Counted from the stretch's first letter, positions 1 through 64,000 are shown. The stretch is 64,000 nucleotides of DNA from Takakia lepidozioides (GCA_030704615.1 CM060732.1:43400001-43464000); one strand, 5' to 3'. Notes: generated by a model not told the origin, from the letters alone. Numbers and translations: made by a program.

Positions 1-239
1 TGCAAACCATTACCATGACCTGCGGGTCAAGCAACACTCACTACAACAGATGAGCATTTTTATGACTTCACATATGACTATTTTTTCAGTCTTATATGCG
101 TTCGTCACTACATCACTCTGTAGTAAAAGCCCTGTCATAGTGACTAGTCTTTAGGACTGCGTTTTGCAAGTCATATCCATGACTGCTTGCGTGGCACCTG
201 GAGTCCTGCTGCAGAGAGGGTTGCAGTCACAACTATATG

Positions 240-655
240 ACTAATATATGACTACATTGTCTGTTGAGTGCTGCCTACATGGAGAGGCTTTAGCGGGACA
301 CGTGCGCCACTGCACAAGCGACACGTCATGCATTCGTCAGGGGATCATATGACTATATGTCTGCAAAGTGATGCCTACATGGAGAGGCGACGGATGGACA
401 CGTGCGCCACTGCGAATTTGACATGTCACGACTTCTTGCCATGATCATATGACTACATGTCTGCACAGTGATGCCTACATGGAGAGGCGCTAGCGAGACA
501 CGTGTGCTATGGCAGATTTCACACGTGGTGACTACATGACTCGCTCATATGACTACAGGGATGTCTACATGGAGAGATATTAGCGGGACACCTGTTGCAC
601 TTGAGATGTGACATGTGGCACACAGACAAAATATATGACTAGCATATATGACTAC
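240..655. repeat. CACTA subterminal tandem repeats, ~100-bp unit x ~4
   Basis: Recurrent ATATGACTA...GCCTACATGGAGAGGC...GACACGTG units near 246, 347, 448 and 548. Confidence 0.75.
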
Positions 656-1212
656 GAATCTTTACACGTGGTGAAAATATGGATAAAGAATGTCGTGTCA
701 TATACTGCCACGTGTTCTGGTTTGAGCAAGAGTGATGCCACGTGTCATCAAGATTGTTTTCCGAAATAGTTTATATTTTTAATGTTCATATTTTAATTTT
801 TAGTTTTCATTTAATATTTAAAAGAACAGGGAGATTGCAGTTTTGGAATTTTTTTAATTGGTATTATTTTTAATATTATTATTTAAAATGAAAGTGAATT
901 AAATGATTTAAAATCTTCATTACATGGTGAAATTCCAACATGAAAACAGAATGGATCCCTCCTGCATATTATCAACCACAAGGAGAATGAAAATAGTCAA
1001 GTACAGGGCAATACAAGCCCTATAAATCACATTACAAAAATCCAAATGAGACCAATATCCCAATGGACACCTCAAAAGCCACAAGGTCAAAAAATCCATG
1101 CCTCAAAAGGCCCAGCCAAAAACAAGCAAGCCCACACATGGGCTGAATTGTTGTAGCTAGTATGTTCTAGTGCTATTAGAATCAAGAACTCTGTTAAACA
1201 GTGCAATATTGA

Positions 1213-3312
1213 CTATCCCTTCCGCAGCTCCATAAGTTTCAGTAACTTTAGACTCCAAAGTGTTGTCTGGCCAACCACCTGCCCCAACTCGGTTTGTTTC
1301 CTAACACCATTCACATATGGTAGAGGGGTGTTACTGACACATGCCTCTTTGATGTACACACAGGCATAATCAAGGGGCACAGCAGGGTACCCGTAACCCA
1401 CCACAGCACCTTGAAGAGCAACAATCAGCCCTACTCCACATTTCTTGCGTTTGGAGTTCACATCCAACAACCGAACCTCGTCACCCACCCTGAACTGTGA
1501 TCCCAAATCCACACAAAAAAGAACACGATGTGAAAACCCATGACATACACACGACTAGGACACTCAACATTTGCGAGTTAAAGAGAGCCCCAAGGTTGGA
1601 AAAAATATAACAGACAAGACAACGGCCTGGACTTACTCCATTTGCAGTCTCCAGTGGTGGTGAGACCTCTTTTGGGGGGCTACTCGCCGGGTCGACACTC
1701 TTGCCCCTCGTCTGTACCGGCTTGTCGACAATATCACCTTTATTTGTCACAAGTTCCTGTGTCACAGACCAGAGATCAACCAGGAAAGCAATGAGCAAAC
1801 AGGAATAGTGAATAGAAACAAAATCCAAGTATGAATCAAACAAAAAAAACCAACATGAAAAGCTGCAAAGAAAACCTAGCATTAATCAAGCAACCGAGGA
1901 GAAGCATCCAGGAAAGCAATGCAATGAATGAACCCACAAAAATGTAGCCTCTGGAGCACTGTCAGAATGTTTGTACCTTCACAGTAGCAGTGTTGTATGC
2001 TTGTTGTCCGAAAACAAGCTGAGACTCCAAAAACTTGGGAATACTGGCAGCTTTCGATGCCTTCCACAAGAAAGGCCACAACACCTCTGTTAGATACTCA
2101 TCAGTTGGTGAATCTGGTTGCACCTTCCATGGCTCTGGAAAAATCCCACTGAAGGGAGGATTGTTTGCCGCCTTTCTTGGTGTGTCGTCAACAAGAACAG
2201 TGTCCTCATAAGTCCATTCTGGCCAGTCTGCCCACACTGTAGACAAGTTCTTGAAATATAATGGCTTTGAATCAGACCCCTTACGGCATGGGAGGACTGG
2301 ATCCTCGTCACAGTGAAGGGCATCCCACTGGAAAACCAGGTTAGTGTGGGCTTCAAAAATATAGTCCACCATTGGGAAGAAGTTGCGAGCTTGGCAACAA
2401 GACCACACCGCCACCTCAAAGTGTTCAAAACACTTTTGCAAAAAGTCATAACAGCGTGGTCTCAAAACTACCATCTTCTTGCCACACATCTTCCCCACAA
2501 AACCTTTGGGAAGGGATGCAGGCCCATTAGCAGAATGAAAATATTCACATAACAGACCATTTAAGTCCAGAATTAGTAAATGCTTCCTCGTTGGTCCAGG
2601 AAGTAAACTGACATTTGGCTTCAACATGTGAGCAGGAGAAATTAAAGCAACCTGCTTGTTTGTTTTGTCCCCGTCTGCATCTTCCTCCCCATCTAAACTC
2701 CCACATACCTGCATACTAGAATCCGGTGTGCCCGGCCGCTCTGTCACCATTGCCCCCTGGACTGCTACTGTCTTTGTACGTGGCAAGGGCTGAAGTTCCA
2801 CGTGTACCTCACAGCTGGCCTTCCCTGTATCCTGCTGCTGCTCGGTCAAATTCAAAAGATCATCAGTGACAGGAAGACATAAGGGCTTAGAGTGAGCACC
2901 AGTTACCGTCTGAAATTGGGATTCCAAACATTTTGATACTGTCATAGCAGACGTATCCATCGTAGATGTCACTGGTCCTGCTCCTGATAGATTAATCCCC
3001 AATCTCGTCACAATGGCTTTCTGGTACTCAATCATACTCTGCATCTGTAATTTTAATTCTGCAATGTCACGTCCTTGTGATTCCACCAGTTTGTCCAAGC
3101 CATCCATCCTGCCAACTATTGTAGAATATGCGAGACTTCCCTCCTGCCAATCCATGAAAACTTGCCCAAGTATGAATCAAACCCCAAAAACCTAGCATGA
3201 ACAACCATTGGAAAGAAAACCCAGGCCAAAAGCCATGAAAAAAACCCGAGCAACCTATGATGCAGCAACCACTCTAGCAAACGTGGAAAACACACTTACC
3301 CGCCGGGGGCTG
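1213..3312 (-). CDS. Multi-exon TnpA-like accessory gene: FCP1/SCP-like HAD phosphatase domain plus C-terminal Tnp1/En/Spm (Transposase_23-like) domain; 5' part cut off by element A
   Basis: ORF 1962-3155 has KHLLILDLNGLL, LRPRCYDFL..CFEHFEVAVWS, KNL..VW and TVLVDDTPRKA (FCP1-like). ORF 1213-1512 has VRLLD..GVG.I..G..VPLDYACVYI..TPLPY..ELGQVVGQTTLW (Tnp1-like). A splice donor GTAAGT lies at ~3299 on the minus strand. Confidence 0.7.
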
Positions 3313-3413
3313 CTATTTCATGAGCCATGAGCCATGAGCCATGAGCAGAGTCGTAAGTGTCGAAAAAAACATGAGCAGGACTATTTTCCGGAAATGAGTG
3401 TCCGCGGGAATAG
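3313..3413 (-). repeat. Terminal motif of element A: CTATTTCATGAGC(CATGAGC)n ... CCGCGG
   Basis: Reverse complement matches the element B end (GCTCATGAAATAG ending at 43133); the flanks diverge immediately beyond it. Confidence 0.75.
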
Positions 3414-3758
3414 GGTTTAGGGTGTCACGGTCATAGGGGGAGAAGGACCTCCCGATGAAGGAGGTTCGGCAATGTTTTTTAGAATTACATATTGAAAGGC
3501 AATGTTTCGCGAATGGTAGGGTGGTACTGATCTGTACCATGGGGGCCCATTTCAGCCTACCAGCCACTTGCAAAATCCACCCACACTCCCAATCCCAAAC
3601 GAAATGAGGAATGACGCATTTTGGGAACGATGGATACATAATAGAACAAAAAGAGGGCACAATGGGGTTTTTATTGATCCACATGAATTGCATTTGAAGC
3701 ACGTCTACTGTGCTGATTGTGCAAACAAATCTTTAGCCCTGTGCCTTTTGAATACAAG

Positions 3759-4382
3759 TCACGTTGCCAATGGGACTTCGACTGCTCTCACAACTAGCTC
3801 ATGAGTCTTCGGGCTCCTCCAGGTAAACTGGATTGCAGCCGTTGTACCGCCCCTGTTGATGTTCACCACAATGTCCTGCCCTTCAATCATTACCACCATC
3901 GAATATGGAAAGCTTCACGTTTTCACCGTCCACACCAATGCGAATGTCCCCATACAATGGAGAAGATGAGCGCACTCCTTCAAGAGTATAAGTCTCTCCG
4001 ATGGAGTCCACCCACGTCCACTGGCAGCAGTTCCACCGCAACAGCATAGCAGTGCGCATTCTTCTGCATGGGTGCCCGTCGTAGCTGGGAAAATCGGATG
4101 AAGGATGCGCAGGAGCCACGGACTCCTCAGACCCAGATCGTCACCCCGCTCGAAGGCGTACTGGCCTGGGAGATACTCAAAAGCGGACAATGTTTCCACA
4201 TTCGAACCAGTATCTTCTGTGTAATCTGTGTACCAGATAACGATGTCTCCCGATGTGGCCGAATACATTGCATAATTGATGCCTCCATAAGGGCAGTCGT
4301 CCCTTTGAGCGAGGTGAGGGCGAGGGTCAATGCGGTCCGTGGGTCCTGAAAATTGTTGACCTCGATATGGTTCCGGAAGCAC
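3759..4382 (-). pseudogene. Uncharacterised ~200-aa protein, frameshifted paralog of 4943-5449
   Basis: CPYGGINYAMYSATSGDIVIW; LRWNCCQWTW; SPLYGDIRI; MIEGQDIVV..AIQFT..HELVVRAVEVP, spread over different frames. Confidence 0.7.
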
Positions 4383-4942
4383 GACATCCTTGCAAAGGAG
4401 GACCTGAGGACGTGTTTGATGCCGATGAAAATCACCTTGCGGACAGCAACGAAGCCCTTAGATTTTCGAAATGATGAGAAGCGGAAGAGCAGTGCGGGCT
4501 CCAATAATGGACCATCTGGGTCACAAGTACCCACCAATCATCGTGTAACATGTTCAACAAGCCAGCGGTGGATGAACCGATACCTCTTTCTCATCCACGG
4601 GGTATAGTTTGAAATCTGCCACCGAAGTCCATCCCCCGGATGGAAATTCGGCGCCGCATTTACATCGAAGGGGGGATGGACTTCGTCGTCTCGAGTGGCT
4701 ATAGGCCCACCTGGCACTTACTGCCCATAGTTTGCATGGCAGGGAAGGAAACTGAATCGGCTACATCCATGGATGAGCCAATCTTCACCCCTGCAGGTTC
4801 TTGTAGGGGGAAATTTAAATGTGCCCTGGAGTATTTGTGACGAATTGCAGCGTTTGCTTGAATTTCTTCCAGCCACCGCGCTGCTACCTCCTCCATCCGG
4901 GAGCTGCTGTCATTGAGCGTACTGCGCTACTCTTTTTCAGGG

Positions 4943-5449
4943 ATGTCGTGCCGCCGAAATCCTGCTGACTGCCCTTATCATGGCCACGATTATGCTATGT
5001 TCAAACCACAATCAGGAGACATCATTGTCTGGCTTTCACTTTTCACAGACGCATCTGGAATCAAGCGGGAGTCTTTGCGCGCAATGGAGTATCTGGAGGG
5101 CTATTACCGGTGGAATGGGATGCCGGACAGATCACGCACGGCCTCACTTTGGCGCTGGAACTGCTGCCAGTGGACCAGGGAGGACGGCACCAGGGAAAAC
5201 TATATTCGTGGAGTTCACTCCGCTTTTCCAGTGTATGGAGACATTCGGCTGAGTTGCGAAGACGAATCGCACGGGCACAGGAGGGCCACAGTGACCTTGT
5301 CGATGTATGATGGTGGTATGATTGATGGGTATGACATTGTCATCAGCTCCACCAAGGGCACCAGATCGACCGCATTGCAGTTTACCTCGAGATGCCGCAT
5401 CAGTAATGAGCTAGTTTTGAGGGCTATCGAAGTTCCGTCGACTTGGTGA
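4943..5449 (+). CDS. Uncharacterised ~170-aa cargo protein (WNCCQW motif)
   Basis: Open ORF, collinear over its whole length with the paralog at 3759-4382. A possible splice acceptor (TTTTCAG) lies just before the ATG at 4943. Confidence 0.7.
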   Translation: MSCRRNPADCPYHGHDYAMFKPQSGDIIVWLSLFTDASGIKRESLRAMEYLEGYYRWNGMPDRSRTASLWRWNCCQWTREDGTRENYIRGVHSAFPVYGDIRLSCEDESHGHRRATVTLSMYDGGMIDGYDIVISSTKGTRSTALQFTSRCRISNELVLRAIEVPSTW

Positions 5450-5724
5450 CACCCATGTAGAAGGAGGAAGGGCTTAGATTTGTCTGGAGCTGCTAAATGT
5501 GAGACACCGTGTTCGATCAATAAAACAACCCATCGTACCTCACTTCTGTGTGCTTGTGTTTCATCGTGTTCAAGAACTGCCGTAATTGGCCCACTCTTTA
5601 CAATTTGAGGTCTCATTTCTACAATGTGTCTGTCCATATGAATATACCAGAGTCAGCGATATCACAGTCCTGAGGTGAAGAAAATCCATGTACGAGTTGT
5701 AGGAAACATGTACACGCCGAAGCT

Positions 5725-6780
5725 CGAAAATTCGGCACCGCATTCCATTTTCTCCATGAAGCTTTTTCTGGCAGCTCCCTTTCCTCCGCTATCGTCGTAA
5801 CGGAAATGCTGTAAAACATTTCATTTCCTGACATGGCATTACCATACTTCGAATTTGAGATGCGGCGCCGCAACACCATATTCGACCTTGCACTATCCAA
5901 GCATGTCCAGTCGGTAATGCTTGTCCATGTCCATACTTGAAATGCGGCACCGCATTTCCATGTCCGTCATCGAAATTTCGTACCGGACAATGAAATGCGG
6001 CACAGCATTTCCAAAGAGCACAATGGAATGCAGTGCCGCATTTCCGTAGAAGGGTCTGGAATTGGACAAACAACGATGGAAGTTCTGGAAATGCGGCACC
6101 ACATTTCCATGTCTGTCATCAAAATATCGAATCGGACAATGGAATGCGGTGCCGCATTTCCGTCCATCAAGACGGAATGCCCACACGGGTCTGGAATTGG
6201 ACAAACAACGATGTCTGTTTTGGAAATGCGGCGCCGCATTTCCCATGTTGGGCAATTGAAAGTTTTTATAGGACAATGTAAGTTTTTATAGGACGATGGA
6301 ATGCGGTGCCGCATTTCGGTCAAAGGGTCTGGAATTGGGCAAACATCGATGTCCCTTTTGGAAATGCGGCGCCGCATTTCCATGTACGTCATCGAAATTT
6401 CTTATTGGACAATGGAATGCGGTGCCGCATTCCCGTCTAGCATCATGGAATTGGGAGCCCAAGAACGTCGATGGGTTTGCAGTTGGAAAAATGACCATCT
6501 CCAAAAGGTAAATGCGGCACCGCATTTCCATGTTCGACCTCCGCATTTCGATTTACATCCATGGAAGGAGCTGCCAATCGGCAAAACTGCCGTGTCGGAA
6601 ACGGAAATGCGGCACCGCATTTGATGTCCAAACAGTCCGAACAGTTTCTGATGTCCAAACCATGAATCGGAAATTTGTTCTTGCCCCGGTTTTGGAAATG
6701 CGGTGCCGCATTTCCAAACGAGGTTTTTGCAGTTGCCACATTTCCGTTCAGACATTGAAATGCGGTGCCGCATTTCTGAT
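5725..6780. repeat. Array A1 of the palindrome GAAATGCGG-NN-CCGCATTTC (~15 copies)
   Basis: Copies at ~5939, 5992, 6025, 6088, 6141, 6223, 6298, 6361, 6414, 6509, 6604, 6695, 6757; spacings mostly 53, 63, 75 and 95 bp. Confidence 0.9.
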
Positions 6781-6914
6781 TTTGGGAGGGACCAGGTTTG
6801 GACGATGTTGTCGTTTAGAAGCACATGGGAGAGGGGACATGAAGGACAGGGAGAATTCCATTTTATATACTATGGAATTGAATTTAAATGTACAGAGAGT
6901 TCATTAAAATTGTA

Positions 6915-9900
6915 TTAATCTTGAAAATCATCACTACTGTCGGCCTGTTCTTGACTATCCTGCTCCGCCTCCACCCCATCATTGCCTTTCTCATCTCCAG
7001 CGGACTGGTCGTTGGCCAGGCTCTCAAAAATCCCATCTTCACCTTGCGGAACCGACCATCTCACCTCCGTTGGCTCGTCGTCCTCCCTGTCTGCATCGCT
7101 CTCATCCGCTGAATCACATATGAACTTTCGCACCCGTCTACCTGCCTCAGCTGTTGCTAACTCTTTCCTTATCCTTCTGTCCTCCCTAGCCCTCTCCAAA
7201 ATCTGCTCTACTTTACTGGGATTCTCACATCGTCTAATCGCTATATTTGCGAGTTTAGCTGCATAACTAGGAAGGGAGTAGTCCTTCACCGGGCTCGTCA
7301 TGAAGTCGGCCCTCGCAAAGAACGGGACATTCCTCCTGGCAGGAAGTGTAGGCCTTACATGTTTCGACCCGGATCCTCCAATCCTGCATATAACAATCAC
7401 CATAGACACCAATGAGAACCACAGTCCGGAAATGCGTTTGACAAAAAATCACCCAGAAGGCTTTGCAAACTTACAATGTTTGCACTCACTCGTATTCCGG
7501 GTTCTCCTCGGCATCAATGTCCACTGTCTCTTCCTCCGAGTCCGACGAATCCGAGGGGTCTTTGACTTCGATGGGAGCCTTCACATTCCGTTGCAGCCCT
7601 TCCAGATGGGATCCCCAGACGCCTGTGTCCTCCTCGTACGCAAAGAGGTGCCGGACGGAAAAACGCCCAGCCCACATTGAGGCACATGTTACAATGCCAT
7701 CCACACATTATGACATGGCCCTTCAGAAGGTTGCGAATGAAAGCATAACGAGAGTTTGCAGAAAAACATACAACAAGATTATGCATACCTGTCCCACAGA
7801 TGAGGTCGAGCAATGTGCCCTCCACGTCAGTGCATGTCTCCATAATTGTCTGAATGAAGGCAGGGCTCCGAGTGCGTGAATACCGCAGGGGTTCAGTTGA
7901 AGTGAGGCTATGAGGGAGAAGTTCCGTGGGAACGTTGTTGAACAGGACGTCGTAATTGATGGGGTCGCAGTTCGGGTCAACCAACAATCCCTCCTTCCGG
8001 AAAGCAAAGGTGGAGTTCTCCTTCACAAAGCAATATGCATCGAACTGCTTCGTCTGCATACACAGTGGGGAACGATTAGAAATCGAATGCGGCACCGCAT
8101 TTCAAGACTCCTAAGAAAATGAAAGGACGAGTGCCAAGGTCGTAATTACCTTCTTCCCTTCCGACCGAAGGCCCAATGTGTTGATGCACGTCCACTTCTT
8201 CTTCAGAATTGGGACGGCGCTCTTGCGGGTCCACTTCGCAATTCCTGTCTGCGTGTTTTTGCCTCTGCTCGCCAGGACAACCACACAGCCTCTGTCGTCC
8301 AACACCATGCGGGCGAGCCCGAATCCTTTCTTCCAAAAGTCCTCGGAGTACCTGTTCCAAGATGGCAAAGCTTGCAATCCTTCCACAGGCTCTCCGTCTG
8401 GAATATCCAAGATGATCATATCGCAAGACCAATCGGTGGAATTTCCGCCCCTCCTGCAATCCTTGTCTGCACACACCCTCTCAAAGAACGAGACCATCTT
8501 CAGAAACCCGGGGTGTCGGAAGGCTCTTCGGCAGCCACCTTCTTCAGTGCTCTGCCCTTCAGACCCTCCATGGTCTTCATGTATGCCAACTTGGCTGCCC
8601 GTCCATCCAAAGCCGCCAAGAAACTCTCATTCACACACTGGACTACTGTATCGGGATCCACTTTTGGCCTCTTCATTTCCACTGGCTCGAAAGGGTGCCC
8701 CCCCGGGGGGTTGAAGAGTGCATTCTTTGCCGAGCCAGTTCTCGTCCCTCTCGTGACAACGGTGGGCACAGGGGATTTCGGCTGCGTCTCGGGGGGTGGG
8801 CTGGTTGCAAAGTCTCCATCGGAGTCCTCTTCCTCACCCTCTACCTGCACTATCTGTTTCTGCTTCTTCGTTTTCTTGGGTGTCACGACTGCTGCTCCTT
8901 GCTGGCGAGTCCGCTTCTTCGACCCCTTCTGTTGAGCCTGCACAGCTGCATCCACCGTTTTCTGTGCCATCTCAGCTGCCTTTCTGGATTGTTCCAGAGC
9001 AGCAGCTTCCTTTGCCGACTCTGGCCGAGCAGGGACACGTCTTTCCTTTCTCTTCTCTTCTGCTTTCGCGTGCAGATCTTTCTCAGACTCGTCAACAATT
9101 CCGCCAGACATGTCCAGGTACCACGGGTATCCAACCAGATGCGCGGCATGCCATTGTTTCTGCAGCTCGGGTGTGTAGACACAGCTTGGGCCCGCCACGG
9201 TCCAAGCCATGAAGAACGGGGGCTCTTGAGCCAGGGCCCCTGTCTGAAGAAGCACGTATTTCATATACCTGCAGGGCAGTCAGCACGCGTGAGCAAAAGT
9301 TGAGACCAACGTACTCGCAGAGTGCAACCGAAAACATAAAATGCAAATGCGGTGCCGCATTTCCCAGGCAAACCTCATTACCAGGCTTTGCGTACAAGGA
9401 CAGCTGGGCTTCACCTGTAAACAATTCGCATTGCAGCTTTTCCCGCTCCCTCCTGATGTGTAAACTCCACGCTCCTTCTTGCTGTCTGTAGCTCCCTGGC
9501 GAAGACGTTGTCCTTGTAAGCACATCTGAAACGTGTCACGTAGTCTTCCAATGTCTGTGTTCCATCCCATTTGACGTACAAGCCGAACGAATTTGTATGC
9601 ATTACGACTTGCTCCTTCGCATTCGTCATTACCCACATGCATTGTCACGTAGCAGTTCAGGGAATTCATTTCAGAAAAGCAACTCTGGGGAAGTACCTTG
9701 AATTACCTGGAACCACCCAGTCATGCGGTTGAGCCACACATCCACTGCAGGGTCGGAAACTTCGAGTGGAAAAAACCACATTGTCCTTGTACTCTCCGAT
9801 GCATTCCAGATCGACAGTCACCGTGTCTGCCATTTCCGATCCAATGTCAGGAGCAGGAAGAAGAGTGGCTATTGCTAGGAAGGAACTTCAGTGAATTGAA

Positions 9901-11310
9901 ACATCACCTTCTCTTTCGCTTCAACACATGCCGTTGAGAGGTGATGCAGTTTCTCCAACTGCATGGTCGGCTGCATGGCCCGAGAATAGTGTTTTGCAAT
10001 CTCGGGGATGAAGTCCTTTCCAAGTGCCGGATCTGCAATGGCCACTAGCTTCACAAGCTTTGACTTGTATTTCGTTCTGGACTTGACCCCGGCTTCCTTC
10101 AAGTGCTCAGTCAATGACTACAACGTTTTGACCTGCCCCTCACTTTCCATGAAGAAGCGTTTGGCATGGGCCAAATCCAGCTTGATGTTTGACTGCCAAC
10201 AAAAACATGCAGAAGCGTTACATTCGATTCATGTGGAAAGATTACCGGAAATTGGGGAAGGATGAGCAGAGGGGAATGGGAGGACAACTTACTTCGTATA
10301 TCACCTCCACCATTCCATCCATAGTGAGACGATACCATGTCCGGTCAGTTTTTGCCACGGCTTTCTGAATAAGCTCGGGCTCCAGCATTTCCGCAAACAT
10401 GTGCGGATCAGTGAGACCAGTTTTCCTCACCCTGTACAGCATATGTGCCATGTGGGTATGCACGTACGCATTTTCAGTGATCCTGCAAGGCACACTCTCC
10501 AGTTCAGTCCACGGAAGCACGGAAACAAAATAGATTGGAAACCAAAATGCGGCACCGCATTTCGAACGTGGTTGGGAGGGTATGAGTATCTTACGAGTTG
10601 AGGTCCGCCATGGCATTCTTGAGCAGGGAGGAATCTGCCGCCTTCACCTTGAGGATGACACACTCCACCATGTAATGCCAGCCAATGTGCTTGGCATGGT
10701 TCTGCTTGATGTACTCCCACCAGGCGAGAAGTCGGTGATTCCCGTCCCACACAAAGAACATTTTACCCGACATATGGTCGAAGTCGGGATCACCCTTCAG
10801 GGTTGCCTCGAATTCGTCGTTGCGAGTGTGCGAGTGGGTATCCCATGTTGACAATTCCTCCGCAGTGGGTCCACGAGATTCGCCGTCCTCATTCTCAAGG
10901 GAAACGTAGAAGGCTGGCGAACCTAGACGGTACCCTTCTCGAAATGCGAACTTGAGCTTATCCACATCTCCGGGAAGTGCCTGCCTGACGATGGGAAGGG
11001 AGACCATGCGACAGAGTGGGATTCGAAGAGTCCGCTGGAATACCCTGCTACCCAGAACTCTGCCAATGCTACTATGTGTCTCCTCCAACATTGTATCCGC
11101 TGCACTTTGGAATTCCTCCGGAGACATTTCTGCTGGTGGCGGCAGGGGCTGAGCAGCTGGAGCGTCCCCAACTGGAGCTGCACTCTGGGGAATCTTTGTG
11201 GACAATTGTGCAATTGCAGAGGCCTCCTCCAGGCCTTCAGTGGTCAGGTCTTCCTCAACTGTGGTCAGGTCTTGCTGAGAACGTTGAGAGGTTCTCTCAA
11301 CTCCTTCTTA
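6915..11310 (-). CDS. Element A cargo gene, 3' part: ParB/Srx-like domain, helical region and beta-class DNA amino-methyltransferase-like domain (multi-exon; at least one frameshift at ~8500)
   Basis: IPLCRMVSLPIVR..DVDKLKFAFREGY..FVWDGNHRLLAW (ParB GxxR motif); CDMIILDIPDG (motif IV-like); RMVLDDRGCVVV; TRSPAFIQTIMETCTDVEGTLLDLICGTG (motif X/I-like); GT-AG introns; collinear with the genes in B and C. Confidence 0.75.
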
Positions 11311-14300
11311 CCCTCCTTAAATTGAAATAGATAAGCCTTGATGGCACCCCTATCCCACTCTAGTTTAAGAAGATAGGCTCCATCCCTCTTCCTTCCTTCC
11401 CTTTCCTGTTTGTATAAAGAAGTAGAGTATACCTCGATTTCCTCGGTTTCCTCTGCTGGTCCCACTGGATACTTGCTTAGCGCATCTACGTTAGCATGCC
11501 TAGCACCTGCCCTATGAACAATTTTAAACTCAAAATCTTGTAACATCATGATCCATCTACCCCTGCGTCCATATGCGTCACTTACCGTTGCCAACCACTC
11601 CAGTGGTTTGTGATCAGTCCTGATTACAAAAGGGGTTCCATATAGGTACTGCCGAAAGTGTAATACTCCCCACACCAGGGCATAGCATTCACCTTCCATA
11701 GGGTGATATTTGCGCTGAGCATCATATAGTACCTTACTGGTGTATGCAATGACCCTCTCCTTTTTATACTCCTTTTGTGACAAGACTGCCCCTACTCCTT
11801 TGATGGACCAGTCAACATCCAAGACAAACGGTCTTGAGAAATCTGGTCTTGCTTGGATGGGAGCAGTTACCAACTTCACCTGTAAGGCAGAAAAGGCATT
11901 TTGTGCCTCTGCACTCCATATAAACTTCACATCCTTCTTGGTTAGAGTGAACAAGGGTACTGCTACTCCAGCATATCCTTTGACATAGGGCCTATAGTAC
12001 CCTGTCATGCCTAAGTAGCTTTTGAGAGCAGTGTGGTTTTTAGGCAAGGGAAACCTTTCAATAGCAGCTATCTTATCTGGATCAGGCCACGTTCCCTCTT
12101 CAGAAACCACATGCCCAAGGAATACCAACTGTAAGTTGGCAAAGTAACATTTGTCTGGATTGAGCCTAAGATTGGCCTTTCTAACCTTTCTCAGTACTCT
12201 CTTTATATGTCCCACATGATCTCCCCAGTCCTTGCTATGGATATTGACGTCATCTACAAAAACTTTAGCGCAATCCTTGATTTCTTCTTTGAGTACCCTT
12301 ATTCATTATTCTCTGAAAGGTAGCAGTGGCATTTTTTAGCCCGAATGGCATGACTAGCCATTCATACAATCCCTTCTTTGTAATCACTGCTGTTTTGCTT
12401 ATGTCTCGGTCGTCCATTTTGATCTGCCAAAAACCAGATTGTAAATCCAGCGCAGAAAACCACTTGGCTTTCCCCAACTGGTTTAAAACATCCTGAATTA
12501 ATGGCATAGGGTAAGAGTCCCTTCTGGTTAAACGGTTTACTGGCCTAAAATCACCACAAAACCGCTTGGATCCATCCTTTTTTGGTGGAAGGGTAACTGG
12601 ACACGACCATTCTGAACTACTCTCTCTCATCTTGCCTTGTGAGATCAAAGTCTCAATTTGTCCTTGGACCTCGTTTTCCTCCCACTCTGATAGGCGGTTG
12701 GGACGACTTCTGCAAGGGGGAAAGCCTTGAGTATCAATTGTATGTTCCACCTCACTGCAATAACCTAAGTCAGCCTTGCTAAGAGCAAAACATTCTTGAT
12801 TTGCTTTTAGCTCTTGCTCCAGCTCTTTCCTTTGTTCAGGAGCGAGCTCTGGGTTGATGTGTAGTCTGGATTTCAGACTTCTCCAACGACTCTCCATTTC
12901 TTCCTCTTGACTGGGTTCTAAACTCATTCCCTCCACCTGGCCTACAGAGTTAGCTGCTCTCTGTCTTTCCTCCTGTGTTACAACCTGATTCCAATCATGG
13001 AAATCATCCTCTATTTCTACGTTGTTGTTTCCTAGTTCTCCATCCCAAGCCTTCTGGTGAGCTTCCTGAATTATAGCGGCAGCAATGCTGCGTTGGGTCT
13101 CTTCCTGAAGGAGTTCAGACATCCCTTGGTCTTCGAACAGGTCCTCCCCTAGGCTGACATCATCTATTATCTCCTCAACATCTTTCAGTACTGTATCTAC
13201 CTCCTCACTCTCTTCAGAACCTCCCATCTCCTCATCCTTATCAGATTTAGAGGTGTCAGAACCTGAGGATCCTTCCTCCGTGTCCTCATACTCTTCCTCT
13301 GGCTTTTTTTTTTTTTCCCACAAGCCTAGGTACTGCTCATCTGACGTCAGGGTTAAGACATTACCTGCTGACGTACTGCCTGCATACCGCACTCTGCTCT
13401 CGACCCCTCTATGGCAGGCCATTTTGGTAACTGCAGGCTCATTATAATTTATGGTGTGCAAAGGGAAGTGAGCAAAATCCTTTCCTGGCCCATAGCGCAC
13501 ACGAATTGTTTCAGCTTCGGTGTCAACTACAGCGCCAAACTTTTTGAGAAAGTCTAATCCCAGCAGCATGTGATATGTATCCGTGTTCACCACCATAAAG
13601 GACAAACGATTGGTCAGCTCTCCTACTTTGACCTTGATGTCCTCAAGTCTGCCCATTGCAGTCTCAAGAGCACCAGAGGCTACTCTGTAATTTACATCCT
13701 TACTAGTAATGACAGATCCCATCAGACCAAGATCCCTTACAGTACTCGCGGATATTACTGAGAGCATGGCACCTGTGTCAATCTGGCCTAATACTTGGTA
13801 ATCTCCCATTGTAATCATCACATGAAGTGCCTTTACTTTACCAGTATAAGCATATGAGATTGCGGGTTCAGCGTGTGCTGAGTACAAAGGTTTTGGTACA
13901 TCCCTCACAACTTCTACACTGTGAGTTGTCTCCCTTTGTTGTACCATTGCCCTTTCCACCACTTTGACCAGCCCTTTCAATTTGTCTAGCTCTCCGGGCA
14001 CAGTCATGATCAGATCCATGGGAGACAACGAGATTCTCCCTTTGTAGAAGTGGTTCAAGATTCTGGATTTCGTACCTCCTTCTATGGCAGTCTTGAAATT
14101 GTTCTTTGGGTAGATTTCACTCTTGGTCCTGCTTGGCTGTTCACTGCTCTCACTATTCCTTTCTGGTGACCCTGTAGGTTCAACAATCGGACTCTGGACA
14201 GGGATACGTGTCCTTGGAAGTCTGACTTCATTGATACTATTTTGTGACATCAGATTTGTCATTTCTGCGAGTACATCATCCTCATCATCATAGAACACAT

Positions 14301-15209
14301 CTACAAAGTTAGCTCCCGGAGTTCCCATCATAGTCTGGTCGAGTTTTCTACTGCACTCACTCTCTGTATGCCCGAGTAGCTTGCAAAAGTTGCATCTCAC
14401 ACCACACATTTCCGTGGAATGCCCGAACCGGTGACATTTGTCACACTAAGCTGGGGTTCTTCCTTCAGGACAATATGCAGCTATGTGACCTTCTTTGTGA
14501 CAAACATTACAAAGGCGAACACGAGGTGGTGTTCTAGATCCCGAGCTTTCTCCTATGACTGGTCCCCTATCAAAGTACTTTTGTAGGGTAGTGTTCAGCT
14601 GATCAAGTCTTCTGTCCACAGGGTTGACAAACACAACTGACTCATCTGTATCATCTCCTTCCAATGGCTCTAGAGGTATTTCCCCTAACTTTCCCAGGCC
14701 CCTTTCAATCTCAATGGCTGTGTCAAGTGCTTCTCTACATCAAGGAAGCGCCTGCCCAGCATTACTCTTGCTATTTCTGGTCTCAAACCTGCTGCAAATC
14801 TACGCCTCTGTTCCAAATCAGACGCCCCACTTCTTATAAATAACCGGTTCAACCTATCGAAGTATGTTTGAACCCTTTGTCTACTCTCCTGTTTGATGGT
14901 ATCCATTCTTAGCCTGATTTCTGCCAAGTCAATGATACCAAACTTGGCTGAAATGGCTGCCCTGAAATCTTCCCAGTTGTCTGGCCTAGGGTTTTGTTTA
15001 CGGTACCATTCATCAGCCTTGGCTCTCAGGTTGAGCCTTGCTACTTTGAAAGTTTTGTCCTCATTTAAATCCCTGACATCTGCCTCCATCTGAATTCTTT
15101 CCAGCCAGTCATTCACATCCTCACTATTCCTCCCATGATAAGGCACATCTATGCTAGTTGGACTGGTCATTTTTCTATACTCTAGTCGAAGTTCAAACTG
15201 TTTCAACAC
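11311..15209 (-). pseudogene. gag-pol (Gag, zinc knuckles, aspartic protease, RT, RNase H) with frameshifts and a stop codon
   Basis: ORFs 14685-15209, 14446-14664, 12265-14409 and 11265-12215. Confidence 0.9.
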
Positions 15210-15241
15210 CTAACTCTGACTCTAATTTTCCTGCAACTCCC

Positions 15242-15565
15242 TTAATGCTGACCTCTATACCACTCCCACTGTCCATTTCGCAACATCTCTACTCTACCTC
15301 CCCATGTCACCTCTCGTGCCATGGTATTTATCTTCTCCCACCTTCCTAACTCTCTTATCCAAAGTGCTATGGTTGTTCTTCCACCAGTATGTATCACTCT
15401 AAGACATAAATCACCATTAGCTATTCTCCAAGCAGGGTTGAAGAAGTACAAACAAGGGTCTGCGTGGGCATTTGGTGTGCGTCTGCTGAAGCAAATCAGC
15501 ACATCTCCAATGCTTGGCTCATCAGGAATCAGTGTGTGGTCTCTGCCTGCCATCAAGCCATACAA
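15242..15565 (-). CDS. Small extra ORF (ORF0) between PBS and gag
   Basis: 107-aa ATG-initiated ORF, identical in copy 2 (28045-28368). Confidence 0.4.
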   Translation of the reverse strand: MYGLMAGRDHTLIPDEPSIGDVLICFSRRTPNAHADPCLYFFNPAWRIANGDLCLRVIHTGGRTTIALWIRELGRWEKINTMAREVTWGGRVEMLRNGQWEWYRGQH

Positions 15566-15609
15566 TACCAGTCAAGATCCCTAGCTAGTAGAAATCAAGA
15601 TTTAACGAA

Positions 15610-15621
15610 GCTTTGATACCA
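15610..15621 (-). promoter_or_regulatory. Primer-binding site (initiator tRNA-Met)
   Basis: TGGTATCAAAGC, one mismatch to TGGTATCAGAGC. Confidence 0.85.
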
Positions 15622-17763
15622 AAAGAAGGGGCGTGAATCCCCTTGTGTATAATTCTAATTGTGCTTCCCTCCATTCTAAGCGGAGCAAAAGAAAGAAACG
15701 TTCTTCTAATCTGTCCAACTGTCGTCACTTGGCTGTGGGCTTCCCTCAGCTCCTTCGTGATCAGAGTTCAAGCAATCCTCATCCACGCCGCAGCGGAAGA
15801 GAAGACATGGATGGGGAGTCAAATTGTTGTTCACTCTTGGTTCTACCTTTTACACAACATCCTCTACCTGCAGGTACAGCACCAACTATGCTGCCACGAT
15901 GTATTCAGTGATGCAATCAGCCCTATGTCAGTGATAAACATTGCCCTTGTGGGCAGTTCCCTTGGTTTGCAACACGTCGGAAGCCCCTTTTTGTAATGAG
16001 ATCACGGTCTAGGTGGGTGGGCAGCTCAGATCTGCCATGAACTGCAGGCCCACTAGTTTGATCATTCAGGGTTCATGTCTTCTTGACCTTGCCTCTCCAT
16101 TTGTCCATCCCTCATCAACCCTTTCTCCCTTTTCACTTTTTCTTTCTCTCACACTCCTTTTCCTTCGTGTGTGGATTCCTCACTTTTTCCACAACAGCAT
16201 GGCTATGATGCAATGCAATGCACATCCAGCCAGGCATCCAGTGCATCCATCATTGAAGTCAACCTTGGTTACACAAGACATGATCTGCCCCTCTGTCAGT
16301 CTTTCTCTCTTTCTCTCTCTCCAGTGACTGATCCTTGCACTATCTTTCCCCAAGTGGATCCTATTTGGCCAAGGTGCTTCACAACCCTTCTACAGATCTC
16401 AATTCACACACCCTGATAGCTCTCTTTTTCTCCTCAACTGCAAACATCAGTCATTCACATGTTGAGAACACTTCTAGAAATCAGATCCAAACCCCAAAAC
16501 AGTATTGACTTTTTTTCCCCATCCACGTCATCCCTCTCAGTTCTTCAAATCTGTTTCTGACTGACCATCCCTGTTTTCCTCTATCCACCAAGCTAGTTCT
16601 ACACTGGCTCCACTGTTTTAACATCCAGGGCTGCCTTGTTTTGCTGGCTGAAGACACTGAAAATAAAGAAAAGGAACACAACAACAACAACCATTCTGAC
16701 CCTGAGGTGAGATATCCTTGTCCCCTCTCATTTTCCTAATGACAGTGTAACAACAGGTGCATCCATCTCCACCCTATCCTGGTTTGAATTCCAGTGTCTT
16801 CATTCCATTTTCAAAGGCCTTTTCTACTCCTCACATTTCTGTCCCCTTCAGCAGATACAAGAGATAGTTCCAAAAACTTCACAAAGTCATTCCTAAGTGC
16901 CCAAAAAGAGAAGCCAACACTCTTAGAACTCATCTGTCTTATACTCGTGTGAAGCGGTGGTTCTGCCTGCCAAGCTGGCACCTCACCATCGTTGTCATCA
17001 GCCATATTCAACGCTTTTTCTCATCTTGATTCCAGTTCTCATCATGTCATGACGGCTTGCTTCATCAGCTGGCAACATCCTTGTGCTTGCCAACCTCTAC
17101 CCTATCCTTCTACATGTGTACTTCTGCCCTAAGGATTGATGTGCTCCTACAGCTCTAAGACAGAAGGCAACTACAAGTCTTAATTACAGATAACCTGAGT
17201 CGCATCCACACCAGCCTGCACTTCTCATTCCCCAACAGCTGTTGCTGCGCTCCATCTCCTCATAACTGTACTCTTCAAGACAATGGCGGCAGCGGTAGTG
17301 CACCGCTCTTAGCACCTGCTCAGCTTTCAAAATTGATTATTACCACGCAGAAAGAGGCACCGCTTCTCTTTGCACAAAATGCCAAGCAGATCCCTTAACG
17401 TCGCGCTTTAAGGCAAGCTGATTCACATGGCGCAGGTGTAAGTTTCCAAGCCAGCGTGCCTGACAACACTACGGCAGCAGCTGTGAAGAGTTGCCCGTCG
17501 TCTTCCTCCTCGTTTTCCTCAGCTCGAGTTTCTAGGTTAAACATATGCGACGAAAATCATTCATTCCAAGGATGAAAAATGCGCATGTTATGACTTAGCC
17601 ATATTTTGTCCTGGCAGAGCAAGAGCATAGTGTTCCCATGGAATTACCTGTAGGCCTGGGTAATTCCCTCCCGACATTAGTACCAGGCACTCCCTTTTTC
17701 GCCAATGCCGTAATTTGATGCCCAACAAAATTTTCAATGTTACTCCCCTGCATTCACACTACA
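15622..17763 (-). repeat. LTR (~2.14 kb)
   Basis: Near-identical inverted copy of 25846-27988. Confidence 0.9.
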
Positions 17764-20308
17764 TCATCTTCGCACCCGGGTTCCTCTTCAATCCTCCGCC
17801 TCACAGGGCGAGTACGGACGTCCCCCTCTAGGTGTTCACCTCTGCGGTGCAGAGGCGTCCCTTTGATCTTCTCTCGCAATGTTGTCGCCCATTTCAGTGG
17901 ATTCTTCGACCTCGAAGCTGTTCGCACCAACAATTCCTCCCTGTCCGGCCCAAAGCCCCATTGTTTCCCGCTCAGGAACTTGTAGTACGTGGCTTGCTGC
18001 ATGATTGCTCTGTCGATGTCCTTCGTTGTGGCCGTCACTACGTCCACCAGATGTGCGGCAGAAGACGCTCGCCAGGAGGAGTGCACTGATTCTGCCATAT
18101 TCGTGTTCGGCATGTCCGTGTCGGAATCCAAGCACCGCTCCTACAAGGACACTGACAATGGTGAGGAACCAATGGAAAGGTCCGTAATAGAAAGACAATT
18201 GCACAAAAATGACAGGATCATACCTCCCGCATGTACTGTCCGAACTGTCGATACCGGAAATGCCACCACCCCAACCAGCTGTGCAAGGCTCCCAGATTGG
18301 TTGTCTCCACTGCACCTGACGTGTTCCACCAAGCCTCGATGATAGCAAACTTAACCTCCGCGTCATCAAATGTGGATGCATCCTTCCACGCCGTACAAAT
18401 GACACCCTGGAATGAGCTAGCAACAAATTTGGTAGTGTAGTGGGATAGACTCTGCATCCAATGGAATCCACAGGATCTCTCTTTCCCCTCCATTGGAACA
18501 TTGGGGTCCTCACCGTACACACGCCGCACCGCTGCCCAGTTGGCCTGAGCGTTGTCTGCCATGAATCCCCTGAAATTGGGCTCTGGCAATCCCGCCCTTG
18601 CCATCTGCTCGTTTATGCCCTCCCATAGATGCATCTCCGACTGTGTGTCCTCCCCTTTCATCTCGTAGATTGCAATCGTCATGAGCCTCTTGGAGTGATA
18701 GTCATAAACATACGCACCCATAGTCACCCACTGATGGTTTGTAATTCGCTTGATGTGATCAAACATCACCCAAGCATTCGACAGGTTTCCAGTTGTCATG
18801 CGAGTGACCAAGTCGACTCCACTCCGAGGCCCACACGTCGACATTTTAAAAATGTAACAACGATCGGATTCGCTGCCTTGCCCTGGAAACCTGCTACCTT
18901 GGATGTAGTCATATCCAGTCATTCGTTTCACCTCCAGGATTGAGTGCATGTCCGACCCCCGGCCGAACTCCTGCTTGCAAGATACGATGTGATTCCGCAC
19001 ATTCGGACTACAAACGTGCGAGACGGACTCCAACAGGTCAAGCATCTCCTTTTCGTTCAAGGGCACTCGGTCTGAACCATCTTCAGACATGATTTTTCCA
19101 AGAGCAATCTTGTGGGCTGCCTTCAGCTGAATCTGCTTTGGTCTTGCTCCGGGGCTCAATTTCACCTCCTCTTTTATGATGTCGTGTGCTTCCTGCACAG
19201 CCTCACGCATGTTGCCTCTCGCCAAGGGGTGGCAGTGGACCCCAACGTGTATGCAAGCTCTAGTCAAGTCCGGGAGCAAATGGATTACGTAATATTGCTT
19301 GGCTCTGCACATGGACATGCACATCGGTGGTTCTTTGCAATGTGCGCACTTGAAAGTACCCGCAGGAGCTTGGCTGGAGACAATGAATGGATGATGCGTT
19401 GTGCCAGTCCAATCCGTCTCGTTTCTCCGCCCTCCTTTGGAAAGAAAGTGGAAGCAGGCGGGATTCAGGCACCTCAGCTTCCCCGCACAGAGGACGTATC
19501 GTACACGAACACCATCAGCAATTTTCGTGCTACTGGTCTTCGTCACACACCAGGGGTGTCCGTCATGCTTTCGATCCATGTCTGTTAACATCCCTGAGGC
19601 TTTGTTTGAGGAAGTGACAGGTGGAAACTCAAAGATGACATTGCCATCGACTTCGGGAGGCAGATACGTTACCTTCCTGACCGGAAATTTGGCATAGTCG
19701 AGAGCAGCCAGCTCGGAGCGAGAACCATCGAGGTGATGTTGCCGTAGGAGCTGCACAATGGACCGGGTTGGAGTTATGCTTGAGAGTACTTGCGTAGCAC
19801 CTGCAGAGACGTCCATGTCGGATTTGAACGACCGTGTGGAGGACATGGGGACCTCAATGCACTCATCTTCATCGTCGGAAATGTCGAATACGTCCACACT
19901 AGAAGCTATGGAGGGTCTTGACGGTCCAGGTCGGGAATTATTATCGTTGCATACCTCTCTGTTGGCAGTGGCCGCCTGTCGGTTTCCGGACTCCTTTGTG
20001 GATGGTGTGGGCAGCGACTGATTCGGAAAGGGAATGGGCATTCCCACAGCTCGGTATAGGATGGTGTCTGATGGGGGTACGTGCCATTCGATTCCGCAAC
20101 CTCCGTCGTTACCTAGCATGACAATGGTCTCGTCAACCTGTCCAGGACCATCCTTCATTTCTTCTTCCAAGTAAACTGTGCCCGGTTTGAGCTTGAATTT
20201 AGAACAAAGGTAAGTTTCAGTCACTCTGCAAAGTCCTCCCTTGTTTGGGATCCTGGCTCTCCCAAGTTGCGGAGGACAGCAAACTATAGCGTAGGAATTC
20301 GGAGCCAT
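17764..20308 (-). CDS. Element A transposase: WRKY/GCM-like zinc finger plus Mutator-like DDE domain; one intron (18141-18223); 3' end truncated by the LTR insertion
   Basis: DGHPW..LCAGKLRCLNPAC..CAHC..C..IHVGVHCHP; MFDHIKR (D1); GFMADNAQAN (D2); ERSCGFHW (CxxH); spliced exon PNTNMAESVHSSW (E). Confidence 0.8.
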
Positions 20309-20689
20309 CGAACACCGCACGAAGTTGGCAAGTGCGAGGTTCAGTATAGCGACAGACGAAGGCTCACAGGCACCATGCGGAGTCCATCGACGATTGGAAG
20401 TCGCACATTGAAATGGAAAGTATAGTTTCAAGCTACATGCATGAAGGTGGGAGGTGTGATTCCATAGCTAGTAAGTTAGACAATGATGGCCGAATCGGCG
20501 ACGAAATAACATCTCCTGACAGTTTCTCCTGAGGGTGGATCCAGCAGTATTCTCGGTACGGACAGGAGCGTTCGCACTGACAAGTGTCAGGACTGTTAGT
20601 TAAAACGGTCAGACAACCTAGTTGTGCTCATCAAGACTGGCCGCAATTCTGTTGTTTCGGAACAATGCAACCCATTCAGGTTCAGCATG

Positions 20690-22595
20690 CGGAAATGAGG
20701 TTTCAGATTTCCGTCCGGAGTGATTCTTTCGATTGCTGCTGGACGGAAATACGGAGCCGCATTTCCGTATTGCGTCTTGGTCATGCACCAGAGCGACGGA
20801 AATGCGGCACCGAGTTTCCGTCCGGGCAAAACCTTTACACTCTCCAGAACGGAAATGCGGTAACGATTTCCATCCAGCAAGCACGGTATGTGAAGGTGGA
20901 ACGGAAATGCGGTACCGCATTTCCGTTCTGATTGAGAATCATGAACAAAGGGAAAAGAAATGCGGCACCGCATTTCCGTCCGAGTCGCACTTTCCGACAT
21001 TCCAAAACGGAAATGCGGCACCGCATTTCCGCCCGGGTGAGACCTTCATACTCTCCAGAACGGAAATGCGGTAACGCATTTCCATCCAGCAAGCACGGTA
21101 TGTGAAGGTGGAACGGAAATGCGGTACCGCATTTCCGTTCTGATTGAGAATCATGAACAAAGGGAAATGAAATGTGGCACCGCATTTCCGTCCGAGTCGC
21201 ACTTTCCAACAATCCATAACGGAAATGCGGCGCCGCATTTCCGTCCGAGTCGCACTTTCCAACAATCCATAACGAAAATGCGGCGCCGCATTTCCGTCCG
21301 AGTCGCACTTTCCGACATTCCAGAACGGAAATGCGGCACCGCATTTCCGCCCGGGTGAGACCTTCATACTCTCCAGAATGGAAATGCGGTAACGCATTTC
21401 CATCCAGCAAGCACTGTATGTGAAGGTGGAACGGAAATGCGGTAACGCATTTCCGTTCTGATTGAGAATTATGAACAACGGGAACAGAAATGCGGCACCG
21501 CATTTCCGTCCGAGTGGCACTTTCCGACATTCCAGAACGGAAATGTGGCGCCGCATTTCCGTTTTGTATCTGATGCATGGAGCCGAGTGCAATTCCGATC
21601 GCTTGAGACAGCGCAATTCCGACCGCTTTAGACATTCAGACTATCCAGAACGGAAATGAGGTACCGCATTTCCGTTCTGACTGTAAATCGTGAACCATCG
21701 GAACTGAAATGCGGCAGCGCATTTCCATCCGAGTCGCACCTCCCTCACAAGCTAGAACGGAAATGCGGCACCGCATTTCCGCCCGGGTGAGACCTTCATA
21801 CTCTCCAGAACCGAAATGCGGCACCGCATTTCCGTTCTTATGAAAAATCGTAAAACATCGGAACTGAAATGTGGTACAACATTTCCGTCGGAGTCGCACC
21901 TTCCGACATTCCAAAACGGAAATATGGCGCCGCATTTCCGTTTTGTATGTGAGGCATAGAGCTTTGGAACGAAAATGTGGCACCGCATTTCCGCCAGGGT
22001 CAGACCTTAATACTCTACAGAACGGTAATGCGGTACCGCATTTCCGTTCTGACTGCAAATCGTCAACAGCAGGAACAGAAATGCGATGCCGCATTTCCAT
22101 TTATGTGAGACCTTCAAACTTTCCAAACCGGAAATGCGGCACCGCATTTCCGTTCAGCTAAGACCTCTATACTTTCCCGAACGGAAATGTGGCACGACAT
22201 TTCCGTTCATCAACGAAGGTATGTGAAGGGGGAACGGAAATGCGGTACCGCATTTCCGTTCAGATTGGAAATCATGAACCACGGGAACTGAAATGTTGTG
22301 CCGCATTCCCGTCCGGATCGCACGTTTCGACATTCCAGAACGGAAATGCGGCGCCGCATTTCCCTTTTGTATCTCATACATGCAGCTGTGGGATGGAAAT
22401 GCGGCACCGTATTTCCGTTCAACAACTAAGGTATGTGAAGGTGGAACGGAAATGCGGTGCCGCATTTTCTTCCAACAAGCACGGATGTATAGCTTCGTGA
22501 TGGTACTTAACGGAAATGCGGCGCCGCATTCGCATTTTCACTCCAACTCCAAATTTGCAAACGTGGAGCAACGGAATTGCGGCACATGTCTACAC
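20690..22595. repeat. Array A2: ~35 copies of the palindrome (ACG)GAAATGCGG-NN-CCGCATTTC(CGT) with a 53-bp period
   Basis: Starts at 20745, 20798, 20851, 20903, 20956, 21009 ... 21539 and 21652, 21705, 21759 ... 22448; 27-31-bp spacers of about 5 recurring types. Confidence 0.95.
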
Positions 22596-22781
22596 TCTAT
22601 CTGACTGAAGTGGCATGAGGCGGCGCGGCCTGACCGTTGGATAATGATGTTTGTTTTTCGGACGGCAGGCGTATCCTGAACAATTCGAATTTCGTAATGA
22701 CGCAAAGTCCACGAGGAGACACTTTCCTCCAACCCTTTCGAACCCAAGTGCTGCATCACCGCCGTTTCATCTGCTTTTGTC

Positions 22782-23660
22782 GTGTCTCCTCAGTCACCCA
22801 TCTCGCGCCTTTTCCATCTGCTCTCTTCGCCCCTTTTCCCTGTCTCTTTTCTTCTTATGCTCGAACCTGAGAAGGAGGGAGTGCGTGCACCAGAGAAGAG
22901 ACATCGTCGCAAGCTCCGAAAATTGTACTTCGGACGTAGGCCAATGCCGAAGGGGAGGAAGCAGATGCGTCTACAGGAGGAGATTTCCATCTCGCAACAT
23001 CAGGCCACGCAGGCAACCCAGCCACTAGTGAGAGCTCCGTGCTATCGGGATACGCCAGCTGATCGAGCAACAAAACCCGCCTCATTTTTCTTCTGCAATT
23101 CTTAGACTGTATGCTAGGATACTTGACTGCAGAAGATGTTTGCATGCCTAACCGGAAAGGTGGACATGCTGGAGGGATCGCAGGAATCCAAAGAGCCGCA
23201 GGCAGAGTCTGTGGAGCTAGCTGCAGCACGCACACCCAGCCGATCCACGAGCACGGGTCTTCCTGCCGGTCCTAGCCCTGTGCGTTTCAAGGACGCGGCT
23301 TCGGAGGCCAAGTCTTTGCAGCTCAAAGCCCCAGAGAGCGACTCGCCTTCAAAGGTCATGGAGAATCGCCAACAGGGGTCTAGCCCTTCTCCAGCAAAGA
23401 TGAAGAAGAAGCTCCCCGTCCTTCAACTTGTTTCTGAACCGGACCAGGCCGTTTCCCCCCCACCCAGGCGAATGAAGCAGATTCAATTGCAGCAGACACC
23501 TTCACCTGCAAGAATGAGGAAGCACAAGGCAATCAGGGGGAGGGCGGAGCAGTCTCCCGCAAAACCGATTCCATGAGCTGAAGCCCAGTTCCTGCTTGAT
23601 TTCCAACCTGCTGCAGCGAAGCCAATGGGATCGACCGTCGATCTGGTACCGGAGGAGGGT
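22782..23660 (+). CDS. Displaced 5' exons of the element A ParB-MTase gene (disordered S/P/K-rich N-terminus; premature TGA at 23574)
   Basis: MFACLTGKVDMLEGSQ and SPAKPIP*AEAQFL match element B MFSCLFDMGAGEGSQ and SPVKPLGRLEAEIL, which in B lie directly upstream of the MTase exons. Confidence 0.7.
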
Positions 23661-25845
23661 GCTGGTGTGGGGTCTTTGGCATTTCAAAAAAACACTGTTG
23701 GGAAGTCATTTTTCTTTAGAAACAGATCTGGACCCATATTGGTGGCTGTACTCAGAGCACCACATAGGAATAGATTTGCTTGGTGACTTTTCATTTGAGT
23801 TCGTTCCTAGAATAGATAGCTCTTACACAGGTGGAAGGTTGACCAAGGCTCATGGTGTATTGAAAGGAGGACTGAAACCAGGTACAATGCCAAATGGGGA
23901 GGAAAAAAGGGTGACTTTTGCTGCACAGACTTTGGCTGCCAATAAACAAGGAAAGGGAATTGATCAATCAAGTCCTGTCAATCTGGTCAGGAAGGGTATT
24001 TGGAAAGATATGGGTGCAGGAAAAAGGGAGGATCCTGCAATCAACAACAAAGAAGAGGAAGATCTGATGGCCTTTTGTCCCACCATCCATGTAATTACCC
24101 GAGGATCTTATGCTCGTGATCAGGAGCCAAGCAAGGTACAGCCAGCCGGCAAAATTGTGAAGGAACAATCAAACGATGAAGAGGGAAGCTTGCAAGAAAC
24201 ACCATTCCTTCAACAATCTACAAGCACAGAAACAACAAGAAAAACTCGGGTGACTTCCTCGTCAGAAGGGCCAGTTGAAGAGAACATGGGGGTGAGTGTT
24301 CCACCAAGACATTTTATTCTTCAGACAGTGATGGGCCACATTGTTCCGAACAAGACACTTCTTCTTATAACAGGCATGATGAAGGGGACTGGGTGCCATG
24401 GAGCACACCCACCAAGGCCACTCAGATGTCACTATTGCGCGAAGCTGAAAGATGGGGGAAAAGGTCTCTCATCAGCTCTGACAGTCATACAGTGGCTGTT
24501 AAGGAGGAAAGGCAACCTGATGTACTTGATGATGTGGAAGTTATGCATCTCTTATGTTTTGGAGAAGTCAATGACTATCTGACAAAGGAGGAGAGCAAAA
24601 GAGCCAACAGGCGGGCAAGGCAGTACTCCTATCTCAAGGGTGAGGTCTACTTTGAGGGAAGGGTGGTTCCACCAAGAACGGACAGAGAGGCAATAATCAC
24701 TGAAGTGCATAAGGCCACGGGCCATTTTGGAGTCCGAAGAACACAAGAGGAGATATGCCGACGGTATTTCTGGCATGACAGAACAAAACTCATCAGGCAA
24801 GTACTCAAAGGCTGTGGCGAATGTCAGATGGCTAAACAGAACGGGGTGTTGCGCTCAGGTAGCTCAAAACTGCACAGTATTCCAGTAGTGGATCTGTTTT
24901 TCAGAGTTGCAATTGACACGGCAGGACCATTGCCTATAACCAGCAGGGGAAACCAATACTTTCTAGTGGCAATAGATCACTTCTCAAAATGGATAGAGGC
25001 TGCACCAGTGGCAGATCATACAACAGCACTTACTGCCCGCTTTCTAGTGGAAGAAGTGATTGACAGGTATAGCTGCCCACATACGTTGCTCACTGACAAT
25101 GGCACGGAGTGGGGAGGTGAGTTTGAAGATGCATGTCGCGAATACGGTATAAGGAGGGAGCATAGCGCCCCCCACTGGCCTCAGTGTAACGGTATGGTGG
25201 AAAGGGTCATTAAGTCTCTCAAACAGAGCATCACCACCTTAGGAGTTGGAAACGACACTGAGTGGGATCAGAATCTCTATAAAGCCCTGTTTGGTTACAG
25301 AATGGGTGTCCATGCTTCAATTGGATTCTCACCTTTTCAGGTACTTACTGGTAGAATTCCAAGGCTGGGAATTGACAACAGGTTGCATTTTCTTACAGCA
25401 CCAGTAAATTTTGATGGATCTGTAGCAGGGGTCACACTTATGATGCAGCAGAAAATCCAGCTTCTCACACAAATGAGGGCAAAGCTGCTAAAGAGTGTGA
25501 AGAAAGGGCAACGTCAACAGGCAAGAGATTGTGAAAGAAGGCATCAAACAGGGCATACCTATTGCAAGTTGATGGAGAACAGCAAGGTAATGATGTTGAG
25601 ACCTGGAAAGAGGTCTTCCATGACATCTCCATGGGAGGGACCCTATGACTTTTTGGGGTACAAGGATGCAGGAAGCACCACCAAGACTGGAGAAGCTGCA
25701 CGAAGATGCAGGTTGAGAGATGGAGCAGACAAGGAATGGGTAAGAAGTAGGAGGGATTTAAAACCCTTCATACCACCAATAGGTGATCAGCCATGAAGGT
25801 GGTCAGTGAGGACCCTGACACTTAAAAGGGGAGACACACTACATA
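23661..25845 (+). mobile_element. Ty3/Gypsy copy 1, 3' part: degenerate RNase-H-like segment, spacer, integrase, PPT
   Basis: Integrase 24393-25796 with H..GHFG..C..C, IDTAGP, TDNGTE and NGMVER; PPT AAAAGGGGAGA at ~25824-25834. Confidence 0.9.
24393..25796 (+). CDS. Retrotransposon integrase
   Basis: HHCC zinc finger, DD35E core and GPY motif (WEGPY). Confidence 0.92.
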   Translation: MPWSTPTKATQMSLLREAERWGKRSLISSDSHTVAVKEERQPDVLDDVEVMHLLCFGEVNDYLTKEESKRANRRARQYSYLKGEVYFEGRVVPPRTDREAIITEVHKATGHFGVRRTQEEICRRYFWHDRTKLIRQVLKGCGECQMAKQNGVLRSGSSKLHSIPVVDLFFRVAIDTAGPLPITSRGNQYFLVAIDHFSKWIEAAPVADHTTALTARFLVEEVIDRYSCPHTLLTDNGTEWGGEFEDACREYGIRREHSAPHWPQCNGMVERVIKSLKQSITTLGVGNDTEWDQNLYKALFGYRMGVHASIGFSPFQVLTGRIPRLGIDNRLHFLTAPVNFDGSVAGVTLMMQQKIQLLTQMRAKLLKSVKKGQRQQARDCERRHQTGHTYCKLMENSKVMMLRPGKRSSMTSPWEGPYDFLGYKDAGSTTKTGEAARRCRLRDGADKEWVRSRRDLKPFIPPIGDQP

Positions 25846-27988
25846 TGTAGTGTGAATGCAGGGGAGTAACATTGAAAATTTTGTTGGGCATCAAATTACG
25901 GCATTGGTGAAAAAGGGAGTGCCTGGTACTAATGTCGGGAGGGAATTACCCAGGCCTACAGGTAATTCCATGGGAACACTATGCTCTTGCTCTGCCAGGA
26001 CAAAATATGGCTAAGTCATAACATGCGCATTTTTCATCCTTGGAATGAATGATTTTCGTCGCGTATGTTTAACCTAGAAACTCGAGCTGAGGAAAACGAG
26101 GAGGAAGACGACGGGCAACTCTTCACAGCTGCTGCCGTAGTGTTGTCAGGCAGGCTGGCTTGGAAACTTACACCTGCGCCATGTGAATCAGCTTGCCTTA
26201 AAGCGCGACGTTAAGGGATCTGCTTGGCATTTTGTGCAAAGAGAAGCGGTGCCTCTTTCTGCGTGGTAATAATCAATTTTGAAAGCTGAGCAGGTGCTAA
26301 GAGCGGTGCACTACCGCTGCCGCCATTGTCTTGAAGAGTACAGTTATGAGGAGATGGAGCGCAGCAACAGCTGTTGGGGAATGAGAAGTGCAGGCTGGTG
26401 TGGATGCGACTCAGGTTATCTGTAATTAAGACTTGTAGTTGCCTTCTGTCTTAGAACTGTAGGAGCACATCAATCCTTAGGGCAGAAGTACACATGTAGA
26501 AGGATAGGGTAGAGGTTGGCAAGCACAAGGATGTTGCCAGCTGATGAAGCAAGCCGTCATGACATGATGAGAACTGGAATCAAGATGAGAAGAAGCGTTG
26601 AATATGGCTGATGACAACGATGGTGAGGTGCCAGCTTGGCAGGCAGAACCACCGCTTCACACGAGTATAAGACAGATGAGTTCTAAGAGTGTTGGCTTCT
26701 CTTTTTGGGCACTTAGGAATGACTTTGTGAAGTTTTTGGAACTGTCTCTTGTATCTGCTGAAGGGGACAGAAATGTGAGGAGTAGAAAAGGCCTTTGAAA
26801 ATGGAATGAAGACACTGGAATTCAAACCAGGATAGGGTGGAGATGGATGCACCTGTTGTTACACTGTCATTAGGAAAATGAGAGGGGACAAGGATATCTC
26901 ACCTCAGGGTCAGAATGGTTGTTGTTGTTGTGTTCCTTTTCTTTATTTTCAGTGTCTTCAGCCAGCAAAACAAGGCAGCCCTGGATGTTAAAACAGTGGA
27001 GCCAGTGTAGAACTAGCTTGGTGGATAGAGGAAAACAGGGATGGTCAGTCAGAAACAGATTTGAAGAACTGAGAGGGATGACGTGGATGGGGAAAAAAAG
27101 TCAATACTGTTTTGGGGTTTGGATCTGATTTCTAGAAGTGTTCTCAACATGTGAATGACTGATGTTTGCAGTTGAGGAGAAAAAGAGAGCTATCAGGGTG
27201 TGTGAATTGAGATCTGTAGAAGGGTTGTGAAGCACCTTGGCCAAATAGGATCCACTTGGGGAAAGATAGTGCAAGGATCAGTCACTGGAGAGAGAGAGAA
27301 GAGAGAAAGACTGACAGAGGGGCAGATCATGTCTTGTGTAACCAAGGTTGACTTCAATGATGGATGCACTGGATGCCTGGCTGGATGTGCATTGCATTGC
27401 ATCATAGCCATGCTGTTGTGGAAAAAGTGAGGAATCCACACACGAAGGAAAAGGAGTGTGAGAGAAAGAAAAAGTGAAAAGGGAGAAAGGGTTGATGAGG
27501 GATGGACAAATGGAGAGGCAAGGTCAAGAAGACATGAACCCTGAATGATCAAACTAGTGGGCCTGCAGTTCATGGCAGATCTGAGCTGCCCACCCACCTA
27601 GACCGTGATCTCATTACAAAAAGGGGCTTCCGACGTGTTGCAAACCAAGGGAACTGCCCACAAGGGCAATGTTTATCACTGACATAGGGCTGATTGCATC
27701 ACTGAATACATCGTGGCAGCATAGTTGGTGCTGTACCTGCAGGTAGAGGATGTTGTGTAAAAGGTAGAACCAAGAGTGAACAACAATTTGACTCCCCATC
27801 CATGTCTTCTCTTCCGCTGCGGCGTGGATGAGGATTGCTTGAACTCTGATCACGAAGGAGCTGAGGGAAGCCCACAGCCAAGTGACGACAGTTGGACAGA
27901 TTAGAAGAACGTTTCTTTCTTTTGCTCCGCTTAGAATGGAGGGAAGCACAATTAGAATTATACACAAGGGGATTCACGCCCCTTCTTT
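25846..27988 (+). repeat. LTR shared between copy 1 (as 3' LTR) and copy 2 (as 5' LTR)
   Basis: Preceded by a PPT and followed by a PBS (TGGTATCAGAGC, 27989-28000); near-identical to 15622-17763. Confidence 0.9.
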
Positions 27989-30900
27989 TGGTATCAGAGC
28001 TTCGTTAAATCTTGATTTCTACTAGCTAGGGATCTTGACTGGTATTGTATGGCTTGATGGCAGGCAGAGACCACACACTGATTCCTGATGAGCCAAGCAT
28101 TGGAGATGTGCTGATTTGCTTCAGCAGACGCACACCAAATGCCCACGCAGACCCTTGTTTGTACTTCTTCAACCCTGCTTGGAGAATAGCTAATGGTGAT
28201 TTATGTCTTAGAGTGATACATACTGGTGGAAGAACAACCATAGCACTTTGGATAAGAGAGTTAGGAAGGTGGGAGAAGATAAATACCATGGCACGAGAGG
28301 TGACATGGGGAGGTAGAGTAGAGATGTTGCGAAATGGACAGTGGGAGTGGTATAGAGGTCAGCATTAAGGGAGTTGCAGGAAAATTAGAGTCAGAGTTAG
28401 GTGTTGAAACAGTTTGAACTTCGACTAGAGTATAGAAAAATGACCAGTCCAACTAGCATAGATGTGCCTTATCATGGGAGGAATAGTGAGGATGTGAATG
28501 ACTGGCTGGAAAGAATTCAGATGGAGGCAGATGTCAGGGATTTAAATGAGGACAAAACTTTCAAAGTAGCAAGGCTCAACCTGAGAGCCAAGGCTGATGA
28601 ATGGTACCGTAAACAAAACCCTAGGCCAGACAACTGGGAAGATTTCAGGGCAGCCATTTCAGCCAAGTTTGGTATCATTGACTTGGCAGAAATCAGGCTA
28701 AGAATGGATACCATCAAACAGGAGAGTAGACAAAGGGTTCAAACATACTTCGATAGGTTGAACCGGTTATTTATAAGAAGTGGGGCGTCTGATTTGGAAC
28801 AGAGGCGTAGATTTGCAGCAGGTTTGAGACCAGAAATAGCAAGAGTAATGCTGGGCAGGCGCTTCCTTGATGTAGAGAAGCACTTGACACAGCCATTGAG
28901 ATTGAAAGGGGCCTGGGAAAGTTAGGGGAAATACCTCTAGAGCCATTGGAAGGAGATGATACAGATGAGTCAGTTGTGTTTGTCAACCCTGTGGACAGAA
29001 GACTTGATCAGCTGAACACTACCCTACAAAGTACTTTGATAGGGGACCAGTCATAGGAGAAAGCTCGGGATCTAGAACACCACCTCGTGTTCGCCTTTGT
29101 AATGTTTGTCACAAAGAAGGTCACATAGCTGCATATTGTCCTGAAGGAAGAACCCCAGCTTAGTGTGACAAATGTCACCGGTTCGGGCATTCCACGGAAA
29201 TGTGTGGTGTGAGATGCAACTTTTGCAAGCTACTCGGGCATACAGAGAGTGAGTGCAGTAGAAAACTCGACCAGACTATGATGGGAACTCCGGGAGCTAA
29301 CTTTGTAGATGTGTTCTATGATGATGAGGATGATGTACTCGCAGAAATGACAAATCTGATGTCACAAAATAGTATCAATGAAGTCAGACTTCCAAGGACA
29401 CGTATCCCTGTCCAGAGTCCGATTGTTGAACCTACAGGGTCACCAGAAAGGAATAGTGAGAGCAGTGAACAGCCAAGCAGGACCAAGAGTGAAATCTACC
29501 CAAAGAACAATTTCAAGACTGCCATAGAAGGAGGTACGAAATCCAGAATCTTGAACCACTTCTACAAAGGGAGAATCTCGTTGTCTCCCATGGATCTGAT
29601 CATGACTGTGCCCGGAGAGCTAGACAAATTGAAAGGGCTGGTCAAAGTGGTGGAAAGGGCAATGGTACAACAAAGGGAGACAACTCACAGTGTAGAAGTT
29701 GTGAGGGATGTACCAAAACCTTTGTACTCAGCACACGCTGAACCCGCAATCTCATATGCTTATACTGGTAAAGTAAAGGCACTTCATGTGATGATTACAA
29801 TGGGAGATTACCAAGTATTAGGCCAGATTGACACAGGTGCCATGCTCTCAGTAATATCCGCGAGTACTGTAAGGGATCTTGGTCTGATGGGATCTGTCAT
29901 TACTAGTAAGGATGTAAATTACAGAGTAGCCTCTGGTGCTCTTGAGACTGCAATGGGCAGACTTGAGGACATCAAGGTCAAAGTAGGAGAGCTGACCAAT
30001 CGTTTGTCCTTTATGGTGGTGAACACGGATACATATCACATGCTGCTGGGATTAGACTTTCTCAAAAAGTTTGGCGCTGTAGTTGACACCGAAGCTGAAA
30101 CAATTCGTGTGCGCTATGGGCCAGGAAAGGATTTTGCTCACTTCCCTTTGCACACCATAAATTATAATGAGCCTGCAGTTACCAAAATGGCCTGCCATAG
30201 AGGGGTCGAGAGCAGAGTGCGGTATGCAGGCAGTACGTCAGCAGGTAATGTCTTAACCCTGACGTCAGATGAGCAGTACCTAGGCTTGTGGGAAAAAAAA
30301 AAAAAGCCAGAGGAAGAGTATGAGGACACGGAGGAAGGATCCTCAGGTTCTGACACCTCTAAATCTGATAAGGATGAGGAGATGGGAGGTTCTGAAGAGA
30401 GTGAGGAGGTAGATACAGTACTGAAAGATGTTGAGGAGATAATAGATGATGTCAGCCTAGGGGAGGACCTGTTCGAAGACCAAGGGATGTCTGAACTCCT
30501 TCAGGAAGAGACCCAACGCAGCATTGCTGCCGCTATAATTCAGGAAGCTCACCAGAAGGCTTGGGATGGAGAACTAGGAAACAACAACGTAGAAATAGAG
30601 GATGATTTCCATGATTGGAATCAGGTTGTAACACAGGAGGAAAGACAGAGAGCAGCTAACTCTGTAGGCCAGGTGGAGGGAATGAGTTTAGAACCCAGTC
30701 AAGAGGAAGAAATGGAGAGTCGTTGGAGAAGTCTGAAATCCAGACTACACATCAACCCAGAGCTCGCTCCTGAACAAAGGAAAGAGCTGGAGCAAGAGCT
30801 AAAAGCAAATCAAGAATGTTTTGCTCTTAGCAAGGCTGACTTAGGTTATTGCAGTGAGGTGGAACATACAATTGATACTCAAGGCTTTCCCCCTTGCAGA

Positions 30901-31846
30901 AGTCGTCCCAACCGCCTATCAGAGTGGGAGGAAAACGAGGTCCAAGGACAAATTGAGACTTTGATCTCACAAGGCAAGATGAGAGAGAGTAGTTCAGAAT
31001 GGTCGTGTCCAGTTACCCTTCCACCAAAAAAGGATGGATCCAAGCGGTTTTGTGGTGATTTTAGGCCAGTAAACCGTTTAACCAGAAGGGACTCTTACCC
31101 TATGCCATTAATTCAGGATGTTTTAAACCAGTTGGGGAAAGCCAAGTGGTTTTCTGCGCTGGATTTACAATCTGGTTTTTGGCAGATCAAAATGGACGAC
31201 CGAGACATAAGCAAAACAGCAGTGATTACAAAGAAGGGATTGTATGAATGGCTAGTCATGCCATTCGGGCTAAAAAATGCCACTGCTACCTTTCAGAGAA
31301 TAATGAATAGGGTACTCAAAGAAGAAATCAAGGATTGCGCTAAAGTTTTTGTAGATGACGTCAATATCCATAGCAAGGACTGGGGAGATCATGTGGGACA
31401 TATAAAGAGAGTACTGAGAAAGGTTAGAAAGGCCAATCTTAGGCTCAATCCAGACAAATGTTACTTTGCCAACTTACAGTTGGTATTCCTTGGGCATGTG
31501 GTTTCTGAAGAGGGAACGTGGCCTGATCCAGATAAGATAGCTGCTATTGAAAGGTTTCCCTTGCCTAAAAACCACACTGCTCTCAAAAGCTACTTAGGCA
31601 TGACAGGGTACTATAGGCCCTATGTCAAAGGATATGCTGGAGTAGCAGTACCCTTGTTCACTCTAACCAAGAAGGATGTGAAGTTTATATGGAGTGCAGA
31701 GGCACAAAATGCCTTTTCTGCCTTACAGGTGAAGTTGGTAACTGCTCCCATCCAAGCAAGACCAGATTTCTCAAGACCGTTTGTCTTGGATGTTGACTGG
31801 TCCATCAAAGGAGTAGGGGCAGTCTTGTCACAAAAGGAGTATAAAA
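25846..31846 (+). mobile_element. Ty3/Gypsy copy 2 (LTR-PBS-ORF0-gag-PR-RT-partial RH), truncated at 31846
   Basis: ORFs 28045-28368, 28401-28925 and 29200-31938 are essentially identical to copy 1; similarity stops after GAGTATAAAA at 31846. Confidence 0.95.
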
Positions 31847-34800
31847 TCTTTCCTTTCTTCTGCAACCATAGAACCAAATCCCCCGTCTTAAAAGTCTTTA
31901 ACTTGCCTTCATCAAACTGTTCCTTTCGCTTCATCTGAATTCTGGTCATATTATCAGCTGCATCAGCACGTACTTCTTCCACATGGTATAATTCATGTTT
32001 CCTGACCTTGATGGAGTCTTGCAATTCCATTCTTTTTCCCCACTCCGTTCTCATGGTAGGTAACAGGAATTCCACTGGAAGTAAGGCTTCCATACCATAA
32101 ACTAATTGGAATGGTGTATACTTAGTGGTGACTTTATATGAAGTCCTGTATGACCATAAAGCTGTCAGCAGCTTTGTATCCCAATCCGTTCTGTTTGCAT
32201 TGACTATCTTAGCCAAGATAGTACATAGTATTTTGTTTGTAGCCTCTGCCTGCCCATTACCCTGCGGGTAATATGTTGTACTCTTTCTATGCACAATCAT
32301 AAACTCTTAGTCAACAACTCAATGGTCTCATTCATGAAGTGACTTCCTTGATCACTGATAAATTCTAAAGGGACAGCCAAATCGTGTAAGTATGTTCTCG
32401 TACAGGAACTTGCTGTGGACTTGGCTGTGTTGTCCCTCAAAGCTTTAGCTTCCACCCACTTTGTAGTATAATCAGTGGCTGTAATTATGTACCTGTTTCG
32501 TGTATTCTTGGATGGTGGATTAATTGGTCCAACAAAGTCTAGTCCCCATTTCTGAAATGGTTCCGTAGGCATTGTAGGATGCAAGGCCATCCTTCCAGAT
32601 CTCTGCAAAGGTCCTAGCCTCTGACATTCATCACACTTCTGACAATACTCGTGTACATCCTTGAACAAAGTAGGCCACCAGTATCCTGCGAGTAGTATCT
32701 TTCTACTGGTAGTCTCTTCTCCAAAATGACTCCAGCCACTCCTTTATGAACTTCCTCCAAGACTTTATTTAACTTCATGGTGGTACAAGCATCGTTTTAG
32801 TACTCCATCAGGTCCTAACTTATACATTCTGCTTCCTACCTAGATAAGGTAAAGCTTTGATAGCAATCTCTTCCTCTGCTCCTTACCATAACTAGGTGGG
32901 CACTGACCATGAGCAAGGTAGTATCTGATTGCCACTGCCAATCTAACCATTCATCTGCATTCCTTGCACCTCCATTATAAATAAACTCGCATCAGGTAAC
33001 GATCGTCCACTCCTGTGGCGGCCTCTCCTGTTGTTAGTCGTGACAAATGATCTGCCACAAGATGCAAACGGCCGGCTTGTAAATAACCTCGAACTCAAAC
33101 TCATGCAAGATTATTAACCACCTCGCTATCCTTCCACTTATCAAAGGTTTTGTTCACCAGATTATCAGAGCCTGGTGACCACATAAAACATAAACTTTCT
33201 TCCCAATAGGTAATGCCTGAATTTCTGACTGCATAAATCATTGCCAATGATTCTCTTTCCCGTTGTACTATAGTTCCCTCAGCACTGTTCATCAACGGCT
33301 AGCATAGATTACACAGGTGAATTATATTCCCTGATAACTTCTGGGCTAAGCACCGCACCAACGCTTCTAATGATGCATCGCAGTGGAACATGAAATACTA
33401 CATGCACAGTGGGGGAATCAGCACAGGTGTAGTGTTATTGACAGTGTAAGTTCCTCAAACGCCTGTTGACATTCAGCTGTCCAGGCAAACACTGTATCTT
33501 TCTTCAGAAGCTTGCTCAATGGTGCTGCTATTGTGCATACCTTTTGACAAATCTTCTGTAATAACTGGTTGCCCAAGGAATCTTCGTCAGACTTTTAACA
33601 TTCACTGGGGGTGGAAGATGGCTTTAATGGAGTCTGTCTCCTGGGAGGATCCACAAGGAGTCCCTTCTTACACACAATGTTCCCAGAGGCACCCTGAGTC
33701 ACACAGAAAGTACATTTTCTCTGGATTCAGGCCCAGACCTCTCATCCTGCATCTGGCCAAACATAACTCCAATTTATGCAAGTGCTCACTCTTAGAGCTG
33801 TACACACTGAAATCATCCAAGAATACCTGCATGAAATCATCCAGATACTCATGAAAGATTTCACTTATCACTCTCTGAAAGGTCGCGGGTGCATTACAAA
33901 GTACAAAGGGCATGACTTTGTATGCATAAGCCCCCCAGTCTGTGATGAAGCTGTTTTCCCTTGGTATTTCTTCTGCCACTTGCACTTGATTATAACCACT
34001 GAAGCCATCACATGAATGAGGACATCCTCATGGCCTGCCACAGTGTCTAATACTGCTTCTGTGAATGGCAAAGGGAAAGGATCTTTCTTCGTACAAGCAT
34101 TCAGCTTCTTATAGTTCACACATCCTCTCAGTTTGCCATTCTTCTTGGGAACTATTACAATGGGTGACAACCAAGTTGTATACTCTATTGGGTATATAAA
34201 CTTAGCCTCAGCTAACTTCTTTATCTCTTCTCCAACCTTCTGTGTGTAGTTGGGATTCATTCTATACCTCGCCTGCTTGATTGGTACTGACCCTGGTTCC
34301 AGTTCAATCTTATGCTGACAGACTTCAGGTGGTATCCCTTTTAGATCCTCATAGCTCCAAGCAAATACATCTCTGTATTTGATGAACAAGCTTTTAGCTT
34401 CTTCGAAGAATTCCGGCTCCAAATCAGCTCCTACTTTCACCATCCTCGGTTCCTCCTGAGTTCCCACATTTACTTCTCTCACCTGCTCATCAGCTGTGAT
34501 TGTCCAACCAGTCACCACTTCATCCTGTAAGCTCACAGCGGCTGGTTCTTCTAGGATTTCTATTTCTCCTTCTCTCTCTTCATAGAAATGTGAGGGGTAA
34601 ATGCTAGTTTCCTCTTCAGTTGGTGTTGCTGTCACTACACCACAGCAGATACCTCTCAAACAACTTAGGCTTTCCAGCCGCATCTCCGCAACCTGCTCCC
34701 ACTCTGGGTGTGCAGCAAATAGGGTAGCTTCCTGCTCCTCATCCAGTCCTCCTCTCCAGTCATACTCTCTGACTCCTCGAGGTCTTCTTGTAGCAGGTAA

Positions 34801-37509
34801 TCTACTAGATTTCTTTGTGGTAATTTGTATCTCGTGTATCCCATTATGCACGGTTAATAACTGAGAATTCCAGTCATGGAATACCCTGGCCTGTTTCAGC
34901 CACGGACGTCCCATAATAAGGAGTAAGCCTCCATGACTTCATCCATTTTTAATACAGTTACTGTGATCATAAAGATCATTTTCTGTATCTGTATCTTAAC
35001 TCCTCTTATTAATCCCAATGGCTGCACACTTCTTTGATCTGCCATTGTTACTGTAAATGGGGCTGGTTTCATGTTACTTAGACCAAGCTTCTTCCTTAAT
35101 TGGTCTGTCATGATATTTACTCCAGAACCACCATCTATCAGTACATCAGTTAGTTCTGTGCTTCCAATTCTCAATTGGATTACTGGCATAGAATCATCAA
35201 AGTCCATGACTGGTTCTCGCCCTTCCGGCTTCACATTATAACTGGTCACCTTGCTGTTCAAGTCTGTGTTTCTTGTCTCTTGGGCAATTCGATTGATTGC
35301 CTGATACAGCCTGTGCCTACAATAAGGTGCCACAGCTAATAGCTGTCCAATGGTAATTTCTGCTTTGGTCTGACATATTACTGCAGCCAAAGTCTCTTCA
35401 TTACTTTGCATGTCTGCATCTTTTTTTTTTCTTTCTTCCTCACTCCCTTCTTTTTCTCCATCCGAATCAGAGGAATCTGCCACAGGAATATCAGTACTCT
35501 TTTGCATTTCCCTTATAGTATCTGCCACTTCCTTGTTTAGTTCCTTCTCATCTTTCCAAGTCTTCTGTAAACCGGGCGCTAGTACTGCAGCCAACTTTTT
35601 CATCATCAATTCCATCTTCTCCATATACTCTTCCACAGTTTCATGCTTCTTCTGCTTCAGCTGCTGTAAACTTCCATACACTTCATCCTCAGTTTTACTT
35701 GTCCTGAACCTATTTCGAAATGCTGTATTCAAGCCATTCCAGGTTAGGAAATGATTATCAGGGAATCTTGCATACCATTCACTTGCTTTCTTGATAAGTG
35801 AACAAGGAAACAGTCTCATTTTGGCATCATCGCCATTCTCATTGTTCACTATACACATGTGCTCAAATTGGCTAATGTGTACATCGGGATCCCCTTTTCC
35901 TGAATATATTGGAAAGGGTGGTTTTGCCCGTGTTGGTTGTAACGCCATCTGTGGCCCTACCTTCTGCCCACTGACAGGTGCTGGCACCCTTACTGGTGCT
36001 GGTCCTTCTGGACCTGTTGTTTTTTGTGGTGGATCTTCCACCAAGTGGTGGCCCTTGAGCACTCCTTGCTTCTGGTCCCACGATATTCACAGTATTCCCA
36101 GCTTCAGTTGCACTACTTCCCACACTCCCTGTCCCCCCAGAGCCAGATCCAGGCAGCCCGCCTGATCCCCTGAGCCGACACCTCCGTTGGTCTGTGATCC
36201 AAGTGCTCCACTTGATCCAAGTCCAACGGGTTGGGATGTCCTGGTTGTAGTCTCAACCTCAGCTGTTGGGTCTACTTCTTCATATTCTTCTTCTTCTAAT
36301 TTCTTCTCTCTGTTTTCATCCTCCAAGTTCTGCCCTTGGGTTTCTTCTTCACTCATGTAACTCAACTGTAATGGTGTTGGAGAGTCTGAACTCTCCGTTG
36401 GCTCTGCCACATCCTCTTCTCCTTCTTCATCTTCTGCTTCAGAAACTGGAGTTCCTGCTTTTGGTGTTCCATGCCAACTCTTATCAAAGATTTCTGTCAA
36501 GTCTTTTATCCAAGGATGTACCTCAGATCTTTCACCTCGTGATTGATCTTCTTCCTGTACCAATTCCCTTAATCTTTCTTGCAAAGAAACAGAAGGAGTG
36601 GCATCCAACTCTAGTTCTTCCGGTATAGGTGATGCACTCTTTGATCTTGATGGTGTGAGAGGTCCAGATGATTCTCCTATGTCTATTCCTCTCTCCCAAA
36701 GATATGGATAATTAGCTTTCAGATAGCTTTCTCTTTTTGCTGAATATCTCTGTCGTCTAGCTTCTCTTTCATCACTCATGTCCCATGTCTTTCATTTCTT
36801 TTAATGTGGCAATAACCAAAACTCTCTTCTGTAATATCTCTCGTATATGCCTGGGTTTCTTTCAAGCTTCAATGCACCCTTGGCTATACTTGAAGTCTCC
36901 GTTACCATATAACCATATGGCAAACAAGTCTGAAAAGCTGTTCTTGGTGTGAGTTTGATCCACAAAATATCCTTTGGAATCCAATTCTTTACCAGTACAA
37001 GCTCTTCATGCATATGAGTATAAACATTCACCTTTCTTTCTTCCCAGCCTTCAAACTCTACTCGTTTAATGGATAGCAATGCTATCACATAAACCAATGT
37101 TGGTAACCAACGTGCTCTTCCTCTACAGGCTACCTGATAAATCTTTATCACTCCTTTCTCCAGACCCCATTCTGGATCAGCATCATGCACTCGTTTAAGA
37201 ATATTTTCTTTACAACCGTCTGGCAATTCCAAGAACCTTTGAAAGAATCGTTTGGACAATCTTTCTTCCTTCGTTCCACAGGGAATTTGATTCACTTCAA
37301 ATTCTTTAATGGTCCAACCACCATGATCCCACCAGATGCCTGTCACATCTGGTTGTTCATGTCCCAGGTCCCCAGTATGGTCGCCAAATGTCGCGCGGCT
37401 TTTACTCACCCATCCCTTCGCTATCCGAGGCGGAAACTCCAAGATAGAAGAGTTGGAAATCTCTAAGTACTCAGCCCGCGCAGAACAATCAGTCATGACC
37501 TACAGCTAG

Positions 37510-38330
37510 TGTATCATGGGGGTGTTTCCTATTTGTTTCCCTTTTCGCATTCATCTTAGCTACCTTACCATTGATAATTAAGTATTAGTTTGCTTCATCA
37601 ATCTATCGGTTTTCTTCACTCATCCATTCAATCCACAGCTTCACTCAGATATCTCTACACAGTGTGATTGTATCGTGTAAGTATCAGATTATGATTTATC
37701 AGGTATCAGGCCGAAGCCATTATGTCTCTAATCTGCTCTACAATATCACTACCGCTTTGCATATAACAAACATCTACTAATCCTCTTTCCTCCTTCACCG
37801 TGCTCTCCAGTTTTTTCCTCTGATCTCCGCTCCCACCTGACTAAGAAGTCCTCCTCCGAATCATCCCCTCAATTCCCCGTTTTTCCCTTTATCTTCCTAT
37901 CCGCAGTTCTAACCGTTTCCCTCACTAACCGTCGTCTGTGAACTAACATGTTCCCTTCGCAGGTGTTGTTCCCCACAGTCGTTCCCTGTCCTACTTTTCG
38001 TTCCCTATGATCGTGACAGCTGTGTCAAGCTGTGACTGGCTGTGTGAAACTGTGACGGGCTGTGACTGGCTGTGCGACTGTGTTTGGCTGTGTTTGGCTG
38101 TGTGGGCTGTGACGACTGTGACGGGCTGTGTTGGCTGTGTGGGCTGTGACGACTGTGACGGGCTGTGTTGGCTGTGACGACTGTGACGGGCTGTGTTGGT
38201 TGTGTGGGCTGTGACGACTGTGACGGGCTGTGTTGGCTGTGTGGGCTGTGACGACTGTGACGGGCTGTGTTGGCTGTGTGGGCTGTGACGACTGTGACGG
38301 GCTGTGTTGACTGTGTAACCCCCCTCTACA
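37510..38330 (-). repeat. Probable 5' LTR of Gypsy element 3
   Basis: TGTA...TACA ends with imperfect inverted G/C runs; no canonical PBS recognised; the inner boundary is provisional. Confidence 0.5.
38020..38315. repeat. Minisatellite within the LTR, ~37-bp unit CTGTGACGGGCTGTGTTGGCTGTGTGGGCTGTGACGA
   Basis: Directly visible tandem copies built from CTGTG subunits. Confidence 0.9.
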
Positions 38331-38719
38331 GTGCGCTGCTGTCACCCCTAAGGCTCCTGTTGGTCTCAGTCTGTGCAAAAATTAAGGGTACCCTACAGAT
38401 CCCGTATAAGTGTCTAAGTCCCCTACAGTCCTCTAACAAGGATGACGACTGGGAATTGGATTTCGTGGAACGTGTTTTAGCTTTCAGAGAATCAGGATGG
38501 AAGTACACGTTTACCCAAACACGGGAGTCCATGTTGAAGACGGGACCTCTCGGTACGCTCCGCAGTGAAGTCCTGCAGTGAGAAGAGTGTGTCCTACCTA
38601 ATAACACAAATGATTTTCTGGAGGATTCCATATCCAACAGGATGGGTGATCAGTGCACGTAAAGATGAAGGTATGTAACGTACGTTACAAAAACGGACGA
38701 CAACAACAAGTTCACATCG

Positions 38720-40280
38720 GATATTTGGTGCCTGAATTGTAATGTACAACCACTTGGGCTACAATAAATCAGGCCTTCCCATGAATTTCGGCACCGAAAT
38801 CTGGATGAACATCTCTGTCATGTAACAACTTTGGAAGCCAGGGGATGAATTTCGGCGACAGAAATAGTAATTTGTTCACCTCATGAAACTGACCAAGCAT
38901 CCAACGGATGGATTTCGGTGCCGAAATTCGGATGAACATCTTCTTCATCAAATTGTTTCTGCACATGAGGGTTGAATTTGGATGCCAAAATACAGATGAA
39001 TGTGTTCCTGATTACAGTCGTGATTCACCACGTGTCCGGATATCGCTGCCGACATCCGAATGACAGTAATCCTGAATCGACAGAATGGATGTATTTCGGC
39101 GCCGAAATTCATTCTTCATCTCCTTTTCCGACCCTAATTCTGCTGCCCTACGGATGGATTTCGGTGCCGAAATTCATCTGAAGTTTTTTTTTTTTTTTTT
39201 TTTTTCTTTGCGACAGATGAACTTCGGCGCCGAATCTCATCCAAGTTATCCCTTCTAATTTTCTTTTTTCTTCGCGAGCAATGAATTTCGGCGCCGAAAT
39301 TCAACCGACTCCATCCCTCCAAATTCTTTTCAGGGTTTGAGCGCCGGATTTCGGCGCCGAAATTCATCCAATGCCCTCCCTCCAATATTTATTTTTCTTT
39401 GAAATGGATGAATTTCGGCGCCGAAATTCATCCTTACTGTCCGCAATGAGTAACTCTAATATTACATTTTCTATGCGACGGATGAATTTCGGCGCCGAAA
39501 TTCGTCCAAACCCGACACTTACTTTTTGCTTCTGGATGATATAATTTTCCGTAAATCGTTGGAAATACCCCGTTCCGACGAAGATAACAGGAATATTCTG
39601 CATTTAATGGAGAAATCGGCATATTGAACCCATTCTGTCAAAATTAATTGTATTTTAGCCGTTTTTTCATTTGAAACCGACAGTATCCATTAAGTGGTCT
39701 TTTTCGCACGGGACGTTGCCGCACATAAAGTATAATTTCGGCGCCGAAATTATAGTTAAATGTCCAGAAATGGCAAGTCCAACAGGCATGGACAGCATCC
39801 GTCAGGGGCAATGATGGCGGCAAAGCATAGCATGGTGCCGATTTAGTCTTCACTCTGGATGAATTTCGGCGCCGAAATATGGATGATTTCACCTCGTCTA
39901 CGCGTGGACGGAGATATTCGTAATGAATTTCGGCGCCGAAATATGGATGAAATGTGCCCAAGTGCAGCCGTTTCCACTGTTCCGGAATTAATTCCGGCTC
40001 CGATATCCCACTGACAGGTTTGCTCATGACGAATGAGGACTTGTGAAGCGATGAATTGCGGCGCCGAAATTTGTAAGTTTGTGTACGAAAGCACTTGAAT
40101 AGGATGAATTTCGGCGCCGAAATTCATCCGTCCGCCGATGAAACGTACCGACCTGACTGTTGAATGTCATAGGCAGGGGATTTTCATGGCGGTTGGGTTT
40201 CATGATGTGCGGATATTTCATTCAATGTCGGCTGCTCCGGGAACAGCATCCGGTGAACGGAAGGTATTTCGGTGCCACAA
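38720..40280. repeat. Array B1 of the palindrome (GAT)GAATTTCGG-CG-CCGAAATTC(ATC), ~20 copies with non-repeating spacers
   Basis: Cores at 38786, 38850, 38913, 38977, 39041, 39094, 39159, 39222, 39286, 39349, 39413, 39487, 39736, 39864, 39928, 39992, 40056, 40109. Confidence 0.92.
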
Positions 40281-40569
40281 TTCGGATAAACCATCTTGTA
40301 TTGGTGGCTGGAACTGGCACGCGTCGTGTTCCAGTCGACTTCATCCGTGCGAACGTGTCAGGGGTCACAATCTCTTCATCACCCATACGGCAGAAAGTGG
40401 TGGACGGTGGCAACGCTTCGGGAGACGTGGCTGCTTACACATCTGCTCGTGTAAAGTGGTTGCATGTTCCACCGCTTCGCTCTCTCGCCCCTTGCCCTTC
40501 TGCAGTGACATTCTCCTGCGTTTCCTCTCCTTATGCGGCATAGTGGTAGCATAGAGTTTGTGGAAGGTC

Positions 40570-42449
40570 AGGTGACTCCGGCAACGAGAAGGAGGACGCG
40601 GGATTTTGGGAAGCCGCCGACGACACGACTTAAGCTCCGTCTCATGCATGAAATGTAGACCTCGTTATCCGGAGACTCGGATCGCCCACCAGTGAGAGAT
40701 TCGTGCTTTGCGGATGTGAAGCACTCCATACGCAATATTCCTTTTACACCTTTTTTTTTGCGTGCAGTGTCTCATGTTTTCCTGTTTGTTTGACATGGGA
40801 GCTGGGGAGGGATCGCAGGGGGGCGAAGCAACACAGTCAACTTTGGATACTCCTGCCCGGGTGCTGCGCTCGCAAGGTGGAAGTGCATCGAGGCAGGCGA
40901 GTCCTCATTCAACACCTCAGATATCGCCTCAGAAAAGCCCACCTAGAGTTCGGAAGTCGAGGAAGCAGAAGGAGCCCATGGCTTCGCCAGTAAAACCCCT
41001 AGGGAGACTGGAAGCAGAGATATTGGGTTTGCAGTCAATTTCAAAAAACACGGATGCGGTGGAGGCCGCTGGAGATGTGGGAGTTGGATCTGCAGAAGGG
41101 CGGCCCATTGAGCTGACAGAAGGAGAGGACGACAACGTGGTACGACTTGGCGACGATCAGAACCTGCTGGAGCTTGCGGAGGAGCAAAACCTCCAGGACA
41201 TTTCCTTCTCTGCAGACTCTTATCTTTCAGGCATTTTACTTCGTGAAGAAACATTAGAAATTCAAATTACGTGAAACAGGAAGACTTGTTGATTCCATAG
41301 TTGATCCACTGGAGTATAACGTCCTGTTCAACCATGTGGGAGAGAAGGACATTCTTTGTGATTTGTCGGGCAAGCCATGGAGGTATGGCAGGACCAGGAG
41401 TCCTGCATTCATCCCAGACGCTCATGGAAACATGTACGGATGTTGAAGGCAGGGTCCTCGACATCACTGCAAATACAGGTGAGAACGTTAATTGAATGCG
41501 GCACCAAAATTGACACCATTTCCGTTTGTGTATGTTTGCTTGTGCGAGGAAGCGACTCATTCTTGAGTTTGGTTGTGGTTGTGTCGTATGAATTTGCAGG
41601 TGCCTGTATGTGGGCGGGAAGGATGTCGAACCGATTTGTGTTCTCATTTGAGGGGGATACGTCCTTGTACGATTACAATTTGGCGGGCCTTCAGCGTTTG
41701 CCTCCGACTAAGGATCCCAAAAACGCAGAAGATGACGTGGAAGGGGAGGAGGAAGATGAAGAGGAGGAAGTCCAGGAAATTCGTTCGATGCAGGGGCGCC
41801 CGAAGCCGCTTCCCCCAATGCCTGTCTTCGAGTGAGTTGCACCATAGTAAGTGTATTGGTTTCGGTTGTAGGGACCATGCAACCTGCCGATGATTCCCTG
41901 TTTGAATTCTCTAATGTACTTCATTCTATGTTTGTGCGTACACTCAGCCTTGCAGAGTCGTCCGACGAGGAGAAGCTGGGAGACTTGCCCGAATCGGACC
42001 CTGTTGCAGAGGAAGAGACAGAATCGCATCGGCCATTCTTTGCCAGAAAATCGTTTCTCGCGAGTCCCCAGAAGCCTTTTTTTCTACCAGCCTATGCAGA
42101 CACGGTTGCCAGAGAAGCCATCAGCAGGGAGGATAGGCCTACTCGGTTAGAGCAATTGACATACGGGAATGAGCAGAGAATTATAATGAGGCGTGAGGCC
42201 AAACATAGAATTGTGAAAGGCAGAGTAGGGAAGTTCGTAATAGAATCCGCGTCCGAGAGCGAGGGGAATGTTGAGGACACTTCCGCACCCAGGTGGACAG
42301 TTCCGGCTGGTGAGGATGGTATTTTTGAGGGGAGGGCTTCTCAGAGTAACAGCGGTAGCGGCAGTGCAGGTTCGGAGGCAGGTGGAAGGCAGCCATCCTT
42401 GCATGAGGCCGGGGATGCATCGGACAGTGATAGCGGATCCTCACCATAG
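40570..42449 (+). pseudogene. Element B cargo gene remnant: N-terminal exons joined at ~41200 to the C-terminal MTase exons (ParB and central exons deleted)
   Basis: DPLEYNVLFNHV..PWRYGRTRSPAFI..QTLMETCTDVEGRVLDITANTG; ACMWAGR..FSFEGD; last exon PFFARKSFLASP..LPAYA..RWTVPAGEDGIFE matches 6915-7412. Confidence 0.8.
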
Positions 42450-42694
42450 CAAAGTCTCATTTGGATTCTTTTGTTGTACAGTTCTGAAACACTTAATGAA
42501 AATATTGACGATTTGAAAAATCATTGTGTTCAGACTGCTTGTCCGATTCCCTACATTTCTTCCGCCAACCAAAATGTATAATAAAAGCAGAAGAGACGCA
42601 AACTTCATTGAAGAACCCTACAAGTAATTTATGCACACCATCGAGCCGAGAACTTGAAGCCATGAAAACCCTGCCGTTTCTAACATTCCTATTG

Positions 42695-42980
42695 GGAAAT
42701 TTGGCGCCGAAATAGCCCAATGCGCGCCTTCGTTATATGGGCCTCAAAAATTCCACGGATGAATTACTGTACCAAAATATCGCGATGGAAGCCTTCAGCA
42801 CAAGGCACTTCAGCACATTCCACTTGGGTATTTCGGCGCCCAAATAGCCCGTTCTGCGCCATTAAATACCGCACTATATCACATTTTAAGAGGTAATTTC
42901 GGTGCCGAAATACCCCGGTGGATGTCTTCAAAACACCATTTTAGCACACTGCTCTTGGGAATAATGGCGCCGAAATACCT
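42695..42980. repeat. Array B2: five degenerate copies of the B palindrome, ~65-bp spacing, downstream of the cargo gene
   Basis: TTGGCGCCGAAAT ~42700, TTTCGGCGCCCAAAT 42831, TTTCGGTGCCGAAAT 42897, ATGGCGCCGAAAT ~42964, plus a very degenerate copy at ~42764. Confidence 0.75.
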
Positions 42981-43133
42981 CATTCCGCATCCTGGACCAG
43001 GAGAAACAGACCCTATTACCGAGGTAAGAGGACATAACACCGTCAATAAAGGCAGGAAAATTCCAATTCCGCGGATGTCCGCTCATGAGCTCATAGGCTC
43101 ATGGGCTCATGGGCTCATGCGCTCATGAAATAG

Positions 43134-45490
43134 TAAACCTCAACTCTCTGTTCCAGAAATATTTGGGGAAGATGGTTTTAGTCTACATGGATGATATACT
43201 AATATACTCGAAGTCTGAGGAAGAACATGAACTGCATTTACGCTTGGTTTTAGACATACTAAGAGAGAACCACCTGTTTGCTAAGAGAAGCAAGTGTGAG
43301 TTCTTTGTAGACCACATGGATTACTTGGGATTTTGTATTTCCAAAGATGGAATTTCAATTGATCCTAAGAAAGTCCAGACAGTGGTTGAATGGCCTAAAC
43401 CAAGTGATAAGACTGAGGTCAGGAGCTTTATTGGGTTTGCTAGCTTCCTACGGAAGTTTGTTAAATCTTTTTCACAGATTGCAACCCCATTGACTGACCT
43501 GCTTAAGGACTCGAGTCCTGTAAGCTTGAAAGATGTTTGGACAAGAGATTGTGATAACAGTTTCGAGAAGTTGAAGTATGCCTTAACACATGCTCCTGTA
43601 CTGAAATTGCTCGATCCTACGAAGGGAGCAATAGTACTGTGTACTGATGCAAGTGATCTTGCTATTGGAGCTGTGCTGATGCAAGATGGGCAAGTGATTG
43701 CCTATGAATCTCGAAAGATCAGTCCAGCAGAAAAGAATTATCCCACTCATGAAAAGGAACTATTGGCAATAGTTCATGCTCTGAAGATATGGAGGCATTA
43801 CCTGCTTCCAGTTGATTTTGTGATAGAGACTGACCATCAGAGTTTAAAATATTTGACCACGCAACCTCATTTGAGTCAGAGGCAGATCAGGTGGTCAGAA
43901 CTGCTTCAGCAGTTCCATTATGACCTAAAGTATGTCAAAGGGAGAGAAAATGTGAATGCTGATGCACTTTCTAGGAGACCATTACACGTTAATGTTGTCT
44001 CATGCGTCAGTAGCACTATATTTCAAGACATTAAAGGTCAGTATGAGGTCGATGAATTCTTCAAAGAGCCATTAAAGAGTTTGTCTTGTGATCAGAGAAC
44101 TTCTATTGAGAAAGAGAAGTACCGGCCATACCTCTTGAGAGATGGGGTGTTATTTTATAATGGTCGGCTTTGTGTTCCCCTGATTCCAGACTTGAGATTG
44201 CGCATTATTCATGACAGTCACAATATTCCAATCTCTGGACACCCGGGCTTTCAGAGAACCTATTGGTCAATACGGAAGCACTATTTTTGGCCGGGTATGA
44301 AGAGAGAAATTAAAGAATATGTGCAGAAATGTTTCCCATGTCAGGTTTCGAAGTCAGAGAGAGTCAGACCTCCTGGATTATTACAACCATTATCTGTTCC
44401 TGGATGGAATTGGGAGTCCATTAGTATGGATTTCATTGTGGCATTGCCCAGGACCAGAAGTGGCCATGACAGTATCATGGTGGTTGTAGATAGGCTGTCT
44501 AAGATAGCCCACTTGATACCTTCAAGGATGAGTGCTACGACATCTGATGTTGCATCCTTGTACATGAAAGAGATATTCAGGATCCATGGTCTGCCTTGGG
44601 AGATTATTTGTGACAGGGACTCCAAGTTCACAAGTCATTTTTGGATTGACTTGTTTAAGAAATTGGGAACCAAGGTGAAATTGAGTACGGCCTTTCACCC
44701 AGAAACAGATGCCCAAACAGAAAGGACCAACCGTACAATTGAAGATATGTTGAGAATGTACGTTGGTGAAAGACAGTCCTCTTGGGAACAATATCTGTAT
44801 ATGGTGGAATTTGCTTATAACAAGCATTTCCACAGTGCCATTGGCATGAGCCCATTTGAAGCTTTATATGGACGAGATTGCTTGGCTCCTGCTTCGCTTA
44901 TTACACCACCATCAAATGTGCAGAGTGTAAATGACAGAATCAAACAGATCCACTTTGTCCTAGATCTGGTGAAGCGTAGTATGCAGGCTGCACAAGAAAG
45001 GGCAAAGTTCTTTGCTGATAAGCACAGGACTTTTCGTGAATTTGCCATTGGTGATATGGTGTTTTTGAAAGTTACACCTAAAAGAAGCAATCTAACACTT
45101 GGCAATCTAACACCAAGATTTTGTGGCCCGTTTAAAATCCTGGAACGCCATGGCACAGTGGCCTATGAGTTGGATCTGCCTCCAACATGGAAGATCCATA
45201 AAACTTTCCATGTCAGTCTTCTTCGGAGGTATATGTCGGACTCATCACACATCTTGCCGACGTTGCCTCGAGCCATGAATGATGGTCAGCTGATGGCTGA
45301 ACCCGAAAAGATTCTAGAAACGCGAGTAAAGCACCTGTGCAACCGTTCTTGGAAAGAACATTTGATTAAGTGGTTGCATTACCCAGAGACAGAAGCTACT
45401 TGGGAGAAGGAAAATGAATTGACATTGAGTTACCCCTCATTTTCTGTCATTGAGGACAATGACCTGTCTTTGGGAGGGGGAGTTTGTTAG
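43134..45490 (+). CDS. Chromovirus (Ty3/Gypsy) pol, 3' part: RT C-terminus, RNase H, integrase, chromodomain
   Basis: YMDDILIYS; TDASD..TDHQSL; GHPG..C..C; SMDFI, DRD, QTER; GPF; chromodomain EPEKILETR..HLIKWLHYPETEATWE. Confidence 0.95.
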
Positions 45491-45900
45491 GTGCCTTGAA
45501 CAAAGATCGAGACCTGTCGACCAGTTTGGCGAAGCAAGTGACTGCTAGAAGACCGCCGAACTGACAGTTGCAGGTCGAATGGAGCAGGCTCGTGTTCACG
45601 AACAGATCCACGATTAGGGATTTAAGAAAGTAGGCTTGGAGATGGCAAGTGTGGAGAAGATGAGGATGATGTTGTACTGGCGGCTAGAGCAGATCTGCTC
45701 TCGACAGGAAATCAGACTGAGCATGGCGTGGTGGTTGGGTGGACCGGATGCTGTAACCGGTGCTGTGCTTACAGAGTTGTAAGTCGATGTTAGAGTAGAC
45801 ATCACAGGCCTTTGTTCGTCTGCAGCAGCAGCAGGGGCTATGATCTCTCTTTTGTACAGAGCGGTGGTGTAAATACTATGACTAAGGTCTCACAAGTGCT
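45470..45900 (+). repeat. PPT and start of the chromovirus 3' LTR (right end not resolved)
   Basis: GGGAGGGGGAG followed by TGTTAGG at 45485. Confidence 0.65.
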
Positions 45901-46213
45901 GATTTGAAAAGGGGCAGTTTAGAGTTGATTCTAGTCACTGTTTGTGAATACACTTCTGTGAAGAACAGGGCTGAACTATCTTTGGACTGGAGTGATCTCT
46001 GTTACGATCTGAACCAAAGAATTGTGACTGGAATAAGAGAGGCTGATTACCAGGGATCCATACTGGGTTTGGATTGAGTTGAGGCCCTATGATTATGAAG
46101 AGACAAGTGCCTTGGAAATGTTGTTGATTTGGTAAATACCCTGTGAACAGCAAAACAAGTAGAGTGCCTGAAATTGGTCATGTTGGACATAGGAAAGAGT
46201 GTCAGACCCCTTA

Positions 46214-46424
46214 CATCGGGTCTCTTGGGGGGCAGAAAGCAGCAGTCTAGTGGACGATCGTTGTCCATTATAGGTTTGCACCTGGTCAAGTCTGGGCCTA
46301 GTACCGGAGCGGCATGCACAGTGTGTATCTTCCTACTACACCACGCCATAGACACTAGCAGAATCGCCCACAGCAATTTCTGTGTGCCCCATCCACATCC
46401 TGGATGCAGTCCTTCCCTACCCAT
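46214..46424 (-). pseudogene. Polyphenol-oxidase-like first exon (signal peptide plus Cys-containing N-terminus); remainder not seen
   Basis: Hydrophobic leader followed by APVLGPDLTRC..DCCFLPP, resembling the PPO N-terminal APxxxPDLxxC..CCPP; possible GTAAGG donor at ~46213. Confidence 0.55.
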
Positions 46425-46849
46425 AGTTGTTGCCCTCGAATCCAGAGACTAACTAAGATATCAGCTGGACTCTATAGAGCAATGCCTCGAACTTATAATT
46501 CGGATTCTCCTTGAAGGTGCAAAGTTTGGAGATAGCCATCCAGTGCAAACAGCTCAGGAAACAGCAACTGCTCCGATTGTGCGTGATTGATGTACCATAA
46601 GAGAGCCCCGGTAGATGACGATGACCACTGGAGTTTCCAGAGCATTGTTTACGATGTGTGTGGGCTGACGCACTGACTTAACTTAGGAGGAGCTCGTCTT
46701 ACTCGTTTTGCTGATTTTCTGGACATTAAAAGGCTGCAGACACTCTCGAGGCACCGTAGGCAAACACGTGAACGATCTTATTACTTTCTGAGACCAACAC
46801 GAGGCGCCCGTTTCAGCATATTTACGGCTGAGATGTGAGTCCATCTTAT

Positions 46850-47657
46850 CCCTCAAGTTCCCAAGCCCTTTTTTGACTTTTTACCAATTTTGGGTACCCA
46901 GCTGCAGTAAATTGCCCTACCAAAAATCATCCAAAGATTCCAGCCTTATAGCAATGGGCCCAGCTCATTTATGCATGACATACCAAAAAGGAGCCAAGTC
47001 CACCGTGGAAATTGTGAGATTATAACGTTGGCCCGGACCTCAAATATCATGTCCCAAAGAAAAAGTGAGAAAGAAATTAGTTTGACCAAATCAAAACCTA
47101 GCTTTATCCAATTTTGCTTGCCCCAAGACCCACCATTTCCAATAGTGGAGTGATATGACCCCACTAAATTGCAGGTCCAATTGATTTTTTCACCTATGGT
47201 TGCTATGCATGCAATTACATGGGGGTTGAAATCTCAAAATTGACAAGAGAAAATGTGCCTCCAAATGAAGTACTTTTTTTTTCTACAAATTTTTAAAAAG
47301 CCAATGGTGGATGTGTGTATGTAATGCTCACACACCACAAGGTGAAGTGCTTTTTCCAAAATTGCTAATTTTCTGCCAAAAATGGCCTTTGGAGTGCAAT
47401 CTGTTTTGGGCTTGTTTACCTGCCACGTCAGCGGTCGACAAGCCCTTTTCAGGCCCAAAACGTAAATGAGAGATCTAAGATATTTTTTGTAGGTCCAAGT
47501 TTTTTTTTTTTTTAGTTTTGTTTTTTGCATCATACTCAGAGACAAATCCCTTGTCATTAAAGCTTCGGGAGTGGGCCCCATCAGATTAGATCTACAAAAA
47601 TTAGGTCAAACTGCAAATTCAAAGTGATCCGATTCCGGTCGCTTGGGAACTTAAGGG
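46850..47657. mobile_element. Non-autonomous TIR element (808 bp), piggyBac-like ends
   Basis: 17-bp TIR CCCTCAAGTTCCCAAGC / GCTTGGGAACTTAAGGG (1 mismatch); TTAT duplicated at 46846-46849 and 47658-47661. Confidence 0.85.
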
Positions 47658-49096
47658 TTATTACACGCCGTTGTTGGCTGACAGTGGGTTATCCAATGGC
47701 TGGGTACTGTCGAAGGAGAGTTAAATGGAAAAGGCCCGGGAGTTGAATGCCTACAGTATTGAGCCAGGCGCAATCTGACCTCTGTTCTATAGCTTTCACT
47801 ATCGTCACTTTTAGCGCCACCATCAGTACGTATGCTCGTGGCCTGTGACATTAAATGGACATGAACCTTTCAAGACAAACGATGAAATGAAGACATGCAA
47901 CTTCAGATGGACTTCAACATATTCAAGATAAATTGGAGCTCTACTTCAAAAATACCTTGCCATGGATCATAGCCAGGGGCTAATGGTGTGCCTTCCTCCA
48001 TCCCAACGCCCTCCCTTCGCCTGGTTATCGTGATGCGGGCCTCAATACATGTTTCCTGTAGCATTAGCTTTTCACATATCCAGATGAAGTGTGAGAATGC
48101 AGCCTGCATGTTGGTAGCATCTTCCCTCCTGCATATTCCTACAGGCCTTCTGAAACTAGGTAGGGATTACAAAGCCACAAGGCCATGGCAAATATTGATT
48201 GTCATGGTTCTCTTTCCTTGAAAACACCACTGCGCTGTACATGTCTATCTGGATACTGTTTGCATGCAGACTATGAGAGTTGCAATAGTACTGGTACACA
48301 CCCGTGACACTATATCATGCGGATCACAAGGCTCCACATCCGGTGGCTCGCTAACTGCAACACCAAACAAGTCTCTCCCCATAACTTAGAAGCCTTCTCT
48401 CCCTTTCAATCATGCCCTCTGCTGGTCCAGGTGCTCTAATTGGCCTTGTATTTGTTCTCTTCCCACCTAAAATGGCATGTGCTGTGCTTACAGATAGGGC
48501 AGCTGTCCTCTTTCTCGAAGAACGGTTGTGGGTTCCGCCAGGTCAAACTGGAGGCATTTACATAGGCCTCTCATTTTAAGATAATAGGGTCTTCAATGGG
48601 CACGTGCGATGTGGCCGGTGGACCCCACGCACGGACGCCCGGCTCCCCAGCACCCCGCCCGCCCCACCCGCGCCCCGTCCGCCGCGCGGCCAGTCCCCCA
48701 CCCATGAGTCCGCTGCCCTCCAGTCTGCCAGTCCACTGCTGGCCAGTCGGCAAGTCCTCCCCCTTCTACTTCTACTTTCTTCTCATGTTCCTTGTGCGAT
48801 CGACTCCATTCTCTTCGCGCCTGTTTCTTGGCACTGTTTTGTTTTCCTCTTTGCGTTTCCATCACCGTAACGAAAGACGGCCGTTCTTCCCCAGGTGTGG
48901 AAAGTCGCGGTGAGCCGCGAAGCGTCGCAAACACGCTCGCCTTCGTAACAACTCGAAGTTCATCGGCTCGGTGAGGTTCTCACTTGCTACGGTGTTTCCA
49001 TTCCATTCTGTGTCATCTTCTTGCTTAGGGTGAGTCTTTTCATAGGACTTCTATCTGTCGCTCATTGTCCTTGCACCCTCATTTCATTCTGCAGCG

Positions 49097-52000
49097 ATGG
49101 AGGATGCTTGTGAAAAGAGTGGAGCGGACTGGGTGGACTTTGTGCACCAAACCAGACTGAAGAAGGAGCAAAGGTACTGGTACTCACCAGACGAGTTCGA
49201 TCATAAAATAGTGGAAGCATTTGTAGACCTCCGTGCCCGAAAGCCCAAAAACTCGAATTGGCATAAGGACAAGCTCTTCTGTCCCTTTTGTGAAGAGGTT
49301 ATCAAGGACAAAATCCAACTAAATCGGCATTGTGTTGACACGGGTTGCAAGGAGACTGTTGCAATGATTCCACGGGATTTCAAGCCTTGGCCGATACTGA
49401 AAGAAATGTCGATTGTCAAAGAGGCCACAATGCGCTTGCGCGGATCAGTGCTTGACCCCCGCACTTTGGAGTTAGACGAAGTGCGCGCACGGTATGGCGT
49501 CCATTCAGGTGGCCCGTCAATGGAGGATTTGCAAGTGCAGGGAACGCCGGACGCTGCCAGAAAACGTAAACTGAGTGATGGGGCCCAAAAAAAGGAGAGG
49601 CAAAAAAAGGAGAAGGCTGCAAGGTTTGCTCGCGAGGCAAGGGCAAAATCCACGCAACAGACTGAACCCCGTTCTGGGCGGCAGACCCACACCTTCAGTA
49701 CTGATATTGAAAGTGAATCTGCTCAGGGCGGGCAAACCATTATCCGGAATGATGACTTCGAAGGCCTGGAAGGGGTGACAAGTCCAGTGGACATTGACTT
49801 GCCTGACCAGACTCGGCAGCAGACTCACACAAATATTGCGACCCATGCCAGAGGTTTAGGGTCAAAACCAAAAACTCAACAGAGCACTGAAGGGCCAGTC
49901 TGTCCTGACACATTGCGCCTCGTTGACTTTGGGCTTTTCCCACCAGAGTGTCCACCAATTGGGGATCCAGACATCTTCCGTTATTTCTACAGAGTTCCCC
50001 ACTCAGGTCTGCTACGCACATTCATCTGACAGGCGGAACAGATTTGGTTGAACAACTTTGAAGATGAAGATGAAGATGACGATGATGAAGTAGAGGAGGT
50101 AATGGTCAGTCTGACCGCCCAGTCTGTTCTCTGTGATGTTTGAGTCCATCATCGGGGTCACGTTGCCTATTTAGTCTGGTCAGTCCGTTGCGTTCTCTCC
50201 TCAGTCCGCTGGCTCACTCCGCTCGTCAGTTAGTCTGTTTTATATCGCTACATTACTTACTGAGTCCGTTTGTCAGTCTGCTGGTACAGTCTACTAGTTG
50301 CCTCGACCCTATGTACGCACGTTACGTTTGTCAGTCTGCTGGTCTGTGAGTCCAGTCCGCTGCATGAGGTGAATATAGAGTCCACGTCCATGTTCCTGAC
50401 GTCCAAGTTCTCTGCCGTGTACTAGGATGAACATGTTTCTATTCGTAGGGCCATTCAGGCTTGGCGGATACCTAGCAATGATGCTCCTTTACAAGCGACT
50501 GCAGTGCGTGCGGAAGTGGACCGCGTGCGAGAGTACATATTATTGAAGTATCCTGGGTCATCTGCTGTTATAGCGGCATTACATATTCAAGACGCATCGG
50601 GGGGGGAATGCGTCTGGGACAGCCGAGTCTGCCATCCAGCAGACTCCCACTCAGCAGGCCGTCATCCAGCAGACTGCCGTTCAGCAGCCTGTCATCCAGC
50701 AGACTCCTCTCCAGGAGCCCATCATGCAGCCCATGCCAATGGGAAGTCCTGTCATCCAACAGACTGCGGACCAGCAGACTGACCAGCAGACTGCCTTTCT
50801 CTCACATAACACGGCGCTTTTTGCAGTTTGGCGATCGCCATCACCGGTAATTCGACCCGGAGCTGAAAACCTCACACTTCCCCGGCTTAGGGTGGGAGAA
50901 ATTAATCCCCATTTGGATTGGCATAATGAGCTCCACCGGATTGTTGCGGACCGCTGGTGGTCATTTGTACCCTTTCATTATTCCATGGAGTTTACTATTG
51001 AGGAAGCCAACCATGTTCTGGAAGCCGCCTCTGTTGTTTCCATTGAAGCCACAAACGTCTAAAATGCGCCGCCTCTACTTGTGCAGCTGATTCTCATGGA
51101 TGACCCACGGCCTGAAGACCTCAGACATATGCCTATGGCACATCCAACCTTTGGGGTGCAAAGAAAGCACTTGTTCGGATTGACTGAGGAGGACTTTGAG
51201 CGCATGGCAGCTTCCTTCCTACAACACAGATGGATGCAATTTGGCAATTTCCGATCATACAACAAGTTGATGAAGGATCTGCATAGTTTGAGGATGGACT
51301 TACTCCATGGAACAGACCATTCACAGAAGTTTGTGGTGGATGACGCATTGCACTGGTTTGCATTGGTGATGGAACGAGCAGTATTCGACATTGTTTTGCA
51401 GAATTCCAATGTCTTCAAAGTCCTGTGGTGTGGGATCCCAACTGAAGACCGCATCGGCGCCATTGCTCATCTCGATGGAGCATGCCTGTGCCGGCAAATC
51501 AAGGACATTGGCCCCGTCGGAAATCTCTTGAAAGGTAAAATGTTATGGGCAACTTTCGTGTTTCAACTCAATTTCTTTTGCCAACTTTTTTAGAAGTTCA
51601 CATTTGCATAAACATGTGTTGCAGGGCGAGTTGATCTAGGAGACAAGCAAGTGCATGCTGCTTTCGATTCTTTTGCCAGAGGTGCAAGAGACCTTGTCCT
51701 GGCTTTACAAGGAGTTCGAGAGACTGTCCAGCAGACTGGCCACAAGAATGTCCAACAACATATTCCCCACGACACATGTGGGCAGACTGCCCAAGTGCTG
51801 GAGACCGAGCATGTGCACCAGACCATCCTGGGTAATAGGCCGGATCACTCCCAGCAGACTGCCCCGCACACACATACTCAGTATGTGTAAACAGTACTGA
51901 GCGGGCAGTGAACTTTGCAGACTTTGCAGCAGACCGGAGAACAGACCGGCCAACAAACTACCCCTCAGCCGACTGTGCAGCAGACCAGCAAACATGGCCA

Positions 52001-52998
52001 CCAGACTGCCCCTCAGCAGACTGTGCAGCAGACCATGCAGCAGACCGACGAATCCAGCCAGCAGATTGCCCCTCAGCAGACTGTGCAGCACACTGGCGAA
52101 CCCACCCAGCAGATGGCCGAGCAGACTATCTAGGAGACTAACAGCCAGTATGTTCCCTGGATTGTGCAACATACGCGGATGCACTGGCCTCACCGGGACC
52201 CTGTGGATGAATTTCTGCCGAGTTCCCAACAACATGTTTTTGGATCTGCCAGTATGAGTGTTTTCACCGAGTCCACTTTTCCCCCAGGCACATTCACTGA
52301 CGACATCATCAGGTCACCGGTAAAGCATTTTTATGCAGCTCCCCGTGGCCTGCCTTCTATGACCTTCCAGCTTAGTCCCGTTTTCGTGCGCTCAGTGACG
52401 AAAGCCATAGATGAGTCTTACGTGATGACTGAACTCAATCTGGGAATGCAAAACTGTATCATAGATCTTACAGAAGAGTCTGAAGAAGCAATTGCCGGTG
52501 GGTCTTCCATACATGTTCTTGATGTTTCCCAAGTCCATGGAGATCCGAACACCCAGCCGGCTGTCCACCAGACTGACCAGCACACTGAACAGTCGACACA
52601 TGGAAGGACTGCCGAGCAACCTGTGGCGGGGCAGCATACTGTCTTCATTGATGAGCAGACTGAACCGCAGACTAACCAGCAGACTGCACAGGTCACAGAT
52701 GGAAGGACTGACCAGGATGGCTCGGAGCGGCAGACTGCACAGCTCAGCTCTGACTGATCAGTTCCGACTACACGGCCTGACCAGCACACTGCACACTTCA
52801 CAGATGGAAGGACTGACGACCAACCTGCCACCGAGCACACTGCCCACATTGAGGAAGAGACTGAACCGCAGAGTTGCCAGCAGACTACACAGTTCACAGA
52901 CGAAAGGACTGACGAAGGCGGCCGAGCAGACTGCCCACATTGAGCAACAGACTGAACATGCGGGCAGACACACTGACAAGGAACCACATGCGGCGTAG
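49097..52998 (+). CDS. Uncharacterised multi-exon gene(s), with an N-terminal C2HC zinc-finger-like motif and Gln/Thr-rich repeats; several lesions
   Basis: FCPFCEEVIKDKIQLNRHCVDTGC in ORF 49097-50029; coding-like ORFs 50724-51062, 51081-51593 and 52164-52757; QQT repeats. Confidence 0.5.
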
Positions 52999-53146
52999 AC
53001 ACCGTCTAGTATAGCGCTGGATTACATGGAGTCTGCTCCCTCACCCCTTGGGCAGGTTGTGCCATTTCCTCTTTCAGCATTGTTGTGTATGTTTTAGCAC
53101 ATTGTAAAATTGGGCTAATTTGCCATTTTGCTCGGTATCCTCACAG

Positions 53147-54844
53147 GATGTTCGTCCCTCCGTCGGCAGACTGTCTACTTCTGAGGACATGACATCTTCC
53201 GCCCATGCTGCAAATGTGGGATCGACAACCAAGAAAGGTGTGGGAGTGAGCACGCCCCCCGATGCGCGGGTCAGTTCTACGCATGCGACCCACAAAGCTG
53301 CAAAGACAGGTCCAGCAAGTGTAAACAAACCTGCTGACCAGCCTCTGTTGCTAAGTAGGGCGGCAGCGCTGCGTTTTTCTGCTCTATCCAACCCGCCTAC
53401 AGCTGTCCCTGCTTCCCAGGGGAGAGGCAAAGCCAAGAAGCGGACTGTCGTGGACCATGCTGAGGAGGTCGATGAGGGTCCGAGTACCAAGAGACCGGCA
53501 AAGAAAAAGTCTGGCGTCTTTATGAACAAGAACCGCAAGCTGGCCTTGGACATGGACAAAGATGTGGGTCGTTTCCTGGAGCAGCACAGGTGAGTACTAC
53601 GCTCAGTCTCCTCGTCTGTCTTTGTCGTTAAGTGCTTTGCGCTCTGTTGTGGTCAGTCTGCTCGCTGGTCAGTCTGCTGCTGGTTTCATCATTGTCTGTT
53701 GTGGTTAGTCTTGTCAGTCTGATGAACTGTTCAGCCTATAGAGTGTTTGGTACCATGTTGACGTCAGTCTGTTCAGTACATGAGGCTTCCCGAAGGATGG
53801 TCTGCTCTGTGCAGGATGGGTGTTCGGTTTGGCAAAGCACATGCTCTGCACGTCAAGGCGGGTAATTCCATGCTGATGTTTTTTGAAGGGGACCCACGGT
53901 TTGAATGCGGACTGTCACCGGATGACATAAAGGCGCTCCAGAAGGTTGAGTCAGAGTGCATAGATAGACTCATGGAGCTGTGGTGTCGATTCTATGAGAA
54001 GTCGGTTGAGGCTGCGTTCACTAACACTATTGTTGTTCTTCCAACGTCGACGTGGACGGTGTTGAAGTCATTGGGGGTGGGGCAACGTGAAAGCCTTCTG
54101 GAGGTCTTGAAAGGTTGCCTCAGCACTGAACGACTGGGCAAGGACTTGAAAGAGTGCAATTTCATTTTGGTGCCAATTGGGGACGAGTAAGAACTCTTCT
54201 GAGTCTGCTGAGACTGTCTCCTGAGTCATAGTCTGGTTTCGCAGTGTCATCTTGACTCTGAGCGATTAAGTTGACCTCTGTATTTGTGTAGTGGACTGGG
54301 TTAGAAGATTGAGTCTGCTAAGTGCTGAATCTGCTGAGTGGTTGGTCTGCTGAGTGTCAGTCTGCTGAGTCTGCCCATCAAGATTGTGCAATGACGCCAT
54401 GTTGTTTGATACCATTGCAGGGGGCACTGGAGTGTTTGTATCATCGACCTCCACAAGGGCTGTTACACTCACCTGAACTCTATCAGGGACTCGCATAGTT
54501 GTCCCTTTGTTCTAGGGTGGAGTCGGAAGCTTCATGCTGAGTGCTTAGGGTACTTGATGGACTCACCGGAGTGGCATGAGATTGTCCAAGCATTTCAGTT
54601 CCACGCGCCTGATGTGCCCCAGCAACCATTTAGCTGGGAGTGTGGCTTTTACATCATGTCATTCATTCAAGTGTTTTATGAGTGGGTAAAAGTCAGAGGA
54701 AATGTCTCCAAGACTACAAAGCCAGAGAGAGGAACACCTTTCACGAAGGACTGGTTTACTTTCAAGTTTGCACTTGGGCAGCGAATGCAGTGTGCCCAGT
54801 ATATCGTGCGGGGGTTGGACAATGTAGAAAAACCGCTCTCATGA
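53147..54844 (+). CDS. Ulp1/SENP-like (peptidase C48) SUMO protease, multi-exon
   Basis: ECIDRLM..; FILVPI then next exon GHWSVCIIDL..HLNS..; DVPQQPFSWECGFYIM (catalytic H, Q and C; the usual Asp appears as Asn). Confidence 0.75.
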
Positions 54845-55917
54845 GTATGATGTACTTGTCCTGTGAAGTCTATGTACCAAAATAAAAAATGCGAGTCTTT
54901 TCGCTTACTATTCCAGTGGTGATGAGCACTTTTGTGTACTGTGGGTGCTGGCATGTTTTGTAATGTTGTCATTAAACTCAATGGACACAATGGTGTCAAT
55001 TTTTCCATGCACTGTGCACCCGAGTCTGCTGAGTTTGAATGTGCGAGCAGTACGCTGCCGAGGCTAGGACTGGTGGGTCTGGTACCTAGTCTGGTAGGCA
55101 CCATGTCCATAAGTCCGCTGGGACGCTGGATTGGCATGAGTCGTTAGGGAGGTAGTCCACTGGAGCCTATCCATTTTGAGTCTGTTGTTGTGGATGAGTC
55201 TGCTTGAGACTTAGTCTGTCCAGGGATGCCTCGGCGTGAGCCTGGTCACGTGAGCGCGTGAGCGCGACTGCGCTCACGCCACGTCACCTTGCGCAAATGC
55301 CACGTCACGGGGCTCAGTCCACGTCATCACACGTGGAGGCCGAGTCACCACGCACCCAGAAAGAAGTGGAGTGTATTCCCGCGGATTGGCACCCTTTACC
55401 GCAGAAACAAGCTGGACGACATAATAAAAGGCATTGAATAAATGATGGATGAATGTACAGTTGGATGATAAACAGATGGATGAGTTTGAAAAATCTATGT
55501 AGATGGATGAATGACGGATGGATAAGAGTAAAATGGATGAATGTATAATGGATGTTGAGCAATGACAAAAATTCATGACAGGAAGATGCATGACCAAATC
55601 TTTTGACGAATGCACAAAGTATATGAAATGAGTGTGGAAGGTTTGTGGGGTGGATTAAAGAGTACAGAGGATGAATGTACAATGGATGTTGTACAAAGGA
55701 AGCTTTCATGAATGGAGCACGCATGAATACAGTGTAGATGAATGCACAATGGATATGAGAAGAGTCAGGAAGGTTTGTGAGATGGATTCATACATATAGC
55801 AATTTAAACGAAAGTTGATTCTGTGATTATTATTTGTTCTAAAGGAACAACTACGGTAGAGTAAGGGGATTCAACGTTTTCCAGATAATATGAAAATGAA
55901 TATTAAAAGAATACAGT

Positions 55918-58900
55918 TCAGTCTGACTCAGAGTCAGTACAATGTATCCCCTCTTCCTCTGCATCTAAGTCTAAGTATTTTAGAACACCGGATCCACGCT
56001 GGATACACCTACGGCTGGCCACTAAAAAGTCAGGGGATAGGGACTCGGACGCGTGAAGTGCCATTGCTTCGGCATAAACAGGGAGCAGAAAATTGGAAAG
56101 GGGGCTGTCGAAAACAGACTCGCCAGAAATGACTGTATCTCCTGAAGATCCACCGCTGGCTTTCCTGAAAGACAGCCTGAAAAAGTTATTACTGTAACTT
56201 TGATGTTATCGAGAAATTGAGTATGACTCCCAAAGAGGGTTTAGCACTTACTCACATGAAAAGTCGTTGTCGACCTGCTTATCTTCGGGATCGTCATCAT
56301 TTCGAATATGAATCCGATCAGTCTGTGTGCCTGAAGTGGAGCCAGACAAAAGGGGGAGGAGCACTGTGTTGTAGAGGTCAGAATCACCCTCCATACCAAA
56401 AAGGCTTCTTCCGCCTGCCTTGCATGCGTGGTAAGTTGCTCCTGCACCAGACAGGAGAACATAAACAGTTTGGAGGAGGGGATTTAAGCAGATGAAACTG
56501 TTGAAAGGAAACCAATTCGGAAGGGAGAAAACGAACCTGTGGACACAGAAAGATCGACCACCCGTGCAGAGCGGTGGCTGCATGACTCCAGCAGTATTTG
56601 CATGAATGCTGGTGACTTTTCCTTTGCACCTCTCCAGGGAGTGCCATCTGGTCTCTTCAGAGTCTGACTGGACTGCATGAAGTTGTACAAAATGTCATCG
56701 ACATGGGGCTCATAGGGGGGGTTGACGAAACAACCCTGGTCAGAAATCTCAAAGCTGCGGATGGAGGATGGTGTCTTTGATGTGCGAATCCTCCGCAGGC
56801 AGATCGCCTCGAACATCCTCGTCTGCCAAAGATAGCAGGTTAGTGTGGTAAACACAATCTAAAGTGGAAGTGTGTACATCGGCTATTCAGAACTCTGACA
56901 CCAAAAAACCATGAATCGTTGATGATCGGTGTCGATCATAAAACATTCTACTAGAGTGGAGCTGCAGAGAAAATTGAAACTCATGATCAAAGCATAAGCA
57001 GAAGGCAGACGGCATACCAGCTGACCAGGGAAACCCCCTTTCACAAGGTAGAGGCTGTTCACACAATTCCATGTGCGCAAAACTTCAAACCCTGAAGACT
57101 TGAGGTATGATGCCAATGCCCGACGACTATCATTGTCACATGACTGAAAAAGCAGAAGTGTCCCTGCATCAGAGAGGAAATTGTTACAGAACCCGAATAC
57201 CCAACTCCAGTAGTTGTCCTCGAATTTGTTCCACCCTGGCGTCTTGCCCTTTGGAAGAACTTCTGGCACAGCCTGGCCATCCGGGATGTCGAGAATGACA
57301 ATGTCGGCCGCATAAGTTTTCTGCACACCGCACACGAAGGTGGGACCTGTGCTCACCTGCAACAGACATGTTTTTTATAAGAACGATGGCAAGAATGTTT
57401 TCAAAGAACGAGACTGAAATACTGCCAACGAAACATTCAGAGAAAAAGGAAAGAAACTGGAATTCTCACCAGATTGAGGAATGAGATTATATTGTCCCAG
57501 GTAGGGGATGGCACCCCAGTGTATCCTCTCTTTCGACTCTGCATCATCGAAAGCCAACCCTCATTAACAATTTTCATCTCTCCTGCTGAATCAGAACGGG
57601 AAGGGTGTGGCTTGGCATCGAACACGCACTGAAGAGTGCGGGTATATCTTCCAGCACTAAAGTCCTGCCCACTCTCCATCTCCTTTTCATTCTCCTTCCC
57701 CTTGTCCTTTTCCTTCTCTTTGGACTTGTCTTTGTCCTTTGGCTTTGCTGGTGAGATGGCTATGACATCAACAGCCTTGTCTTTTGGTTTGCGGCCCGCC
57801 TTCTTTCCCTTCTGCGGCGTTCCCTGAGCATCAGGCTCCTTGGCAGCCAAGGTTGCTATGTTTCGTTGATACTCTTCGTCAGTCAAAGGCGCCAGCATCT
57901 CAGCGTTATTGTTCAAGTATTTCATATGCTGTTCTTGAAAGGTCGTGTGCTCAGGTGGGCAGTCAAGGTACCACCCACAGTCTCTGAAGTGAGAAGGACT
58001 CCAGTCCTTCAATATCCCTGCAGTATACATGGTTGGATCGTTTGCAGGGTCCGACCACATGTCAAGATAGTCGGGAATTCCGCTCAGGTGATTTCCTTCC
58101 ATAAGCACATATTTCGTGTACCTGAAAAAAGGAGATGAATCCCAACCCACAAAAGCGCTCAGTGAGTAAGATGCAAGTAGAACAGAAAGAATAAAACATG
58201 GATTGAAATGGCTCTGACAACTGCTCCAAGGACCTTTCAGGACCACACTACTGCTCCAGATATGAATGTCGTCAACGCCATTCAGAACATTCCATTCCAT
58301 GACACTGTAAATACATCCTAATCCAGGTGAATGCAAATAAGCGATTAGAAATGACACAGACATAGAAGTGAATGTCGTCAACGACATTCAAGAATGAAGC
58401 CAAATTATTACTGAAATGAAGCAAAATCACAGGATGGAAATAAAAAAATTGAGTAAGGAACCATCCAGGAAAACTCAATGCACATTCATAACGAACCTAT
58501 CACTGAGGACCTCACAACATCACTGTATGTGAATGGCGTCAACGCCATTCACAAAAATACAAAAAAGAAACCAATTACTTAGCTCCCCAATCCATGAAAA
58601 TTGAATTTGTCGCTTTTGAATAATACAGACACAGCTGTGAATGTCGTCAACGACATTCACTTTGGATTTCTTAAAACAGAGCTTATCAAGCCTCCATATT
58701 CATCGCAAGAGGAAAAAACAATGCAGAACAACTGAATGTCTGCATTGACATTCAGCAAAATGAAGTGATCAACCCTCATTGTAACCTCTATGGACATTAC
58801 AAAAATTTAAATAACCTTGAGGACCACACAACAACTCCGTATGTGAATGTCGTCAACGCCATTCAAGGACATTATCAATTCTAATCAGGGACAATATAAT

Positions 58901-61554
58901 TGCACCCTTAGATCCTAACCAGGTGAATTCATATACTCGCTTAAGAATGACTCAGACAAAGAAGTGAATGTCGTCAACGACATTCAATCTGGATCTAAGA
59001 TTGCAATCCATATGAAGCCACAATTTTTCCCAAAAAAACAGTAGAGTTTCAAGTATGACATTTCACCTGTACACAACTCGCATCATGGCCCACTCTCCTC
59101 CAACCTGACTGTCAAAGTCGTTGGACCGTAAAATGTTACCATCTTTGGAGAACTCCCGGAAAAAACAGTATCTCCAGGTGAGACCTCTCCACTTCCTTAT
59201 GTATGCCTCCAATGACATTTGGGGAGGGGAAACAATCGCAATGTTCAGGTCCTTCAAAGTCTGATCCAGCACAATGACGGCGCGCTTTTCGAGCTGCAAA
59301 TAGTATATTTGTCAGAATTGCAAAAAAGAAACACATCACATACTTGAAGAGAAGAAACAGCATGTTCGAATACACACCTGACTCCAAAATGTAGCCTTGT
59401 GGAGCCAGTTATCAAACACCAAATCACTGATTCCTTCCACCTTTGTGCCAGGCTGTATGGTGCTCTTTGGGAACTGATTCAAGTCCTTTACTGTTTGATC
59501 TGAGTTCCATATCTCCAGCCACCTTATTTTTGTTTGTGGGTCGACCATCGATATGGCCAGCCGGTGCAATTTCTCCTGCTGCATCTCCGGATGCACATGC
59601 TTGTCATAGTGTGTTTTGATCTGCTGAAGGAACTCAGGACCAAGTCCAGGATCTACTATTCTAAGCTGCTTTCCGAAGGCTGACATCAATTTGGTTCTTC
59701 GCATCTCAAACTCCTTCTTTATTGCAGCTTCCACACCCTTTGATGTCCTTAGTTCCTCTGGTGTAGTGCGGTAATATTCGGATTTTCCCTTCTCAGCTGC
59801 CTCTGCCAGTTCTTGCTGCATTCATTCAAGTAGTGATTAGCTCCGAAGGGACTCTAAACATGTATTCGAAAAGTAAACAGATTACAGACTCGGGCTTACC
59901 GCATACATGTACTCCAGAAACGCCTCTCGTGTCAAAGAATACCAAGTGCCTGCAGCTCTTCCTGTTTCGCACTTCTTGATGATATTGGGTGGTAGTACTG
60001 TCCGAAAATCATCCAGCTTCATCAGACCAATCCTCTGAATTCGGAATAGTGTGTGAACCAAGCTTGTTGTCACATGCGATTTCTCTGTCGATCTGCAAAA
60101 ACATTGAAAACATTGCATTCCTTAACACTGTTTTTTGAGGATCAACAAGACACTACAGAGGGAATCAAATCTCCTGGATGACTTACTTGTTCACGTCGTG
60201 CATAGCTGTAAGAAGCCTAGCGATGTCGTTTCCTGGATCCAAAACCATTGCCTCCACAGCAACATGCTTGTCTTTGTCTTTCGAATGGTGTTTCTGAATG
60301 TATCCCATCCATGCCAGCAATCGGTGGTTGCCGTCCCAGACGTAGAACATGTGGTTGCAAAATTGCTGGGTGTTTTTTCCCATCATGAGGCCCAGCTCGA
60401 ACTCCTCATTGGCATCTTTCCAGCACTCATCCCAGTTATCACTGATCTCTGGAGAAACTAATGTGCTTTTCCCATTTATATCCGTCAGTGACACATAAAA
60501 AACTTGTGCACCAAGTCTATATCCATGCACAAAATCACTCTCCAATTTTGTTATGTCATGGGAAAGAGGTGGACGCACAACAGGCATTGATATCATCCGG
60601 CACAGAGGTATGTCCAGACGCCCTCCAGATACGAGCATGTCCCTTATAACCTCCTGAGAGTTTACCTTCTGGAATGACATGAGTTCTTTCACCTTGTCAA
60701 GGTAGTGCACTTCGGATTCATCTGCTTCATCTGTATTCTCTGAGCTTTTTGCGGACTCGTCCCCATCTCCAGATCCTTTCCCCTCTGATCCTGTAGGCTT
60801 CGACCTCACAGTTTTCTGCACGATGCCATTCAGTTCTGACTAAGTGATTTGCAAATAGTGAATGGCGGTAACGACAATCACTCTGTATCAAGGAAACTCA
60901 CCATGAATGGTGTGAAAGAATTCAGCACAATCTACACATGCAAAGCCGAGACTGCCGTATTCAAAACAAAAGTGAGAGCGATAGCGAACGGCGTTAACGA
61001 CAATCACAAAAGATAACAACCTGCCGGATCGGTGTTGTGTAATGACATATATGTGCAACTGATTGGCGGCAACGACATTCAGTGTAGTTTAGGGAGAATA
61101 GTAAGTGCAGACTCTCTCTTCAAACACATAGGTACATAAATCTCATGAGCAGAATCGAATGGCGTTAACGACGCTCGCGATTCAGTAGTTCCTGCTAAAG
61201 AATGGAAGAGGAAGGACTCCTTGAAAGGCAATCACACAGACTATATGATAAAACTTACTGGCACCTTCTTAGGTTTTGAAATTTGATCCCCTTCTGCAGC
61301 TTTCCTCTTCCCTCTCACATCTGCTGGAGTTTCTGTCTGCGCAAGGGTTTCTTGACCTTCTTCAGGTTGGCGTTCCGCGTGCTTCCACCTTCTTCAGTGT
61401 CCCTGCGATTCATCTCTGCCTCCACAGGCTGGCGCACTCTTATCGCCGACTGTGTCGCAGCCGCTGCCTCAGTCTCCGTCTGCTCTTGTGAATCAGTCTC
61501 CGCGTTCACCTGCTGCCTTGGCCCTGTGTTCTCCAACAAACGACGCCTCGTCAT
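55918..61554 (-). CDS. Element C cargo gene: ParB/Srx-like domain plus beta-class DNA amino-methyltransferase-like domain, ~10 exons
   Basis: IPLCRMISMPVVR..YVWDGNHRLLAW (60183-60821); ADIVILDIPDG..NNFLSDAGTLLLF (56883-57362); GAKEKSPAFMQILLESCSHRSARVVDLSVSTG then ATYHACKAGGRSLFGMEGD; last exon FDSPLSNFLLPVYA ending in TGA at 55918-55920. Confidence 0.8.
58260..58990. repeat. Intronic cluster of the C palindrome TGAATGTCGT-CA-ACGACATTCA (7 copies)
   Basis: Copies at 58263, 58369, 58530, 58638, 58733, 58844 and 58965. Confidence 0.88.
60855..61180. repeat. Second intronic cluster of degenerate C palindromes (4 copies)
   Basis: TGAATGGCGGTAACGACAATCA 60859; CGAACGGCGTTAACGACAATCA ~60986; TGATTGGCGGCAACGACATTCA 61060; CGAATGGCGTTAACGACGCTCG ~61156. 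Confidence 0.75.
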
Positions 61555-62269
61555 TTTCTCTCTTGCTCTGCGTCTCTCTCTAAGGGAAGTAAAATAAAGA
61601 GACTTTCTTCTCTTTCGTATTCTAGAAGGAACCCTTCCAGCTTGACTACCACTCTCCCTCTAAGCGCGAAAAGTAGAAAAACGCAGTGACTCCCGATTTC
61701 TTGCGGGATTGCCTGTGTTCTTGCGTGTCTCTAGAAGCATCGGATTCCCTCCCGCGTGACCGTTACACATAGTCGTTTCGTTATTAGTGCACATGCCAGC
61801 AATTGGTGTACAGCTGTTCGTATTCAGTTATGGATGTCTGACGTGTGCCGCCCAAAACAAAACGGCGTGTTCTAAATTATAACTGGTTCAATATTTAAAA
61901 AGAACAGCGAATCCCAGAAATTGATGCGCAGTCTTAAACAAATAAATATAAATGAACGAGAGTTTGATGACAAATTTTGGAATATCATACACGGTCATCC
62001 TTGTTATCCAAACCCCACATTCGTTGCACATTTGGAACTTTCCAGGTGCGCATGATCATTGGTAGTAGTATATAGATACATTTACTTAATCTGCAATCCC
62101 ATTCTCGGATCCTGTGGCATGCTTCCAGGAAGTCGGCTTTGTTATTGGGTTTATTGATGAGGTTCTGATTAACGGTTTAACAGTTGCCGACACTGCCCCT
62201 ATGGATTCTCTGACCACTGGGCCCACAAGAAAAGTAATGGGAAGTTGGTGAAATATTGTTTCCAAAACC

Positions 62270-64000
62270 GTGATGAGACGGCTCATATCAGAGTGGAGAG
62301 TGCGTCCTGGTCGATACAGAGTACTTGGAGAGCCTCGGCGAAAGTCCCTTGGGTCATATGTGACGCCCGGGACTGCTGCTTCGGTCGTTGAAGACAAGAG
62401 GGAGGTGGTGGTGAAAAAAGAACAGACTTCCTCCACTCCAATCGTTGAGCTTTCGGATTCTTCCGATGATGACATAAGTGAAATTCCAAATCCAGTCCTT
62501 CCTACTGTGGTTGCAGAAGCTGATGAAGAAGAGATTTGTAGTGTCATTCCAAAATTGCGGGCGATGGGAGGAATGGCTGGATTCAAAAGTGAGTTGCGGG
62601 GAATTGATTGGGAATCTTTGAAGCAGGTGCCTGTGAAGTTCTTGCCGGAGACTTTTGATGGCGATATCCTATTCGAGCTGCCTCCTCCTCCGCGAGTTGG
62701 AGGTGTAACAATCATGATGCATGGAATGGACAAGAAACACGACGGGCACCCGTGGTGCAGAACAAAAACATCCAATATTCAGAATGATGACAAGCTTGTT
62801 TTCAGGAGGACAGTTTGCAATGGACACCTTAGGTGTGATAATTTGAATTGCAGACACTTTCTTCAGTCTGGAGTTCATAATCAAAGCGAATGGGAGGGTC
62901 TGGCGGAGAATCCATTTCAGCCTGGGACTGCCCCTCCACCGGCAAACACTTTCGTCTGCAAATTCTGCAAACTTGTGCCATCCTGCTTGGCGCTCTACGG
63001 AGCAAGAATGTACTATGTTGTCCACCGTTTGAATACAATGACGAGAGCTTGTGTGCATTTTGGATTCCATAACCATCCTGTCTTGAAGGGGGATTACAGG
63101 GAGAGTGTTGAGACAGTATCGAGGTTGATCAAACAGGAGTTCGGGAGAAACCCATCCGCAACAACATCTGCAATTGCTCTTGGCGCAAGCAAGTCCTTCT
63201 TGGAAAGCCATATTTTGAGTGAAGGAGATTCTGTGGGGACTAAACTTGACGGTGCAGCATTGGACCTGGTCATGGATCATTTCTCCACTTTAAGTTCACC
63301 TAACATTCGGCATCAGATCAATGCATTGAGAATGGGCTCTGGGATCAGAGGCTACATAGACAATATTTTGGAATTGAAACGACTGAGCAAGTACGATTAC
63401 ATCCAGGACAATGTATTCCCAGGTCAAGGTGCCATCAAAGTTTTTCTTTTCAAAATGTCGACTGTTGGGGATGGCAGTGGGGTTAGCCTCGTGAAGCGGA
63501 TGCAGAAGACTGGGGACTTGCAGAACTGTTTTCTTATGTTTGATCATGTGAAATGAGTGAAGGATTGGACGACAATGGCTTGTCATGTCTACGATCCAGT
63601 GTACCAACGAGTTATGACAATTGCAGTTTGTGACATGCAATCCGAGGATACGGAATCCCAGAAGCTCATGTGGAATTCCCTGATACGTGTCATGGGCTGC
63701 CATGGGCTGCCATCTCCAAATTTCGCAGGTTTCATGGCGGATAGTGCTCAAGCAAATTTCAATGCTATTCGTATTGTCTTCAGATCGGGCGACCCAAAAG
63801 TGCCTATGCCAGGAAGAGAGCGTACATGTCTATTCCATTGGACACAATCTCTGGAAAAACATACAAAGTCGGACATCAAACCAGAGATGCAGACTCAGCA
63901 CCGTAAATTGTGCAAAGAGTACAAAGATGCTAGAACAATGAAGGAGGCGGACACTTTGTTCCAGACAATTCGTGCCTGGTGGTTCTCTTCTGGAGCTGCA
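62270..64000 (+). pseudogene. Element C transposase (GCM-like zinc finger plus Mutator-like DDE), in-frame TGA at 63554-63556, runs off the window
   Basis: Collinear with the A transposase: MDKKHDGHPWCRTKTS, FPGQG..FLFKMST.G.GSGV.LV.RM, MFDHVK*VKDW, GFMADSAQAN, ERTCLFHWTQSL. Confidence 0.85.

Follow-up and report, generated by a model that had tools for sequence, protein, structure and literature searches.

We find that a transposon-associated gene in Takakia lepidozioides ends in a domain predicted to adopt the fold of beta-class DNA amino-methyltransferases, and that in this domain the base-stacking aromatic residue of catalytic motif IV has been replaced by an acidic one. The gene, here called C, lies on the minus strand of the 64,000-nucleotide stretch of DNA that we analyzed (the window), and the acidic form of motif IV recurs across most of its homologs and is maintained by selection. 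Based on these data, we tentatively propose that the domain is a catalytically crippled reader module kept by selection, which likely still binds SAM and likely marks or protects its own element.

Gene C and its paralogs in the window

GT-AG introns and Ty3/gypsy pol genes mark the window as eukaryotic, and it contains copies A, B and C of the gene (Table 1). An earlier reading of the sequence (the original prediction) had reported ILDIPDG in both A and C. Six-frame translation bears this out: the minus strand encodes ADIVILDIPDG in C, with its Asp at 57290, and CDMIILDIPDG in A, with its Asp at 8407. These are the two instances of ILDIPDG in all six frames of the window, whose composition would predict 7e-5; DIPD alone also occurs twice, where 0.3 instances would be predicted. 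The strings quoted for C are present downstream of motif IV as given, namely motif X (WRGAKEKSPAFMQILLESCS from 56636), motif I (RVVDLSVSTG, Asp at 56555) and, beyond an intron, the motif II region (ATYHACKAGGRSLFGMEGD from 56439). The copies differ in motif I, which is DLICGTG in A, DITANTG in B and DLSVSTG in C. A and C are spliced paralogous genes; for copy B, an HMM scan detected neither a motif IV exon nor a ParB-like one. An NPPY at 56723 in the variable region of C, missed by the original prediction, was considered as the true motif IV and rejected, as it is unconserved (A reads DPNC, and the motif is absent from the other rows of a 25-row family alignment); 0.3 instances of NPPY are expected by chance.

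The interval 56248..57362, to which the domain had been assigned, does hold these motifs, but it comprises three exons. Contigs from run X1, which is tentatively classed as RNA and differs from the window by a few percent, join 57470 to 57320, which allows the motif IV exon to begin at 57320 instead of 57356. The same contigs join 59065 to 58119 and, with two other letters at the junction, 57018 to 56820. Through these joints and the predicted last intron, gene C is open for 477 codons from 58121 to the stop. The intron before the third methyltransferase exon is retained in the sole X1 contig that covers the last two exons, and because of this kept intron and its indels that contig may represent another copy. 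Outside the methyltransferase domain the C copy looks damaged, with a frame break near 61368, where runs X2 and X3 have one extra base relative to the window, and an in-frame stop at 63554-63556 in its transposase.

Table 1. Features of the 64,000-nucleotide window, in coordinates of the whole stretch
Feature	Position	Strand	Remarks
Copy A	6918..11307	-	ParB-like exon 11046-10594, middle exons, methyltransferase exons: DIPD 8407, DLICGTG near 7800
Transposase-like gene of A	17757..20467	-	37% identical to that of C over 619 aa
A-type palindrome GAAATGCGG-NN-CCGCATTTC	20687..22550		53-bp array, 30 sites; 17 more at 4643-10563
B-type palindromes GAATTTCGG-CG-CCGAAATTC	38783..40125		15 here, 1 at 42894
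Copy B, broken remnant	40720..42446	+	Motif X-I exon (DITANTG) and later exons
Spliced gene(s) with Ulp1-type protease end	49046..54841	+	PF02902, E 6e-10
C methyltransferase exon 3	56248..56441	-	Post-motif I helix, motif II GMEGD (Glu 56391), acidic tail, stop
C methyltransferase exon 2	56537..56822	-	Variable region, motif X WRGAKEKSP 56636-56610, motif I DLSVST(G) from 56555
C methyltransferase exon 1	57018..57320	-	Motif IV DIPD 57290-57279, Pro-rich loop, PxWN 57239-57228, motifs V-VIII; both borders joined in X1 contigs
C exon	57470..58121	-	Conserved WYL(E/D)CP segment, charged linker, first methyltransferase strand
C-type palindromes GAATGTCG-TCAA-CGACATTC	58264..58985		7 in one intron; 4 more at 60860-61176
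C helical middle exons	59066..60094	-	Borders approximate; collinear with Ceratodon P0122 residues 383-664
C ParB/sulfiredoxin-fold exon	60187..60839	-	DGNHR, invariant in 30/30 aligned rows
C probable first exon	61210..61555	-	Low complexity; window frame closes early here
Transposase-like gene back to back with C	62156..64000	+	Cys/His zinc finger (GCM-like by eye), D..D, CxFH; leaves window

Fold and class of the C-terminal domain

Single window exons gave nothing relevant against Pfam and PDB sequences (matches to an RxLR effector and a protocadherin were taken as chance), and a first, length-restricted protein search matched none of 239 candidates. With the motif IV exon as query, a search of 1.84 billion representatives yielded 86 proteins. 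The homolog P0049 spans the entire methyltransferase domain without introns; it matches Pfam N6_N4_Mtase at E 4e-4 (20.8 bits, under the cut-off of 26.7), and its language-model neighbors, all those listed, are N6_N4_Mtase clusters (0.94-0.95). A Ceratodon homolog, P0122, scores 30.4 bits against the same family, above the cut-off. An 85-row profile matches M1.HpyAVI (E 2.5e-9) and CcrM (E 1e-7), placing D-I-P on D-P-P and W-N on W-D.

For the structure we used an AlphaFold model of the P0049 methyltransferase domain (pLDDT 85), a homolog's domain that stands in for C's and is about 30% identical to C's exons. In VIA structure alignment this model matches CcrM with Z 18.9 (rmsd 3.5, 218 residues aligned), its best 11 rows are all beta-class or type III amino-methyltransferases, and Foldseek gives E 5e-12. 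DNA enzymes come first (Z 15-19), followed by MT-A70 proteins (Z 9-12). Motifs in C run in the order IV-V-VI-VII-VIII-variable region-X-I-II. Together, the motif order and the modeled homolog point to a permuted, Rossmann-like fold of the beta-class DNA amino-methyltransferases (PF01555) as the predicted structure of the domain. This agrees with the original prediction, which had argued for the beta class from the order IV...X-I while allowing that the fold might prove not to be a methyltransferase. Pattern scans, which reach close relatives only, found no close prokaryotic or viral relative, and tblastn of P0049 and P0122 returned only weak DNA-methylase matches in phages and plasmids (best E 1e-3).

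An acidic residue in motif IV is conserved and under selection

Motif IV is covered by 82 of the 86 proteins, which represent clusters under 50% identical. Its fourth position is acidic in 70 of these 82 (Glu 43, Asp 27), with Ser in 5, Lys in 3, Asn in 3, Leu in 1 and an aromatic residue in none. The first position is Asp in 66 (Glu 10, Gln 3, Asn 2, Lys 1) and the third is Pro in 70 (Leu 10, Ser 1, Lys 1). Serine at the first position is the usual sign of an N4C enzyme, and it occurs in 0 of 82. After the loop, a Trp-Asn pair is nearly universal (Trp 83/86, Asn 84/86), the Trp being that of motif V. The loss of the aromatic residue, previously noted in A and C, is thus a feature of the wider family, although not of every member, as the Ceratodon sequences described below read DTPF.

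We compared the family with five phage beta-class methyltransferases chosen from the weak tblastn matches. These read DIPY, DPPF, DLPY, DLPY and DPPY at motif IV and DPCAGSG, DPFGGSG, DLTMGSG, DNCMGSG and DFTMGSG at motif I. Two further features that the original prediction had treated as oddities are therefore ordinary, namely Ile at the second position of motif IV (three of the five phage enzymes have DIPY or DLPY) and the drift of motif I (two of the five have DLTMGSG or DFTMGSG). In the family alignment, which contains near-duplicates, motif I keeps its Asp in 23/24 rows and its final Gly in 23/23, with Thr for Ser in 20/24 and the first Gly in only 11/23; motif II keeps its Glu in 12/12; and motif X has Lys or Arg at the fifth place in 22/24, Trp in 21/24 and Gly in place of His in 23/24. 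Aligned by sequence against the sinefungin contacts described for N4CMT in the available text of PMC10406627, the SAM-pocket residues appear largely retained, apart from the lost motif X His, and the one apparent clear loss is the base-stacking Tyr of motif IV.

Selection has acted on the domain with the acidic residue present, since dN/dS is 0.147-0.169 over 221-225 codons of the methyltransferase domain in three related metagenome loci (one of these, L001, has a premature stop, and that codon was omitted). Relatives with open frames (L003, P0049 and P0112) carry the acidic form.

We found no literature account of an acidic motif IV, a weak negative since our searching also missed the Ectocarpus paper discussed below. 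The available text of PMC4738411 (with its supplement), PMC8885841, bioRxiv 2021.02.12.428880 and bioRxiv 10.64898/2026.05.21.726589 contains no description of this family.

Ceratodon retains an aromatic residue

The count of 0/82 aromatic residues overstates the uniformity of the family, because the DIPD-seeded search missed homologs from Ceratodon, Selaginella and Adiantum; aromatic-bearing lineages are under-sampled in the 86-protein set. A search from the ParB side gave 27 matches among 7,997 candidates scored, and it brought up the full-length homolog M758_1G295400 of Ceratodon purpureus (P0122, 1147 aa). This protein has DTPF as its motif IV, as does its cluster mate KC19_4G114500, while the Selaginella homolog has DMPD and the Adiantum homolog a degenerate NFPT. 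Ceratodon is also without the motif X Trp, having Leu there, and it has His where 22 of 24 rows have Arg or Lys. All five phage rows are without this Trp as well, and phage L014, which pairs HPHEKP with DPPF, shares the His. From the aligned residues, the contrast between DTPF with Leu and His in Ceratodon and the Trp and Arg/Lys of the family may be compensatory, as seen in a single lineage.

A quick 95-row tree over 89 columns is poorly resolved. A 24-row tree, which omits the near-duplicate or partial rows L002, P0092, P0113, L007, L011 and Selaginella, splits the plant rows from the five phage rows (branch 100/99, where long branches meet) and nests DTPF near A and C (82/81). An all-acidic clade is also compatible with the 24-row data (p-AU 0.28, not rejected), so that DTPF may be either the ancestral state or a reversion. 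DTPF lineages such as Ceratodon may still be active writers.

A ParB-like fusion protein beside palindrome arrays

The methyltransferase domain ends a ParB/Srx-fold fusion protein of roughly 1,100 amino acids. C aligns collinearly with residues 220-1131 of P0122 (1147 aa), and metagenome locus L011 also holds both the ParB-like and the methyltransferase domain. An AlphaFold model of the 60187-60839 exon (pLDDT 92) resembles ParB, KorB, PadC and sulfiredoxin with a middling best Z of 7.9 (rmsd 2.6, 90 residues aligned) and a Foldseek E of only 0.016; the ParB/Srx superfamily, assigned by row names, fills the top 12 of 13 VIA rows. GxxRxxA is a motif of the ParB/sulfiredoxin superfamily, and here G110 and R113 occur in 30/30 rows and A116 in 29/30. 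We predict that this N-terminal exon encodes a fold of that superfamily.

A transposase-like gene starts at about 62.2 kb, back to back with C on the opposite strand, and a second such gene at 17.8-20.5 kb is 37% identical to it. The segment between about 11.3 and 23.6 kb appears inverted, because frames broken at these two points continue across it, and for this reason the second gene probably once stood back to back with A. By eye, the transposase-like gene shows a Cys/His pattern, D..D and CxFH. Marks of MULE/Mutator elements include a WRKY-GCM1 zinc finger, a DDE triad with CxxH and an 8-10-bp target duplication. The gene had no MULE Pfam match and no relevant match in Pfam, PHROGs or PDB, and MULE is an unproven label for it. 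Four flank comparisons revealed no terminal repeats or target duplications; C continues past the edge of the window, and retrotransposons interrupt both A and B. Run X2 (a 1.75-Mb assembly) covers 55.4-64 kb near-continuously at a summed depth of 10-38, versus 0-3 at 44-48.7 kb, which fits a multi-copy unit but does not give a copy number, the run having been found with this stretch itself. The spliced gene or genes with a Ulp1-type protease end are probable further cargo of element C.

Each of the three elements has its own palindrome variant on a common 20-bp frame, GAA-N3-CG-N4-CG-N3-TTC, with the core CG-N4-CG shared by all three types. The frame occurs exactly 35 times against 0.03 expected, a count made on the same repeats from which the pattern was derived, and other spacings occur 0-1 times. 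Of 74 looser sites, none lies inside the approximate coding exons. The exact pattern of the window is absent from all 12 metagenome loci, and in the relative L003 a 139-bp array is built on another palindrome, which shares the CG-N4-CG core. ATGCGG, the half-site of the A palindrome, agrees with the animal GCM site ATGCGGGC/A (oligo list, PMC4701085). WRKY-GCM1 fingers are reported from MULE transposases (PMC1702500), and the MULE transposase Muta1 binds palindromic and subterminal repeats (PMC5499845). As judged from such motif matches, the palindromes may be transposase sites rather than accessory-protein sites.

Proposed function of the acidic-motif domain

If the domain is a crippled reader, as we tentatively propose, the ParB/Srx-fold domain would bind nucleotide and help load or spread the protein on DNA, and the fusion protein would recognize the 20-bp CpG-centered palindromes in the introns and spacers of its own element. 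The methyltransferase-fold domain would still bind SAM or SAH and would contact or cover the CpG bases, but without the aromatic residue a flipped base would not be held for efficient methyl transfer. Occupancy of the arrays could then shield the element from host 5mC silencing, or aid its transcription or transposition, in the way that VANC acts for VANDAL elements. HP0593 became inactive (Y107G) and TaqI less active when the motif IV Tyr was lost (PMC3036652), a model of N4CMT shows this Tyr stacked on the target base (PMC10406627), and the DIRS1 elements offer a precedent for inactive methyltransferase domains on transposons (PMC4738411). Several observations run counter to a reader. The SAM side and the catalytic Asp (66/82), as aligned, are kept beyond the needs of a pure scaffold; Ceratodon P0122 and P0142 read DTPF, and P0122 passes the Pfam cut-off; the motif X Trp (21/24), absent from Ceratodon and the five phage rows, could replace the Tyr; and the palindromes may belong to the transposase.

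Because the family retains the Asp and much of the SAM pocket, a second possibility comes close behind, namely that the domain is an active DNA methyltransferase with a rewired site. Here D-x-P would activate the amino group, another aromatic residue (the Trp of WRG or one in the loop) would hold the flipped base, and the acidic residue would read the base edge; the target would be the palindrome CpGs (4mC) or a nearby adenine (6mA), as a self-mark. The retained catalytic Asp, Pro and SAM-pocket residues are consistent with such an enzyme, as are the family's Trp and Arg/Lys in motif X against the Leu and His of DTPF-bearing Ceratodon, the core common to all three palindrome types and the array beside L003. 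To our knowledge, no active amino-methyltransferase has an acidic fourth residue in motif IV. The lack of Ser at the first position across all 82 homologs also argues against it, the compensatory contrast comes from one lineage only, and the Trp stands two residues before a SAM-contacting His and may serve the SAM pocket instead. In the literature, bdelloid N4CMT and Marchantia DN4MT1 methylate CpG (PMC10406627; bioRxiv 2021.02.12.428880), whereas loss of the Tyr inactivates a related enzyme (PMC3036652). A full version of this idea, in which a rebuilt site (D-x-P-D/E plus Trp) is active, a ParB clamp loads the protein on its own palindromes, and the mark written is a non-host one that blocks 5mC silencing, strikes us as rather unlikely; if true, it would mean that a transposon encodes a sequence-specific epigenetic mark for itself, made with new active-site chemistry.

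It is improbable that the domain is an active enzyme with another substrate, such as RNA or a protein with basic side chains (for example a lysine of a histone or of the transposase, attracted by the acidic pocket), or that it transfers another group of SAM. An acidic residue, D or E, has taken the base-stacking position although the SAM pocket and Asp are kept, and amino-methyltransferases have repeatedly moved to RNA in eukaryotes (PMC4738411); however, DNA enzymes (Z 15-19) rank above the RNA-type MT-A70 group (Z 9-12) in the structure comparison, the partner domain has the ParB/Srx fold, and the gene sits amid DNA palindromes. Lastly, the idea that DIPD arose from DPPY by decay, in transposon copies that are dead, is largely refuted and very improbable: many copies are broken (B, the first exon and transposase of C, several metagenome loci) and the Pro to Leu change at position 3 in 10/82 looks like decay, but position 4 is acidic in 70/82 representatives of such divergent clusters, Glu is two changes away from a Tyr codon, dN/dS is about 0.16, the open-frame relatives are acidic, and DPPY was not found in intact copies.

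If the acidic-motif enzyme is active, the accepted catalytic rule for amino-methyltransferases would be widened; if it is dead, it would be a new anti-silencing candidate beside VANC.

Comparison with known systems

The domain shares its fold and motif order with the beta-class amino-methyltransferases (CcrM 6PBD, M.BceJIV, M.MboIIA, M.PvuII, M1.HpyAVI, M.RsrI; PF01555; phage DIPY/DLPY enzymes), and also the D-x-P, the W after the loop, the Asp and Gly of motif I and the Glu of motif II. It differs in having Asp or Glu for the motif IV Tyr, WRG[PA][RK]EK[DS] in place of HPTQKP, a conserved Pro-rich loop, introns, and N-terminal ParB-like and helical domains. Bdelloid N4CMT (PMC8885841, PMC10406627) and Marchantia MpDN4MT1 (bioRxiv 2021.02.12.428880) likewise place a beta-class fold of prokaryotic origin in a eukaryote, and their target, CpG, is also the conserved core of our palindromes. 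These, however, are host genes with SPPY/TSPPY and shown activity, and the available text of their accounts describes no ParB-like fusion.

Among transposon systems, VANDAL/VANC of Arabidopsis (PMC5735166) is alike in being a DNA transposon with a second gene and with family-specific short motifs arrayed in non-coding DNA. VANC differs in having DUF1985/DUF287 domains and binding non-palindromic 8-9-mers, so the likeness is one of working, not homology; Pfam gave no DUF1985/DUF287 match in the window exons or the homologs. METTL14 and the methyltransferases of DIRS1-type retrotransposons (PMC4738411) also combine a methyltransferase fold with a disrupted catalytic motif, but they belong to other clades, whereas the present family preserves most of its SAM-pocket residues and, in most members, the catalytic Asp.

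The closest parallel is the Ectocarpus transposon Sola1-1_Ec32, which carries a gene for a 1104-aa ParB-like and N4C/N6A methyltransferase protein opposite its transposase (PMC12477816). Both systems unite the two domains in one protein of about 1,100 aa (1147 aa in Ceratodon), and both place the accessory gene on the strand opposite the transposase in a large DNA transposon, directly for C and for A only if the segment is inverted. Proteins similar to the Ectocarpus accessory protein are cited for green and red algae (PMC12477816), the best match of its transposase is Physcomitrella Sola1-1_PPa (PMC12477816 supplement), and Sola elements, which make 4-bp duplications, occur in Physcomitrella (PMC10741241). 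The ParB-methyltransferase accessory architecture is therefore already published, and the acidic motif IV is the part for which we found no account. The Ectocarpus system is algal and ours is from a land plant, and we liken them by description; the available text of PMC12477816 gives no motif IV sequence and no palindrome arrays. The Ectocarpus protein has been proposed to bind and modify its own element (PMC12477816), and for the algal proteins we found, in the text available, this proposal of self-modification but no test of it. The land-plant branch offers a natural pair, the near-canonical DTPF of Ceratodon and the widespread, selected D-x-P-D/E form, both of which come with a candidate target sequence read from the element, and the pair could distinguish transposons that place a non-5mC mark of their own from ones that have converted the enzyme to a reader.

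Intron positions and an additional exon in the methyltransferase genes

One intron interrupts motif I, a SAM-contact motif, after D-x-x-x-x-T-G (window 56537-56441 in copy C). Its position is identical in nearly all of the related metagenome loci (L001-L011), whereas the remaining methyltransferase introns are variably present among these relatives. Past the methyltransferase, copies A and B share an additional conserved exon, without which copy C seems to terminate. By eye, similar segments follow the methyltransferase in L001, L003, L007 and L010.

Rearrangement, repeats and possible cargo

The region around copy A appears to contain an inverted segment (~11290-23570). We base this on the displaced low-complexity start of gene A, which sits at 22770-23570 (+), and on a gypsy pol gene that is split between the two ends of the segment. 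The apparent inversion is either a genuine rearrangement or an assembly error. A 6.0-kb inverted duplication (11762-17764 and 25845-31846; 99.8% identity) comprises a gypsy end-repeat, gag and pol and may represent a permuted-LTR layout.

The NIF/HAD phosphatase frame lies downstream of copy A and is possible transposon cargo. A head-to-head pair of paralogous frames adjoins A's CpG-centred palindromes. The spliced gene(s) at 49046-54841 (+) encode a zinc-finger-like start, then Gln/Thr-rich repeats and lastly the Ulp1 protease. Palindromes beside family genes in the metagenome loci are possibly the same kind of site as those in the window.

Features in the window and in related loci (L numbers)
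Feature	Position	Strand	Evidence
Post-methyltransferase exon, A	6918-7448	-	43% over 101 aa (A and B)
Post-methyltransferase exon, B	41760-42446	+	
Palindromes centred on GGTCCG/GGATCCG	L009:3-99; L008:1568-1597; L001:1960-1981		
100-bp tandem repeat	258-618		
GT-rich short-unit repeat (9/19-bp)	38057-38364		
NIF/HAD phosphatase-domain open frame	1965-3176	-	PF03031, E 3e-16
Head-to-head inverted paralogous frames, kind unassigned	3771-4457; 4862-5446	-; +	29% identical
Spliced gene(s), Ulp1 protease at end	49046-54841	+	three GT-AG joints in contigs of X1 (presumed RNA run)

Ceratodon homologues and a fungal language-model neighbour

The Ceratodon homologues P0122 and P0142 are near-identical, and their locus tags, from two assemblies, point to chromosomes 1 and 4 respectively. 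Such differing locations would be the behaviour expected of a mobile gene. Language-model neighbours of the ParB-like exon (60186-60659, -) include a fungal cluster in which 31% of members carry DUF3723, a domain that is cargo of fungal mobile elements.
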